DNA of 64,000 nucleotides. Source: Massalongia carnosa (Eukaryota). This document shows, piece by piece, positions 1 through 64,000 of this stretch (position 1 is its first letter; each line of letters starts with the position of its first letter). The stretch lies in the NCBI GenBank assembly GCA_965645245.1, contig OZ287069.1:186001-250000 (forward strand), given 5' to 3'. Under the pieces are notes generated by a model. The model saw nothing but the letters and a program-made list of their open reading frames with translations, was not told the DNA's origin and did not search any database. A program made the position numbers and the translations under genes.

Positions 1-14
1 CAAGGAAGGGGCGG

Positions 15-383
15 GTGGACGAGAAGATCGCGGAGCAGCTGGAATTCGAAGCTGGTAACGATGAGGAGTACGAGGTTGAAGGCATTTTGTATAGCGCGGG
101 TTACGCCAAGGAGTCAGAAGCTGGCCACCTACCAGGCCTCTACTATCTGGTCTCCTGGAAGGGCTATCCAGAAGATGAAAGTACGTGGGAACCGGCGGCA
201 GCGATCAAACACCTTCGGAAGATCGTCAAAGCCTACCATGAGAGTAACCCCACCAAGCCGACAGCAACCTCTCCTCCTATCGACACCGCACCGCCAATGG
301 CTAAGCCGACCGTTAAGCCTAAAAGCAAGCGGAAACGCGGCCAACCAGCTACCAGTACTCGGAGCAAGAAGGCGAAGAAGTAG
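15..383 (+). CDS. C-terminal chromodomain of a chromovirus Pol (partial, 5' part outside window)
   Basis: EYEVEGIL...YYLVSWKGYPEDESTWEP chromo motif followed by a basic tail. Confidence 0.85.
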   Translation: MDEKIAEQLEFEAGNDEEYEVEGILYSAGYAKESEAGHLPGLYYLVSWKGYPEDESTWEPAAAIKHLRKIVKAYHESNPTKPTATSPPIDTAPPMAKPTVKPKSKRKRGQPATSTRSKKAKK

Positions 384-406
384 AAGCCTCGACCTGCTAT
401 GGAATC

Positions 407-3135
407 GGGAGGCTGTAAAACTCAGAGGTTTTCTATTTTCCATACCATTTAGCTGCCGCAGCCAATTAGTAAGCTGGCACATGACCAAATCTCGTAAATA
501 TTAATGTCGCGTCTTCCAACCATAATTCTCATCCCCTGGTTACCCCTTATTATCACATTTCTCATACCTCGCTGCTCTCATTTATTGAGGCTATTCAAGA
601 TGTCTTCGTACTTGGATACCACCAAGCCCGAAAGCGACGTCGACAGTCAGCTAGATAGTCAGCTGGATAGTCAGCTCACCGTCGCCAGAGGATCTTCTCG
701 CTCCGCTTCGACCCCTATTTCCACTGTCTTGGCTCTACCTTCTCATCTGGTCTCGATGCGTCAGCTTGTCTTTGCATTAGATGCACCAATAACTTGGACT
801 GCGGATAATTATGCTTCATACTGGCCGTTTATGGACAACATCTGGGTGCATAATCACACGGAGCCTATTACCAAGAAGAGAACTCAAAAATCATATTGGT
901 TTTGCAGACTTTGGAAGCAAGATGCTGACATTAAAAGTCAAGGTTCAGGACGACGTGCTAAACGAATGCGGTTAACTGATGCTTGCTCTATAAAGCTGGC
1001 TATGATCAAACAATTTGATGAGATCAATGAATTGTTGACGGTGACTTTGAGTCGTCACGTCAACAAGAAGCTTGACGACTCAGTTAATCAGCTGCAACAT
1101 AATCACATTTTGGAGGTTGTGGACAATATCAAAATCAACTCCGCCATCAGACTGACGGCTGGTAAAGAGGTGGCAAAAGGATATACCCCGGGAGACATCA
1201 ATCGAAACATGCAGGGCGTTAGATGGGAAGGGAATCTTGAAGTTTTGAAACAGGCCGGGGGGTCGAATTTCAACTTTCAAACCGTATACAATGCTGGAAG
1301 AAGCTTTAAAAAGCAGAATCCTGATGCACGAATTCAGGGAGCTAGGGAGTCATGGATTAATCAATTGAATAGCTGTTTTGATGCATTGCAGGCATTGGGT
1401 GAAGATGTTCTAGCTGCAAAGCTTGAAATAACTCGTCTCATTGATAGAGAAAGATCACATGCAATAGCATTTGCAAAAAGATCTCGGTTATCAGTATTGA
1501 TGAAACGTGGACATCTGACATTGATGGACAGTACTCATAACACCAATCAGCTAAAATGGAAGTTATTTACATTGATGATTCGTGACGAATGTGGAAGCTG
1601 GATTCCCGGAGCCCACATGCTGAGTAGTAACGAGGACGGTGACATTATAGGAGAGTTTCTTCGTCAGATTAAGCGATGGTCTAGAGCTTGGAGACTTCGA
1701 TACATTATCACCGACGATTCTGCAGCTGAACAGCGAGGGGTCAGTCTTGCATTTCGAGGGTTGATCGACGGGGAGATGGAGGTTACTCATCTACTTTGTC
1801 GGACTCACTCCGAGCGTACCCTGAATCGAAAATTGGTCGGTCCCAATTGCAAAAATGCAAAAAAGCATTTGTATGATGCTCTATATTTCAGAAAAACGGA
1901 GCTCGGATGCGATGATAGTCTCAAAAAGGCATTGGCAGCTGCCCCTGAAGAAAAACGTCAATATATAGATCGAGAATGGGTGCAGACTAAATCCAAATGG
2001 GCTAATTACGCACGTCAGCATTCATGCATTTTACTGCAGTGCATGACGACTAATGCGGTAGAATCCTGGCACGCATCTATTAAAAAGCATGCTGACGGTG
2101 AGACTATTTCTTGAGCTTCATTCGTCATACTAATTAGTACTGTAGGTAAAGCGCATTTCATGACTTTTTCTCTGATCGGGGCTGCAAGCCATGTGCTTCG
2201 AATCGGGGATCAATGGGAAAATCGAGCCCGCAGCGAAGAGGCTAATTTTCGTACTACTATGACTCCCGAATGTCAGGAATGCCCATATCTTCGAAAATTT
2301 CCCTATCCCGTGCAAATGCTCATAGTTGATCAATGGAAGCTAGCCGCTAGAAGTTTAGCAGACGGTGATGAGCCGGCAGGTGAGCTGCCTGATGAGCTAA
2401 TCTGTCCTGTAGACTGTCTATTTTGGCGTCAGTATCAACTCCCATGCAGACACTTGTGGCACTATAACATCGTTTTCGACGCGTTTCAGGAAGTCAATTG
2501 GACAGTCTGGGCGGAGATGTTTGAGGATAGCGGCTTCGAGGTGTATGAAACGTCGACTAGGCTGGATTTTGATCATCACGAGGAGGCAGAAAGATCGGAT
2601 CGACATATGCTACAGATGAGAGAGGTTTTGGACGCAATTAAAGACAAATACTACGAAATAGCCGAGTACACCGCCGAATGGACTGCCGAGGAAAGGAATC
2701 CACAAATAAAGCGATGGCTAGACTGGTTGGAGAAGTTGACTGGACCAATCAGAAGACGGGGGGTGGAGGAGGCCTTGCAGGAGTTGGAAGATGAGGAGAC
2801 GACGACGCTGGCGATGACGATGGCGGCGGAGGAGAGTAGGAATCGTCGGCGGGATGATGACGAATAAAGAGGGAAATAGGGGGGATTTTATTAGGGGCCG
2901 CGGGAAATTTTTTATGTGGGCAGCGGCGGGAATTTTTATGTGGGCGCCGGGGGGGCGCCGGGGGAGGGTTCTATGTCGGCGAGTTGAATAACTTCAAAAC
3001 TTGGCGACAGCAGGGTGAGTTGGTATGTAGGGAGATGTAGGTAGGGAGGGGTAGGTAGGGGTAGGATGCTTATTAAGCGGCTGCGGCAGCTAAAAGATAG
3101 GAAAATTACAAAACCTCTGAGTTATACAGTCACCC
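407..3135 (+). mobile_element. MULE/Mutator DNA transposon, complete
   Basis: Imperfect ~65-70 bp TIRs (GGGAGGCTGTAAAACTCAGAGGTTTT... / ...AAAACCTCTGAGTTATACAGTCACCC); perfect 8-bp TSD ATGGAATC at 399-406 and 3136-3143. Confidence 0.92.
600..2867 (+). CDS. MULE transposase with SWIM zinc finger; join(600..2097,2146..2867)
   Basis: MDSTHNTN, ITDD, LCRTH and TTNAVESWH motifs, plus CPVDC...LPCRH; a 48-nt GTGAG...TACTAAT...TAG intron joins the two ORFs in frame. Confidence 0.88.
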
Positions 3136-3405
3136 ATGGAATCTAGGATCGGTTTTCCCTTCGTTTTCCCGTTGTCTTATCAGGGTTTTAGGGTTTTTCA
3201 TCGATCTCGACAAGTCGGTTTTCCTCCTCAGTTCCCACTGGGTTAGGAGGTTTTTCATTGACTTTTGGAGGCCGGTTTTCCTCCTTGCCATCATACAAGG
3301 AAGGAGGTTTTTCACCGCCTGCCATACACATCATACCACCCACCTAACGTGTCGTCACTATCCACTACACGCTCGGCGGAGCTCGCGTCCTAGAGGGGAG
3401 GCAAT

Positions 3406-4468
3406 TGTAATACGGATGGCGCTAGAGGGATACGTGATCGCCTAGGGCGGTTGCGGGATTAACTAGAATGAGCCAAGCCGTAGTACGAAGTCGCATAGCC
3501 GTCGAGGTTGCCACATCGCCACCTTGACACATCGCTATCTTGCCACAACGCCACCTTGCCACACAACTTCGGATTAGTTGTTACTACGTTCTAGACTGCT
3601 TACAGATCAAACACCTGTCGAGGCCGTGGTGGTAGATTGCCATGGAGTGTAAGGCGAACTCCTGTGGAGACTAGCCGTGAACTCTATATGGAATCTACTG
3701 GCCTACTCGGAGCTACTCGATCTCTTGATGGATCAAGAGTTGTAGCAGGAGGCACGGCTAGCTGGACGCAGCTTGAGCTCGGCCTCCCCGGTGTAAACTT
3801 CAGCTTCCACCTTTATTGCTACGCTGGTAGTGATGTCGGCTGAATGAACCTACATGACCTTGTGGTCTAGACCTTGTGTCTAGAGGCAGGTCCGCAGTGT
3901 AGACAGAGATTCAGTCGGAGGTAATCTTCCACCGCTACGTTGGTAGTGGTGACGGCGAAATGGAGCTACATAGCCTCGGCGTCTAGACTTTATGTTTAGA
4001 GGCGGGCTAGCAATGTGGCGAGGGATCTAGCCGGAGGTAGAACTGTTCTACCTTGCAAGGGAAGATCTAGAAGGCTGCTCGAGGCTGACTAGATGATCCA
4101 GCGAACGTCGAGTTCGTAGATGGATCCTGAGGGATGGTTAGATGTAAGGCGATAAGGTCAGATGTGGGTTGCAAGGCTCCTAAGGTTCCAAGGCTCCCAA
4201 GGCTATAGGCTTGGGGTGAGTAGGATAAATACCAGAACGAATCCTGTTGTATTCGTTAGCAATTAGTCTTTATTCTATGAACAACCTACGTTTGGGTCTC
4301 GGACGAGATCTCTTGGTCTGAGCACTTCCACATCCATTAGTTCTTTGGATCACATATACTCTCGGAGACCAGCACGTAGTAGCTATCTTCCACCTCTCAC
4401 GCTGAGCATTTCCCCTTTCGAGATCAGTGTCGCTCGTGATTAGCTTACTGGTCTCGTAGCCCATTACA
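3406..4468 (+). repeat. 3' LTR (~1063 bp) of the chromovirus
   Basis: TGTAAT...ATTACA termini preceded by a PPT. Confidence 0.78.
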
Positions 4469-4926
4469 AGATATTTCTTCTCAAATTATTCACGCTGACG
4501 ATATTTAATAACATCGAAAGACATTTCAAACGATGTGAAGCAGAAACTGCAGAAGATCGTCAGTGTAATAAACGAGACTTGTCGAATAATCGTGTTTGTG
4601 ACGAAGCGAGATAGTGAATAGATTTCTACCATTGCGCCACCTGTCCTCCCGACCAAAAGGCACAATACTTAGTCCGCAGACCAAGCTCTATTCTACTATA
4701 ACTGGGACTCCTGCTATGTTCGCTGTAGGTCCTGCCGTCCGCACCACGCTTGGTCGAACCGTTACAGTAATCGTGAGCGTCGAGATTAATATCAATTGCG
4801 ATATATGGATGAATATTGATTTCTACTTTTGATCATCTTTAGATAACAATCATTCAGAACTTTCGATCTGAGACTGATTTTCACGAGACGAATCGAGGTC
4901 TATTCGAGAGAGAATTGCTCGATGAC

Positions 4927-5178
4927 TGTTAGGACAGCTTCCTACAAGACATGAAGCGGTCGCACACTTCTGCAGGGGGTGCGCGGGAAGACACTCATGC
5001 GATAGTCTCAACCGGTCCAATCATGTATTAGTAATTAGTTTGACGAACATGGCCTAATCAAGGTGTGGCTATAGGATAAAGAGCCCTTCCTCCACCTCTT
5101 TCGGAAGGCCACTGATCAATCTATTGATTACACTCCACCTACTGCTATTCCATAGCGACTCTTATTCTATTGTCCTAC
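4927..5178. repeat. Small LTR-like sequence, cut at its end by later insertions
   Basis: Starts TGTTAGGACA and ends TGTCCTAC, a partial inverted terminus. Confidence 0.4.
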
Positions 5179-5525
5179 TGTCACGGACAAGGTCCAGATA
5201 GGGAGATATACAAGAGTTACTATTAGAAAGCTAGGTCTAGGGATAGTATACAAGACGTCCGACGAAGAGCTCCAAACACCTGAGAAACCACATAGGTTTT
5301 ATAGCCATGGCTTCCAACTCCCCTATTATTGACTTGCCCTCATCTCTGTTCCTGTTCTAATTTCCTAACCATGATCGCTTTGACCTGTTCCCTCTTTCTC
5401 CATGCCGAAGCAATCTCTCTCTGCTGGGCAATCCCAGTCATAGGCTTGGATAGTGGAGACGTTGAGATTGGATTCGGGATATAGGAGTTTGGGAGTGCAC
5501 TGAAGGCAGCGGAAGAACGTCTGAA

Positions 5526-8500
5526 TGTTGAAGTGAATTGTTGATCACTATAGTGCATGTAAAAATATTTAGAAGGAATAGTTTTGATTAATTCTATCGT
5601 GGGTGCTTTCGAGCACCCACATCGGCTAAACCACCCTAGGCCCATTCCGGCCAAGCAGTCACCAACTGCCTGACACTTGTCCGTTAGGCTAATGTTTAGC
5701 GTAACATCAACACTCCCACTCAGGCATGGTGTCTGCTTTGGTTGATGCTATTCAGAAATTGCCCTGCCCTACCTCATGCCCATCATGGCCCTAAAGGCCT
5801 TGAACCTTGCTGGTGGTAGCGGCTTTGTCATCCCATCTGCTATCATTTCATTCGTTGAAATGTATGTGATGATTATCTTTCGGTCTAGTACAACTTCCCT
5901 TATCCAATGATGTCGTACGTCAATATGCTTTGTTCGTTTATGGAAATCTGGGTTAGCGGTAAGGTCAATCGCCCCCTTGTTGTCTGCTCGGAGGTCTGCT
6001 GGTTGGTCAGGTCGTCTGTGCCGAGGGCCTCGAGGAAGCGAGAGCACCATAAGGCCTCCTTCCCTGCTTCAGTGATCGCCATATACTCAGCTTCGCATGA
6101 AGACAGAGCGACGGTCGGTTGTTGTTTTGATTGGTGAGAAATTGGACAGCCCGAAAGCATCCGAACGTACCCACCGGTCGACTTTCTTCCATCTACGGTC
6201 CCCGCCCAATCAGAGTCAGTGTATCCGATTAGTTCATCCGGAGAGTCAGCCGAAAATGTCAGTCCTATGGTCAGTGTCACTGCTAAATAGCGGAAGATTT
6301 GTTTGACTAGCTGTATGTGGGTGGGTCCGGGGTTGCTGCAATAGCGGCTGAGGACTCCCACAGAATAAGAGATGTCGGGTCGGGTGTGGACTGCTTGCCA
6401 CATCAGTGACCCAATTGCTGACTGATACCAGGCCACAGTGGCTTTGTCCGCCACCTGTTTTGAGGGTAGAAGGGAGCTTGCTACTCCCGGATCCATTGGT
6501 ATGGAGGATTGCTTGCAGTCGGTCATTCCGAAACGGTCCAGAACCTTTTTGAGGTAGGTTGTTTGACGAAGGATTATTGTTTTTCCAACGTCAACGTCAA
6601 TTTCCATTCCTAAATAGTGAGAGACGTCACCCAGGTTCGTCATTTTGAACCGATCAGATAGTTGTTTTTGTATGAACTCGAGGCGGGGTATGTCTGCCCC
6701 AAAGAGTAGTAGGTCGTCCACATATATCGCTATGAATTGCTTCTTGTCATCAGAAACAAACACTCCATGGTCTAGCTCCAATCGGTGAAATCCTAGCTTC
6801 TTTAGGAAATCGACAAGGGTCTGGTACCACACTTGTGGCGATTGTTTCAGTCCATAAAGTGCTTTGATTAGCTTACAGACTAAATGGGGGGTGGTAATGA
6901 ATAGATGAGGTTGTTCAACATAGATCAATTCGTCGAGGTAGCCATAAAGGAATGCAGTCACCACATCCATGTAACGTACGATAAACCCTCGTTTGACCCC
7001 AACACCCATCATTGCTTTGTATGACATGGGCTTGACCACTGCAGCGAAGGTGTCGATGTAGTCTAGACCTTCTTCCTGCTTATAGCCATGAACCACCCAA
7101 CGTGCTTTGTATTTTAGGATATTTCCAAGTCGATCCTTTTTCAGTTTGAACACCCACCGTCCGGTGATTACCCGTCGGTCTTTTGGTGCTTCGGTCAACT
7201 CCCACGTGCCATTTTCGGTATGAGATTCAATTTCGGTCTTCATGGCCTCCATCCATTTGGGCCAATCAGGCCTAGCCATAGCCTCTTTGAGCGAGAGGGG
7301 TTCGTCTGGCCCTTCATTATCAATGTTGTTTGCAAGCATGGTTAGTGCCTTCATCATATGTATGTGGGATTTTGCCACGTTTGTGCTAGTGAAGTTAGTT
7401 CGTTTCGGTAGCCTACCTGGTCCATAAAAAATTTCATCAGGATATTATGTTCGTTTAACTGGTGCCCGCTTAGACCTTCTCAATGGAACATGGTCAGAGG
7501 TGGAAGAATTGTGGCCTTCCGAGGCCTGGGGGGCCTCGGGGTCGGTGGCCTCGGGGTCGTGGGTCAGACTATCATAGGGACTATCATAATTTCCCCCTCC
7601 ATAATTTTCTTCGACATTTCCCCCTTCTGGCCTTGTTTTTTGTGAATCTCCCACTGAATTTTGGTGTGAATGTTCCGTGTTTGGAGGAGAATCGGGGGGT
7701 GTAGGTAGGTGAGGTTTATTTGACCGAAAAGTGTAATAGTCCTCGGGTTTGTTATCTCCCTCGTCGTCAAAATCGTCTGGATTTCCGAACTGATCATCGT
7801 CTGTTTGTAACCATTCGTCATCAACAAGCTCGTTTGATTTGTAAGCTTTCCGGTCAAATAGGTTCTTTTCATCAATAGTTACGTCTCTAGTAACATGAAC
7901 TTTGCCTGTGCAGGGGTCATATATCCGGTACTGATTGGTGCCTTCATAGCCCACATGGATGCCCTGCCAGGACCGTTCGTCTAGCTTCTTTCGCTTTTCC
8001 TTGGGAATATGAACCCAAGCGCGTGCACCCAACACTCTTAGATGACCGATGTTAGGCTTTTTGTTGTTTAGTTTCTCATATGGTGTCACCCCGTCCGTGT
8101 TAGGACTTCTGTTCTTCAGATAACACACTGCTTTGATGATTTCAGGCCATAGGCCCTTCGGTAATTTCATCGCTGATAAGATGGACCGGACTGAACTCAT
8201 CAGAGTATAATTCAGTCGCTCGGCTTTTCCATTTTGTTCGGGTGTGTATGGGGCACTGCATTTCCATCTGATGTGTTGTTTCTTAAGATAGTCCTGAAAG
8301 GCTTCATTGTCATATTCACCTCCCCCATCCGAATGGAGTGCTCCCATCTGCATGCCAGTTTCCTGAGACGTCCATTCGATAATATTCCTTTGCCTTCTCA
8401 AAGGCTTGACTCTTCAGTTTCATCGGATAAACATGGTACGTTCCAGTGGCATCATCTTTGAAAGTTATGTAATATTGTAATCCGTTTCGAGAGGCCGGGT

Positions 8501-10612
8501 ATGGACCTCCCAAATCACTATGGACCTCATCCAGAAATTTTGAAGCTCGGGGCATGGGAGTTCGTGACGGCTTACGTTGCTGTCTACCCTTCATGCATGG
8601 CCCACAAATTTCCTCTGGGACCGGCCCTTTCACCTCAATTCCTTCAGCTATTTGTGGAAGTTTGAGGATGTTTCGATAACCAAGGTGGCCCATTCTTTGA
8701 TGCCAAATTTCAATGGTTGGTTTAATTGCATTCACTACTGGTTTAGTGTTTGCGAAGTTAGTCTGCATAATCTCCGGGTTTTTAATCCGAAGAACATATT
8801 GTCGATTGATAACGTCAGCTAGTCCGTGGATTTTGTTCTCATGAATTAATTGAGTAGGAACATCCGTACGTCTCAGGAACACCTCAACACCTTTCATTGC
8901 AAGGGGAACGGTGCTCAGTAAGTTGTGGCCTAGGGCAGGTGCCCAGCTTACATCTTTTACTGTCAGGACATTTATTGATCCGTCTTCCTGGACCATGTTT
9001 AGGACTACGTCACCATACCCGAAGGCAGGAAGAACTTGCCCCGAGCCCGTTTGGAACTCATGGTAGTACTCAGTGTAGGTGGTAAAAAAGCCTCGGTTTG
9101 AGAAGAAATGGTCGGTGGCCCCAGAGTCTATGATTACGTAGGGGTTTGGTTTTGGAATGACTGCGGCCACTGACTTACACGTCAAATGAATGGCCCCCAT
9201 TCCTTCCTTCTCTTCGACCTCATTGGTCGGTGTGATCGGTATGATCTTTCTGATAAAGCAAGATAGCCCTTTTGTGGTTGCCTCTGGGGTGGTCGCCTCA
9301 CTTTCCTGGTTCGTCTTGTTCTTTTTACAGAACTTCTTGATGTGGCCACGTTTACCACACCCATTACACTCCGCTTTGTCCATCCAGCAATCACCTTTTC
9401 CATGCGTTTTCTTGCACCTGGTGCAGACATATGTGTCTTTGCTGTCGGAAGTGTTATTGGAGTTGGAGTTGGAGTTCTCCCCCGGCTTTTTCTTTTTACT
9501 GGAGTCCCCACCTTTCTTTCCTTTCTGCGTGTAGTTCGCGGTTGCTTTGTCCTGATTGGCTAGTCGTAACTCTTCATCCTCCAAGGCCTTTGCTAGGACC
9601 TCGAGTGTTGGAAGTTCTGCTTTCTCCCTCGACTCATGGCTGAGGATGGCCAGGTAGGACTTGAACTGAGTGTCTAATGAATTCAGGGTATGAATTATGA
9701 CCGCCTCGTCCATGGTTATTTTTAGGTCACTTATTTCAGAATTAATGTCCCTAATTTTACTGATGAACTCGTCCACGTTCTTGCAGTCCCGTTGGTGGAT
9801 GGAGTGTAACTTTCCGAGTGTATTCCATTTTGATGCCCAATTTTGTAACGTGTATCGCGATTGTAGGTGGTCCATAGCTCTTTTGGAGTCCATCTAGCGA
9901 GTGTGTTTTTGGATAGGAATTCTTTCTGGACGGTCTCGGTGCACATTCGCCCAATTTTCGCTACCGTACGGCGCGAGTCATCGTTGAAGTCTTTGATTTT
10001 TAGGGACCGCTGGTAAATTCGTTCGGCCCTTTCTTCATCATCATTTGTGGTCGCTACCAATGTTGGAGGTGGAATAGCCGTTCCTAGAACATGGTCCCAT
10101 AGCTTAGCTTCCTCCAACGCAAAAGACATGTCGCGAGTCCATTGCTTGTAATTGGTTGAACCGGTCAGCTTTTTAAAGCTATAATCATACTTTGCATCAG
10201 ATCCCATGGCTGCGGTACTGAAATATAATTGGTTCGGTCGGGTCTGGTCAATCTGGTGCGTCTGCACCGTTTGGTGGGGGGTCGAAGCAAAAGTTGACTG
10301 GCTGGTCGACTATTTGCTTGTTTGGGGTCGCAGGAACGGTGACTGGTTGGTCAGTTACCTGATTAGAATATATTCGTAGTGACTATGTAATTGTAATGCA
10401 GGTACGCATCCGGGTTCTCATAACCTGTTGAAGTGAATTGTTGATCACTATAGTGCATGTACGAATATTTAGAAGGAATAGTTTTGATTAATTCTATCGT
10501 GGGTGCTTTTGAGCACCCACATCGGCTAAACCACCCTAGGCCCATTCCGGCCAAGCAGTCACCAACTGCCTGACACTTGTCCGTTAGGCTAATTTTTAGC
10601 GTAACATCAACA
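5526..10612 (-). mobile_element. Full-length Ty1/Copia LTR retrotransposon
   Basis: 187-bp LTRs at 5526-5712 and 10426-10612 (TGTTG...CAACA, 4 differences); TSD CTGAA; PBS GGTTATGAG; PPT GAGTGGGAG. Confidence 0.97.
5769..10207 (-). pseudogene. Copia gag-pol (zinc knuckle, protease, GAG-pre-integrase, integrase, RT, RNase H) with about 4 reading-frame breaks
   Basis: CNGCGKRGHIKKFC, IIDSGATDH, WHQRMGH, SDGGGEY...EQNGKAER, YVDDLL, YTDSDWAG, ADNKGAI...KHIDVRHH. Confidence 0.93.
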
Positions 10613-13600
10613 CTGAACACATGGGGTGAGGTTTCAGGATAGTTTGGAATAACGGGCCACGGTTCTATTCAATATGCAGGGCAGGTTTCACGGCAAGAGA
10701 GCCTGTTAAATACTAACCCGATCAGGAAACGTGGGAGGGTGCGAGGTAATTCCATGACACCTACTGTGATAGGGTGAATAGGGACAAGGGTAGGTGCTGA
10801 GGGGAGGGGGGGATTAGTGTGGACGGAGCAGAGGGGAGGTTTTTCCGGGGCTGAGGCGCCCATTTTTCTATAGATAGGGGAAGTTTCACCCTCTAGACAG
10901 ACAGGCAATGAACATTTTTCTTTCCTCCAGAGTCAGTATTCGTGTCCGAGTGACAGTGTCAGAGTGGCCGAGTCGTCACCGTCAACGTTCTGTTTGTTGT
11001 TTTCACGTGTGTTCTTTGTTTGCTTTCTGCCGGTCTTCTCTCCTTGAGGTCATCACGTATCCACCACCCACGACTACCCCTCTTCATTGGCGACCACGGT
11101 GCGATGACCTTTTGAGGCTATTCGGTAGAAGCAAGAGTCCAGAGAGATCAACGAGTGCAGATTCGAACGAAAAGAGAGTGGGAACGCGTTTGACCCTGAA
11201 AAAGCCAAGAGTTCAAAAGGGGCGGGGCACGGATCGTGAACTAACCTTCAGAGTGTTTCTTATTTCTTTGTCTGATAGTGGGATCGAGTTCGACCTTGAT
11301 GTTCTAGACCGAAGGCGGTGAGCTGAAAGAAGACCAATTGGAAGTCTAAGAAGCAATCCGCGGGACGACGCAAGCCATACTTTACCCTTTTTGGAAGCAT
11401 CGTCGGGTTTTAGCGAGTGGCGAACCCCGAAAAACCTCAATACTGGTGGCAGCGGCCTATGCGACGGCGCGTCTCGACTAACGAAAAATGGTTACTATTT
11501 CGCTACAAGTTCCCGATTCCATGCTGTTATGGCTCGGCAAAAAATATCTCCAAGAGGTCCGAGACATGGAGCCATTGTTCCGAGAGTACTATAAGACTGA
11601 GCCTTTCGGCCGCGTAAAGAAGAGAGGCGACGAAAACACAGAGAAAAATCAGAGAGTGAGCAGAAAAGAAAATTCGAAAAAAGTTCATCGTTCCGTTATT
11701 AGAAAATCGAGATCCCGAAATTTTCCTTGTGTTTCTTACCCCCCCAGTTTAGTGCCTCATTCCTTGGAGCAATTGGGTACAGTATACGACAAGTCTTACA
11801 GTGAGCTGATCATGTCCAATAGTGACCCTTTTAGCCTGCGACCGGAGACACTCGAACAAAAATCCGAAGACTCTACTCCTGACGCCTCCATACGTTCAGA
11901 AAAAGCTCCTGCCGGTGAGCCTGTGTACCAACCGACGGCGGAATTGCCACCACCTCCTGCTATAGGACCGTTCCCGATGGACCCGCGTTATTATATGACC
12001 TTACCTCACCCTGGTTCCCCTGGAACGCCCTTTTTCACGGGAGGAAATGTCACCGATTTCCTGGATCGCTATCTTCTTATGTGTCGCGACTACCGACTCG
12101 CCGAAGATCAAATTATTCCACGTTTGCCCTGGTACTGTGAGAACCTGATAGGCCAGAACGTCAAGTCTATGATCCAGTTTACCTCTGGTGATTGGGACAG
12201 CCTAGCCAAGGCAATGCGCAAGGAATACCGTCATAATGACACCTCGCAACAAGTCAACTCTCGAGCTTTTCTGGAAGCACTAAAGAATAAGCCTCGCATG
12301 GAGGAGGATGACATACCGCTATATTGTCGTCGTTTTGTGGCTATTTGCAGGCAGCTTCCTGGCGGCCAAAGGCTTGACAATTTCACTCAATGTTCATGGT
12401 TTGTTCAAGGTTTACCGGAGAAATTATGTTCGGAGCTATTCATGCGATATGATATTGACCTAGAAGGCGACGAACCCCTGATGCTCGATACTTTGGTCCA
12501 GTACACTATAACTCTGGCTACCTCAAGTCAGCGCCTGAGAGATCTAGTACGAGGAGATAAGGAACAAGATAAGATTAGTGCCTTGGTGGATGATTATGGA
12601 CGGGCAGCGAGCAAGCAAAAAGCCTCTCCTCCTAGTTCTTCTCTTACACAAGCGCCTATAGCCCCTCCGGTGATAGATACCAGGGCTATTATCAATAGCG
12701 CTATCGAGGAAATTACCCACGGTGTTAAAGATATGATGTTGTCCACTGTGACTGCGGTGACCTCTAACATACAGAGCAATGTGATGCAAGCGCCCCTACC
12801 GGGCCCACGACCTTACCGACCGTATCAGCCTCCTCCACTTCAGCAAAATTTCCAATCTGCCCCTACTGTAGTGCCAGAACAAACGACGTCGCAGCCTAGA
12901 AATGCACAGCCATCTTCTTCTCTGATCCCTCCCCAGGCACAAACGAACTCTGCTGGTGGCAATTACTCATCTTCGAACCCTCAACGTTGCAACTATTGTT
13001 GGTCTACTGATCATAGAGGCCGCTAGCAGTGCTCTGATTATAGGGCTGACCTCTCCAGCAATCGTATACATTTAAACTTCGAGGGTCGGATATGTGTAGG
13101 ACCTCCGAACCCAGGCGCACGTCCCGTACAGATGAGGCTGGACCGTTCTCAAAGACAGTGTGTGGCAGAGTCCGAACGGCTTCGCTATTCTGCCCCTGCG
13201 GCCACGGTTGAAGCTAATACGGTGCGTGTTGGAGAGCTCGAACCTGATGAGTTGTCTAGTGAAGATGAGAGTTGGGACGACAAAGATTTTGGCCTTTGCA
13301 TTGTGGAACATCGCACGGATAGTACCAAGGAGGCAATAGTAACGCCGCCCGAGTCAATGAGAAGCCGAAGAGTACCGCCAATTTTCATGAGCCAGTTCGC
13401 CGGATATTGAAACGAAAAGTTGAGAAAGAGGGAAAGCTTCCTATTCCAAAGAATACGAGATTTAGTAGTTGGCAGCAAGTGACTGTGGAAGATGCGACAG
13501 AAGATACTGACATGGAAGAAGTTGAGGAGTTTGTGACTTATCCAAATGGAACACCGGAGGTTTCTTCTACGAAGAAAAACGGGACTTTTGCGGACAATAA

Positions 13601-14175
13601 GAAGAAAGCTATAGCCGATAAGAAGGAGACTTCGTCTGAGCCTAAAGTAGTGGAAATTGATGAGGCCAAGGAGAAGCCTCCTCGAGCTCTCCGTTTGCCA
13701 GAGCTGACAAAAATCGACATGGATGATGAAACACTGATGAAAAAGGTGACTCAAATACCGATAACCATGCCCTTGTCCGAGTTATGGTCCATATCCCCTC
13801 GGGTGCGAGAGCTCTTTTCCAAGCCTATAAAGCATCCTAAACCTCCGACCGCGCATGTTAGTTCACTGGGCGTTAGCGATGATGCGATGATGGGTAGCGG
13901 ACAGATTCCGAAGCTTTTGTATTCCTTATCCACTCCTAAGGCTCCTGTTCGATTAGAAGGCTTTCTCAAAAGTGTGGCTCTTCTAGATTCTGGCGCGGAA
14001 GTCAATGTGATGACCTCTAAGCTTATGCATCAAGCTGGACTATCCTGGAGACCGGCTCCTCACTTGGGTTTGGTTTCTCACACCGGGCACCGAAGACACT
14101 TCGATGGAGTATGCGAGAATGTTGAGATAAACATTGGGGGTCTAAAGAGTTTTCAACAGGTGTTTGTAGTGGACT

Positions 14176-17100
14176 CAGTGTTCGCAATGGAGTGACTGGA
14201 TTGGATTGGAGTGGCGCTCCAATCCAATCCATTAAGTCTAGACCTATATGGATTGGAGTCCATTAAGATTAAACCTTAATGGATTGGACTCCATTAAGGA
14301 ATATATTTAATGGATGGAGTGGATCGGAGTCCATGGATCTCCAGTGGAGTAAATCCAGTGGACTCCACTGGATTAAATCCATTTAATCCATTTAATCCAT
14401 GGACTCCATGGACTCCACTGAAGTGCAGTGCGTACAAACCTTTCCGGAACCTCCCTCGAGCGTAAAACCACTTTGTAGTAGATATAAATTGCCTAATCGA
14501 GACGACGACCCAGCTAAGCGAGGACGACGACCTTTGTGTTTTGATGATTTTGGCTGGATTTTCGCACCTTCCATGGCCCGGTAAACCTCGGCTAGGGGGT
14601 AGAGTCTGAAATATAGGTGGTAGATTGAGGTTGCGATGTTGAAGTGATGAGGAAGGAGTGTTTTTGCATTTGTTTTCCACGAACTCAAAGTAGTTTTTGA
14701 ACCTTTCAACTAAAATTAACTAGGAAAAATTCAAAAGATACCTAAAAGAACCTTTCCAGCAATGCCAAATTTGCCATCAAACATAGCAAATATCAACTTC
14801 TAGTCCCCTTGGCAACCATGCACTCATCCCACCTCCTATGGGTTCCCTTGATCCCCGAACTTCTCTCCTGCCTTCTGGTACGCTGGTGAGTACTCGAAAT
14901 AGTCTCCTAGAACTAGCCCACCCATGGCCCAGCTTCTAATACACTCTCCTGCCTCAATAAAGTCGGGTTTTAGACGATTCCTATGATCTGGAATCATCAA
15001 TTTGGACGAAGAGAACAAGCGTTCGACCTCTGCACTCATGCCAGGCACAGAGAATATATCCCTGGCCATTTGAGCTAGTCTAGGATAGTGAGGCTCGTGA
15101 GCTTTCCACCATTCTAAGTGGCCAGAGAACCCGCAACCATCTTCATCAACTGGTTCTGTATTACAGTACCGTCTATATTCATCTCTGACAGTGGATTTAG
15201 CTTTGTTTGTACTCCTTTTAAGGTGTTCCTTCAAAAGGGAGGGCTTAGCGTGCTACAAATATAGTTAGCCGTGTTTTTATATTAATAAGTGTTAATATAC
15301 CTTATTATTTTGACTTCCAGGTGACGGTGTATCATCTTCAGCAACCTCTATATTTGCATATAAGTCTTGCCAAAGTTTTTGGACCTTCGTACGAGCTTGA
15401 GCAAGGTCACTAGCACTCATACTATCCTCAAAATAAGTCCACTTATACCAGGGCATCAGGACGACGGCCACTAAATAAATAGGGGAAGTGAGTAGTTGAC
15501 GGTATTTCTCTAGCTTTTGCATGGCGTTAATAATGTTCAGTTCCAGTCGTTTACTAGCTAGTTCCTGTGGGTTTGACTGATCGACTTCATCAAGCTCAAA
15601 GCCAAATAGCTGCTCTTCCATCCCCTTTTTTATTAAATCATATGAAGGGAGCACTTGGTGAGCGTAACCATTATTTCCTATTAAAAGCTTAGTGATTATC
15701 GAGTTATTTAAAGCTTATATAATATACCAGACATCTCTCTTCCTTGTAAACTCATCATAAGCTCTTCGAGTGGTTCCATAAAAGCAATCACTTCCTTGGC
15801 GTAGTTCCAATCGTCAACCGTCATTTGCGAATCAAAAGAGTCTTCTCAGTAAATGATTGCTCAGAGTTACGATGGACGAATAGATCAAGAGAGTCTTTGA
15901 TTTGAATGGCCCGTCGAAGCATATTAAGAGTTGAAAACCATCTAGTGATTTGCTCTTTAATTGGATGCAAGAGAGGGTCTTGAATCGTCTTATTAATCCC
16001 TTCAAACTGCTCGATCCTTTGAGCGGTGGCCATTATAAAGACAATAATCACATGAAGCTTCGTAATAGCATCTATTGGACGTTTCCAGACTGCCTTGGGC
16101 TCCCCTGGGAGTCGTTGACGCGCTTGCTTCGTAGGTTTGTTCTCTAAGAATGCAGTTGCCACGAGATTAACGATATGGCCGAAACAACGTAGTCGGTGAG
16201 TATCAGCGTCCCACCTAACTCCCTGCAAAAGGAGATGTTCCTCGACTGCTCTCAAGCAAGTGTCATTATCACCGGCATTATCCAAAACACAGTAGCCGAG
16301 CCTACCCCCTAGTTTATAAACTTCAAGGGCCTTGACTATTAATTTTGACATATTCTCTCCACTATGGGGTCCAATAAGACGCTTCATGCCAAGAATCACT
16401 GTACGTGCTTGCCAGGAACGATCAATAAAGTGACAGCAAAGACCTAGCATAGAGAAATTATTAGGAGACGACCATAAGTCAAAGGATATATGGACTTGGC
16501 AGTTGCTTTCCACTAATAACTGAATCAATACAAGTTGACAAGCTAGAAATATCTCTAATAGTGCAGCTTTAATGGAATTGCCCGACTTGGGGAGTGTATC
16601 ATTGCCTCGTAAATACGGACTTGAATATAAAAGCAGGTCTCGAAAAGCACGCTGCTCTACAATGGCAAAAGGAATATGACAAATACAAAGAAATCGTAAG
16701 AGCTTTTGTCGAAAGACTTCTGGACTAAAAGGAGCAACTACTACCCCTTGTTGAAGATGTTCAACAACAGAGATAGATGCCCTAGCAGCTGCTTCCTTAG
16801 GTGGAACAAGATTATGGTCCTTTCGTAAGTGCTCTCCACATGAAGCAGTGCCGTTTGTGATCATATACTCAGTATTAGAACCGTCTGCAACACCTGTAGT
16901 TTATTAGCTTTAATAATCGTTAATATAAATTAAATAGATATTGGACAAATGTATAGTACATGTCAAAATGACAACTCGATGATTCGGTACATATAAAATG
17001 GGCGGAATTACACTGAGTTCTATACAAATTTTCATAGCAAACATGGCAAATAAGTATAAATCTGGTACTTTACATTTGTTACACACCCAATAGGCCTTGC

Positions 17101-17983
17101 CCTCCCTCTCTGCCTTGGTGCCCCAATCCCATATCCAACTACGGCTCGCTCTAGCTCTCTTTGAAGCTATTCCACTTGTAGGAGACGAAAACCGGCCACC
17201 AATAACCCTGCCTTCAATAGAGGTTATAGGTGACGGCCTAGAAGGGCTGCTGGAATGGTTACCAGGAGCGTTCCTGTCGTTCTCAGAGTATATAGTGCCG
17301 CTCAGGATGATATGGGGACGCTCCGTAGCTTGGGAAGTCGTGGAGGGTGCAGGGGAACGTCGAGAAAAGCTCAGGGCTGACTGGGATGGAGACCTCTGCC
17401 ATATATTAATATATAAGCTTGATTAAATAAAGGATATGGATCAATACTCTTGAAGCTTCATTCCCAAGCTCTGCTGAACCAACCGTACGCTTTCTGCCAC
17501 GCGTAATACGTTCAGGAACGTCGATATCACATGCTCCAGGAAGCTCAAATACTGACTCTGTCTCGCCAGGGTCGGGGCGGGTTGTAGTTGTATCGTCACT
17601 AATATCAGACATCACTGCAAGTACGGTTCGGGACGGATTTTGGTGGTTTCTAGTTTAAATAGAAGCAAATTCAGTCCATAGCAAGTGATATTTGTAGGTT
17701 GACACGAATAAAAGCAGTAAAACAAGTGAAATATCACTTAAAATGTGGGAATTACCATAGCTTTAAGGCCCCTGGAGCTATACCTAAAACACCACCTATT
17801 TTTAGGCCCTAATCCATTGGACTCCATGGAGTCCACTCCATTAGATAAATCCTTATTGGAGTGACTCCATTAAGCCTAAAACCTTATTGGATGGACTCCA
17901 TTTAAAAAAAAAACCTTTGGAGTGGATTGGAGTGGATTAAATGGAGTGGATAACCATTAAGAATCACTCCATTGCGAACACTG
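14176..17983 (-). mobile_element. hAT DNA transposon
   Basis: 20-bp perfect TIR CAGTGTTCGCAATGGAGTGA; 8-bp TSD AGTGGACT at 14168-14175 and 17984-17991; subterminal TGGAGT/AATCCA repeats. Confidence 0.97.
14836..17615 (-). pseudogene. Multi-exon hAT transposase (BED-like finger, DDE core, dimerisation domain), frameshift near 15830
   Basis: SFDLWSS, VLDNAGDN, LRCFGHIVNL, TRWFS, WWK...YPRLAQMARDIFSVPGMSAEVERLFS. Confidence 0.9.
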
Positions 17984-18173
17984 AGTGGACTCCGCGGATC
18001 ATCAACTGGTCCTGGGTGCGCCTTTCTTGTTTATGGTGGAGCTGCAGTATGAGTACATACCGTCCTCAGGGAGCTTTTGCGGTCATCAAGAACTGTACTG
18101 GTCATAAGTCCGTCGTGTTCCGAGCTATTGATTATCAAGACGAAGGCAACCGGCAGGAGGAGGACATTTTTCC

Positions 18174-18214
18174 TTTAAACTAGAATGCAGGCGAGCTGTC
18201 GGGGGTTTGTCTGC
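18174..18214 (+). promoter_or_regulatory. -1 programmed ribosomal frameshift signal (gag-PR to pol)
   Basis: T TTA AAC slippery heptamer directly before the TAG stop; 6-nt spacer; 10-bp stem 18187-18196/18205-18214; the -1 frame is the pol frame. Confidence 0.75.
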
Positions 18215-18530
18215 GGCGTGGAGTTCGAATAGCCGAGGAAGAAAGAAAAGCGCGCTAGTCCCAATGCGTCACTTAATTTTTGATTAAGTAACCGATTAGG
18301 CCTAGTGCGCCGTTCTGACGCTAAATCTAAAGTAGCTGCAGCTTGCATCCTTAGCGGCAGGCTTAGGGTTGGAACATCCACTAGTCCGCATTGGGAGTTT
18401 TTACCCAGTTTTGATATTGGGCAGGAGTTTCGGTTATCACGCAAGTTTGATTTATTTTCGGTTTCGCAAGCAAGAGATAGATAGGTAGTTTGTTCGGATT
18501 GATGGAGCATACAAGAGAAAGGGTGATAAG

Positions 18531-21500
18531 GTGCGCCCGGCGGAAAGATGGATTTCTGACGGTTCAATGCCTGGGGGGATGCCTGATTGGAGAGAAAGAG
18601 CTTTGGAGAGGGAAAGAGCGATGCCTAGGTTGCCCAACGAAAAATATCCAGGGTGGTTGATACCGAAATTCTCACGTATGGCGCGAGGAGCACGATTGAC
18701 TCCAGAAAGATTGCAAAAGATTCGAGTAGGGGATGGGTTGTCCATGGAAGAGAGAGACCTTTTGGCCGAAGTCCTACACGGTAGGGAAGCTGCACTCGCT
18801 TGGGACTTTTCAGAGATGGGACTGGTCCGACCAGAAGTGGCGCCTCCGCAGGAGATCCGTACGATCGAGCATAAGCCTTGGCAGCATCCTGGTTTCGCTA
18901 TTCCAGAATCACTACAGGAGAAGACCATCGAAATGGTAAAAGAGCGCCTTGCGATCGGAGCAATAGAACCTTGCCATGGTCATTATCGCAATCCTTGGTA
19001 TGTCATAGGGAAAAAGGAGAAGGGAAAATATAGGCTCATCAATGCCTGCACGGAAATGAACAGAGTTACCTTGCGGGACGCCACTTTACCTCCTATGGCG
19101 GACGATTTTGCTGAGAACTTCGCGGGATGTTCGGTAGCGTCGTTGGTGGACTGGTTTTCCGGATATGATCAAATTTCGCTAGACCTCAAGAGCAGAGACT
19201 ATACAGCTTTTCAGACGGCACTAGGACTCATGAGGATGACTCGACTTCCTCAAGGAGCCACCAATTCCGTGGGACAATTTATTAGGATAAATAATCAAAT
19301 CCTGCAGGCTCAGATACCTCATAATGCGGAACCTTTCGTGGATGATGTGGGAGTCAAAGGGCCCAAGACAAAGTATGACAATGAAATGGTCGCCCCTGGC
19401 ATCCGCCGATTTATAAAGGAACATCTTCAGGCGCTGGACGAGGTTCTAGCCGATTATGAGAGAGCTGGTGTGACTATCTCGGGGGCAAAATCACAATTTG
19501 CCATGCCTGGGATCCGTATTGTTGGTTATATTTGTGACTATGACGGTCGACATCCGGATACTGCCAAGGTCATAAAAATTGTTGATTGGCCTCCTTGTCA
19601 GGATGTTTCCGGTGCACGAGCTTTCATCGGTGTTTGCGTGTACTATCGTATATGGATCTTTGAGTTTGCCATCGTCGCTGAGCCTATCTACCGTCTGTTC
19701 AAAAAGAAGATCCTTTTTGTTTGGGGAGTAGAGCAACAGGAAGCCATGGATAAGCTGAAACTTGCGTTGACTACCTCTCCGGCACTGCGGTCGCTGGATT
19801 ATTCGATAGGAGCTGGGCTCATCATTTTGGGAGTGGATTCGAGTGGTAAGGGATGGGGTGCCGTCTTGATGCAGGAGTGGGAGGGCAAGCGACACCCTTC
19901 GCGATATGAAAGTGGTATTTGGTCCGACACCGAAAAGTCCTATGATGCGACGAAGAGAGAGTGTAGAGGGGTCTTGAAGGCTCTCAAGAAGGTCCGCAAC
20001 TATCTTTATGGAGTACATTTCTTGTTGGAGACAGATGCTTCGGTGCTTGTGGCTCAATTAAATCGTGGAGGGACGGATTTGCCAGGTGCGCTTGTTACCA
20101 GATGGATAGCTTGGATTCAGCTCTTCGACTTTGACGTGAAACACGTTGCGGGTAAAAAGCATACAGCAGCAGATGGACTGTCTCGTAACCCCCCTACCGA
20201 AGACGATATACGGGAGAGAGAGATGGAAGAAGACATAGAAGATTTTATTGATGCAGAATTAGGCTCTCTAAGAGTTGCCCCTATTTCCGTTACGGACGGT
20301 CTGCCCTTAGAGGAGAGTTATTTAGAAAAATCTCAACAAATCGCTGCCTATCTTACGAGTTTACAGAGACCGGCCGGCATGGGAAGGAAAGAGTTTTACA
20401 AGTTCAAGAAAGAAGCGATGAGATACTGTGTGCAGGGGAGAAAGCTGTTTCGACGAAACAACAAAAATGTCCCCATACGAAGAGTTGTAGATGACGACAA
20501 GGAGAGACAGGAGATTATGGAGAAACTACATGATGAGAGTGGTCACAAAGGGAGAGAAGGGACCTACCGTAGGATTGCTGACCGCTACTGGTGGGAGGAC
20601 CTTCATGCTCATGTCAAGGCCTACGTACGAAGTTGCGAGAGATGTCAAATGCGGGACCCTAAACGGCAGGAAGAAGCTCTACATCCTACCTGGATAAGTC
20701 TTTGTTGGGCCAAAGTAGGTCTGGATGTTGTGTACATGCCTTCAAGGGAGGGCAAGAAGTTCCTGGTGGCTGCTAGAGATGATCTTTCAGGCTGGGTAGA
20801 AGCTCGGGCAATAGGAAATGCCAATTCGTTGTCGGTCGCTAGGTTCCTTTGGGAAGATGTCATCCTGCCGTCATGGTTGTTTTGGCTGCTTGATTGTAGA
20901 TGGAGGGCCGGAAAACAAGGATTTAGTTGAAGAACTCACAGCGCGATACGGAATTAAGAGGGTCCAGGTGTCTTCTTATCACCCACAGGCCAATGGTATG
21001 ATCGAGAGGGGCCATAGACCCATTGTTGATGCACTGTCCAAGATGACCGATGGAGGGTTGGGAAATTGGGTCGAGAACCTACCCGCTGTATTATGGGCTG
21101 ACCGTTCCACTGTCAAGAGTACCACCGGCTTATCCCCATATTATGTGACCTGTGGCAGTGAACCTGTTCTACCGATTGAGTTGGAGGTACCTACCTGGCG
21201 TATTCTTCCTTGGAGTGAGGTTCATACAACTGCCGAGCTATTAGCTATGAGAGCTCGTCAGCTTCAGAGGCGGGAGGAGGATCTTGAGGAAGCTGTGCAT
21301 CATTTACAGCGCATGAGGATGGAAGGAAAAGAGGAGTTTGATGATGCGCACCTAATTAGAGCCAAAGAGCTAAAGAAAGGAGACTTAGTACTGCTCCATG
21401 ACACCAAGAGAGATGCGGTGATGTCTACCTCCGTCAAACTGGCCTATCGATGGCTGGGACCATACAGGATACATGAAGCTAAACCCGAGAAGGGGACATA

Positions 21501-21705
21501 CCTTCTAGCAGAATTGGACGGGACGGTCTTGGCTAACGCCTTTGCGGGCAACCGGTTGAAAGAATTCCACCCCAGACAAGACCTTACTCGTATTACGACT
21601 CCGGAGCATGACACAGAAGAAGTCAACATTGATCCCAGACAGCATGCAATTCCCGAAGGTTGGCCGTTAGCGGTAGTTGTTCCTCCGATCTCCGGCATAG
21701 CATAG
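18531..21705 (+). pseudogene. pol: Gypsy pol (RT, RNase H, integrase), frameshift near 20865
   Basis: PFVDDV, GVDSS...YDATKRE, LHDESGH...CERCQ, VDGGPEN...HPQANGMIER, WLGPY. Confidence 0.93.
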
Positions 21706-21986
21706 ACCGAGTGTGTGTGTGTTTCTGACTGTAGTCGCTCTTTCATGATGATTTTCCTTTGTATGAGTGAAGAAGTGAGAGTTTCCTTGGATTTTGAACT
21801 TCACGTATTGACCAATTTCCTCCCTCACCTAAAGACGTAGCCATAAGAACTCCTCACCTCTTGTGTTCTCTCCTTCCTCAGCTTTCATCTTTTCATCAAT
21901 CATCAGCAAAACTTTTACACCTAGTACAACTACTCTCTTCTCATATTTACATCTGCCTTTCCATAACCTGATTGTGTGTTCCCATC

Positions 21987-22650
21987 ATGTCCTTCTCTGA
22001 GTTCCAGGTGGTCAAGATACGGGCCGGGGATAGAGAGTTCCCCACCCTAGATAGTGCGATTGCCTACATGGGCACATTACCACCACCAGTACGCCTTCAG
22101 GCACAGGAGTTAGTGGCCGGGTCGCTAGAAGAAATGGGCGCACATTTTGAGGACACCGTAGCAAAATTCTGGGACTACTTAGAGTCCGATGGAACCATGA
22201 ATGAACTGGTTACGGGGCGGAGTGGCCTGAGGGAGAGATTCGGATATGTGAAGACGGAGGCCGGGGAGTTGTGCGCCGGACACGGGGGGAAAGATACTGG
22301 GGGAAGCGAAGGGACAAGAAGAGGACGAGAGATGCGCATGCACGGCACCAGAAGAGTGGGTAGCAGACCTGGAGGGGGAGGGGGAATCGAGCTCCACCCG
22401 GAGTATCGAGCTCCTCTCCTTCCATCAGTATGGATCCATAGGTTTGTGTGTTCGTCACGTGAATATGCTTGCTGCCCTATTCGGACTAAAAACTCCTATC
22501 GAACCTAAGGAACAGGTGAGGCGGTTCGCAAGGTTGTGGGCAGAAAGGAAGAGAGAGGTGGACCGCTTGCGGTCCATGCCCGAGACGGACACGTGGTGGG
22601 ACTTGGGAGCGCCGCCGACTAGGTGGGCGGATAGTACAGGCAGACATTGA
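21987..22650 (+). pseudogene. Additional ORF of unknown function between integrase and the 3' LTR, frameshifted
   Basis: Consecutive ORFs 21972-22508 and 22444-22650, preceded by a pyrimidine-rich spacer. Confidence 0.4.
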
Positions 22651-23406
22651 TGCCAGAGGACGGCATCAATGGGGGTCTGTGGGTGTGTGATAGGGTGAAT
22701 AGGGACAAGGGTAGGTGCTGAGGGGAGGTTTTTCTGGGGCTGAGGCGCCCATTTTTCTATAGATAGGGGAAGATTCACCCTCTAGACAGACAAGCAATCA
22801 ACATTTTTCTTTCCTTCAGAGTCAGTATTCGTGTCCGAGTGACAGTGTCAGAGTAGCCGAGTCGTCACCGCCAACGTTCTGTTTGTTGTTTTCACGTGTG
22901 TTCCTTGTTTGCTTTCTGCCGGTCTTCTCTCCTTGAGGTCATCACGTATGCACCACCCACGACTACCCCTCTTCAATAGGTGTTCATTATGCTGGTAGGA
23001 ATTGGATATTCAAAACCTAGAGAGAGCACCTTTTGCTTGTTTCCTTTCTGCAATTTTGATATTTTCTAGTGTATAGCTTCCCAGTAGATAGTCAATTCCA
23101 ATCCTGGTTGAACCGTCACAATCTGCGTGAATTCAGATTTTGATGAAGAAAGTTAAATGGTATATCAGGTCTATTATATACTGCTTAGCGCGCCAAGGCT
23201 CGCAGGGCTACGCTACACCCGCAATGGGGTTGGAGGATAATTTAACAAAGAAAATTATTGTCATGATGTGAATTGAAGATATAAGAATTCATTGAACACT
23301 TCAAGATTTATTGAACAGTCATCTACAATTCTCGTAAATGAATTATTTTGATTTTATTCGATCGCACGAACTAGTTCAAATGTTGCTTTCTTCGCGTTTC
23401 AGCGAT

Positions 23407-23464
23407 TTAATCGTATTGATTATTCAATTCTTTTAGCGATGAATTGAATAATCAATACGATTAA
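23407..23464. repeat. Perfect 24-bp inverted repeat with a 10-nt loop
   Basis: TTAATCGTATTGATTATTCAATTC / GAATTGAATAATCAATACGATTAA. Confidence 0.9.
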
Positions 23465-25383
23465 TCTTCAAGCTTATCGCATTGAACTTAAGGCGATCTT
23501 TAAAAACATATAAAAAATCTCTGCAAAGCAAGCAATGCTTTTCTCTTCGTGTTCGTCTTGTCTAGCTATCATGTAGTATAGCTCCTAGAAATCACAGTTC
23601 ATTCACATGAATAGGACCCTTGACCTCGGACCGTGACACCAGCGCTAGAGAGCTTCAGGCTTTCCTCATGGCAGTCCAGGACTAGTATATTTGTACGTCG
23701 TTGGCGTGACTCATGATAGACGTGGAACGCTGAGCGAACCACTAGTGAGACAAGGCGAGGGAACAAACGGCGTGGATTGCAAATAGAACGTAATGAGCTT
23801 ACAAGTTGCAGGTGGCTGAGCTGAAAGCAGCAATACAAATGCACGAGCAAGGTATAACCTCTTGGCAGCTTCCTATTCTGTTAGCGGAGGGGCAAAAAGC
23901 AGCTCTTAGTTGCCTTTTATAGCGAATTCTAACATCGATTCTAACAGATGTGAGACGATCTCTGTCAAATTATAGGATAACTAATCCTAAACATCAGTGG
24001 TAACTCAGGATGATATATCCGAAGGGTTATTCCGGCCCGACTAGACACGTGGCCTCCCCCCTTAGATAGATTCCCACTTTTCCACATCCTCCACAATACA
24101 ATCAACATCTACCCAATTCCCTGATTATGCCTTTTGACCCTTATATATTTGACAATCTCTGCGACTGCAGATGTCCACAATTTGCAACGGTGGTATGGTG
24201 ATAATACCCGGCCTATGGTCGCAATTGCGAGGACCTGAGGACTCAAGGAAGATTCACCGCATGAACTGGATCCTGTCACAGGGAAGACCGACATATAGCT
24301 CGCTCGCGACGAACCTGGTACCTGGGGCTCTGTGTGGGCCTTGTTGCCTGAAACATTGTGGGCCGAGCTGTATCGTAATATTGTTGTCCTGGTCGGCGTT
24401 TCTTCTCAGCCAACCGAATTCTATGAAGTTCAACTTTCCACGACTCTTTAAAGTTCTATTTTTTAGGACTCCTCGTATTCTTTGCGCTCTGTGGCGCGCT
24501 TTGTGGCAAGAGATATAGTAAAGATGGAGCCATGCCGCTGCCTTGCTTGCTCGTTGTACCATCCGCGGCCGTTCCTTCATCGCCCACCAAGCCTGCACGT
24601 ATTTAGGGAGTTATTCCAAGCGTGGCTCCCATTACTCCGGTCGTCAATTAATGAACCATAATATCACCCGTCCCCATTCTCTTCCTTCTCTGACCGTCCG
24701 AGGCAGCACTCCCCCTCTTTGAGAGTCCACTTTGGAGTCCTATTTAGTTTGTTTGATACTAATATAGGATGAGTCCACCAAGGCTCACCTGGTGCCTATT
24801 TTGCTAGATTATAGTAATTAATCGCTTCATGTCACTCGCCTATCAATGTTGGGTCCTATTCATAATGACTTTCATCTGTATACTAGGAAGGAAAATCAAG
24901 ATTAGTATGCTATAGACTATTGCATGCGTCAGATTCCAAGCTGATAGTTTATAGATCATCATATTCAAACGCCTGTCGAAATGGACTCAGCCAGCACAGA
25001 GACTCATAATGAGACTGGGGTCCGAGTGCCAGCTGTCGAATAAAGAAAAATCCCCTACGGCTCGCAATCGAATTTCAATAGTACTCATAACCAATCTGGC
25101 GTGGTCATTAGCGAATCCCTCAATTGGAGCCTACTTTAGCTGCCGCCCGGGCAATACCTTTATCCATCTAACACAACTCTGAATAATGATTATAAAAAAG
25201 AACCTGATAATCTCAAGAGCCCCTCAGCAGTTGGTGAGACTCCATGTAAGGGACCAAGCAGGCAGAGGACTCTGATTGATACAGCCATCGATCGAGGACC
25301 TAGCGTGCCTCATGTGCCACATGATTTCTCCAGCAGCAAAGCGAGTCTTACAGATACGCCAACCCCGGCAGCGCCAGGACATA

Positions 25384-27198
25384 ACTTCTTAGCCACCCAC
25401 TCGGGTCAGCCACCCAATCGGGTCACCCCACGAAAAAAATTTCTGACTACACATCATCACCAACAAAAATTCCAAAAGTCATCACCACATTACTTCCACC
25501 ACCCCCAAAACTAACTAAAAACATCACTATCCATCTGCATTTCCTTCCAAACTGCTTTTGCGAACTTCACTTTACCATTTAAAGCATGGTATCGTTCCTT
25601 TTGTTTGGCCAATGCTTCTTCCTTTCTCTGTTTTTCCTCCGCAATCGCCTGTCCCTCACCCACAGTCAACACCCTCGCTTTAACACCCCCTTTTCTGGAT
25701 GCTTTTTGACGTCGTTGAGCCTGTTTAGCAATCAGTTCTTGATTGGTGTGTTTCAGAATAACCCTATCAGCGACGGCATTCAACGCAGTTGTTTTAAGCA
25801 ATTCAACATGCGCGCGAGAAGATGGAGTCATACGGAATATAAGAGCATCGCTGGCCTCCTGAATCCGCGGGACCGTTTTGGGGGCGTCGGTGAGGAGTTC
25901 TGAACGGGTAGGAGATGTAGTAGACCTAGGCAGTTTGCCTAAAACATGCCCTGGACTAAAGGGAATAAGGCCTGCCCCCCGCCATGTATTCATGATGTTG
26001 ATAGTCGTTATGGCCTGTTTTCTAGCCACCTAAATAAAGCGTAGGAAATCCAGTTTAAAAACAGTCACAGCCCCGTAACGTGATTGGCTGGAAACCAATC
26101 GTTTATAGGCCTTAGATAAAGGGCCAAAAATACCGACATCCAAAGGCTGCAATAAATGAGTAGAATGAGGTGGCAAACAAAGGGGTATAATCCTCTCTTT
26201 GGCACAAAACTCCTGGAAGGGTATGGAGACGTGACTTTCATGGCCATCAACGATCAACATCCTATATTTACCCCGTACAGATTTCGTATGCTTATCGAAG
26301 ACCTTTTGCAACCAATGTAAACCTATTTCCGCATCCGTCCAGCCATTAGGACTGACTCTAACGGTGTCCTTTTTATCCTTCATGACTACAAACCAGGCGG
26401 GCTGGCATTCGACACCTGGAAAAATAATATAAGCGGGAAGAACTATTCCGCGAGAGGATATGCATTCAATTAAGGAAACCCAATCTCTATTTCCTGAATG
26501 CACATTGAATGGTGTTGTTTTTCTGTTTATTATCACCTTAGAACTGTCCCCAATGCCCATGGCAAAGCCTTTCTCATCCATATTGTAAATATCTTCATCT
26601 GCGACTCCATATTTTGCTCGGATGGTCTTGTACAATTCGAACCAATCTTTCAGAGTTTCAGAACTGCCAGCATCCTTTCTGGATTGATCCAAGTTTCTAG
26701 TGTATTTGGTTTTGAATTCAAGATGCCTGTTTAAGAAATTTTGTACCAATGCTGACCCAACGAATTCTTGTCCCCTTTGGCCTCCAAAAGACTTTTAGCC
26801 ATGCCTTCCAGGTGTTGAATGCGAGGTGGCCAAACCCATGCAGTCATCCGCTCTATCCAATCAATCAAAGCCTGTTCTTCTTGTACATTTAGCCTTTGAG
26901 TGGCTTGATGATAATGCTCTGCGGCCCGTCTGCCTTTGAGCCGGGCTTGTAAAGTCGACTGAGGAACTCCGTAAAGGCGCGCTATTTCCCGCTGCGGAAC
27001 GCCCGGATTTTTGGCTAATTCTTCGATAGCCAACTGTAATCTAGTAGCAGGGTCATGTACGGGTATATTTACAAACATTTTATATACAAATAATAGATAA
27101 ATGAATAATGGTGGTGGATGGGGAGAGAAAATTTTTTTTTTGGTTACTAGATTTGGTGACCCGATTGGGTGGCTGACCCGAATGGGTGGCTAAGACGT
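25384..27198 (-). mobile_element. Fot1/pogo-like Tc1-mariner DNA transposon
   Basis: ~44-bp TIRs AC(G/T)TCTTAGCCACCCA...GGGTCACC; TA TSD on both sides. Confidence 0.95.
25511..27078 (-). pseudogene. Pogo transposase (HTH, CENP-B-type HTH, DDD); frameshift near 26740 and TAG at 26030
   Basis: IARLYGVPQSTL, YNMDEKGF, LIVDGHESH, HLLQPLDVGIF. Confidence 0.93.
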
Positions 27199-27831
27199 TA
27201 TGGCAAGCGCTCTGAAACAACGATATTATAAGATATGTAAAAAGTATGATATACCTGCAAAACCCGTCCTTCCAAAACGAAGGCACGCGGACACCTATAG
27301 GATTTCCGTGCATCAATAGCAACAGGGAAGAGTACAATATTCAGCAGACCCGCAATGACGAAGGGCGGCCGGAAATGAGGCAAACCGACCAGCAATTATG
27401 AGCCGCCACAAACGCATGGAAAAATTGAGAGAGGGACAGACTTACCTGGATCAGTATCAGGACCTGGCGTTTGGCAAGAATTAAATATCTCATAAGACAT
27501 GTCCGCGTGTTATTAAAATTAATATAGGTGGGTTAGGATCCATTTGAGAGTGTAAAGATTGCATTTCTGCGTGCTCAAAAGAAAACTTGCAAAGTCTCAG
27601 AAACGACTAGACTTCTTGCCTCCACGACAAGTATACATACCAATACCAAGTACATGAATGAGGGATCACGCGGAAGCCATTTGATCAGGGCTAACCCAAC
27701 GTACCGCGTGGACGTCACCCTGGTCATCCTCGGTAGAGAAAACTGCTCAGCTTACCCTAAGTGAGATTGCAGACTCATTCCCATCACGCTTTCTTGTCAA
27801 CCAGTCGCCCCTATATTCGGTTGATGCACTC

Positions 27832-29358
27832 TCATAGCAAGATGATGAGTGCAAAACCCACAGCAAACGACGTGCCCAACGTGAAAGGCGAGAAAACCGT
27901 TGCCAAGTTGTCATTTGCAGACTGTGAGCTCACTGTACCCGTCGCAGTCCCTGCAGGTCCCCCGGTCACTGTGACGGTGGCAGGTCCGCCGGCAGTCGGC
28001 ACACCTCCAGCACCAGCTATGGCCCCCGTCATACCATTCGTGCTTCCGCCTTGTGTCACTGAAACAGTTCCCGGTCCGCCACTAGTTGTCGAGTCACTCG
28101 CTGAGACAGTGACGGTCACTGGCAAATCATCCGCGCTGTCCTGCTTTGAGCTCGACGCCCGACCTGAGCTTGGGGCTTGACTTTGAGATTGAATCATGGA
28201 CGCCTGCTGACTCGGCGCTGGGTCTGGATTGGTAGTCTGACTGCCGGTCGAAGCTTCTGAGCTACCTGGAATGCCGATATTCTCCCAATCACTTGACCAG
28301 CTCGAGCCATCCCACCCTTTGTGATATACTGCTCCATCAAGACCGACACCGAAGACGTCAAGTCTATCCTGTGCCCACGATTCAACTTGTGGAGGGCTGC
28401 TGAATACCCCTCCGAGTGAGTCCCAATCGGATTGCCATTGCCGACCATCCCAGGCCTTGTGGTAAATGGCACCGTCAAGTCCGATGCCAAAGACATCGAG
28501 CCGGTCTGAAGACCAGGCAGCCACAGCTGGCTCGCTTAGGAACTCGCCGCCGAGGGAGTCCCATTGAGTTTGCCAAATTCGACCGTTCCACGAATTGTGA
28601 TACATAGCATAATCCATTCCCATTCCAAAGACGTCAAGGCGGTTTGGACCCCATGAGACGACGGCCAGATTGCTGGAGAATCTCACACCGCTACTGCCCA
28701 GAGTATCCCAGTCTCCTTGCCAACTGCGCTCGTAGGCCTTGTGCCAGACATTGTTATCCAGACCCCGGACGAAAACGTCCAAGCGGCCCGAACCCCACGA
28801 TGTCACAATCGGTGGATTGGTGCAGGTGCCCCCGATGCTATCCAACGTCCACGAAGAGCCATCCCATGCATTGTGCCACACTGCTTTATCGAGCCCCAGC
28901 GCAAAAACATCCAGCCGGTTGGAGCCCCATGACGCTACGGCTGGACTGGAAGCGAATATGCCCTCCAAAGAGCCCCATCCACTGTCCCAGGAGTCTCCGT
29001 CCCAGGCTTTGTGGCTCATATCGCCGTTGTCGCCGACCTTGATGACGTCAAGCCGGTCCGGACCCCATGCGGCTACGGCTACGGCAGGTTGAGCGTAGGT
29101 GAGACTGCCTGTCAGGCTATCCCATTGCTGCTGCCATGAAGACCCTCCCCAGGACTGATGGGAAATCTCGTTATTGGCGTCGCTCGAGATGAGATCCAAG
29201 CGGTTTGTGGCCCAGGAGACGACAGCGAAGATCTTCTTGACCACGGAGATGGGCATGTCTGCGAGTCTTGAAGCAGATACCCGAAAACAAACGCAACGCG
29301 ACAATAAAGAGGGAGAGCCGGATTCGAGGCCGCGAGAAAGGAAATACCAGCTGCCCAT
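27832..29358 (-). CDS. Seven-repeat beta-propeller lectin-like protein (PLL/fucose-lectin type) with a Ser/Thr stalk and predicted GPI signal; N-terminus uncertain
   Basis: Seven V.SWG..RLDVF..G.D....H..W repeats; S/T/G-rich linker; hydrophobic C-terminus FAVGFALIILL. Confidence 0.8.
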   Translation of the reverse strand: MGSWYFLSRGLESGSPSLLSRCVCFRVSASRLADMPISVVKKIFAVVSWATNRLDLISSDANNEISHQSWGGSSWQQQWDSLTGSLTYAQPAVAVAAWGPDRLDVIKVGDNGDMSHKAWDGDSWDSGWGSLEGIFASSPAVASWGSNRLDVFALGLDKAVWHNAWDGSSWTLDSIGGTCTNPPIVTSWGSGRLDVFVRGLDNNVWHKAYERSWQGDWDTLGSSGVRFSSNLAVVSWGPNRLDVFGMGMDYAMYHNSWNGRIWQTQWDSLGGEFLSEPAVAAWSSDRLDVFGIGLDGAIYHKAWDGRQWQSDWDSLGGVFSSPPQVESWAQDRLDVFGVGLDGAVYHKGWDGSSWSSDWENIGIPGSSEASTGSQTTNPDPAPSQQASMIQSQSQAPSSGRASSSKQDSADDLPVTVTVSASDSTTSGGPGTVSVTQGGSTNGMTGAIAGAGGVPTAGGPATVTVTGGPAGTATGTVSSQSANDNLATVFSPFTLGTSFAVGFALIILL

Positions 29359-29980
29359 GTCGGATGGCGAAGGCCAGCATTCTTAAAGCCACGAGGTAGC
29401 AGAGCCTCTCGCTAAGAGGGGAGGCCAAGCTCCCAGCGGTGCAGCGTACTTACTTACTGGGGGCCGGAAAGACGCTTTAGCCACCGTTTAAAAGCATCAA
29501 AGGGTTCCAGACTCAACTGTCACGCCAGCCTTGCGGCTTCGGGGACTAGCCGCGCATTAGGGAATTTCCCACACCAGTGACAACCTCGCGGAATCTGCGG
29601 GATGAGTACAGTAGTGCTTATGCGGCGAGGCTGTCAAAGCTAGCAGGATGCCGTTACTCCAATAATAACGTCGACGTGACTCCGCTTTGAACAGGGCGTG
29701 CAGATCGACGGACATTCTTGGCATGTTGGGTAGGAACGCTGCCAGCAAAGTGGGAGCTCGCTAAATTCCGAGGCTCTACATATACCGTTCGAAGCCCAGA
29801 CGCTACTACAGTAGTCCGCATGCAGAGCAGCGGCGTAGTGTCCTTTAGCGTCCTGGCCCCTCAATCACATCGGCCCTGTAGTTGGGCAAATGCAAGTTGA
29901 TGATGAGTATGAAGGATGACGCGAAAAGTAAAGCCGACGGTTTAAGAAGGCTTAATTAGGCAGCCGTCTCGACAGAATAG

Positions 29981-30303
29981 GAGAGTATGGGGGCACCCGC
30001 CCTTGTCTTCAAAAAACTGGAATCACTCCTATTTTGACTATCTTCAGAGTGCGTTCTACCCCCGAATACTACCAACAAACGCTTAAAAGAAATAAAAAAC
30101 ATGATTAACTCTCTAGCGCACAGAAAGAGCGTAGAGAGCTAGTGTATATAGGAGAGGCCCCCCGGGAGGGAGGGAAGGAACCTGTTCACGAGCGACGCGC
30201 TCTGAAGCTAGCAAGACTCACCGAACGAATGATAAGAATTTTCTACAATAAAGGCGAGTATTTTGGGTGGGTGCCCCTAAAAGTTGGGTGCCCCCATACT
30301 CTC
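29981..30303. mobile_element. MITE (probably MULE-derived)
   Basis: 18-bp perfect TIR GAGAGTATGGGGGCACCC; near-TSD CGACAGAAT/CGATAGAAT just outside the ends. Confidence 0.7.
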
Positions 30304-30394
30304 GCGATAGAATGCCATTGATCTCAGAGCAAGAAGCTTTAGCCGAGCAGGAGGCTGCCAATTCAGGCTCCTTTATCCTGCGCCTCTTTGCTTC

Positions 30395-30670
30395 CTCGGT
30401 GCTCCCCCGTAATCCCTGGATACTCCCCCGTACTTTTTCAATGCTCTTTTACTGCGCTCCATTGCTCCCTTATTGCTCCGTTTAAAGCGGCTTTGCTCCC
30501 TTTTCCGAACGGAAACAGCAATTCTAAACCCTAAATTATATATATGTACTATATACACCCCGAACTTAGGATTTAGGATTGCCGTTTCGGGACTGGAAAG
30601 GGAGCAGGGCCGCTTTAGAGGGAGCACCGAGGGAGCACCGAGGGAGCACGGGGGAGCATTAAGGGAGCAC
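30395..30670. repeat. Imperfect foldback built from GGGAGCA-type repeats
   Basis: Arms GCTCC...AAAGCGG...GAAACAGCAATTCTAAACCCTAA and TTAGGATTTAGGATTGCCGTTTC...CCGCTTTA...GGGAGCAC. Confidence 0.6.
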
Positions 30671-31304
30671 ATGGCTGAAACGGGCTTTAGCGTGCGAGCA
30701 AAGATGCGAGGCCTGAGTCAGCAGGCGGTCACTTGTTGGCCTAGGTTCGGGGAAACTCTCTGTATATAAATATCAGTGTGTGCATATATGAATTTCCCGA
30801 ACTGAGGATAAGATGTGACCGCTGGCTGGCTACAAGGTACCGCCGCTTTGCTCCCCCGCTAAAGCCTATCTCGTCTATACGTTTCCTTATTGAACCCCAT
30901 TGCTCCCTCACTCCTCATTGCTCTTCGGCGCCCCTCCTAAGCTACTACCTACTCTTCAATCATTATTTTGTTGCGTTTCTTTTGTTATTTGGTAACTCAT
31001 CAACACTTTTCACAATCCGCCGCGACGTCTTGGAGTTGACGAGGATAATAAACGCTGACTTGCCGGAATATACTGAGCCGAGTAGTCTATCGCGTATGAG
31101 ATACCACATGTGCGAATAGTGCTACCACATAGCAAGAGCCATCAGAGAGCATGAGGTTGTTGGTGTGGATTGACGTCGAGATAGTTTTCTTAGGGTACAG
31201 GTTCGATGGCTGGGGCTTTGACATTTGAATATCATCATAAACGGAAGCTGTTTGTCGATATGCTTTATTCTACCACGGCACATTCTGTATTAAGCCGGAC
31301 GATC

Positions 31305-31350
<46 letters not shown>

Positions 31351-31393
31351 GCTGTTGTTGCTGTTGTTGTTGTTGCTGTTGTTGTTGTTGTTG
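31305..31393. repeat. (TTG)n microsatellite with occasional CTG units
   Basis: Direct reading of the sequence. Confidence 0.98.
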
Positions 31394-31578
31394 CATTTTG
31401 AGTTTTCCATTTTCATGGAAGCAACTTCTAGTTTAATTCTTCCATACTCAGCTGTACCATTGCCCTTCGACAGGTGCAGTCACTTCTTCGCTTGTAAAGC
31501 TACAATGAGCAATCTCCCCCCCAAAGCGACTTCTCAACACACCCCACCCCACCGGGTTCAACTGTGGACTCACATCAT

Positions 31579-33841
31579 CTACTGGCGCATGACAAGCCGC
31601 ACTGATAACCAAGCTGCATGCGCCGGCGCCGAAATATCCAACGTCAACTTTCGCAGCAGGAGACCTAAGACAACTAACAAGAGGGTCAGGAACACCAAGC
31701 AAAACGTCAACACACTAATAGGAGAGTAGCCACAGTTGCATCGCGACTCTGACGTGATAATCCGGCCATTTATGTCGCGGATCTCCACGCGGACGAGGAA
31801 CAATGATTGGGAAAGTAGCCAGTGCAGGAGTCCCGAAGTAATAGTCAGCGGGATAGACCACCGATACGGAAGTTGAAGAAAGTAAGTGCATCTTTGCTGG
31901 CCAGTGGGATTCGTCGCTTTCAACCCTTTGCGCGCCGTACCATAGCTATTCCATTCTCGAGCGAAGCACATTAAAGTGCAAAGGCGGTTAATGGCGAAAT
32001 AGAAGAAGGAAAGGACGGTTTGTGGGGTGTTTGCCAGCCAGGCGTTGAGCAAGATGGTTTTCGAGTCGAAGGATCCGGATGCGATGGCGAGTTGGTCCGG
32101 GGAAGAAGTGCCCCATTTTGTCCAGTAGGATAGGGTGTTCGAAGTCTGATCTTCTCCTGGGAAGACGAATGCGAGGGACACGATGCATGTCGTGCCAGCA
32201 AGAAGTCTGCAGCTGGTAATTAGATCTCCTTCTTCTCTCCGAAAGCCATCGGGCAGTGTCGTCAAAACACTCACAAGATTGAATATGTGATCCATCCGTT
32301 ACTGATAACGCCGAGCAGATAGTGCACTCTGCGGCGCCGCCCTTGCGCAGGCTTATGCTTCTCCCCATGTGAGATTTTTCTCACCAACTCCTTTTACGAA
32401 GGATGCAAGCACCCTGAGTGCTTGCATCCAGTGATTTCAGATAAGATGACACCGCAGCTCCTAGTGTCACTATCTGTTGTGAGAAGCTACCCTTTAGGGT
32501 GAAGAATATTATCACAACAACGATGAACAGCCGGGCGATTTGGATAGAACTGCCTTGTGGAACATGCGTGCTGAGTCCATATGCAACGTGCAGCGTTGTA
32601 TCGCTAGGGGATTGATTCCTCAACGATCCAGTGGAGAGCCATCCATGCTCGTCAATTGAAACTACGGCTTTCCAAGTCTGATCGGTGGACGCGCTGATAG
32701 CGACATAGTCCGGCCACGTCAATTCAGGCATGGAGCTGTTGTAAGCCTTAACGTTGAAGGTCAGTATCGATGAAGGCTGTCCTATGCTGTAGGTCATATC
32801 TGTGGCATTGAGAGTCATCTCGGCGCTGATAGCACTGGTATTTGGCCGGATAGGGCCTGGTACGAATTTATGTTCTGAAACCTGAAGGTCGGGTATGAGT
32901 AGGTAAGACCAGCTTGGCGACGAGGAATTGAGGTCCAACTTGACACCAAGACCGAACTCGTCGATGATCAAGTAGAGGTAACCAACGTTAGGCACATACT
33001 GAGTGTCATACAGTGACTTCCATTTCTCGTTCGTGAGGTTGCTTTTACTGGAAGCCAAAGCACTCACAGCTGATACGTCGCTCGCGTTGATGAAATAGAT
33101 ATTGTAGTCCTGGCCGGTTGTGACCCCGAACACTGCTGAATTATATCTGATTCGAGTCAGCCGCAACCTCCTCAATTGTAAAAAACCAAGGAAAGAAGAA
33201 AATATATACTTGAAAGAGGTGCAAAGGCAAAGAACTCAGTCCTAGTATACACCAAAAGATCATTCAACGCCGACTAATGTATGCCAGATTGTGAAAGCTG
33301 ATAATCCCAATGTCCATCCAGGTATTCCGAGCATGCGCCAGATCAAGTTCCTCTCTCGATGGAGCTGAAAGAATCTGCATGCAGTAATTGCTCGACGTCA
33401 GCAGCGCAGTGCTGAGAATATTGATAACCACGTGATAAGTGAGACCTATCTTCTTCATCGGTTGAGCATCGCCATCATCAAGCGTGCCGATGCCGTCGGT
33501 GTAGCCTCCATGTTTCACACCGCCGACAATTAGTAGAGAAATGTTGAAGACAAGCACGAAGACTGAGATCCAGAAGGCGGTGATGACCCCTAGTCGCCAA
33601 CCGAGGTGCCGCCATTGTGCGGACCGTCTGGCTTTCCACTTGCTGAATTTCGAAGTAGCACGGGCCGAGGCCTTTGCGTCATTGAATGTATCAACAACAA
33701 TATCTCCTTTTGGCTGCCATTCCGATAGGAGAGTGACGGATGGAGTGCTAAACTTCCGTCAGCTCGTGATATGGAATAGCGAGGCGTTTGTGTAAGGGCA
33801 GTCTCACCTAGCCAGTATTTCCTGTTCTGATGCCGAGTCAA
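31579..33841 (-). pseudogene. DUF6536-like fungal multi-pass membrane protein, intron-containing and apparently frameshifted
   Basis: INILSTALLTSSNYCMQILSAPSREELDLAH...WMDIG; ANTPQ...GQQRCTYFLQLPYRWSIPL..SGLLHWLLSQSLF. Confidence 0.7.
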
Positions 33842-34466
33842 TGTTCTTCCGAGTCATAAGTAATGATATTCAACATGTCCACGGAAGCTTTCAATAGAAA
33901 CTATGAAATTTAAACAGAAAATAAGCAAAGCACGAATAGAGATAAGAAAGCCTCAACACTAGTAGAGTGCTATTGCGCTACGGCGGATACGGCGATCTAC
34001 TGTGGTACAGATAATAGCGTTTTTGTCAATAGATAACAAGCTTAACTCGTGTGTTGTATCGCGAAGAAACAATTGCATAAATTATGCTAAGCCGCGCCAA
34101 CAACGTTGAGTAATAGCCCTATAAAGAGGCTAAAATAATGCTGAAGAAGCGAAGGAAGAGGAATAACTAGGTGGGAACATCGATAAAGACAATGGTAAGA
34201 GAAAATAAAATTAGAGCGTTAAGTATACTTCGTAGGGAAAACATTATCTGATAAAAGAACAGGAATACGCACTTTAATAGATAACTAGTTCATGTGACCT
34301 TGTATTGCTTGTATTTCTAAGGTTGGCGGAAACACAGCGATCTGCACCTCGCTGGCGCCGTCACTCTCGCCGGCGCCTCTACTTAGCGCCCCCTTTCGGG
34401 CCTTGGTGCAGATCGCGGTGGATACTCCCAAGCCCAAGATGGAAGCGGCTCGCGCGGCGATGCTGT

Positions 34467-35498
34467 TTAGGAGGCTGAGGGAGGGTGTTGAAAACGGCGT
34501 GAGGTGGCTAAGATGTGGGATTGATGCGTTTGGATATAAAGCTTGTAGGAGTCTGACTTCCACCGGCCTAGTAATTGAATGTCGTTCTCGCTAAGACCGA
34601 CTTCCTTGGCCGACGTCGCTGCACCTTTTCGGAAAGAGGGACCTGAATACTTACCTGTTATGCCTAAGCTCTTAAGCCCTGATCGCATCGCGGTGTTCAA
34701 ATATTCGCGTGTGAAAGCCTTTTGTTTATAGAATAAAGGGGAGGTTGCAGGTAGTGGAAACCGGGTGATAAAATTACGAAGGGATTTTACCGCGCAGGCC
34801 ACGTCCCCTGATGCGGCTATCGTTAGCGTAATGCTTCGACGAAAGGGGTCGGTTTTGAACGCCGGCAAGGAGAGGAACAGCTTATCTGCTTCTAAGTGGA
34901 CGGATTTCCTAGTTAAATGCCATGATTCGAAGCTTGGGTCTGTTAGATCTCTGATAGTGTACGTAAATTCGCCTGCGCGAAGAAATCCTGCGAATGCCAG
35001 ACAGTATGCTGCGTGTAGAGTGGCCTGCGCGTTGTCGGCTAAGTCCAATCGTTTCACTAAACGAAGGAGTATGTTTTTCGTAATGGGCATTCGCTCTTTC
35101 TTGTCGGCTTCGCCATTCTTTCGCTTTATGCCGGCAATGATTCTATTTAGTACGGGATGGTGAAACGTTTCTAGATCCTCAAAGCCCGTGTCGATTTGGC
35201 TGGACCGAACTCCGGCTAGATAGGCCTTGATGGTTTTGGGCTGTATTTTGTGTTCTCCTAGCATCGCTATCCAAGATGACAAGGTCTGATTGGTTGCCGG
35301 AAATGGAGTCGCGTTCATTGATATTCTGCAGTGTGTTACATAGCTTCTTCTCCCTGTGTCATACAAACTGCGGGTTTTGACTGCCAAGCCCCACCACAGG
35401 TATCTAGCTGCTGGTCGGGATAGAGGTATTTCGCTATACCAGCTTTCGGGAGGGTCGCGTGCTAGGATTTGAGTAGAAGTTCCTGTAAATTGGGCCAT
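34467..35498 (-). CDS. Tyrosine recombinase of the retrotransposon (HxxR His replaced by Pro)
   Basis: FAGFLRAGE, KTDPF, SGPSFRKGAAT, LGRWKSDSYKLY. Confidence 0.92.
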   Translation of the reverse strand: MAQFTGTSTQILARDPPESWYSEIPLSRPAARYLWWGLAVKTRSLYDTGRRSYVTHCRISMNATPFPATNQTLSSWIAMLGEHKIQPKTIKAYLAGVRSSQIDTGFEDLETFHHPVLNRIIAGIKRKNGEADKKERMPITKNILLRLVKRLDLADNAQATLHAAYCLAFAGFLRAGEFTYTIRDLTDPSFESWHLTRKSVHLEADKLFLSLPAFKTDPFRRSITLTIAASGDVACAVKSLRNFITRFPLPATSPLFYKQKAFTREYLNTAMRSGLKSLGITGKYSGPSFRKGAATSAKEVGLSENDIQLLGRWKSDSYKLYIQTHQSHILATSRRFQHPPSAS

Positions 35499-38400
35499 TT
35501 GTTAGCGATTCTCTCCAATTTGCCCCGTGATAGGAGGTCAGCGAGCTCATTTGACTTTGTTGGGATCCAACGTATTGCAATCCGAATATCATGAATAGCG
35601 GTCAGCATTGCGATTGCCCGAAGGGACCGCATAGCGTTTCCACGAATAGATGATTTCCTTATTCCTGACGTGACAGCAAAGTTGTCACAGTGGAAAATCA
35701 CATGGCTCCCTGCACAAAGAGGGAGCCATTTACGCAAAGCGTGTAATATCGCTGTCATTTCTTTGACATTGATGTGAGTTGGCCTAAGCCGAGACGTGAA
35801 ACGTTCAGAAAGTGCATGCTCAGCGGGCATGGTAAAACTGGTATGATCCTCCACTAGGATGTAGGCCCCAATGCCGTACCCTGATGCGTCCGTCCAAAGA
35901 CGAAATGTCTCGCGAGGACGTCTAACATGCGAATGCCATTCCATTTAGGTAAAAAAAGATGCCACCACTGCAGGTCGGCTTTGATATTCTCGTTAATATG
36001 AATATGACGCCCACGAGACATGGCTTTTGCGTTAAAAAGACGTCGGAGGAAAGCTCTCCCTGGCACTACCACTTTAGCTGCGAATGACAAAAATCCCACC
36101 AAGGAGTCTAATTCCTCCCTTCTAATCGATGATTTTTGCAAGGCCTGTTTGACGAGGTCTTTGGCTTTCTGCAGTTTGTCTGGTGGTAGCCGTGCTTCCA
36201 TGAGCACAGTATCCAATTCGATGCCTAAGAAATCGATCACATGACCAGTTTTATTTTTCTTTTCGTTGACTGCGATTCCAAAAGGTCTTTGCAAAGATCG
36301 AAGAAGTACTGAGTGAAAGCTTCCGCTTCGGGATTAGTGCGGCAAACTGCCAAGAAATCATCTACACTACCAGATCCGTGTCATATTACCCAACATTACA
36401 GCACGGGTCACCTTGGGTAATGATATGGGTAATAATTACCCAACTTTAATTTTAACGTCCAATATTACCCAACGTTACAGCACCGTCGCCTTGGGTAATG
36501 ATGTGGGTAATGGTTACCCAACTTTAAGTTTAACATCCCATATTACCCAACGTTACAGCACCATCACCTTGGGTAATGATTACCCAACTTTGAGTTTAAG
36601 TCAATAATATAGCCAGCTTATCTCCTCCTCTCCCTTACGAGAGGTTAGTAAGCAAACATTGACAAGCCAGAACGCGCTATTGTTTTGTTTGTTAATTTTC
36701 TTTTAATTTCCCACATCCTGTCTTGAAGAAAAAATTCTCCTTGCTTTCTCATCCTTCCATCTCTCGCAACCTCTTCCCTCTTCACAACCTCTTCTATCTT
36801 CCATCTCTTTCATCATTTGTTTTTTTCTTTACACTCAATCAACAATGGCTCCTCCCAATATTCATAAGCGAAAAGCAGTAAGATCTATTCCGACCAGGTC
36901 ATATCGTAATTGCCTACCGCATCAAAAACATCCGGCTCTCACCTGCTTGGTATCTACACTGGGAATTTGCGCCCATGCATGTCCCTGTCTCTTAGTCCGT
37001 ACAGACTATGCTTCTATGATATGATATAAATAATATTACATGTGGCCGGTGCAGATGCCAAGCAGGTGGTGTTTCTGATGCGGTAGGAAATCATAACATG
37101 ACCTAACGGTTTGTTCAGCCATTATCATATATTGATCTTTGAATATTTAGACTCATGCTGGCTTGAACAATCTAGAGCTTTCAAATACGGCACCTTCAAT
37201 GCGAAATGGAGACCCTTCGGCTTCTTTGGAGACCGGTACATCCGCATGGGGACCTAGCCCTGGCAAGAATCATTTCCATGTTGATATAAGTAATTTACCA
37301 TTCTAATTAAATTGTTAAAGGCACTTCTCTGGGTAATGCACCGTCATCGTCGTCTTCAAATAACCCGCATCCTCGATCAGCAACCAACTCTACGCGATTA
37401 CCGCTTGCTACACAAGGTCCTGTATCTACATCAGAGCAAGCCGCTATCTTTCGATCGATTCAACGGGAAGATCCTTTGGATCACGACCTCGTCGAAACTT
37501 TTATCAAGGTATGGCATGAACTTGTTCCCTCTCTTAATATGTAATCGCACCACGTTCAATGTTTCATGTTTTATTTAGAACATGCTTTTTAATGATACAT
37601 ATTAGAGTTCCACGGGGTACCAACTAGCATCTATATACAAGCTTCAGTTGCAAAATAGGAAGGAGATCACACGGATTAAAAAGGAAGCCAAATCTACAAA
37701 ATATGCCACAGAGCTACGGGCGGTTTGTGTAATCTTTCAGCATAATACCTGTGGCTCATGTTTGCAGATAATCAGACCCATAATACGCCGACGCTTAACT
37801 TTGGAACGATACAAAGAAAGCACATGGAGCGATCCCAAGCAAGTATTAGTACGTTATCATTAGGCTCGTTTGGTATTCCATAGCTAATACTATAGTTAAG
37901 ACCTCATTACGAGGTTATTTTCCTTCCGATCTAATACTTCCAGACAATGCTGTCGCTTTAGTGGGGAAAGTCCGCATAGAGGAAAAGGCTAAACTAAAGG
38001 AACGACTCCTCAAGTGTCAAGATGTTGTCGATAAACCTCTTGCGGATTTTGCCGAATGCCTAAGGTCAGAAGTGGACTCGGAGACCAAACATGTGGACAA
38101 TGACATGTCTTTGTGGGAAGCAGCAGCTTGTTGGGTAGGCTTCCCTTCATATTATTATCTTGCATCTTGTTTATTGCAAAAGCTAATATCAATGAATGAT
38201 AGAGATATGTTGTTCTTGAGCAGATGGAAAAGAAAGAAGGAAGTTTCTGGTTCCAGGTTGATAAGATTTTGATGAATATAGACGCAGACTGGTACGTCAA
38301 ACTGAATAACTCTTGTCTTTTCTGTGGTAGAGTTTCTTCATGAACTAATTTAAACAGGGACTTTTATACTCCTGACGTATTAGAGTATGGTCGTGCGTCT

Positions 38401-39671
38401 CTAAGTGACGGCTTAACTTTGGATCAAAATCCCACTCTCGATACTGCTTTAGATTCGAATAATACAACACCGCTGGCAGAGGATGAAGATAACGATAATT
38501 CTACCGAATAAGGCGAGTTGAGTTTTTCTAGGCTTGGAATTGATCCACTGGACGGTTGTTTCTTGATCGGTCGGACTGAGCTCAAAGAAAGGAAGGGGGG
38601 AAGGGCCGGGCAGACATAGACTGACTGTACAGGTTTTACATATGAAGATAATGTGATCTGGGTATCGTTGTCTATATGAGAAAGTCTAATCATTAGATAT
38701 CCTCGAGACAGATTAAATACAAGTTTTTTCTTCGATTTTGATTCAGGATGCAGATTTGGCGGCGGCGCCAGTGAGCCTGTAATATTGAGTCGCAAGCTCC
38801 AAACTAAGTTTTAATGCATCATGAGTCATCATTATACGTTAAATGATGTAATGGTTACCCGATTGTTGGGTAATGGTTACCCAATTATGCTCCTCATCAT
38901 TATGTAACGTTATCCCCTCATGGTGGTAAAACATTGATAGAAAACATTACCCAACGTTACATAATGATACAACCGTAACCATTAGGTAACGTTATGCAGA
39001 TATGGTAGTGTAGATAATGAAGCACATCATGTTGATTTTGTAAACACATCCAATTTATCCCCTTTGCAAACAAATCGAATAGAAAAGGAGAGGTGCGCAA
39101 GCCGAAAGGTAGAAAGCGCTCCATCCAGTACACTTTATCCCATTGAAATCCCAGCAGCCACCAGTCGCTTTTAGCCACGGGTATATGGCGAAAGGCATCG
39201 GAGAAATTCCTTTTTACTAATATGCACATTTTTCCTTGTTTTCTTATTTTGGCGACAGCGTCATCGAATGTGGGGTATTCCAAGGCCCCCCATTCCTGAG
39301 GGATGAATTCATTTACCGACGATCCTTCAGGATGAGATAAATGATGGATACGGCGCCATGTACCATTTGATTTGGGTACGAGACCTAATGGGGATGATAT
39401 GAACTTGGAGGGAAGAATATCTACTCGCGTCAATCGTCCCTTATCCCTCTGCTCCTCGACATCTTTAGTGAGTATATCAGGAAGCTTCTTTTGCTGATAG
39501 CAGATTGGGGCTGAGGATGAATTGTTCTGGGCCGGTATACCCAATCTTGGCCCCATACCGAATAATATCAAAAATAGCCTGCTTGTACACGTTATCGGGG
39601 TGAGTTTCTAGGTGCTTCTTCCAGCCGGTGAGGATGAGTGGTCCTTGCTGAAGAGCCTCGAGTTTGTCCAT
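35462..39671 (-). pseudogene. RT-RNase H of the YR retrotransposon, split at YL|DD by the CACTA insertion
   Basis: WRRIHHLS, DAFRHIPV, LPFGLRTSP, HYL|DDFL, FLGIELD, WTDASG, INVKE, HCDN, NELADLLSR. Confidence 0.9.
36365..39010. mobile_element. Non-autonomous CACTA/EnSpm element
   Basis: CACTACCA...TGGTAGTG termini; TA duplication; arrays of ATTACCCAA/TTGGGTAAT subterminal repeats at both ends. Confidence 0.9.
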
Positions 39672-39768
39672 CAGTCTGTACGGAAAACCTTCCGCGATAT
39701 GGTCATATGGGCTGGCTAGTCAATCCTTCCTATTGACCGGTGTCCAATTCGAATTGTTACGAGATTGG

Positions 39769-40796
39769 CTACTTTGGGTTGCTATTGTTGGGGGTGTTGC
39801 CCCTGCAACTAAGTGCTGGGTGCTGTCTCCCGCAGTTGCTGCAGACGTGTTGGTATCTGCAGTCTCGGCAGTCCTTGCCTGTGTTATACCGATGGCAAGG
39901 GTAGGGCCTTGGAGTATTGCTGTTTGAATTGGTTGTGTATCCCCCAAATCCGGTCCGGGTTTGAAGGTTGTTGAGGGGCCTGTCGCGTTTAACCAGGTAT
40001 GTGTTTTCCAAGTCTGGGTAGCTTTGCCTCCATTTTACGGGGTCGTCCACTCCTTGATACCACAGCGTTCTATGAAATACCATATGAACTTGCAGCAACG
40101 ACTCCCATGTGTAGGTATTGTGAAGCAAAATCAGCCGGTCCTCGTATTTCATGAAGGCCCTTGCTAGATCTTTGAATAGACTTGGTTGTGCAAAGTGCAA
40201 TACCGCTTGCCAGTATACCAAAAGACAACGAATTAGGTGGGTGATACCCTTGATGTCGCTCAACGATGCGTCATCCTCGCCAGTAATGACCTCCAGACCT
40301 TTGCTGATATTGATAAATTTCTTCGTAAACTTGCTCGGAGTAACGTCACTGCACATCTTGGCGATATTGATGGGGTCAAACTTATTTTCCAAAATTTGCT
40401 TGAAATACAGCTGGTTTATGGCCGGAAAGTCACTTGTCAGAGGAGGATTCTTGGGTCATCCGTACCTTCGCTCTGAAAGGCCTGATTTGTCTGTTGGGAT
40501 CCCCCATGCTGAAATCCCGTAGGGGCCTCCTCCACCTCCAACGCGGCCTGTCTGTCGACAATTTCCTTCCTAAGCTTTCTCATTTCGGCCTGGCGCCCCT
40601 CTCGTACCAAAATGTCGCGTTGTACGCGAAGTTCAAGTAGCTCATCAGGGGTACCGGGGCGTGTAGGCCCTTCTTCCGCTGGCTGGCCGGCCTGCATTGT
40701 TGCGGAGGTCGGCTGAGAGTCAGGCACAAGGGGAGTGAGGGGGCCAGTGGGGCCGCTATCGTCGGCGGTGGACGCAATGCGGCGGGTAGTAGGCAT
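39769..40796 (-). pseudogene. gag-like ORF1 of the YR retrotransposon (frameshifted)
   Basis: C-terminal CHRYN...CRDCRYQHVCSNCGRQHPALSC zinc-finger cluster. Confidence 0.75.
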
Positions 40797-41053
40797 TCTG
40801 TTTATGGAAGGGAGTGATGAATAGTAAAATTCACGTGTAGGTATAATAGCATAATTGTCATTAAAGGTGTGGATTATATGTGAGCTATCTACTTCATTAT
40901 ATAGCAGTCACATTGGAGACCTTTCGGCGACCCTTTTCATAAGGAGTCAGCCGGTCCACTGAATCTCGGTCCCCGGAGGTCACCTCGGTCCCCGTAGTAG
41001 AGTCGCCGAAGATAAGCACTAGATGAATGCCCTTGATGGTAGTTCTTACCATC

Positions 41054-41421
41054 TGACAGGGAGTAGAGCGGAGCTAGGTTTATACGTGTTTATCGAAGAT
41101 GAGGAAGGGAAGAAGGATGGATTGTTCGTTAGGTTGGAAGATTGTTGGATCGGACTCAAAAACTATTATGCAGTGCTACCTCCGAATCCGAGATGATGAG
41201 GAGATGTAGGACTGCTTTGGCCCTCTATATAGCCTCCATCTCCCCCCTGTCATCCATCCTTCCCTATCCGATCCCCCGTCGTTATCCGAACCAGCTCCTG
41301 GCGGATAACCGTGCAAAACCGAAGAGGTCCGGATTTTGCATCACCTGTTGTCCCCGTCATGCGTGGAGAACCGCTGGTAGCCGATCCGCTGGTAGCCGAA
41401 TCCGCTGGTAGCCGAATAGCA
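41054..41421 (-). repeat. Possible LTR with three tandem CCGCTGGTAGCCGA(A)T units
   Basis: TG...CA ends, TATA-like CTATATAG, tandem repeats at 41371-41417; no second copy in the window. Confidence 0.3.
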
Positions 41422-41463
41422 TCGGTCCCGCACTAGCTCTCGCCATAGACGAACTAGATAGCA

Positions 41464-41583
41464 TGTTGGAATACTCGCTTAGCCCCATTAGTTCTAGATC
41501 AGCCCTGCAGGCTGCTATAAGCAGTCACCGTAGTAATTTCAACATTATGCCGTCAACTGTTCATTTAACAGGTTATGAGTCCC
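41464..41583 (+). repeat. Short Copia 5' LTR (41464-41570) plus PBS
   Basis: TGTTG...TAACA followed by GGTTATGAGTCCC, the same PBS type as the Copia at 10425. Confidence 0.65.
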
Positions 41584-42080
41584 GGGTTTGTGCTTTGCGC
41601 CCCTCCGACGGCATCCTACATGCATAGACTACCTTAAGGGCGGTTGGGGGTATTCGGACATGGTCTTGAGATGGTCTCAAGATATTATCTACTAGAACGT
41701 TCTTGTCTTAGTCTATCTACATAGTGATTACGTCAGTCAAGAAAGCAAATAGTGTTCAGATATTTTGTTTTCAAGACAATCTCGTGACTTTGTTATATGT
41801 AAGATATCTTATGATGTGGAATGCATGTTTCTAATAACATCATCTCAGGACGATCTTCGTTTGAAGAATTTCATCAGATTAGCTCATGATTCTTTTGAAT
41901 CAGGAGTGCTTTGAAACAGTGTGATATTTGGTTGACAAGATTTCAAGTTTCAGTTTGTGTTAGAGCCAAGTGCAAGCAAAACATTTTCTTCGGTCAAGCT
42001 ATGAGAAGCTAAATAGGATTGCACCAACAACTTCAAGCAAAACATCTTTTCTTCATACCAGTACAAAAAAAGCAAAGCGT

Positions 42081-42963
42081 TCACGAGCTAAACTGATCCT
42101 CGTCTTCGTTCTCGGCCTCGGTGACCTCTATCTCATCCATGATGGTACCAAATTCCTCCTTCTCTGGTTTGTCTGATGATTCCTTTCTCAGACGTTTTGT
42201 CCGAGCTGGTTTCAATTTGAAATGGTGTGGCTTGATGTTTTGGTATTTCGCCATTTGGGGAAACGTATCATAGAACTCTAGCAGGGAGGTTCGATCTGTC
42301 CCTTCTGCTCTGGGGGCATCCAAGAACAACTTCGTCTTCACCGCTAAATTAAGAAAAAACACTTGTTTCATATCAGTATGTAAATATCATCAGTTCTCCC
42401 ATGCCTTGTCACGTACCTTTAATCCAATAGGGTCCTCGAGGCATTACGCCCTTTTTTGAAGACTCATGAAACATCAAATCTTTTGCAGCCCATGGAAAAA
42501 CAGTTTCAGCATCGTGAGGATCGTATTGCTGTGCAAAAGCTTTGAATAATCTGCTCGAGTCATGCTCGGATTTCCAGCAGCCCTAGGTTGTCTCTCCTCA
42601 TCGCAGACTTCACATAGTCCTAAAAAAATTCAGAAGTCGAGTATAAACGCTAATAGCAAGCTACATACTTCCATACAGGTCAGAGAGCGATGTTTCCACG
42701 TTGAAACGTTGGACTGCGCTTTGGTGAGTCCTTTCCTGAAATATATATCTTCGTCATCCACATTTTCCTTGATTGCAGTACGTGCGATATGCGCTATCTG
42801 ATCTGCGTCCAACTTGCCATAACGAAGCGCAAATGGCCGCAAAGTAGCCTCCAATCGCATCGCTATTATATTCCATTCCGACGTAATGGCGTGTCTTCTC
42901 CGCCTCTTTTTTGTTGATATTTCTGCCGCTATTGGCCCTGATTCTATCTCGGATTGTGTCATA
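42081..42963 (-). CDS. Unknown intron-containing protein divergent from the transposase (possibly degenerate)
   Basis: ORFs 42630-43127 and 42081-42371 with GT-AG introns between them; KKRRRR NLS-like motif; acidic C-terminus. Confidence 0.5.
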
Positions 42964-43359
42964 GGTTCAAGGACCACTTCATTTGAGGATGAGATATTAA
43001 TGATTGTATTTGTGATATTAGCATGAACGATAGTGCAATCGGAAGAAAGCCTGAAGAATGGTAATGTTCTGAAACAGTGTGCTAAAGCCCTAAGAACTAA
43101 AATATCAACGCACAAGCAGTTCTTCATGAGAATACCTCACCTGCGCACAGAATTGAACTCAGTCATAAGACACGATGCCTCGTCGTGTATTTCAGGATGA
43201 TGTGACGGAGAATATGATGATCGATGAAGGTCATGTTTTGAGGAAGAGAAGAAAGCCTAAATCATTGACACTACTTCAATCATCTCAGCAGTAAGCCTTC
43301 TTCATATCAGTCTGAATAAACCGGACCTTGATGAATTAAGTTTCCAGGGTCCTCCTCTT

Positions 43360-46300
43360 GTGGAAAAGGCATTGATTGTTTCAGCATCCACTGTTCAAAG
43401 CAGTGTCCCACAGGCCAACCCACAGCCTTTCAAAAGTCAACCGATAGACTTCCCCGATCATGAGTCTATGCAAGCCGGTTCTTCATATCAACACAATTCT
43501 GCACATATTCATGAGGAGCAAAAGCAGACTCAGAGCTCAGAACCAATAGCAATGACGCATAAGAAGAGAACCATAGAGAATCTAGATAAAATTCAATCAT
43601 CGTCTAATCAAGTTCCTGAACAACACGTTCAAGACAATTTCCCAGCCGATATAGAGACGGCATTCGATCAAAATAGTGATTATGAGCGGGAAACTGATGA
43701 AGAGTTTCAAAAGGTTAATACTCGACCTACTTCAATCGCTGATACATCGGCCTTTGCTGTCGGCTTAATTTCTTCAAATGCTATCATGACATTATCATCC
43801 AATCAACTCGCGGAATTTGATATAGAAAGCACAGACACCGCTGAGTCTTTCAACGAGTTTGCCCCTTCTGCTTCTGAAAGCACGATTGATGATGATATCC
43901 GGGTGCCCTCCCGCCCAGTACGAGGAGAAATATCGGATTTCTGCTTGGCTCTTGGTCTCTGGTGTGATAAAGAAGGCATCAAGCGACGCACCTATGATGG
44001 CCTGCTCGAAGTTTTGCAACTGTTAGACGTTCATGAAGTGCGAAATTTGCCAAAGCGACTATCAACTTTGCAGTCCTGGTGCCGTAAGCGCCTTCCCCTT
44101 CCATCCATTCAGAAGGCAGCGATATCAGTACGACGAGAAAAACAACCCACCGGAACACCAAGACCGGCTCAAGCGAACGTCTATTACTTTGATACTCGAA
44201 CTGTCATCAGTATCTTACTTTCAGCCACGACTCAACGAAACATTCATATCGGTATGGCAGAGATCGTTGATAGTCCTTCGGAATACTGGCACTCAAACAG
44301 TTGGGGTTCTTCTATTCGCACATGTTCCACTGATTTTGCGAGATTTCCCGATTCATCCCCTATTTTTCCCTCTGACATTGTGCAGTATCGCTGTGGCAAT
44401 GATAAATGTGGAATTATTCATGATAGTCACTGCGGACAGGTCATATTTTTTGGACGTGATCAAAGATCGCGATCTCTGACCCTAGGTTAAACTCTTGTCA
44501 GGGTTCGTCCTTTGATAAGTAGAAAGAACGTTGACGAATATTCAGTTCCAGTCACGTTTGACTGGCCCGAAGATCAGTTGCTTTTGATAGAAGACGCGGA
44601 TCAAGATGTCTTATCCGAGCATGTTCTAGCTCGCCGTTTCGATGTTGCAGTTTGTAGGGATGATCAGTTACGGTCTACAACGCCTGTCTTAATTCGTCAG
44701 ATATTCAACGTCACGCGAGGAGATCTTAGATCAATCAAACTTTCATCACCGATTCGAGCGGAATTAGAAATGGAGGTCTTTGGTCGAGAGTACCTAATCT
44801 CACAGCTAATTAAAGGAGTTCAGTCATATCCTCTAGTCATTTTCATCGACGATTTCGGGTTATATCGAAACATGTATCGTTCCATCACAGGTGTTTATGC
44901 CATGCCAGCAGGCTTGCCCGCCTCGGAACGTCAAAAGAGTTTTAATGCTTACACCATTGCTCTTGGCCCGCACGGATCCGAGTTTAACGATGTGATGAAC
45001 TGTCTTCATATCAGTTTGGGAAACATGGATCGTGGTTGCATTCTTGAAATCAATGGACAGAAACAAGCGGCTTGGGCCCCGATTCTAGCATATCTTGGTG
45101 ATATGAAGCAGCAGCAAGCCTCCGGAGGGTTTCTTGGGCCTCGTGCCAACTATTGTTGTCGCTTTTGTGATGCGGGCCTTCATAATCGAGGAGATTTGCA
45201 GCGGGATATTCTACTTCATGGTCGTTATCATCATGAGGTGTTGGCTATACGAAAAAAAAGCCTAGCAATAAAAGGAAAGACAAAGAGACTGGCATATCTT
45301 ACACGAAATGGGCTCAAATCCGAATCTTCTACGCTTCAGACATTAACCCCGGCGCTTGATCTTATCATGAGTTGTCCACCGGATCCGGCTCATAGCGAGT
45401 ATTACGGACTGGTACGAAGATTGTACCCTCTTCTTTACACGAAAATACTCACGAAACGGGCTGCTGAAGAGTTTACAGCTGCCTTGCACTGTTTCCCGTT
45501 TCCACCTGGCTGGGGTCGAATACAGTCTCCGGCAATACATATGGCCTCATGGAGTATGAGCGAATGCGCTCGTGCCTCAGTCGTAATACCTCTACTTCTT
45601 CGCTGTTGGTTAAGAAACCATCATGAACGAAAGCCTTTTCGAAATGGATTAAAAATCCAGTTTCCTAAAGAATGTCGCCATTGCGCTTCAGATGAAGATT
45701 TGATAGTGTTTTGCTTTGGGAAACTCGCATGGAGTAACACGTTAATCTCGTCTTTTGAGTTATCCCTTAAAGATCGTCAAGAATTTCACAGTCAAATCAT
45801 CAATGCTCGACAATATTTTTTAGGTCTGATGAATGCAGCACAAAATCCAAAAGGACAAGGAAAGAAGAAAGACAACGAGAAAAGTGATTTTGTTACTGAA
45901 GAGTTGTCTTCCAGTTCTAGACGAGCATCGATTTCTGAAACATCCATAAACTTCCTTGATGGTGACACGGACACTCCATTTGAAGAGGCGTCCGTTGATA
46001 ATCTTGCATCAGATACCAACATGGGACTTTCTGCATCAATGACTGCTCGGAATGGCGAGGCCAATAAGCTGCCAAACTTTCATATCGGTATGCATTTCGA
46101 AAGAGTCATGCAGGAGTATGGTGTTCTGTGGAACGTTAATGTACTCTTTGGAGAAGACAAACATCGCTTTTTTAAGCAAGCAGTATTGTCAACAAATCAT
46201 CGAAAGCCAGAGCGACAGCTTTTAGTGAAAGCCGCTATCCTCTTCACTATTGTCGCTCTTTTGAATGGCTCGTTTCGTCATACCGATCTGGAGATCACTC

Positions 46301-46995
46301 TGCAAATGATTCGTTTGAAGCGGAACTGCCCGGCTCTTCTTGAGAGTCTATTATTCCACGGGGATCGCTCACAAACAGACGATCAAGAGTCGACAAATAC
46401 TTGTCTATTAGAATCTCCCTCATATCTAAAACCTACAGTGCGGGGAAAGCTCAAACCTTCCTATGCACAAAATCAAGGTCTTCCTATCAGAATAACCAAC
46501 TCTACAGAGCTCCGATTTAGGCAACTGATGCAGACTGCTATGATCGAGTATGGCCTTAACTGCGTCCAATGGGGAAACAAGCCTTTGTACTGGTATGAAC
46601 AATGCTCCTTTACTGTCAGGTCAACCGGCAAACGTTTCTCATTGCATATTGGCGACTTTCTTCGAATCCGCTCTGGCACATATGCTCAGCTTCGACAAAT
46701 TTATACTCACTGTCTACCATTTGAGGATATTCAGCGAGTGTTCCTTTGGATTCGACTGCTAGAGACCGCTTCCTATAAAGACGAGGTCCTAAATTTAAGC
46801 ATCTTTCAACTGACAAACACGGATAGAATAATCCCGTTATTCTTTGTTGATCCAGATAAGATCTACATTGTTCCTATCAATCGTACACTCAATGAGCCAG
46901 TATCATCACATACTATGCCGACCATAAGTTCAAGCAGTAACAAAGAATCAGACATGGATTTGTTACATTGTACATGGGGAATCAACTTTTTATAA
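43360..46995 (+). pseudogene. CACTA/CMC-like DDE transposase (~1200 aa), one in-frame TAA at 44488
   Basis: ORFs 43360 and 44512 share a frame; FIDDFG, YLGDMKQQ, CCRFC, PDPAH and GEDKH motifs. Confidence 0.72.
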
Positions 46996-47337
46996 GAAAA
47001 ATCATCATGACGACTGAACTGATGTCGCGTGAATTTAGGACAACACTTTCGCTACTAGCCTCAAACATCGTGTTGATCTTCATTTCACTTCATCTACCCT
47101 TTTTCATCTTTACCTTTTCATCCATCTTTACCTTTTTTCTCATCTTTATCTTTCTTCCCATCCGTCATTGATTTGTTCTTTCAATCCTACTGCTCATTCC
47201 TTCTTAATCTTAGTACTACTATCGATCTCTTCTCGATCATCAGTTCTTAAACTGGTATGATCGTCTGACTTGATTTTGAGATACAACCTCATCTCACATT
47301 GCATTATCACAGATTTCAGCCTCTACTTATCCACATC

Positions 47338-50300
47338 ATGGAAGAAAATGTATATGCCTCATAATATCTTCATCTAAAGCTTTTAACTTACCTTTTTTCA
47401 GGCGATCCCGATCACGCCTAGAAAAACGAGGAGAGCGGTAAAGAAGGATATAGATAAAATGATGACAAATGAGAACTTGGACACTCATGCCAAGTTTTTC
47501 AAGAATGAACAAAAGACAGCCGCTTATTTAGGATACAGCGATGTCGCCGAATATAGGAAGTTTCGGTTCAGTAGTGTTGTACTGGAATGGTATATTCCAT
47601 ATTATCAAAAACTGCCAACAGAGAAGTGTCAAAACTCCTCTGGCGCTTCTTCGAGATCTTCCTGACCTGTCAGATGCTTTTCCAGTTGACTTAGGTCAGC
47701 TTCTTTCAAAATATCCTATTACAGATCAGGATGATAGGGCCAACAGGCGTCAAAACAGTGATAGCAGGGACTATCTATATGCCGCCATACTTTTTCGACT
47801 CGCAGAAGCCATTGATGAGGTTTCGTCTACTAGATTTTATGATGTTGAAAGACACAGAGCGGCTTCAAATCGATTTGAAAAAATTATAAGTTTGAACATA
47901 CCAAATATCAAGATTCCCGCGTTCAACGACACTGTCATACAGTATCCTAAACTGGGTCCCTTGCAAAATTTCAAAGAAGACGAGTTAGAAAGGTATAGCC
48001 GAACCAACTCAATTTTGAAGTCTCTGCAATGTGTCCTCGCGCCAACAAAGTAGAGGGAAACATTCGTCAATGCAAAAAGTTCACCATACGCATCCACTTT
48101 GATCTCTGCTGACATGATACCCTCTTGGATGCGGCCTGAGGAGCCGCAAGATGATCTTTCTATTACTATTGCTTCTGTCGAGCCAACCGAATTGATACGA
48201 AAATCCTTCATATTGTATCTGAATCGTCAGCAGAAGACCAAATTCAGTTCAAAGCTTGACAAGCATTTTCAAGAGTTTATCGTGTTCAATGGTTTACGCC
48301 TTCCCGAGAGCAATGTGCAAGTAGAGCGAGATCCACGTGCATATCCAATGGGTGAGATGTGGCGAGATACTCTGCGCCGACAGCTTCACTTTGAACAGCT
48401 TCGTGTAGACTTCTTGACAATGAGTCTTACTGTAAGAAATACAGTCATACCGATACGAGAGTTGTTGATCTACGACCTAAATCACCCCTCTACTGCAGCT
48501 TCCTGGTCGGAGGTCCAGGAATTTCTTGCCAAAAAGGATGTGGACGAGTTCATATTCTCTTATAATCTGCATGTCATTGAGGAACATGAAGACTTTGACT
48601 ATGAGCATGACGGACCACTCTTGGCAATTCTGAAAGACATTCAGGTGACGGAAGACAACGATGTAGCTGTGAGATCTGTGATCGATCCAGTGAGCACTCG
48701 ATCTATTGATGAAGCTTTCGAGAAGATGTCACAAACTTCACAAGCGCTCGAGGACACTATGCTAATGGCTAATGCAAAATGACACGGAAAACATGGACCC
48801 TAGCTTAATGGAAGGATCCTATTCGCCGTCTTTGCACAATAAACTGCGGCAATTTTTGTCTGATGGATCCACGATTGCTCGAAAAAAATCCATTCCGCAG
48901 TTATATTTTGACTCAACGCAACGCTCGGAAATGCTTCTATATCATGAAAACTTTGATGTTTTTACCGAAGAAGGTCTGCTACGCTGGCAACATCATGTAC
49001 TGGACAAAGTCTGCGGTCAGATGCCGAAGGCTTTGAAGGATAATAGTATCTTGAAGCTTAATAAAAAGGTGCGAGAAGAGCTACAACAAGCTCAAACTGA
49101 TAGCGAGACTGCGCTTCTCTCAGCTGAGGTATTTATTCAATCTCATATCAGTTTGAAGTTGTCTCTAACATGTCTTGAAAAGCCCGATTCCGTTCATGAT
49201 CTCAAACGATATTTCGACATTCAAAACGCCTTTACAGGCAGCGCATCACAGACCGGTCCACCTATTGCTATCTGCAAGATAATACTCGGCATGAAGTTCA
49301 TTTCGAAGCACGGTCAAGCACAGCTGCTTGACAGAAGTTTTTGTACCCTCATCGGAGACTGCAAAGTCTCCTTTCTTGACAGTCAGATAAATGGAGCAGT
49401 TTTCATGCTACAGCGATCATGTGGGAGAATACCTATCGACTCGGAACGCGTCAATGATCCCGAACTGGCCAAGGCAGCAAAAAAACTAGAGAGTATTCAA
49501 ACATTTGGTGGAATAGTTGTTGACACAATGGGGTTTGGAAAAACCTATACAGCATTACTTTTTCTGGCGTATTACGCGCGATGCATGACAGAGAGAGACG
49601 TGAACATCATAGCTGCGCATCGACCGGCACTCTGCATTGCTCCGAGTGGAATTGTCTTGCATCAATGGCAAGAAGAAATTATACAGTTCCCAACCCTTAC
49701 ACTAATAATCGCACATGGAGACAGACCCATTAACGCTAAATTTGCTCTCAATTGGGTTTCAGCAACAGCAATGCGTGAAGCTCCCAGAAAGCTGACGAAT
49801 TGACCTCCTCATTTGCGGTACATTTTTGATCAAAGCAATCCAACCGCTTCACAGGTCGTAATACTTTCGTCTTACGATACTTTTGCGAGCCGAACTCTTT
49901 CTGTACATACGAAATTGAGCAAAAGTGGAAGAGAAAAGAAAACCTTTAATTCTAAATGGACAGGAGTATTTGGACCAGTTCTTTTAGACGAGGGCCACAA
50001 ATTGCGACATCCTGGCACCAAGATCTTTGCCAGTATCAAGCAGCTCGAGGCTGAGGTACACTGGTTTTTGACCGCTACACCCGTCATCAACGATTCATTG
50101 GTAATGTTTTCATATTGATATGAAAAGGGCTGATGATCTCTAACGAGTCTGTTAGGACATACTCGGACCTTTATTAATCTTATGGCCACGGGTAAAACAA
50201 GACATATTGATGAATCCGACTTCGAGTGAATGGCTGATGCAGCACGCGGCGGAGTCCTATCATAGCTTTGAAGCGATTCAGTCGTTGTCCGAAACGGATT

Positions 50301-52424
50301 CTAAACGACGTATCGTCATGGATCCTAAGAGGCATGCACAATCGAATCTCGACCTCTTTTTCGTCATTTATTAACTGTCATACAGAATCGAAGCTTTGTT
50401 GCTCACTCAAGATGTGCAGCTTATTGCAAAACATTATCACTACATGGACGAGCTGATAATGATTCGCCGCTCCACTGCCTCCATCCTGAAGATCAATGAT
50501 CATGAAACTGTTTCTATGCGCTCCATGATCCCAAGCCACGAAGTTAGAACCGTTGAGCTCACTTATCAAGAAGAAGAAGCAGCGGAGTCCCAATGGGTAC
50601 ATAGAGCTCACGCTCGGTTAACTTATTCTTCATATCGATATGAATCTGAGAAGCAAATAAAAGCTAATGTATGGATGCAGGGAATTTGTTCAAGCCATAA
50701 AAGATTGGAAGGGCAAGAAGAGGGAGAAGCCATAAATTACAGCTATCAAGAAAGCTGGAGCCGATAATTTCCCACACATCATAGCACCATTACGACATTT
50801 AACTCTCGCCAGTGCCTCCCTTCTTCTCAGTAGACTCGACCGCATGCTTCGATAAATAGGCCATAACACCTTGGTCAACGATATCAACCGATTTCGAGCA
50901 AAAGGCGTGACTGCTCATCATATCATTAATCTTGTGAAACGAGAAGTAGACTCTGATGTTACTACTGGTTCGGAAAAACTCAAATTTCTGACCTACGGTT
51001 CTCCCACCATGAAGTCCATACTATATCAAATTCATACTTATGTATTACCTCATATCGTTACGGACAAGCCACGGAAGCTATTGATTACAGAAGATGTACC
51101 ACTCAACGCCTTTTTCTGGGATAGCGTGTGTAATTTTGCATACGTGGAGACCGAAGTGTTACACGCTGGATTGACGGATTTAGAGCGCGTGAATCTTGTT
51201 AAAAGATTCAGCGATCCTAAAGATTCCTTACTGATTATGATAATAATGTATCAGGTGTCGGCACAAGGAGTAAATCTGGATAGATGTTGTTGTCGGGTTT
51301 TAGTGGCAACGCCAGCAATCAATGCACCGTCAGAAATTCAAGCTTGGTCTCGAGTAATCCGGGTATGTTATCTGAAAAGAGCGTGACCTTTCTTCGTACC
51401 GATACGAAAGTCTAATCGTTGCAGTTTCATGCAGGTTTCTCAAACCGAACCCGTGTTGGTTGTTCGAGTTGTAACAAAGAATTCTCATGATCAATATCGA
51501 GACTCCAAGCAAACAGACAAGGCCGTGGTGGACTTAGCCACTCGATCCTTCTCGTCAGAGGTGCAGAACCTACTAGTTGACTTGTTAAATGAGTCAAACA
51601 AATACGTAAAAGAGGCACACGAGAGTCAGAGAGGACACGAGATTCTGAAGGAAAAGAATTTTCTTCCCACAGAGGATTCAAATAACTCGATGAATGTCGA
51701 GTTTGACGAGGAGACCGGCGGTAGATTAGCTATCACGGTGCAATATCCATTGGATCTTGATCTCGATACAGTCACGAATCCTACACCCCGAAAACGTCTG
51801 AGACCTGACAGATTCGCGGATACAATGCTGCAAGATGATGTTTATCAAGAGTACGGTCAAGGTAAGCGCCGTAAATTGAAGGGCAAAGCATCCATGAATG
51901 AAGATGTGGACGAAGACTTTTCAGATCAGTTTGAGGAAGACTCGTCATTTAAGGACAGTGAGAACAAAGAGGAGAACGATGACGAGGAATCCGAGGTGAC
52001 ATCGGATGATAGTGATGATGCTTTTCAAAGTGATGGAGACGGAGATGAGATAACTGCCTTGAAAGATATTGTTTTGGAGACGACAACGACCAAGAACTTG
52101 AGACAAAATTACAGCAAACTAACTTCCATCGAGCAGGAGCAATACAATCAAGATGAAATGAACTTACGATACTTGTTGAGCTTGTCACCGACAAGAATCT
52201 ACACTCTCGAGGACTTGGACGACATCGAAGTACTTGATCGAGCGTTGAGGCTGCTCTTTCATGCTCGGTTCGGTCAAGCTCAGCAATATATGAGGATTAG
52301 TCCTCACGTCACTTACGATAAATTACCAAGCAAAGTGTCGAATGCCATCAAAGCTAAATTACGGGTGGAGGAACAACATGTCAAGCAATGTTTGAGCATA
52401 CTCAATGCTGCTGGAGTTTTGTAA
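47338..52424 (+). pseudogene. Large multi-exon gene with a SNF2-family (SF2) ATPase/helicase core and acidic C-terminal region; stops and frameshifts present
   Basis: GGIVVDTMGFGKT, IAP..VLHQWQEEI, LSSY, LLDEGH, LTATP, SAQGVNL, QAWSRVIR|VSQ..PV.V.R. Confidence 0.85.
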
Positions 52425-54139
52425 GAGTTCTTCCCATTCTGCTGACGATGATGATGCAACTACAGCTAACAGACGATAGAGAACCTAGAGTCATGCCAAA
52501 GCAGGCTTTATTGGAGAAGGCCGTTTCCGAGAAGGACGCCTCCGAGAAGGACGCCCCCGAGAAGGCAGTCTTAGAAGTCTCCTCTGGAATCTCCTCAGGC
52601 GAGAAGGGTTTGTCAGGTCAGAACAGCTGGGTTTTGCTGACACTCTCCATCATAAATTTGGTGATTGATCTCTCGCATTCAAACTTGTATGAAAGGACCG
52701 AGACTAATTTATTTGTTGCGTTAGGCTACCCTATCTTCTACATAGGCACTTGGTACGTTATGTTCTCTGTGCATATTGCAATTCAAGCTAACAGTCTTAT
52801 TCTTCAGATCCTCAAGGCACGTCTCTTGTCTGCCTTGTTTCATCAGTTTCATACATGTTGTGAGAGGAGGTACGGGAAGGACTTGATGGAGTGATTCAAG
52901 ACTAGATCGTGCGAGACAGCAACGAGAACGAGAAACATGGCATGAGGATGATAGCATTCATAGAGCTGTAGATTAGAAGCTGTCACTAAATCAATAACTT
53001 GTTTCTCTAACCATCAACTGGGCGAATACATCATGTGAACCCGAATACAACTCAGCTGTAACGAGGTTGCATGAACGTGATATCTCTTTTATAAGATTGT
53101 TTTCTGATCGTTTTATCCGGAACACGATCTTGAAGGTCTTGAGATCTTGTCAAAACTGAGACAATCTCCAAATGATTGCCAGATGCTTTTTTACTGCAAG
53201 CACTGTTCATACCAATATGAATGTTCACTAAGATATATCCTTTTCAAGACTATAATATTTTCAAAATGATTTCAGACTCTATATTATCCGCAGATATTTC
53301 TCATCAGACACAAGCAGAATTTTAAGCTATCTTACACGTGCAGGACAATGTTGAGTCATCTCAATCAGGAAAGCGCTCAAAAAAACATTCAAACCGGGAA
53401 CCTGCCGGTGTACCCATTTTAGCGAAGACATGTCCGGGATCTTGAGACCATTCCATGACCATGTCCGAAAACCCCCAACCGCCCTTAAGGTACGTACTAT
53501 CATGTCGTATCAAGAAGATGATGAGGTGAAAGTTCAGACGTGGAAAGCGCGAAAACGAAGCGGAAATGACATCGAAAGGGATGAGAAACGAAGCGGAAAC
53601 AAAGCGGAAACGTCATCGAAAGTGGTGTACGTACGAAACGTGCTGAGGAGGACATCTACAACGGGCGGTGCCTCGAAGACTTCACATCTTGCATTACTGG
53701 TCAGATCAGCAAGGGGAGATAAAAGCCCTGCGATCAGGCCACCAACGTCAATGGTTTGCGGGAAAATGTCTAACAGAGACATCGAGAAAAGCCCTGCTCA
53801 GGTCATCAATAAAACACGTCCATAGTACTCTTCCCATCCACCCATACACTCACAAAAGCTACGTTTCGAGAGATGGTTATGGGTTTAATGAGGCTACAAA
53901 GCAGGAAAACAAAACGAGAAGACTCGGGACAGCCCCCCCCCCCCACCGTCCCCCCAGCAAAAATAATTCCAAATTAGGACTAGCTACAAGCCACCCCCCA
54001 TACTAAATAATTAGGTGCATATACCTCGTTCACCGTCTCTATTAATAATATTATAGGTATAGGCAGCCAACCCTCTGTATATATTTATCACTATGATAGG
54101 TAGACCGCACTTCTTCTCTCCCTTATCTTTTTCTTTGCT

Positions 54140-56581
54140 ATGGCCCTCACATCAACGTCCCTGGATGCACGTTTGCAAAGGGCTATAGCGAGTTTAACGT
54201 CGTCTCATCGACTTCCTCCGAGTGAGAGTGAAATCTTTATCTCCTGGGAGGAGGGAAAAACCCACCTTCAGAATTATGCCTTTACTCAAGGCTTTGCATT
54301 GGTCACAGAGACTAATGATAAGAAGAATCATCTCGTTATACTAGATTGCACCCGTCATCACAAAAGAGAAAGAAACACTAGAAAGCTAGAGGAGAAGGAC
54401 CGCGTACGAAAAAAAACGAAGGTCTCGTTCAACGAGTGCAAATATCGACTAAGACTGAAGCAAAATAAAGACGAATCGTGGAGATTAATCATCACCAATC
54501 CTGATCACAATCACGAGATGGCTACAGACCCCTTCGGTTTCAAAGAGCATCGTAGCCAAGACCTCGATCGAGCAACTGCCCTAGATCAAGCAAAAAGTCT
54601 CCGTGATGCATCAACTAGATACGGTCAAGCATCTCGCGTTTTGGGAATGACTGGCCTGCGCCTTTCGAAGAAGGACTATTACAACCTGGCTCGATCCCAG
54701 GGCAAACATACACCTGAAGAAGAGTTGACCTATGCACTTGGATTTCTAGAAGAAGAAGGGTTTCATGTACGGACTTTGGAGAAATATCTCGTTGAAAACA
54801 ATACTCCCCGAAGACGTGTTGTTGAACATTTCTTTTTCTGTAACGCTGAACAGATCCGACTGACGATGCTACGTTCAATACAAATCAGTTGAACTTACCT
54901 CTATCGGTGTTGGTTGGCATCACCAACACAAATCAGACTTTCCCCGCGGCCTATTGTTATATAACTTCTGAATCGGCTGAGTGCTTTACGTTTCTATTTG
55001 ATTGTATGAAAGATCTCTTTTTTCATGATACATATCCTGGTCCTAGGGTCATCCTCGGAGACTTCGCCGCTGGATTGACTGCAGTGATGCATAAAAAACG
55101 GGCTAAGGAAATAAACCCGGATGCAGCAATGACCGTTGCATGGCAAGTCGCCCAATCAATACACGAAACCGACCCTGATTGTGTGTTGCAATTATGCACG
55201 TGGCACGCAGCGGAGGCAATCAAGAAATGCCTGATCAGGGCAGGTTCATATCCTTTAGAAGTACGGAAAGAGCTGCATGAATTGATATGGGAGTGGATCA
55301 AAACTCCTACCGTTGAACAGCTGGATGAGAAGAGAAACGCGTTGATATTGAAGCTTCATGTTTCAGAAAGGTATGAAGCCATCAAAAAACGTTAATAAGG
55401 GCTAACTCACTCCTATTTCCAGGAGTATTTTACTAGCTATTATCAACGTCAGGAGTGTCAGTTTTTTTCCGCATACACCAGAAAGTATCCTAATTTAGGT
55501 GCACATAGCACACAAAGGGTGGAAGGTTTGCATCCGTTGGTAAAGAATGTGACAAATAGGCATACACCTATTAAGGACTCGGTGCGGAAAATATGCGAAA
55601 CAGTGCAAAGGGTTCAGGTTGACTACGAAATATCAACCAATCATCAACGAATCAACAACCCCCGGCTTATGGATAGAGGTGCGTTCAAAGACCTTATAGG
55701 GTTAATAACTCATCATGCTATTGACCTCATATCTAGAGAGTTGGATGTAGCTAAACTTTTCGCCGAAGATTTCAATCAACAGGTTTCTTTTGGAGTTGAA
55801 GGGACTGCATTAATCGAACCAACCGGTGAGGATTGTATGTATGATTGTGATTTGCCTACACGATACGGTCTTCCGTGTAGATGCTGGTTGTATCGCTGCG
55901 TCATTTAATGTTATCCCCATACCTATCTTCCTCATTCATCCCCGCTGGTTTTTCGATGGCCCGCCTTTTGTGGTCTCGTGGAGCATGGTTTTCGACCCCA
56001 CCATAAAGTTCGCTGAGATGTTTCGGAGAGCAGCTCACAGGAAGACCACAGAAGAGCAGGATGAGGAGGCGGATGAGGGGGGGAATGCTCAACAAAGTCA
56101 AGAATCTGAGCCGGAAGAGGAGATCGAGAAGGCAGTTGACAATAATACTGGAGATAGATTTCGTCGCGGGGGTGTTGATTTGCTGCATGCGGCCGCACAT
56201 CAATCTATTGATTTTCATAAATCAATAGAAAATATGCATAGAAGGGAGGGGTACGCTCGTGAATTCGCCAAATTCACTGCTATTTTCAATAAAAAATAGC
56301 AGGATAAGGAGCTGGCGAGGCCACTTATCCCTACAACTTTCCCCGACGAAATCCGACCGAAGGACAACCTTATGTATAAAAAGAGTGGGAGTCGCCGGCA
56401 GGCTTACACTGGCCGTGAGGCAGCTGAGACAGATGAAGCTAAGCAGCGACGTGCTAAACGTAAGGACTCGATTGAAGAAGGGAGGAGAAGAAGGCATGAG
56501 GATGAATTGTGGGCAGGCGGTGAAGACAAGGGTATGATTGATGATAAAAAACCCACGATATTAGCAAATCGATCGATGTAG
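54140..56581 (+). pseudogene. Degenerate MULE (FAR1-like) transposase, right end lost
   Basis: YAFTQGF...C...HNH FAR1-like domain; DATFNTN; ILGDF; QLCTWH; STQRVEG; CDLPTRYGLPCRC. Confidence 0.85.
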
Positions 56582-56715
56582 CGCGGCTAATATTCGGTAT
56601 AGATTCCGGAGATGCTATCATCGTATCTGACGACGATGACCTGCAATATATAGCAACTCAGCCTACCCCCGATCCTCCTTCAAGCACATCACCTCTACGC
56701 CCATCCAGGGCCCGA

Positions 56716-58582
56716 CACCATTGCCCACCTTGAGGACGCCGTGAACGGCTTACGCCTCATTGATGGCGACTCAGCTCCCACGTGGAAGGAGTGCGAAGAC
56801 TGCATCAAGACGAAGATGAACGAACATGTTGCGAATTTCCTAAGTTGCCGCATTTTCTTGAATTCCCGCATAACTATTTTTAGCTAAGCTCAATTGGGTA
56901 ATCGCAAAATATTTAACGAGTTCGATTTCTAATGTGGCGGGATGAGATTTCAAATCACTCTTTTACGGCATGATAAACCGCGAGAAGATGAATAAGCTAT
57001 TATAGCTATTTTGACATACATGGCGACAATGGCCTCATCAGATTATCAATCCTTTCGGCTTCGTACATTCGAAAGTTGCGAAGTTCGGTCAGCAAAGCCG
57101 AATAGGGGTAATATTCTTTAGGTATAATAAGGCGTTGATTTCTCATGTATTTTATCTATTCAGTCGTTATCAGGTAGCTATTCGGTATAATAAATATTCA
57201 GCTATTCAGCACTTATTCTTGTACCCTTATCGTCCCAGACAACCTGCCTCCCATTATCCAGGCGCGTTTCAACAGAACAGATCTCTCGCCGCCCACCAGA
57301 GCACCCAGCTACAAGACCGTTTGAGCGAATTGCTATCGACATCGTTCAGCTTATCCCCACGGGCCAATCCTGCTACAACGGCGACAAATATCTCCTTCAT
57401 GCAGTCTGTCAGTTCTCCGAGTGGCACGAAGGAGAAACTCTCCCATCCCGCGGAGAGGAGGTGATAGTCCCTACAGTCTATCGGATCATCGAGAAGATTC
57501 AGCGTCAATTTGGCTACAAGTATGTTGTACTCGTAGTTCGATCTGACAACGAACGCGGATGGACCAAAGGCCATGTGAGATCTCTCAGAGATGTTGGTAT
57601 GAAGGTCGAACGCACCCCAGCGGACACCGATGAGCCCAAAGGCCTCCAAGAGTCTGCTGGCAAATCGATCATGACGCGTACTCGCGCCCTTCGAATCGCC
57701 TCAGGTCTCCCGCAGGACCTCGTCAACGAGCTCACGATTACGGCCATCCAACTGCTCAACACCACGCCCACTTGCTCCAACCAATGGCGCACGCCGTATG
57801 AGGTCATCTATGGCTACAAACTTACGATATCTCACTACGCTCCCATCGGCTGCCGAGCGTACATGCTCAATCGCGACCTCAACGCAGCCGACAAAACGTC
57901 CTCTCGAGTCCACATTGGCTACCTTCTTGGCTACGATTCGACAAAAATCTTTCGTGTTTGGATCCCTCATAGCCGACGCGTCATTCGCACCCGAGATGTT
58001 ATCTTCAAGCATGATCTCATGTACAAAGACGATCTTGAGCACAAGCTACACGCTCCCAAGGTTGCTGAAGAAGAAATCGAAGTACTTGACCTCACCATGC
58101 CTGAGGAACAAGTCACTGCCGACGACCTCTATACGCCTGAGCAAACGCTTCGTTACACTCAAGAGCTTTCCCTGGCCATAGAATCATCTGATCAGCCATC
58201 AACTCCGCCTACTCGAGTAACCAACACGAATAAGTCGCCTCAGCAGATGCAGCTCCTTACTCCTGACACTTCTCGTATGGGTACAGCAAGCCCTTCTCAG
58301 CTACCTGAAGATTCCATTCTTAGCGAACTCAGCGAGGCTCTGGCTTCGCCCACACCAGAGGAAGATGATCAAACTCTCCTCGATCAACAGCTGTTCAACG
58401 ACCAGCAAGTACTGGAACAACCATCCCGTCCGAGTAGAGTTACGTACCAGCCACCCACTCAACCTCGCAATCCTCGACACAACAGGGCCCCGCGTGCTCA
58501 AGAGATCTCTGGTGGTGGTAACTTCGTACTTGAACGACGTACTCGCTCCGGTGCAAGTCCCTCGCAGCCACTTGATCGATAA
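56716..58582 (+). pseudogene. Copia fragment (GAG-pre-integrase and integrase), split by a solo LTR
   Basis: CEDCIKTK...PFERIAID, VRSDNE, HIGYLLGYDS...FRVW...TRDVIF. Confidence 0.8.
56827..57274. repeat. Solo LTR (448 bp)
   Basis: TGTTG...CAACA termini; TSD GAACA at 56822-56826 and 57275-57279; removal restores the MNEQISRRP reading frame. Confidence 0.9.
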
Positions 58583-58589
58583 ATTACAC

Positions 58590-59838
58590 CGCTGAAATGG
58601 CTTCTTCCCGGCAGTTTCGAGTTACAAAATCGGGATTGCGTACTTCCCTAAAAGACGAGGTTAGAGAACGTTTAAAATAGGCAGTTAAGGTCTATGAGAA
58701 GGCAGAAGGGTCGTTATCTATTACGCAAGCTGCTTGACTTCATGCGGTACCGAAAACAACATTGTATAAACAGTCGCCAGGACCAGGTATCGTACGTTAC
58801 TTCAAAGCGTTAACGCCCAAGGAGGAAGGATCTCTTCAGAGCTGGGTTAGAGCTACTAGACTCCGCCTTTGACCAAATATCAGCTAAGCCTTATACGGAC
58901 GATGGCACTCTACCTAGCGCTAGTACTCTTATTCAAATGCGTTATCTTTCAGGCCAAATATCACCAATATCAGGAAACATAGTAAAAGTCTCAGAGCTTG
59001 AGGAGTTTATATTAATATTTCGCCATCAGACTCTTGATTCCTCTAAACTTACTCTTCTACAAATAAACCCTTAAAGCAGCTAGGCTTGCTATGACTGATC
59101 GTATTGTCTTGAATCATACTAATACGGAGCTTTTAGCAGCCAACACACGAAAAAAACAACGAGCTCAACGTACGGGCACTCAATACGATGTTCAAGGGGC
59201 TCGCGTATTGAGTTTAGAAGATGTGGAGAAAAGAAGACAACTAGCTGAAAATAAGAAAAAGGAGAAAGGAGAAAGAGGCTAGATCACAGGTAAGGAAAGA
59301 AAACAGAACGATCGACTATTTTTTCAGGTATCTAAAGACCTAATGTGATTTGAACCCGACCTAATATACGTGCCTGATCTTGTAAAATCTTGATCTTTAC
59401 TTAAAAATAAGAAACGAGACGATTCTATCTTTTAAAACGCTTTTCACGACCTTATTCAGATTACACCTCATATTTTTAAGGAGACAGTTGAGGGTGACCT
59501 AGGGTTTAAAAAAACTGCTCGAAATAAAGGAAAAGGTATACCAAGAAAGAAAAATATCACTAGGTTGGTACAAGGTGATGTGGAAATAGTAGGAATGGGG
59601 GAGAAGTAGGAAGTTTTAGAGGTTCGGGTTAGCTCGCGCGGTCGTGTCATCTGTAACACTCGTAAAATGTAGCTCTACAAGCTTATGCTAGCTATATATA
59701 TTCACAAGAGCCTGTTCATCAATTCCCGAGTACATGTGCTCGAAATTTTGGATGCGGCGGTGATAAAAAATTACGAAGGTTGGTATCAAATTTGTTAGTT
59801 CCGAATAAGCGGGTGTTCCGAATAGCGGTGAATTACGT
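58590..59838 (+). mobile_element. Internally deleted, degenerate Fot1/pogo remnant
   Basis: HTH remnant LSITQAA..HAVPKTTLY; C-terminal piece similar to the 25511 ORF (RIVLNHTNTELL...GARVLS); right TIR ending ACGT + TA. Confidence 0.65.
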
Positions 59839-59980
59839 TAGATCAGTTCCAGTCTAACCGTATCGGTTACTTAAGACCTTTAGCGGTGTCTTAAGCAACC
59901 TAGGCTCGGATAAACTATTATCACTTCGCTTAGTAGAGGGTGACCACTTAAAAGGAGAAGACTGCTCCGTAGCAACTCTT

Positions 59981-60459
59981 TGTCATGGAATTACCTCGCA
60001 CCCTCCCACGTTTCCTGACCGGGTTAGTATTTAACAGGCTCTCTTGCCGTGAAACCTGCCCTGCATGTTGAATAGAACCGTGGCCCGTTATTCCAAACTA
60101 TCGTGAAACCTCACCCCATGTGTTCAGACGTTCTTCCGTTGCCTTCAGTGCACTCCCAAACTCCTATATCCCGAATCCAATCTCAACGTCTCCACTATCC
60201 AAGCTTACGACTGGGATTGCCCAGCAGAGAGAGATTGCTTCGGCATGGAGGAAGACGGAACAGGTCAAAGCGATCATGGTTAGGAAATTAGAACAGGAAC
60301 AGAGATGAGGGCAAGTCAAGAATAGGGGAGTTGGAAGCCATGGCTATAAAACCTATGTGGTTTCTCAGGTGTTTGGAGCTCTTCGTCGGACGTCTTGTAT
60401 ACTATCCCTAGACCTAGCTTTCTAATAGTAAATCTTGTATATCTCCCTATCTGGGGGCA
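59981..60459 (+). repeat. Solo LTR, inverted copy of the split LTR at 5179-10759
   Basis: Near-identical sequence; TSD CTCTT at 59976-59980 and 60460-60464. Confidence 0.9.
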
Positions 60460-60534
60460 CTCTTCATCTTATACATCAGGGTCATACACATTGTCATATA
60501 TTATATAGTCATAGAGTCATAGTCATATACCTAT

Positions 60535-62394
60535 TTCAACAGAGGGAGAAGTTGTCACACTATGCAAATTGCCACTAAAGCTGCTAGGGTAGGTTTTAAA
60601 ATCTAAAGTCTATTTCAAGAAAATTATCTCTTTGATTTTCTTTTTTCTTCAAAGGTAAGATGAAAAGAAAAAAAGAAAAAAGACTTTTCGTACTGACTTC
60701 GAAAGTAGGTGTCGAAAATTAGTGAACTAAAAAGCCCCCGTCAATTAAACTTTCCATCCATCAAGTGGAACTTAACACCTTCATCCCTAGGTGTCGTTCA
60801 ACTAAGCCAGAGTTTACCTTCCTACGAAACTTTGAAATACGTTATATTTCTAGATAACTTCTTCACCAGTACGAAGTTATTCAAAGCTTTAAAAACCATG
60901 GGCATAGGTGCTTGGGCATAGGTGCTTGGGCATAGGTGCTTGTGGGACGGCTAAGGCCAGATGTGGATTTCCCATGGAACTTTTACGACTTCGTGCAGCT
61001 GCTACTAAGAATAAGGACTGGGGGAAAAATGTCATGAAATGCCTCCGACCTAACCACGTGCCTCTATCACGTGCCTTGATCTGATGACTACTCACGGACG
61101 TCGTGCCATGCCTTCGGGACCATCATATCATTCTTCGAATTCGCCGATTACTGATCATTAATCAGCCTCGCATTGATGATTTATTCCCGTCTTTCGACTA
61201 TTATCATGTCTAATAGCTTCGCATTGATGTTTGACATCTCCCGTCTCCTCGCTGACCCCATCGTGCTTATTGCCGCTATAATGCCCCTCATTCATCATCG
61301 CACTGACTAGGCATTATTCGCCGCCACCCTAGAAAGATGAATATGGGAGGACAAAGATATAAGAAAGAAGTCGAATCATGGAAGTTCTGATTCTTTGTCG
61401 AACGTCTTGAATAGCCAACCTAGCCTAGCCTTGATTCATAGCTATAGACTCAATCAATAAGCTTGACCATCAACCCACCTTGCCTTTGCCCTTGCCCTCG
61501 ACCTGATTTCGTGACAAAAAAGGCTTTGATGACGGTCAAAGCTGATAAGAAATTAAACATTGAAGAATGCGATGTGTTGTGTTTAGCTTGAATGGATTTA
61601 AACACAGTATAATTTATGACTACTACTCATACCTTTTAGGATTTATCAACTGTCGTCTATAAATATTCTCGGCGTCGTCATGAAATTCCCAAAGATTCAG
61701 CTGTTACTATTAATAGTGATGCTAATGAAAAGAAGCTTTCATTTCCAATGCCTATCGTCGAATACAATCAACATATGGGTGGGTCGGATGGTTATGCACA
61801 ACAACGATCGTACTATAATCCTCCTTTCTTCATTTTTCTTTTGATAGCAGCCGTGTTGAACGCCTTCAAGCTTTGGCAAATTCTGTACCCTAATTCAGCG
61901 TTGAGTCATCGAGATTTTTCAACAAGAAATAGTGAAAGCTCTACCTTCTAATCAGGCTGGTGCCCTACGAAAAGGCCCATTAGAAGTCGTGGTAATTTCT
62001 AATCGGAATCTCAAGTCGACTCCGTCCCCGTGCGAATGGGAGTATTTGTCTAAAAAGACATATTGCCTGTCCTGCAAAAGTCAACTACCTCAGCTCAAGC
62101 GACGCCGACCATTAGAGGAAATGAATAACAATTTCACCAAAAGAAGACGCGCATCTCAGACCATGTGGCAATGTAAGAGCTGTGGGCCTTGCTGCAAAAG
62201 GGAGTCGTGTTGGGACATTTTACATAGCCGCTAGACATTTTACCTAGGTAATGATAGCGATGTACTCATTTTTTACGAAAAGGGAAAATTCAGTAAATCT
62301 GATTGGTCGGATTAAAGTTATTAGTCATTACCCGACTGACGGTGCTGTAAAATTCAATATTACCGAAATGGCTGCCATTCTGGCCAACGAAGGG
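60535..62394 (+). mobile_element. Degenerate piggyBac (3' half) with right TIR
   Basis: GRS.HT...GFKI, FLDNFFTS..LF..L...GIGACGT, YNQHMGGSD, Cys-rich C-terminus; ends AAGGG followed by ATAA (TTAA variant). Confidence 0.8.
61030..61516. repeat. Solo LTR (487 bp) inside the piggyBac
   Basis: TGTCATGAAAT...ATTTCGTGACA termini; TSD AAAAA. Confidence 0.85.
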
Positions 62395-62399
62395 ATAAG

Positions 62400-64000
62400 G
62401 GATTGATTGATTGATTGATTGATTCATACACCGATCCATGGGCCGAAGGCCCTTATGCGGGAGTGCTAAACTACATCGGGGGGGTGTCCCAGGGGATGGG
62501 TATCTAAGTCTGCTGAGGGCAGAATTGCTGCACTAAGCGCTGAAAGTAAAAAAAATACAAAAACTCTAGCTGTACAAGGGGTTGCGAATGCAAGGAAGAG
62601 GGAAAAGAAGACACGAACAGAGGGAAAAACCGCTTGAGACAAATCGATAAATAGAACTCCAACGCCACCCTCCTGGGGCCCTGTGCTTGGTGTTGATACA
62701 TGCGAGCCCCACCATGGTAGAGACTATTCTGTGAGCGGGATAAAACAAGAGCCGGCCTGCCGTTAACTCGTAGATTGTTCGGTTGCTATCCTCACGTCTC
62801 CAAATTGGCCGAGGAGACGTGAGGATAGCATGAATTTGGATGCTGCCTTGGCCAGTCTGGGGGTGCAAAAAATTTCTTGGAGATCGAACACCTTCCGGCC
62901 TATCCAGATAGTCTCCATGCGCAATCGATGGTGCCTGACGCACTCCAGAAGCACATGATGAACTGTTTGATAACCGAAGCCGCATGGACATTCGCCCGTT
63001 TCGGTGCGGCCTATATCTGAGAGATACTTGCGGAGACCAATCTTATATGTTCTCATCTGCACCAGGGTGGAACTCATTGACTTGTGAAGCCCCTGGTAGA
63101 GTTGCAAGACCTTGTTAGTGGGCTGGGGGAGGAGCTTTTTCGTCATCTGTCCGCGTTTTTCTGCCTCCCAATCCCCAGCCCATTCTTTGCTGATCATTTT
63201 CCTCATGTTGCGTTTGATCGCCGACTTCACTGTGTGTCCGAGGAAGTCGAAGTGGGTGATGGAGGGACTCTGGCCAGGTTCTAACCAGCCTGATGCTTCT
63301 TTTGCTGCTTGGTCTGCTATCTCGTTGCCTTCTACTCCCATATGCCCAGGTATCCAGCAGAGTCTGACTCTAGCCTGCATCTCCCGGCATGCGTAGAGTT
63401 TTCCAATGATCTCGCGCAGTATGAACTGACCTGATTCAGTTCCGGGGTCGGCTACTGATTTGATGGCTGATTGATTATCTGCATAAACCGTTATTATCTC
63501 CCCTTGCCATCGTGCAATAGCCGCCGCCAGTCCCAGGTCGATGCCCACTAGTTCCGCGAGGTAAACTGTGGCTTCTTTGTTCGTTCCGAGGCGGGTTCCT
63601 ACCCGTGTGTTGTCGCTGGGGATGACCGCTGCCCCACCAACTCCGAAGGGGTTATCACTCCCATCCGTGTATATGACTATTTGGTTCGGCTCTGATGTCA
63701 CCTTGTCATGCTCTTTAATTGCTTCCTCCTTACTGGAAGCAATGTGCGTTTCGGGGGGAGACCACCATGGTTCCGCTATGAATGGAAGAATGACCTCTAA
63801 CCGCCAGGGTTGAGGGCATTTCCCCGAAGTCATTAAGCGAGACTCTAGCTTAGCTAGAGGGCTCCAGTATCGATAGTGAGAGTCCGCTTGGCTTGTCCAG
63901 GCGCGGATCTCACGTATTATGGCGTAAAGGGGGCTTGAACGTATGCGCAGTAGTGACTCGTTCACTGCCTGCTCCATGCGTTGCCGGCCAGGCAGGAGGT
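62400..64000 (-). mobile_element. 3' end of a Tad1-like LINE with an (AATC)n tail
   Basis: GATT repeats at 62401-62424 followed by 3' UTR and ORF2. Confidence 0.88.
62763..64000 (-). CDS. LINE ORF2 C-terminus: RNase H and CCHC zinc finger (partial)
   Basis: IYTDGS, AEL.GI, ADNQSAI, WIPGHMGVEGNEIADQAAK, CPCG...QTVHHVLLEC. Confidence 0.92.
   Translation of the reverse strand, partial: LLPGRQRMEQAVNESLLRIRSSPLYAIIREIRAWTSQADSHYRYWSPLAKLESRLMTSGKCPQPWRLEVILPFIAEPWWSPPETHIASSKEEAIKEHDKVTSEPNQIVIYTDGSDNPFGVGGAAVIPSDNTRVGTRLGTNKEATVYLAELVGIDLGLAAAIARWQGEIITVYADNQSAIKSVADPGTESGQFILREIIGKLYACREMQARVRLCWIPGHMGVEGNEIADQAAKEASGWLEPGQSPSITHFDFLGHTVKSAIKRNMRKMISKEWAGDWEAEKRGQMTKKLLPQPTNKVLQLYQGLHKSMSSTLVQMRTYKIGLRKYLSDIGRTETGECPCGFGYQTVHHVLLECVRHHRLRMETIWIGRKVFDLQEIFCTPRLAKAASKFMLSSRLLGQFGDVRIATEQSTS

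Follow-up and report, generated by a model that had tools for sequence, protein, structure and literature searches.

A terminal-inverted-repeat (TIR) transposon of 11,859 bp was found in the window, the 64-kb stretch of DNA analysed here from the lichen-type fungus Massalongia carnosa. It very probably represents a cut-and-paste transposon family of Pezizomycotina that duplicates a TA target, is mobilized by a RAG1-like transposase and carries an SNF2 ATPase, probably as a long-standing accessory factor. The combination of a RAG1-like transposase and an SNF2 gene in one element is hardly described in print, and there are few cases of cut-and-paste transposons with a motor protein of their own. 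For this family the ends are known exactly and the target duplication is proven; deletion derivatives exist, and relatives occur across several ascomycete classes. It offers a concrete system for the role of an SNF2 protein beside a RAG1-like transposase, be it in access to donor or target chromatin, in transpososome turnover or in gap repair; the same question touches the handling of chromatin by RAG-type recombinases.

The element extends between the outer ends of its TIRs (positions 41632–53490). The left TIR (41632–41683, plus strand, terminus CCTTAAGGGCGGTTGGGGGT) and the right TIR (53439–53490, minus strand) are 52 nt each and 92.3% identical, with four mismatches; including the flanking TA, the pair covers 54 nt at 93%. 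The element starts and finishes as CCTTAAGGG...CCCTTAAGG, a TA lies next to it on either side, and the terminal motif pair is CCTTAAGG..CCTTAAGG. Within the 64-kb window the terminal 20-mer is present at the two TIRs only, with zero occurrences expected from 100 shuffles. An empty-site joint running from 41629 directly to 53491 was found in Logan contigs of three of the four public runs (X1, X3 and X4), and loose ends in the fourth run (X2) agree with it. The joint skips 11,861 bases, that is, the element and one TA; the letters TAC at the joint can be assigned to either side. Since the empty site keeps a single TA, the element duplicates its TA target. The left copy of the duplication (41630–41631) is defined by the joint in X1, X3 and X4, and the right copy (53491–53492) by the sequence and the joint. 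The insertion interrupts a Mutator-like element, the region is rich in transposons, and MULE, copia, gypsy and DDE_1 elements pile up in the window.

The subterminal regions are rich in the motif TCAAGA/TCTTGA. It is found eight times within the two outermost 400-bp stretches (10 per kb) and 20 times in the 11,059 bp between them (1.8 per kb); averaged over the window, its density is 1.14 per kb. Judged by motif density, these repeats, including those of the left subterminal region (41632–42031), are candidate transposase-binding sites. An internal-deletion derivative joining 47508 to 50564 with the filler GCCA is present in all four runs, and another (42100 to 53041) in X4. The public runs also contain many contigs that are 90–99% alike. 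A TA flank is seen again at the TIRs of a distant relative (locus L053), and TA/TG at those of another (L047). A sequence-only reading of the window had proposed the 52-bp repeats with four mismatches, the TA on both flanks, the TCAAGA/TCTTGA-rich subtermini and a discrete mobile element; each of these stands, with the TA confirmed as a target duplication by the empty site and mobility by the TIRs together with that site.

The transposase is encoded on the plus strand by a single frame of about 1,243 codons (43261–46995) in which no intron was seen; the first in-frame ATG, read from the translation, lies near 43465. Searches by tblastn with the homologues P0002, P0003 and P0004 show that this frame continues through a TAA at 44488–44490, and the ORF put at about 1200 aa from sequence alone corresponds to a single frame of some 1,240 codons. 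In total, 44 transposase homologues were found. The catalytic core (44809–46140, plus strand) combines a RAG1-like RNase H fold with a following helical domain and carries D120, D204, C223xxC226, a histidine motif (HGRYHH) ending at H247, and E303. These residues are invariant or nearly so in sets of 16 and 42 sequences, D298 and H301 are likewise conserved, and the CxxC and the His pair are about 20 residues apart in this family. A small beta-barrel directly before the core (44491–44748, plus strand) is weakly BAH-like in the structure model.

This model (pLDDT 84.6) matches RAG1/RAGL best, followed by the P element and Transib. All 44 Foldseek matches at E <= 1e-3 are RAG1 or BbRAGL, with low TM-scores of 0.22–0.36; a sequence-profile search of PDB sequences with the transposase gave no matches. 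The Pfam family Plavaka (PF18759) has no match at E <= 0.1 among the ORFs of the window, and it reaches 23.2–25.3 bits, under its cut-off of 26.3, in four of 11 homologues, where the match spans D2-CxxC-H-E. By motif layout and predicted fold, the protein is identified as a RAG1/Transib-like DDE enzyme of the CMCT (CACTA-Mirage-Chapaev-Transib) clade. The CMC-like assignment made earlier from a D..GD..CxxC..DxxH..E layout is upheld, and the structure prediction then recommended points to RAG1/RAGL. Clustering of the transposase at 90% identity gives 27 members, of which the 15 listed are spread over 10 contigs.

The SNF2-family gene (47338–52424, plus strand; 5.1 kb with introns) starts 342 bp after the transposase stop, at a putative ATG at 47338. 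Its exon layout was derived by tblastn with the homologues P0047, P0049, P0056 and P0065, exon 1 and intron 1 being read from the sequence; the predicted introns, for which splice signals were read, are 47350–47401, 49129–49182, 50101–50155 and 51363–51434. The ATPase N-lobe (49384–50094, plus strand; Walker A GFGKT, motif II DEGH) matches PF00176 twice, at 32.6 and at 35.4 bits (cut-off 24.9), which confirms the large SNF2-type gene noticed earlier between the TIRs. The C-lobe (51141–51365, plus strand) gives 20.3 bits for Helicase_C in this copy, under the cut-off of 23.5, and the domain passes in the homologues P0056 (27.4), P0110 (28.1) and P0103 (23.7).

Among PDB sequences, the best match of the homologue P0049 is Rad5 (1.7e-13), followed by the Sso Rad54-like protein (9.1e-13), by 9jao_C, a remodeler chain of SMARCA type (1.3e-11), and by Swr1 (5.8e-10); in this comparison the ATPase has no clear best fit to one SNF2 subfamily, and no stretch of it passes alone. 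The N-terminal domain, about 550 aa long and specific to the family, has no informative match in the fold search. Its profile finds 724 library proteins at E <= 1e-3, and short fragments make up the majority of the 150 that were listed; by these relatives, the SNF2 gene appears to reside in mobile DNA. One Pseudogymnoascus strain has two diverged full-length SNF2 paralogues.

A small divergent gene (42081–43136, minus strand) consists of two ORFs in the same frame, 42630–43136 (168 aa) and 42081–42386 (101 aa), neither of which matches a Pfam family at its cut-off. Two collinear tblastx matches to it were found in loci L032 and L052, upstream of the transposase and divergent from it; they count as one support because the two loci are 97% identical.

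The copy in the window is non-autonomous and recently decayed, and the autonomy assumed for it in the sequence-only reading has to be given up; that reading had not noticed that both large genes are interrupted. The transposase frame is broken by the TAA at 44488, where five sibling copies have Q. The SNF2 gene has a TAG at 48051 (W in three siblings), a TGA at 49801, a frameshift at 47607 and two unexplained frame changes, near 48780 and at 50705–50762. The frameshift is private to this copy, the frame being continuous in the siblings and in all four runs. The disabling changes are point mutations, mostly transitions, that followed insertion into the Mutator-like element. No intact copy is on record for Massalongia carnosa; the longest sibling ORF has 827 aa. 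As a repeat family for the annotation of lichen-fungus genomes, the element brings together proteins otherwise called scattered "hypothetical" or "SNF2 N-terminal domain" proteins.

The two genes occur together at other loci. In the Massalongia carnosa genome, sibling copies with fragments of both genes lie on contigs of 2,104,751 and 1,685,442 bp. The closest full-length transposase (P0002, 56% identical) and an SNF2 N-domain protein (P0050) are each recorded on an ENA contig of 12,345 bp, and the matching size is indirect evidence that they share it. A single gene model of Pseudogymnoascus destructans (P0123, ELR07181.1) fuses both proteins: residues 1–185 correspond to transposase homologues, residues 61–165 being 56% identical to the window, and residues 298–933 constitute the SNF2 N-domain, so that gene order and strand are those of the window. 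Several family proteins come from element-sized contigs (11,893, 12,150, 12,267 in Lasallia pustulata, 12,308 and 12,345 bp). A further linkage, between P0011 and P0053 through a recorded contig of 176,331 bp, is doubtful because L011, the sister of P0011, has no SNF2 gene in its flanks.

Among 58 metagenomic loci with transposases 25–50% identical to that of the window, no SNF2 gene was detected by tblastn (E <= 1e-4) or by profile HMMs (E <= 1e-3); in 11 of them the downstream sequence spans at least 6 kb, or in nine if the near-duplicates L011/L013 and L032/L052 are counted once. L053 and L047, relatives bounded by TIRs, likewise have no SNF2 gene. The gene is therefore lineage-specific, and evidently the transposase does not need it to work. 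The expectation that transposase and SNF2 genes would co-occur elsewhere thus holds for the siblings, the 12,345-bp contig and the P. destructans fusion, and fails at the 58 distant loci.

In the proposed mechanism, the transposase would bind the TIRs and the subterminal TCAAGA repeats, excise the element and integrate it at TA. Being enclosed by the TIRs, the SNF2 gene is moved along with the element. Its product probably serves as an accessory factor of long standing, not as a chance passenger; most likely, ATP-driven DNA translocation would open chromatin or remodel protein–DNA complexes at the donor or target site, or would favour repair of the excision gap.

The most serious competing explanation, which we consider unlikely but deserving of weight, is that the SNF2 gene is a passenger, a host gene captured by one transposon lineage with no or only an indirect role for the element, comparable to gene-fragment capture by CACTA and Pack-MULE elements. 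Its absence from all 58 distant loci, including the 11 with long downstream flanks, and from L053 and L047 agrees with such a capture. The gene has at least four inferred introns and the transposase none, a difference that capture of a host gene would predict. Kojima 2025 (PMC12730594) documents that many fungal transposon lineages have frequently captured TET/JBP genes in a passive way. However, the two genes stay linked in copies with a transposase identity of only about 55%, and the linkage spans Lecanoromycetes-type lichen fungi and a Leotiomycete. The gene is also full-length with its ATPase motifs kept, and none of the solved SNF2 enzymes is closely related to it. Its distinctive N-domain has, among the 150 of 724 relatives listed, mostly fragments, like decayed repeats. 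These observations argue against a passenger.

We further speculate that the element could be a "chromatin-equipped" transposon, in which a RAG1-like transposase with a BAH-like histone reader ahead of its core would act jointly with an SNF2 remodeler of a lineage borne mainly or only by transposons, whose 550-aa N-terminal domain matches no known fold. Together they would allow excision from silenced, repeat-rich chromatin as well as insertion into it, the present copy having landed within another transposon. This extension is rather improbable at present; if true, it would make the element a fungal counterpart of transposons with anti-silencing enzymes such as TET/JBP.

There is very little chance that two nested or adjacent elements are involved, one with the transposase only and a separate SNF2-bearing one of another kind. 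The lack of SNF2 in the more distant transposase relatives and the crowding of the window with MULE, copia, gypsy and DDE_1 elements would suit this explanation, but the repeat search finds no second TIR pair around the SNF2 gene, and the empty-site joint removes all 11,859 bp in one step. The P. destructans fusion keeps the gene order and strand, other family proteins come from contigs some 12 kb long, and the gap between the transposase stop and the putative SNF2 start is only 342 bp. Finally, a single-copy, syntenic and immobile host gene cluster with a chance inverted repeat, for which no supporting point was found, is ruled out by the exact empty site to near certainty, and conflicts with the deletion derivatives, the many contigs 90–99% alike, the 27-member transposase cluster on at least 10 contigs and the lack of chance matches to the TIR 20-mer in 100 shuffles.

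Among known transposons, the element is closest to the CMCT clade, which according to the available text of PMC12730594 comprises EnSpm/CACTA, Mirage, Chapaev, Transib, Plavaka, ESTA as well as Lanisha. It shares with this clade the D..D..CxxC..H..E layout, a RAG1/Transib-related core and a target duplication (2 bp, TA) within the range of 2–5 bp; the 5'-CA..TG-3' termini seen there "in most cases" are replaced by CCTTAAGG..CCTTAAGG. EnSpm/CACTA proper was rejected, the element having no CAC..GTG termini and a duplication of 2 bp instead of 3 bp. Plavaka is the nearest Pfam family and resembles the element in its 2-bp duplication and in forming large elements with accessory genes. However, PF18759 remains below its gathering score, and the termini differ from those of Plavaka, given in the same text as TGT..ACA (A) or CATCA..TGATG (B). 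The accessory genes described for Plavaka in the accessible parts of the sources are TET/JBP or PAG1-3 (SET/methylase, ParB/2OG-like), not SNF2, including the giant Plavaka of red algae (bioRxiv 10.1101/2025.02.11.637652). From RAG1, ProtoRAG (BbRAGL) and Transib the transposase differs by a sequence identity of only 9–11%, and no RAG2-like partner is evident here.

Other elements are comparable in their motor proteins. Academ TIR elements, which carry a RecQ helicase (PMC3627910, as available), are likewise DDE elements that bring their own SF2 motor protein, but both the transposase superfamily and the helicase family are different. According to one sentence in Bao & Jurka 2013 (PMC3627910, citing Kapitonov et al.), the eukaryotic DNA transposons Enton and Inton encode an SNF2 helicase, a non-transposase protein possibly aiding transposition. 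The element resembles them in the one trait that could be compared, being a DNA transposon that encodes an SNF2 helicase. In the literature searched, either name occurs together with "transposon" in PMC3627910 only. The earlier mention of Enton/Inton as SNF2-carrying elements is correct as to the naming, with no further description found for comparison; apart from this naming, the accessible portions of that literature contain no description of a cut-and-paste transposon with an SNF2 ATPase.

The ESTA elements share several features with the element. Both duplicate TA, both have RAG1 as the nearest solved transposase relative (ESTA by HHpred, here by fold search), and both are multi-gene fungal elements of 7–14 kb with a chromatin- or epigenome-related accessory gene. 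In contrast to the element, ESTA come from rust fungi (Pucciniales, Basidiomycota) in the available text, and they carry a TET/JBP dioxygenase as accessory gene instead of SNF2, a term with no occurrence in the available part of PMC12730594. The ESTA consensus termini examined from its supplement begin with CAC, most with CACCAC, whereas the element begins with CCTTAAGGG. The family described here extends TA-targeting CMCT elements, so far represented by ESTA of rust fungi, to Pezizomycotina.

The 11,859-bp element (41632-53490) is bounded by the single outstanding inverted pair found in a repeat search of the window, 41630-41683 and 53439-53492 (54 nt, 93%), which without the flanking TA leaves terminal inverted repeats (TIRs) of 52 nt with four mismatches (92.3%). 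The element reads CCTTAAGGGCGG...CCGCCCTTAAGG from end to end and is directly flanked by TA on both sides. The terminal 20-mer of the TIRs occurs in the window only at the two TIR sites (0 expected, 100 shuffles). The two outer 400-bp stretches of the element contain eight TCAAGA/TCTTGA motifs (10 per kb) and its remainder 20 (1.8 per kb), against a window mean of 1.14 per kb. The repeat search and motif counts bear out the TIRs, TA flanks and motif-rich subtermini of the sequence-only reading. Neither the element nor its flanks has a second copy within the window.

Five public sequencing runs, whose labels include lichen metagenome, contain approximately 0.6 of the words sampled from 37500-46500; for four of these runs (X1-X4), Logan contigs were compared with window 38500-56500. 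Contigs of X1, X3 and X4 contain an empty-site joint of 41629 to 53491, at which 11,861 bases, that is, the element and one TA, are missing; loose contig ends in X2 agree with this joint. The joint letters TAC are assignable to either side of the junction, and the symmetry of the TIRs argues for a target duplication of TA, not TAC. The element is thereby shown to be a discrete mobile insertion with a TA target duplication. An internally deleted form joining 47508 to 50564 through four filler letters is present in all four runs, and another, 42100 to 53041, in X4. Such forms are usual among DNA transposons.

In all four runs the summed contig depth is several-fold (~2-6x) higher in the flanks than in the element. 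A FAR1/AFT DNA-binding domain together with a MULE transposase (54104-55392) is encoded by the deeper flanking repeat (40300-41631 and 53491-56300). Given the deeper flanks and the FAR1/MULE transposase gene on the right, the element was, most simply, inserted into a more abundant Mutator-like element, and the empty-site contigs are other copies of that repeat. The window overall is a pile of MULE, copia, gypsy, DDE_1 and RT sequences. These include a MULE transposase (498-2111), a copia-type polyprotein on the minus strand (5903-9893), a gypsy-type pol (18489-20927), a pogo/DDE_1 transposase (26033-26794), RT fragments (38960-39607) and a copia integrase (57194-58579); window 1-30000 and 57000-59000 are transposon-rich stretches.

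The ORF map and the PF00176 match reproduce the layout described earlier, with a divergent pair of small ORFs on the minus strand (42081-43136), a transposase-like ORF described as ~1200 aa, and a SNF2 gene. The transposase ORF (43261-46995, plus strand) lies in one frame. Three full-length homologues (P0002, P0003 and P0004; 50-54% identical) match through 43504-46992 in that frame by tblastn; because they match throughout, the gene is intronless, with ~1,243 codons and a single break, TAA at 44488. At this codon Q is present in five sibling proteins, from copies in the same genome that belong to the 90% cluster of the transposase, so the stop is a private CAA to TAA change.

A word-based search with the transposase gave 44 homologues, and every named source is fungal (Chaenotheca, Pleopsidium, Morchella, Coccidioides, Zymoseptoria, Lasiodiplodia and Thermomyces); a Lasallia pustulata protein falls within the cluster of P0002. 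Pfam assigned no family to the transposase ORFs of the window. Plavaka (PF18759) was matched just below the cut-off by 4 of 11 homologues, over a stretch that corresponds to residues 176-309 of the 834-aa transposase ORF. Residues D120, D204, C223xxC226, H247 (in HGRYHH), D298, H301 and E303 are kept in alignments of 16 and 42 sequences. The resulting D..D..C(2)C..H(3-4)H..E layout is also the one by which the CMCT clade (EnSpm/CACTA, Mirage, Chapaev, Transib and Plavaka, plus ESTA and Lanisha) is defined in the available text of Kojima 2025 (PMC12730594). Structure prediction, proposed in the sequence-only reading, was run with AlphaFold on residues 1-550 of the 834-aa ORF and gave a confident model (pLDDT 84.6, pTM 0.83), in which D120 is on a strand, D204 just past a strand and E303 on a helix. 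All 44 PDB chains retrieved by Foldseek at E <= 1e-3 are RAG1 or amphioxus RAG1-like; the best E-value is 4.2e-6, yet the TM-scores are just 0.22-0.36. A profile search of PDB sequences with the transposase alignment gave 0 matches. From the conserved motifs and the model, we conclude that the enzyme is a predicted RAG1/Transib-like DDE transposase of the CMCT clade.

The SNF2 ORF series (~47400-52424, plus strand) carries PF00176 and, by tblastn with four full-length homologues of 1,499-2,330 aa, forms five segments in shifting frames. Three canonical short fungal introns are located at 49129-49182 (54 nt, in frame), 50101-50155 (55 nt) and 51363-51434 (72 nt). A candidate third nonsense codon, TGA 51384, was rejected, as it lies within the last of these. 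From the sequence reading, a fourth intron probably occupies 47350-47401, after a four-codon exon 1 starting at ATG 47338. Walker A (GFGKT) and motif II (DEGH) are intact. A family-specific domain of ~550 aa precedes the ATPase. Among solved enzymes, the SNF2 homologue P0049 best matches Rad5 (1.7e-13) and an archaeal Rad54-like protein (9.1e-13); by such comparisons the predicted ATPase is distant from every solved SNF2 enzyme.

A word search with a piece of the SNF2 gene returned one protein, and a full HMMER scan was needed to find relatives. The N-domain profile matched 724 proteins at E <= 1e-3, 122 of them at E <= 1e-30, in a 1.84-billion library. The majority of the 150 matches listed are short fragments, and the few full-length family proteins among them come from Pseudogymnoascus, Diplodia seriata and lichen-fungus MAGs. 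Many ORF-called relatives stop at profile position ~546; in the window this is the place of the intron at 49129-49182, which points to a conserved intron rather than to a separate gene. Within one 90% cluster of the N-domain (P0052), nine members are each exactly 586 aa and lie on different metagenome contigs of 3.4-381 kb. The 2,330-aa protein P0047 from a Blastenia crenularia MAG has an OTT_1508-like deaminase (PF14441; residues 321-391, E 1.3e-8) ahead of SNF2, either because the model is fused over neighbouring genes or as a true deaminase-SNF2 architecture; tblastn found no counterpart of this deaminase in the window.

The element had been proposed to be autonomous, and this is not borne out for the window copy. 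In addition to the transposase stop, the SNF2 gene has a frameshift due to an extra base at 47607, nonsense codons TAG 48051 (W in three siblings and in the homologue P0045) and TGA 49801 (W in P0045), and two frame changes, near 48780 and at 50705-50762, that lack splice signals. The extra base is absent at full depth in X1-X3 and at partial depth in X4, and the frame is continuous here in five sibling proteins. As judged from these reading frames, the window copy is shown to be defective and decayed. Bulk RIP of the element was rejected, since TA/AT of 0.62 and (CA+TG)/(AC+GT) of 1.34 are not RIP-like; taken singly, CAA to TAA at 44488 and TGG to TAG at 48051 appear RIP-like in context, and the change at 49801 does not.

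The SNF2 gene lies inside the TIRs, and the entire unit is absent at the empty site. Of the 27 members of the transposase cluster, the 15 listed represent at least 10 contigs; the SNF2 N-domain cluster has six members on six contigs. Contigs of 2,104,751 bp and 1,685,442 bp are common to both lists; the third common size, 1,303,322 bp, is that of the contig containing the window itself, of which P0216 and P0199 are ORFs. A shared-contig comparison of 27 SNF2-family and four transposase proteins, plus nine listed rows, gave only two shared sizes outside the window's genome, 12,345 and 176,331 bp, non-matches being little informative with 44 proteins on the transposase side. The 12,345-bp ENA contig is recorded for both P0002, the closest full-length transposase, and P0050, a 572-aa SNF2 N-domain protein; other family proteins are on contigs of 11,893-12,308 bp, approximately one element long, among them a Lasallia pustulata contig of 12,267 bp (SLM34489.1). 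The two parts are also joined in a single gene model of Pseudogymnoascus destructans (P0123, ELR07181.1; scaffold of 19,018 bp), in which residues 1-185 correspond to the C-terminal portion of transposase homologues (at 61-165, 56% identical to the window) and residues 298-933 form the SNF2 N-domain, with PF00176 after it. The SNF2 gene is thus shown to be co-mobilised with the element and recurrent.

A metagenome scan yielded 58 loci encoding transposases 25-50% identical, and neither tblastn nor two profile HMMs found a SNF2 relative in any of them; at least 6 kb downstream was available in 11 of the 58 (nine with near-duplicates counted once). Two loci contain TIR-bounded elements of ~9 kb without SNF2, L053 (51-nt TIRs, TA on both sides) and L047, the accessory ORFs of which match no Pfam family. 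These distant relatives (L053:294-9733 and L047:3665-12750) come from one metagenome sample, have the common TIR motif ATAACAAAAAG[CT]GGGGT and carry ~5.5 kb of Pfam-less ORFs upstream of the transposase. Downstream of another family transposase, L022:9371-10411 is a 1-kb MITE-like unit with 55-nt inverted repeats (98%), its arms containing TTTTAGGGGGTGGGCCGAATAG-like units with a faint resemblance to the window TIR (TTAAGGGCGGTTGGGGGTATTCGG).

In a quick ML tree of 70 rows (L013, P0204 and P0202 left out as duplicates), the window and its siblings form one clade with P0002-P0007, P0009 and P0020 (SH-aLRT 100). The 176,331-bp size is shared by the transposase P0011 and the SNF2 protein P0053; this match is doubtful because P0011 is sister to L011, whose flanks are without SNF2, and it may be mere co-residence. 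The proposed co-occurrence of the two genes therefore holds for the siblings, the 12,345-bp contig and P0123 and fails in the metagenomic loci, so that the SNF2 gene is lineage-specific, not family-wide. In our reading, one lineage of the family acquired it and kept it through divergence to ~55% transposase identity, spanning at least Lecanoromycetes-type lichen fungi and one Leotiomycete.

We infer that the TIRs and subterminal repeats are the binding sites of the transposase, which would carry out cut-and-paste transposition at TA. The SNF2 ATPase may aid the element as a remodeller of donor- or target-site chromatin or nucleoprotein complexes; alternatively, it may promote repair of the excision gap. 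The small divergent gene, which has weak collinear similarity to the metagenomic loci L032 and L052, may be a second family protein.

Overall, the finding is real and the sequence-only reading of it was largely correct. Its CACTA/CMC-like assignment stands for the clade: motifs and model place the family, which targets TA, in the RAG1-like CMCT clade. It is not CACTA proper, which is excluded by its termini and 3-bp duplication. Plavaka is the nearest Pfam family, with matches short of the cut-off and termini that differ from those of the element. No description of a SNF2-carrying CMC-type element was found in the literature searched. Enton and Inton are not known to be among the Repbase superfamilies. 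'Inton and Enton' are named as SNF2-bearing transposons in one sentence of Bao and Jurka 2013 (PMC3627910), and the family here may be one of these; no other paper treating them as transposons was found in the literature searched. The closest described kind is ESTA, reported as TA-duplicating EnSpm-like elements of rust fungi with transposases that resemble RAG1 (available parts of PMC12730594), and the TA duplication and RAG1-like transposase are common to both. In contrast to the element here, which begins CCTTAAGGGCGG and carries SNF2, ESTA termini begin with CAC, mostly CACCAC, in the supplement entries, and ESTA carries TET/JBP, not SNF2, as described in the same parts of that source.
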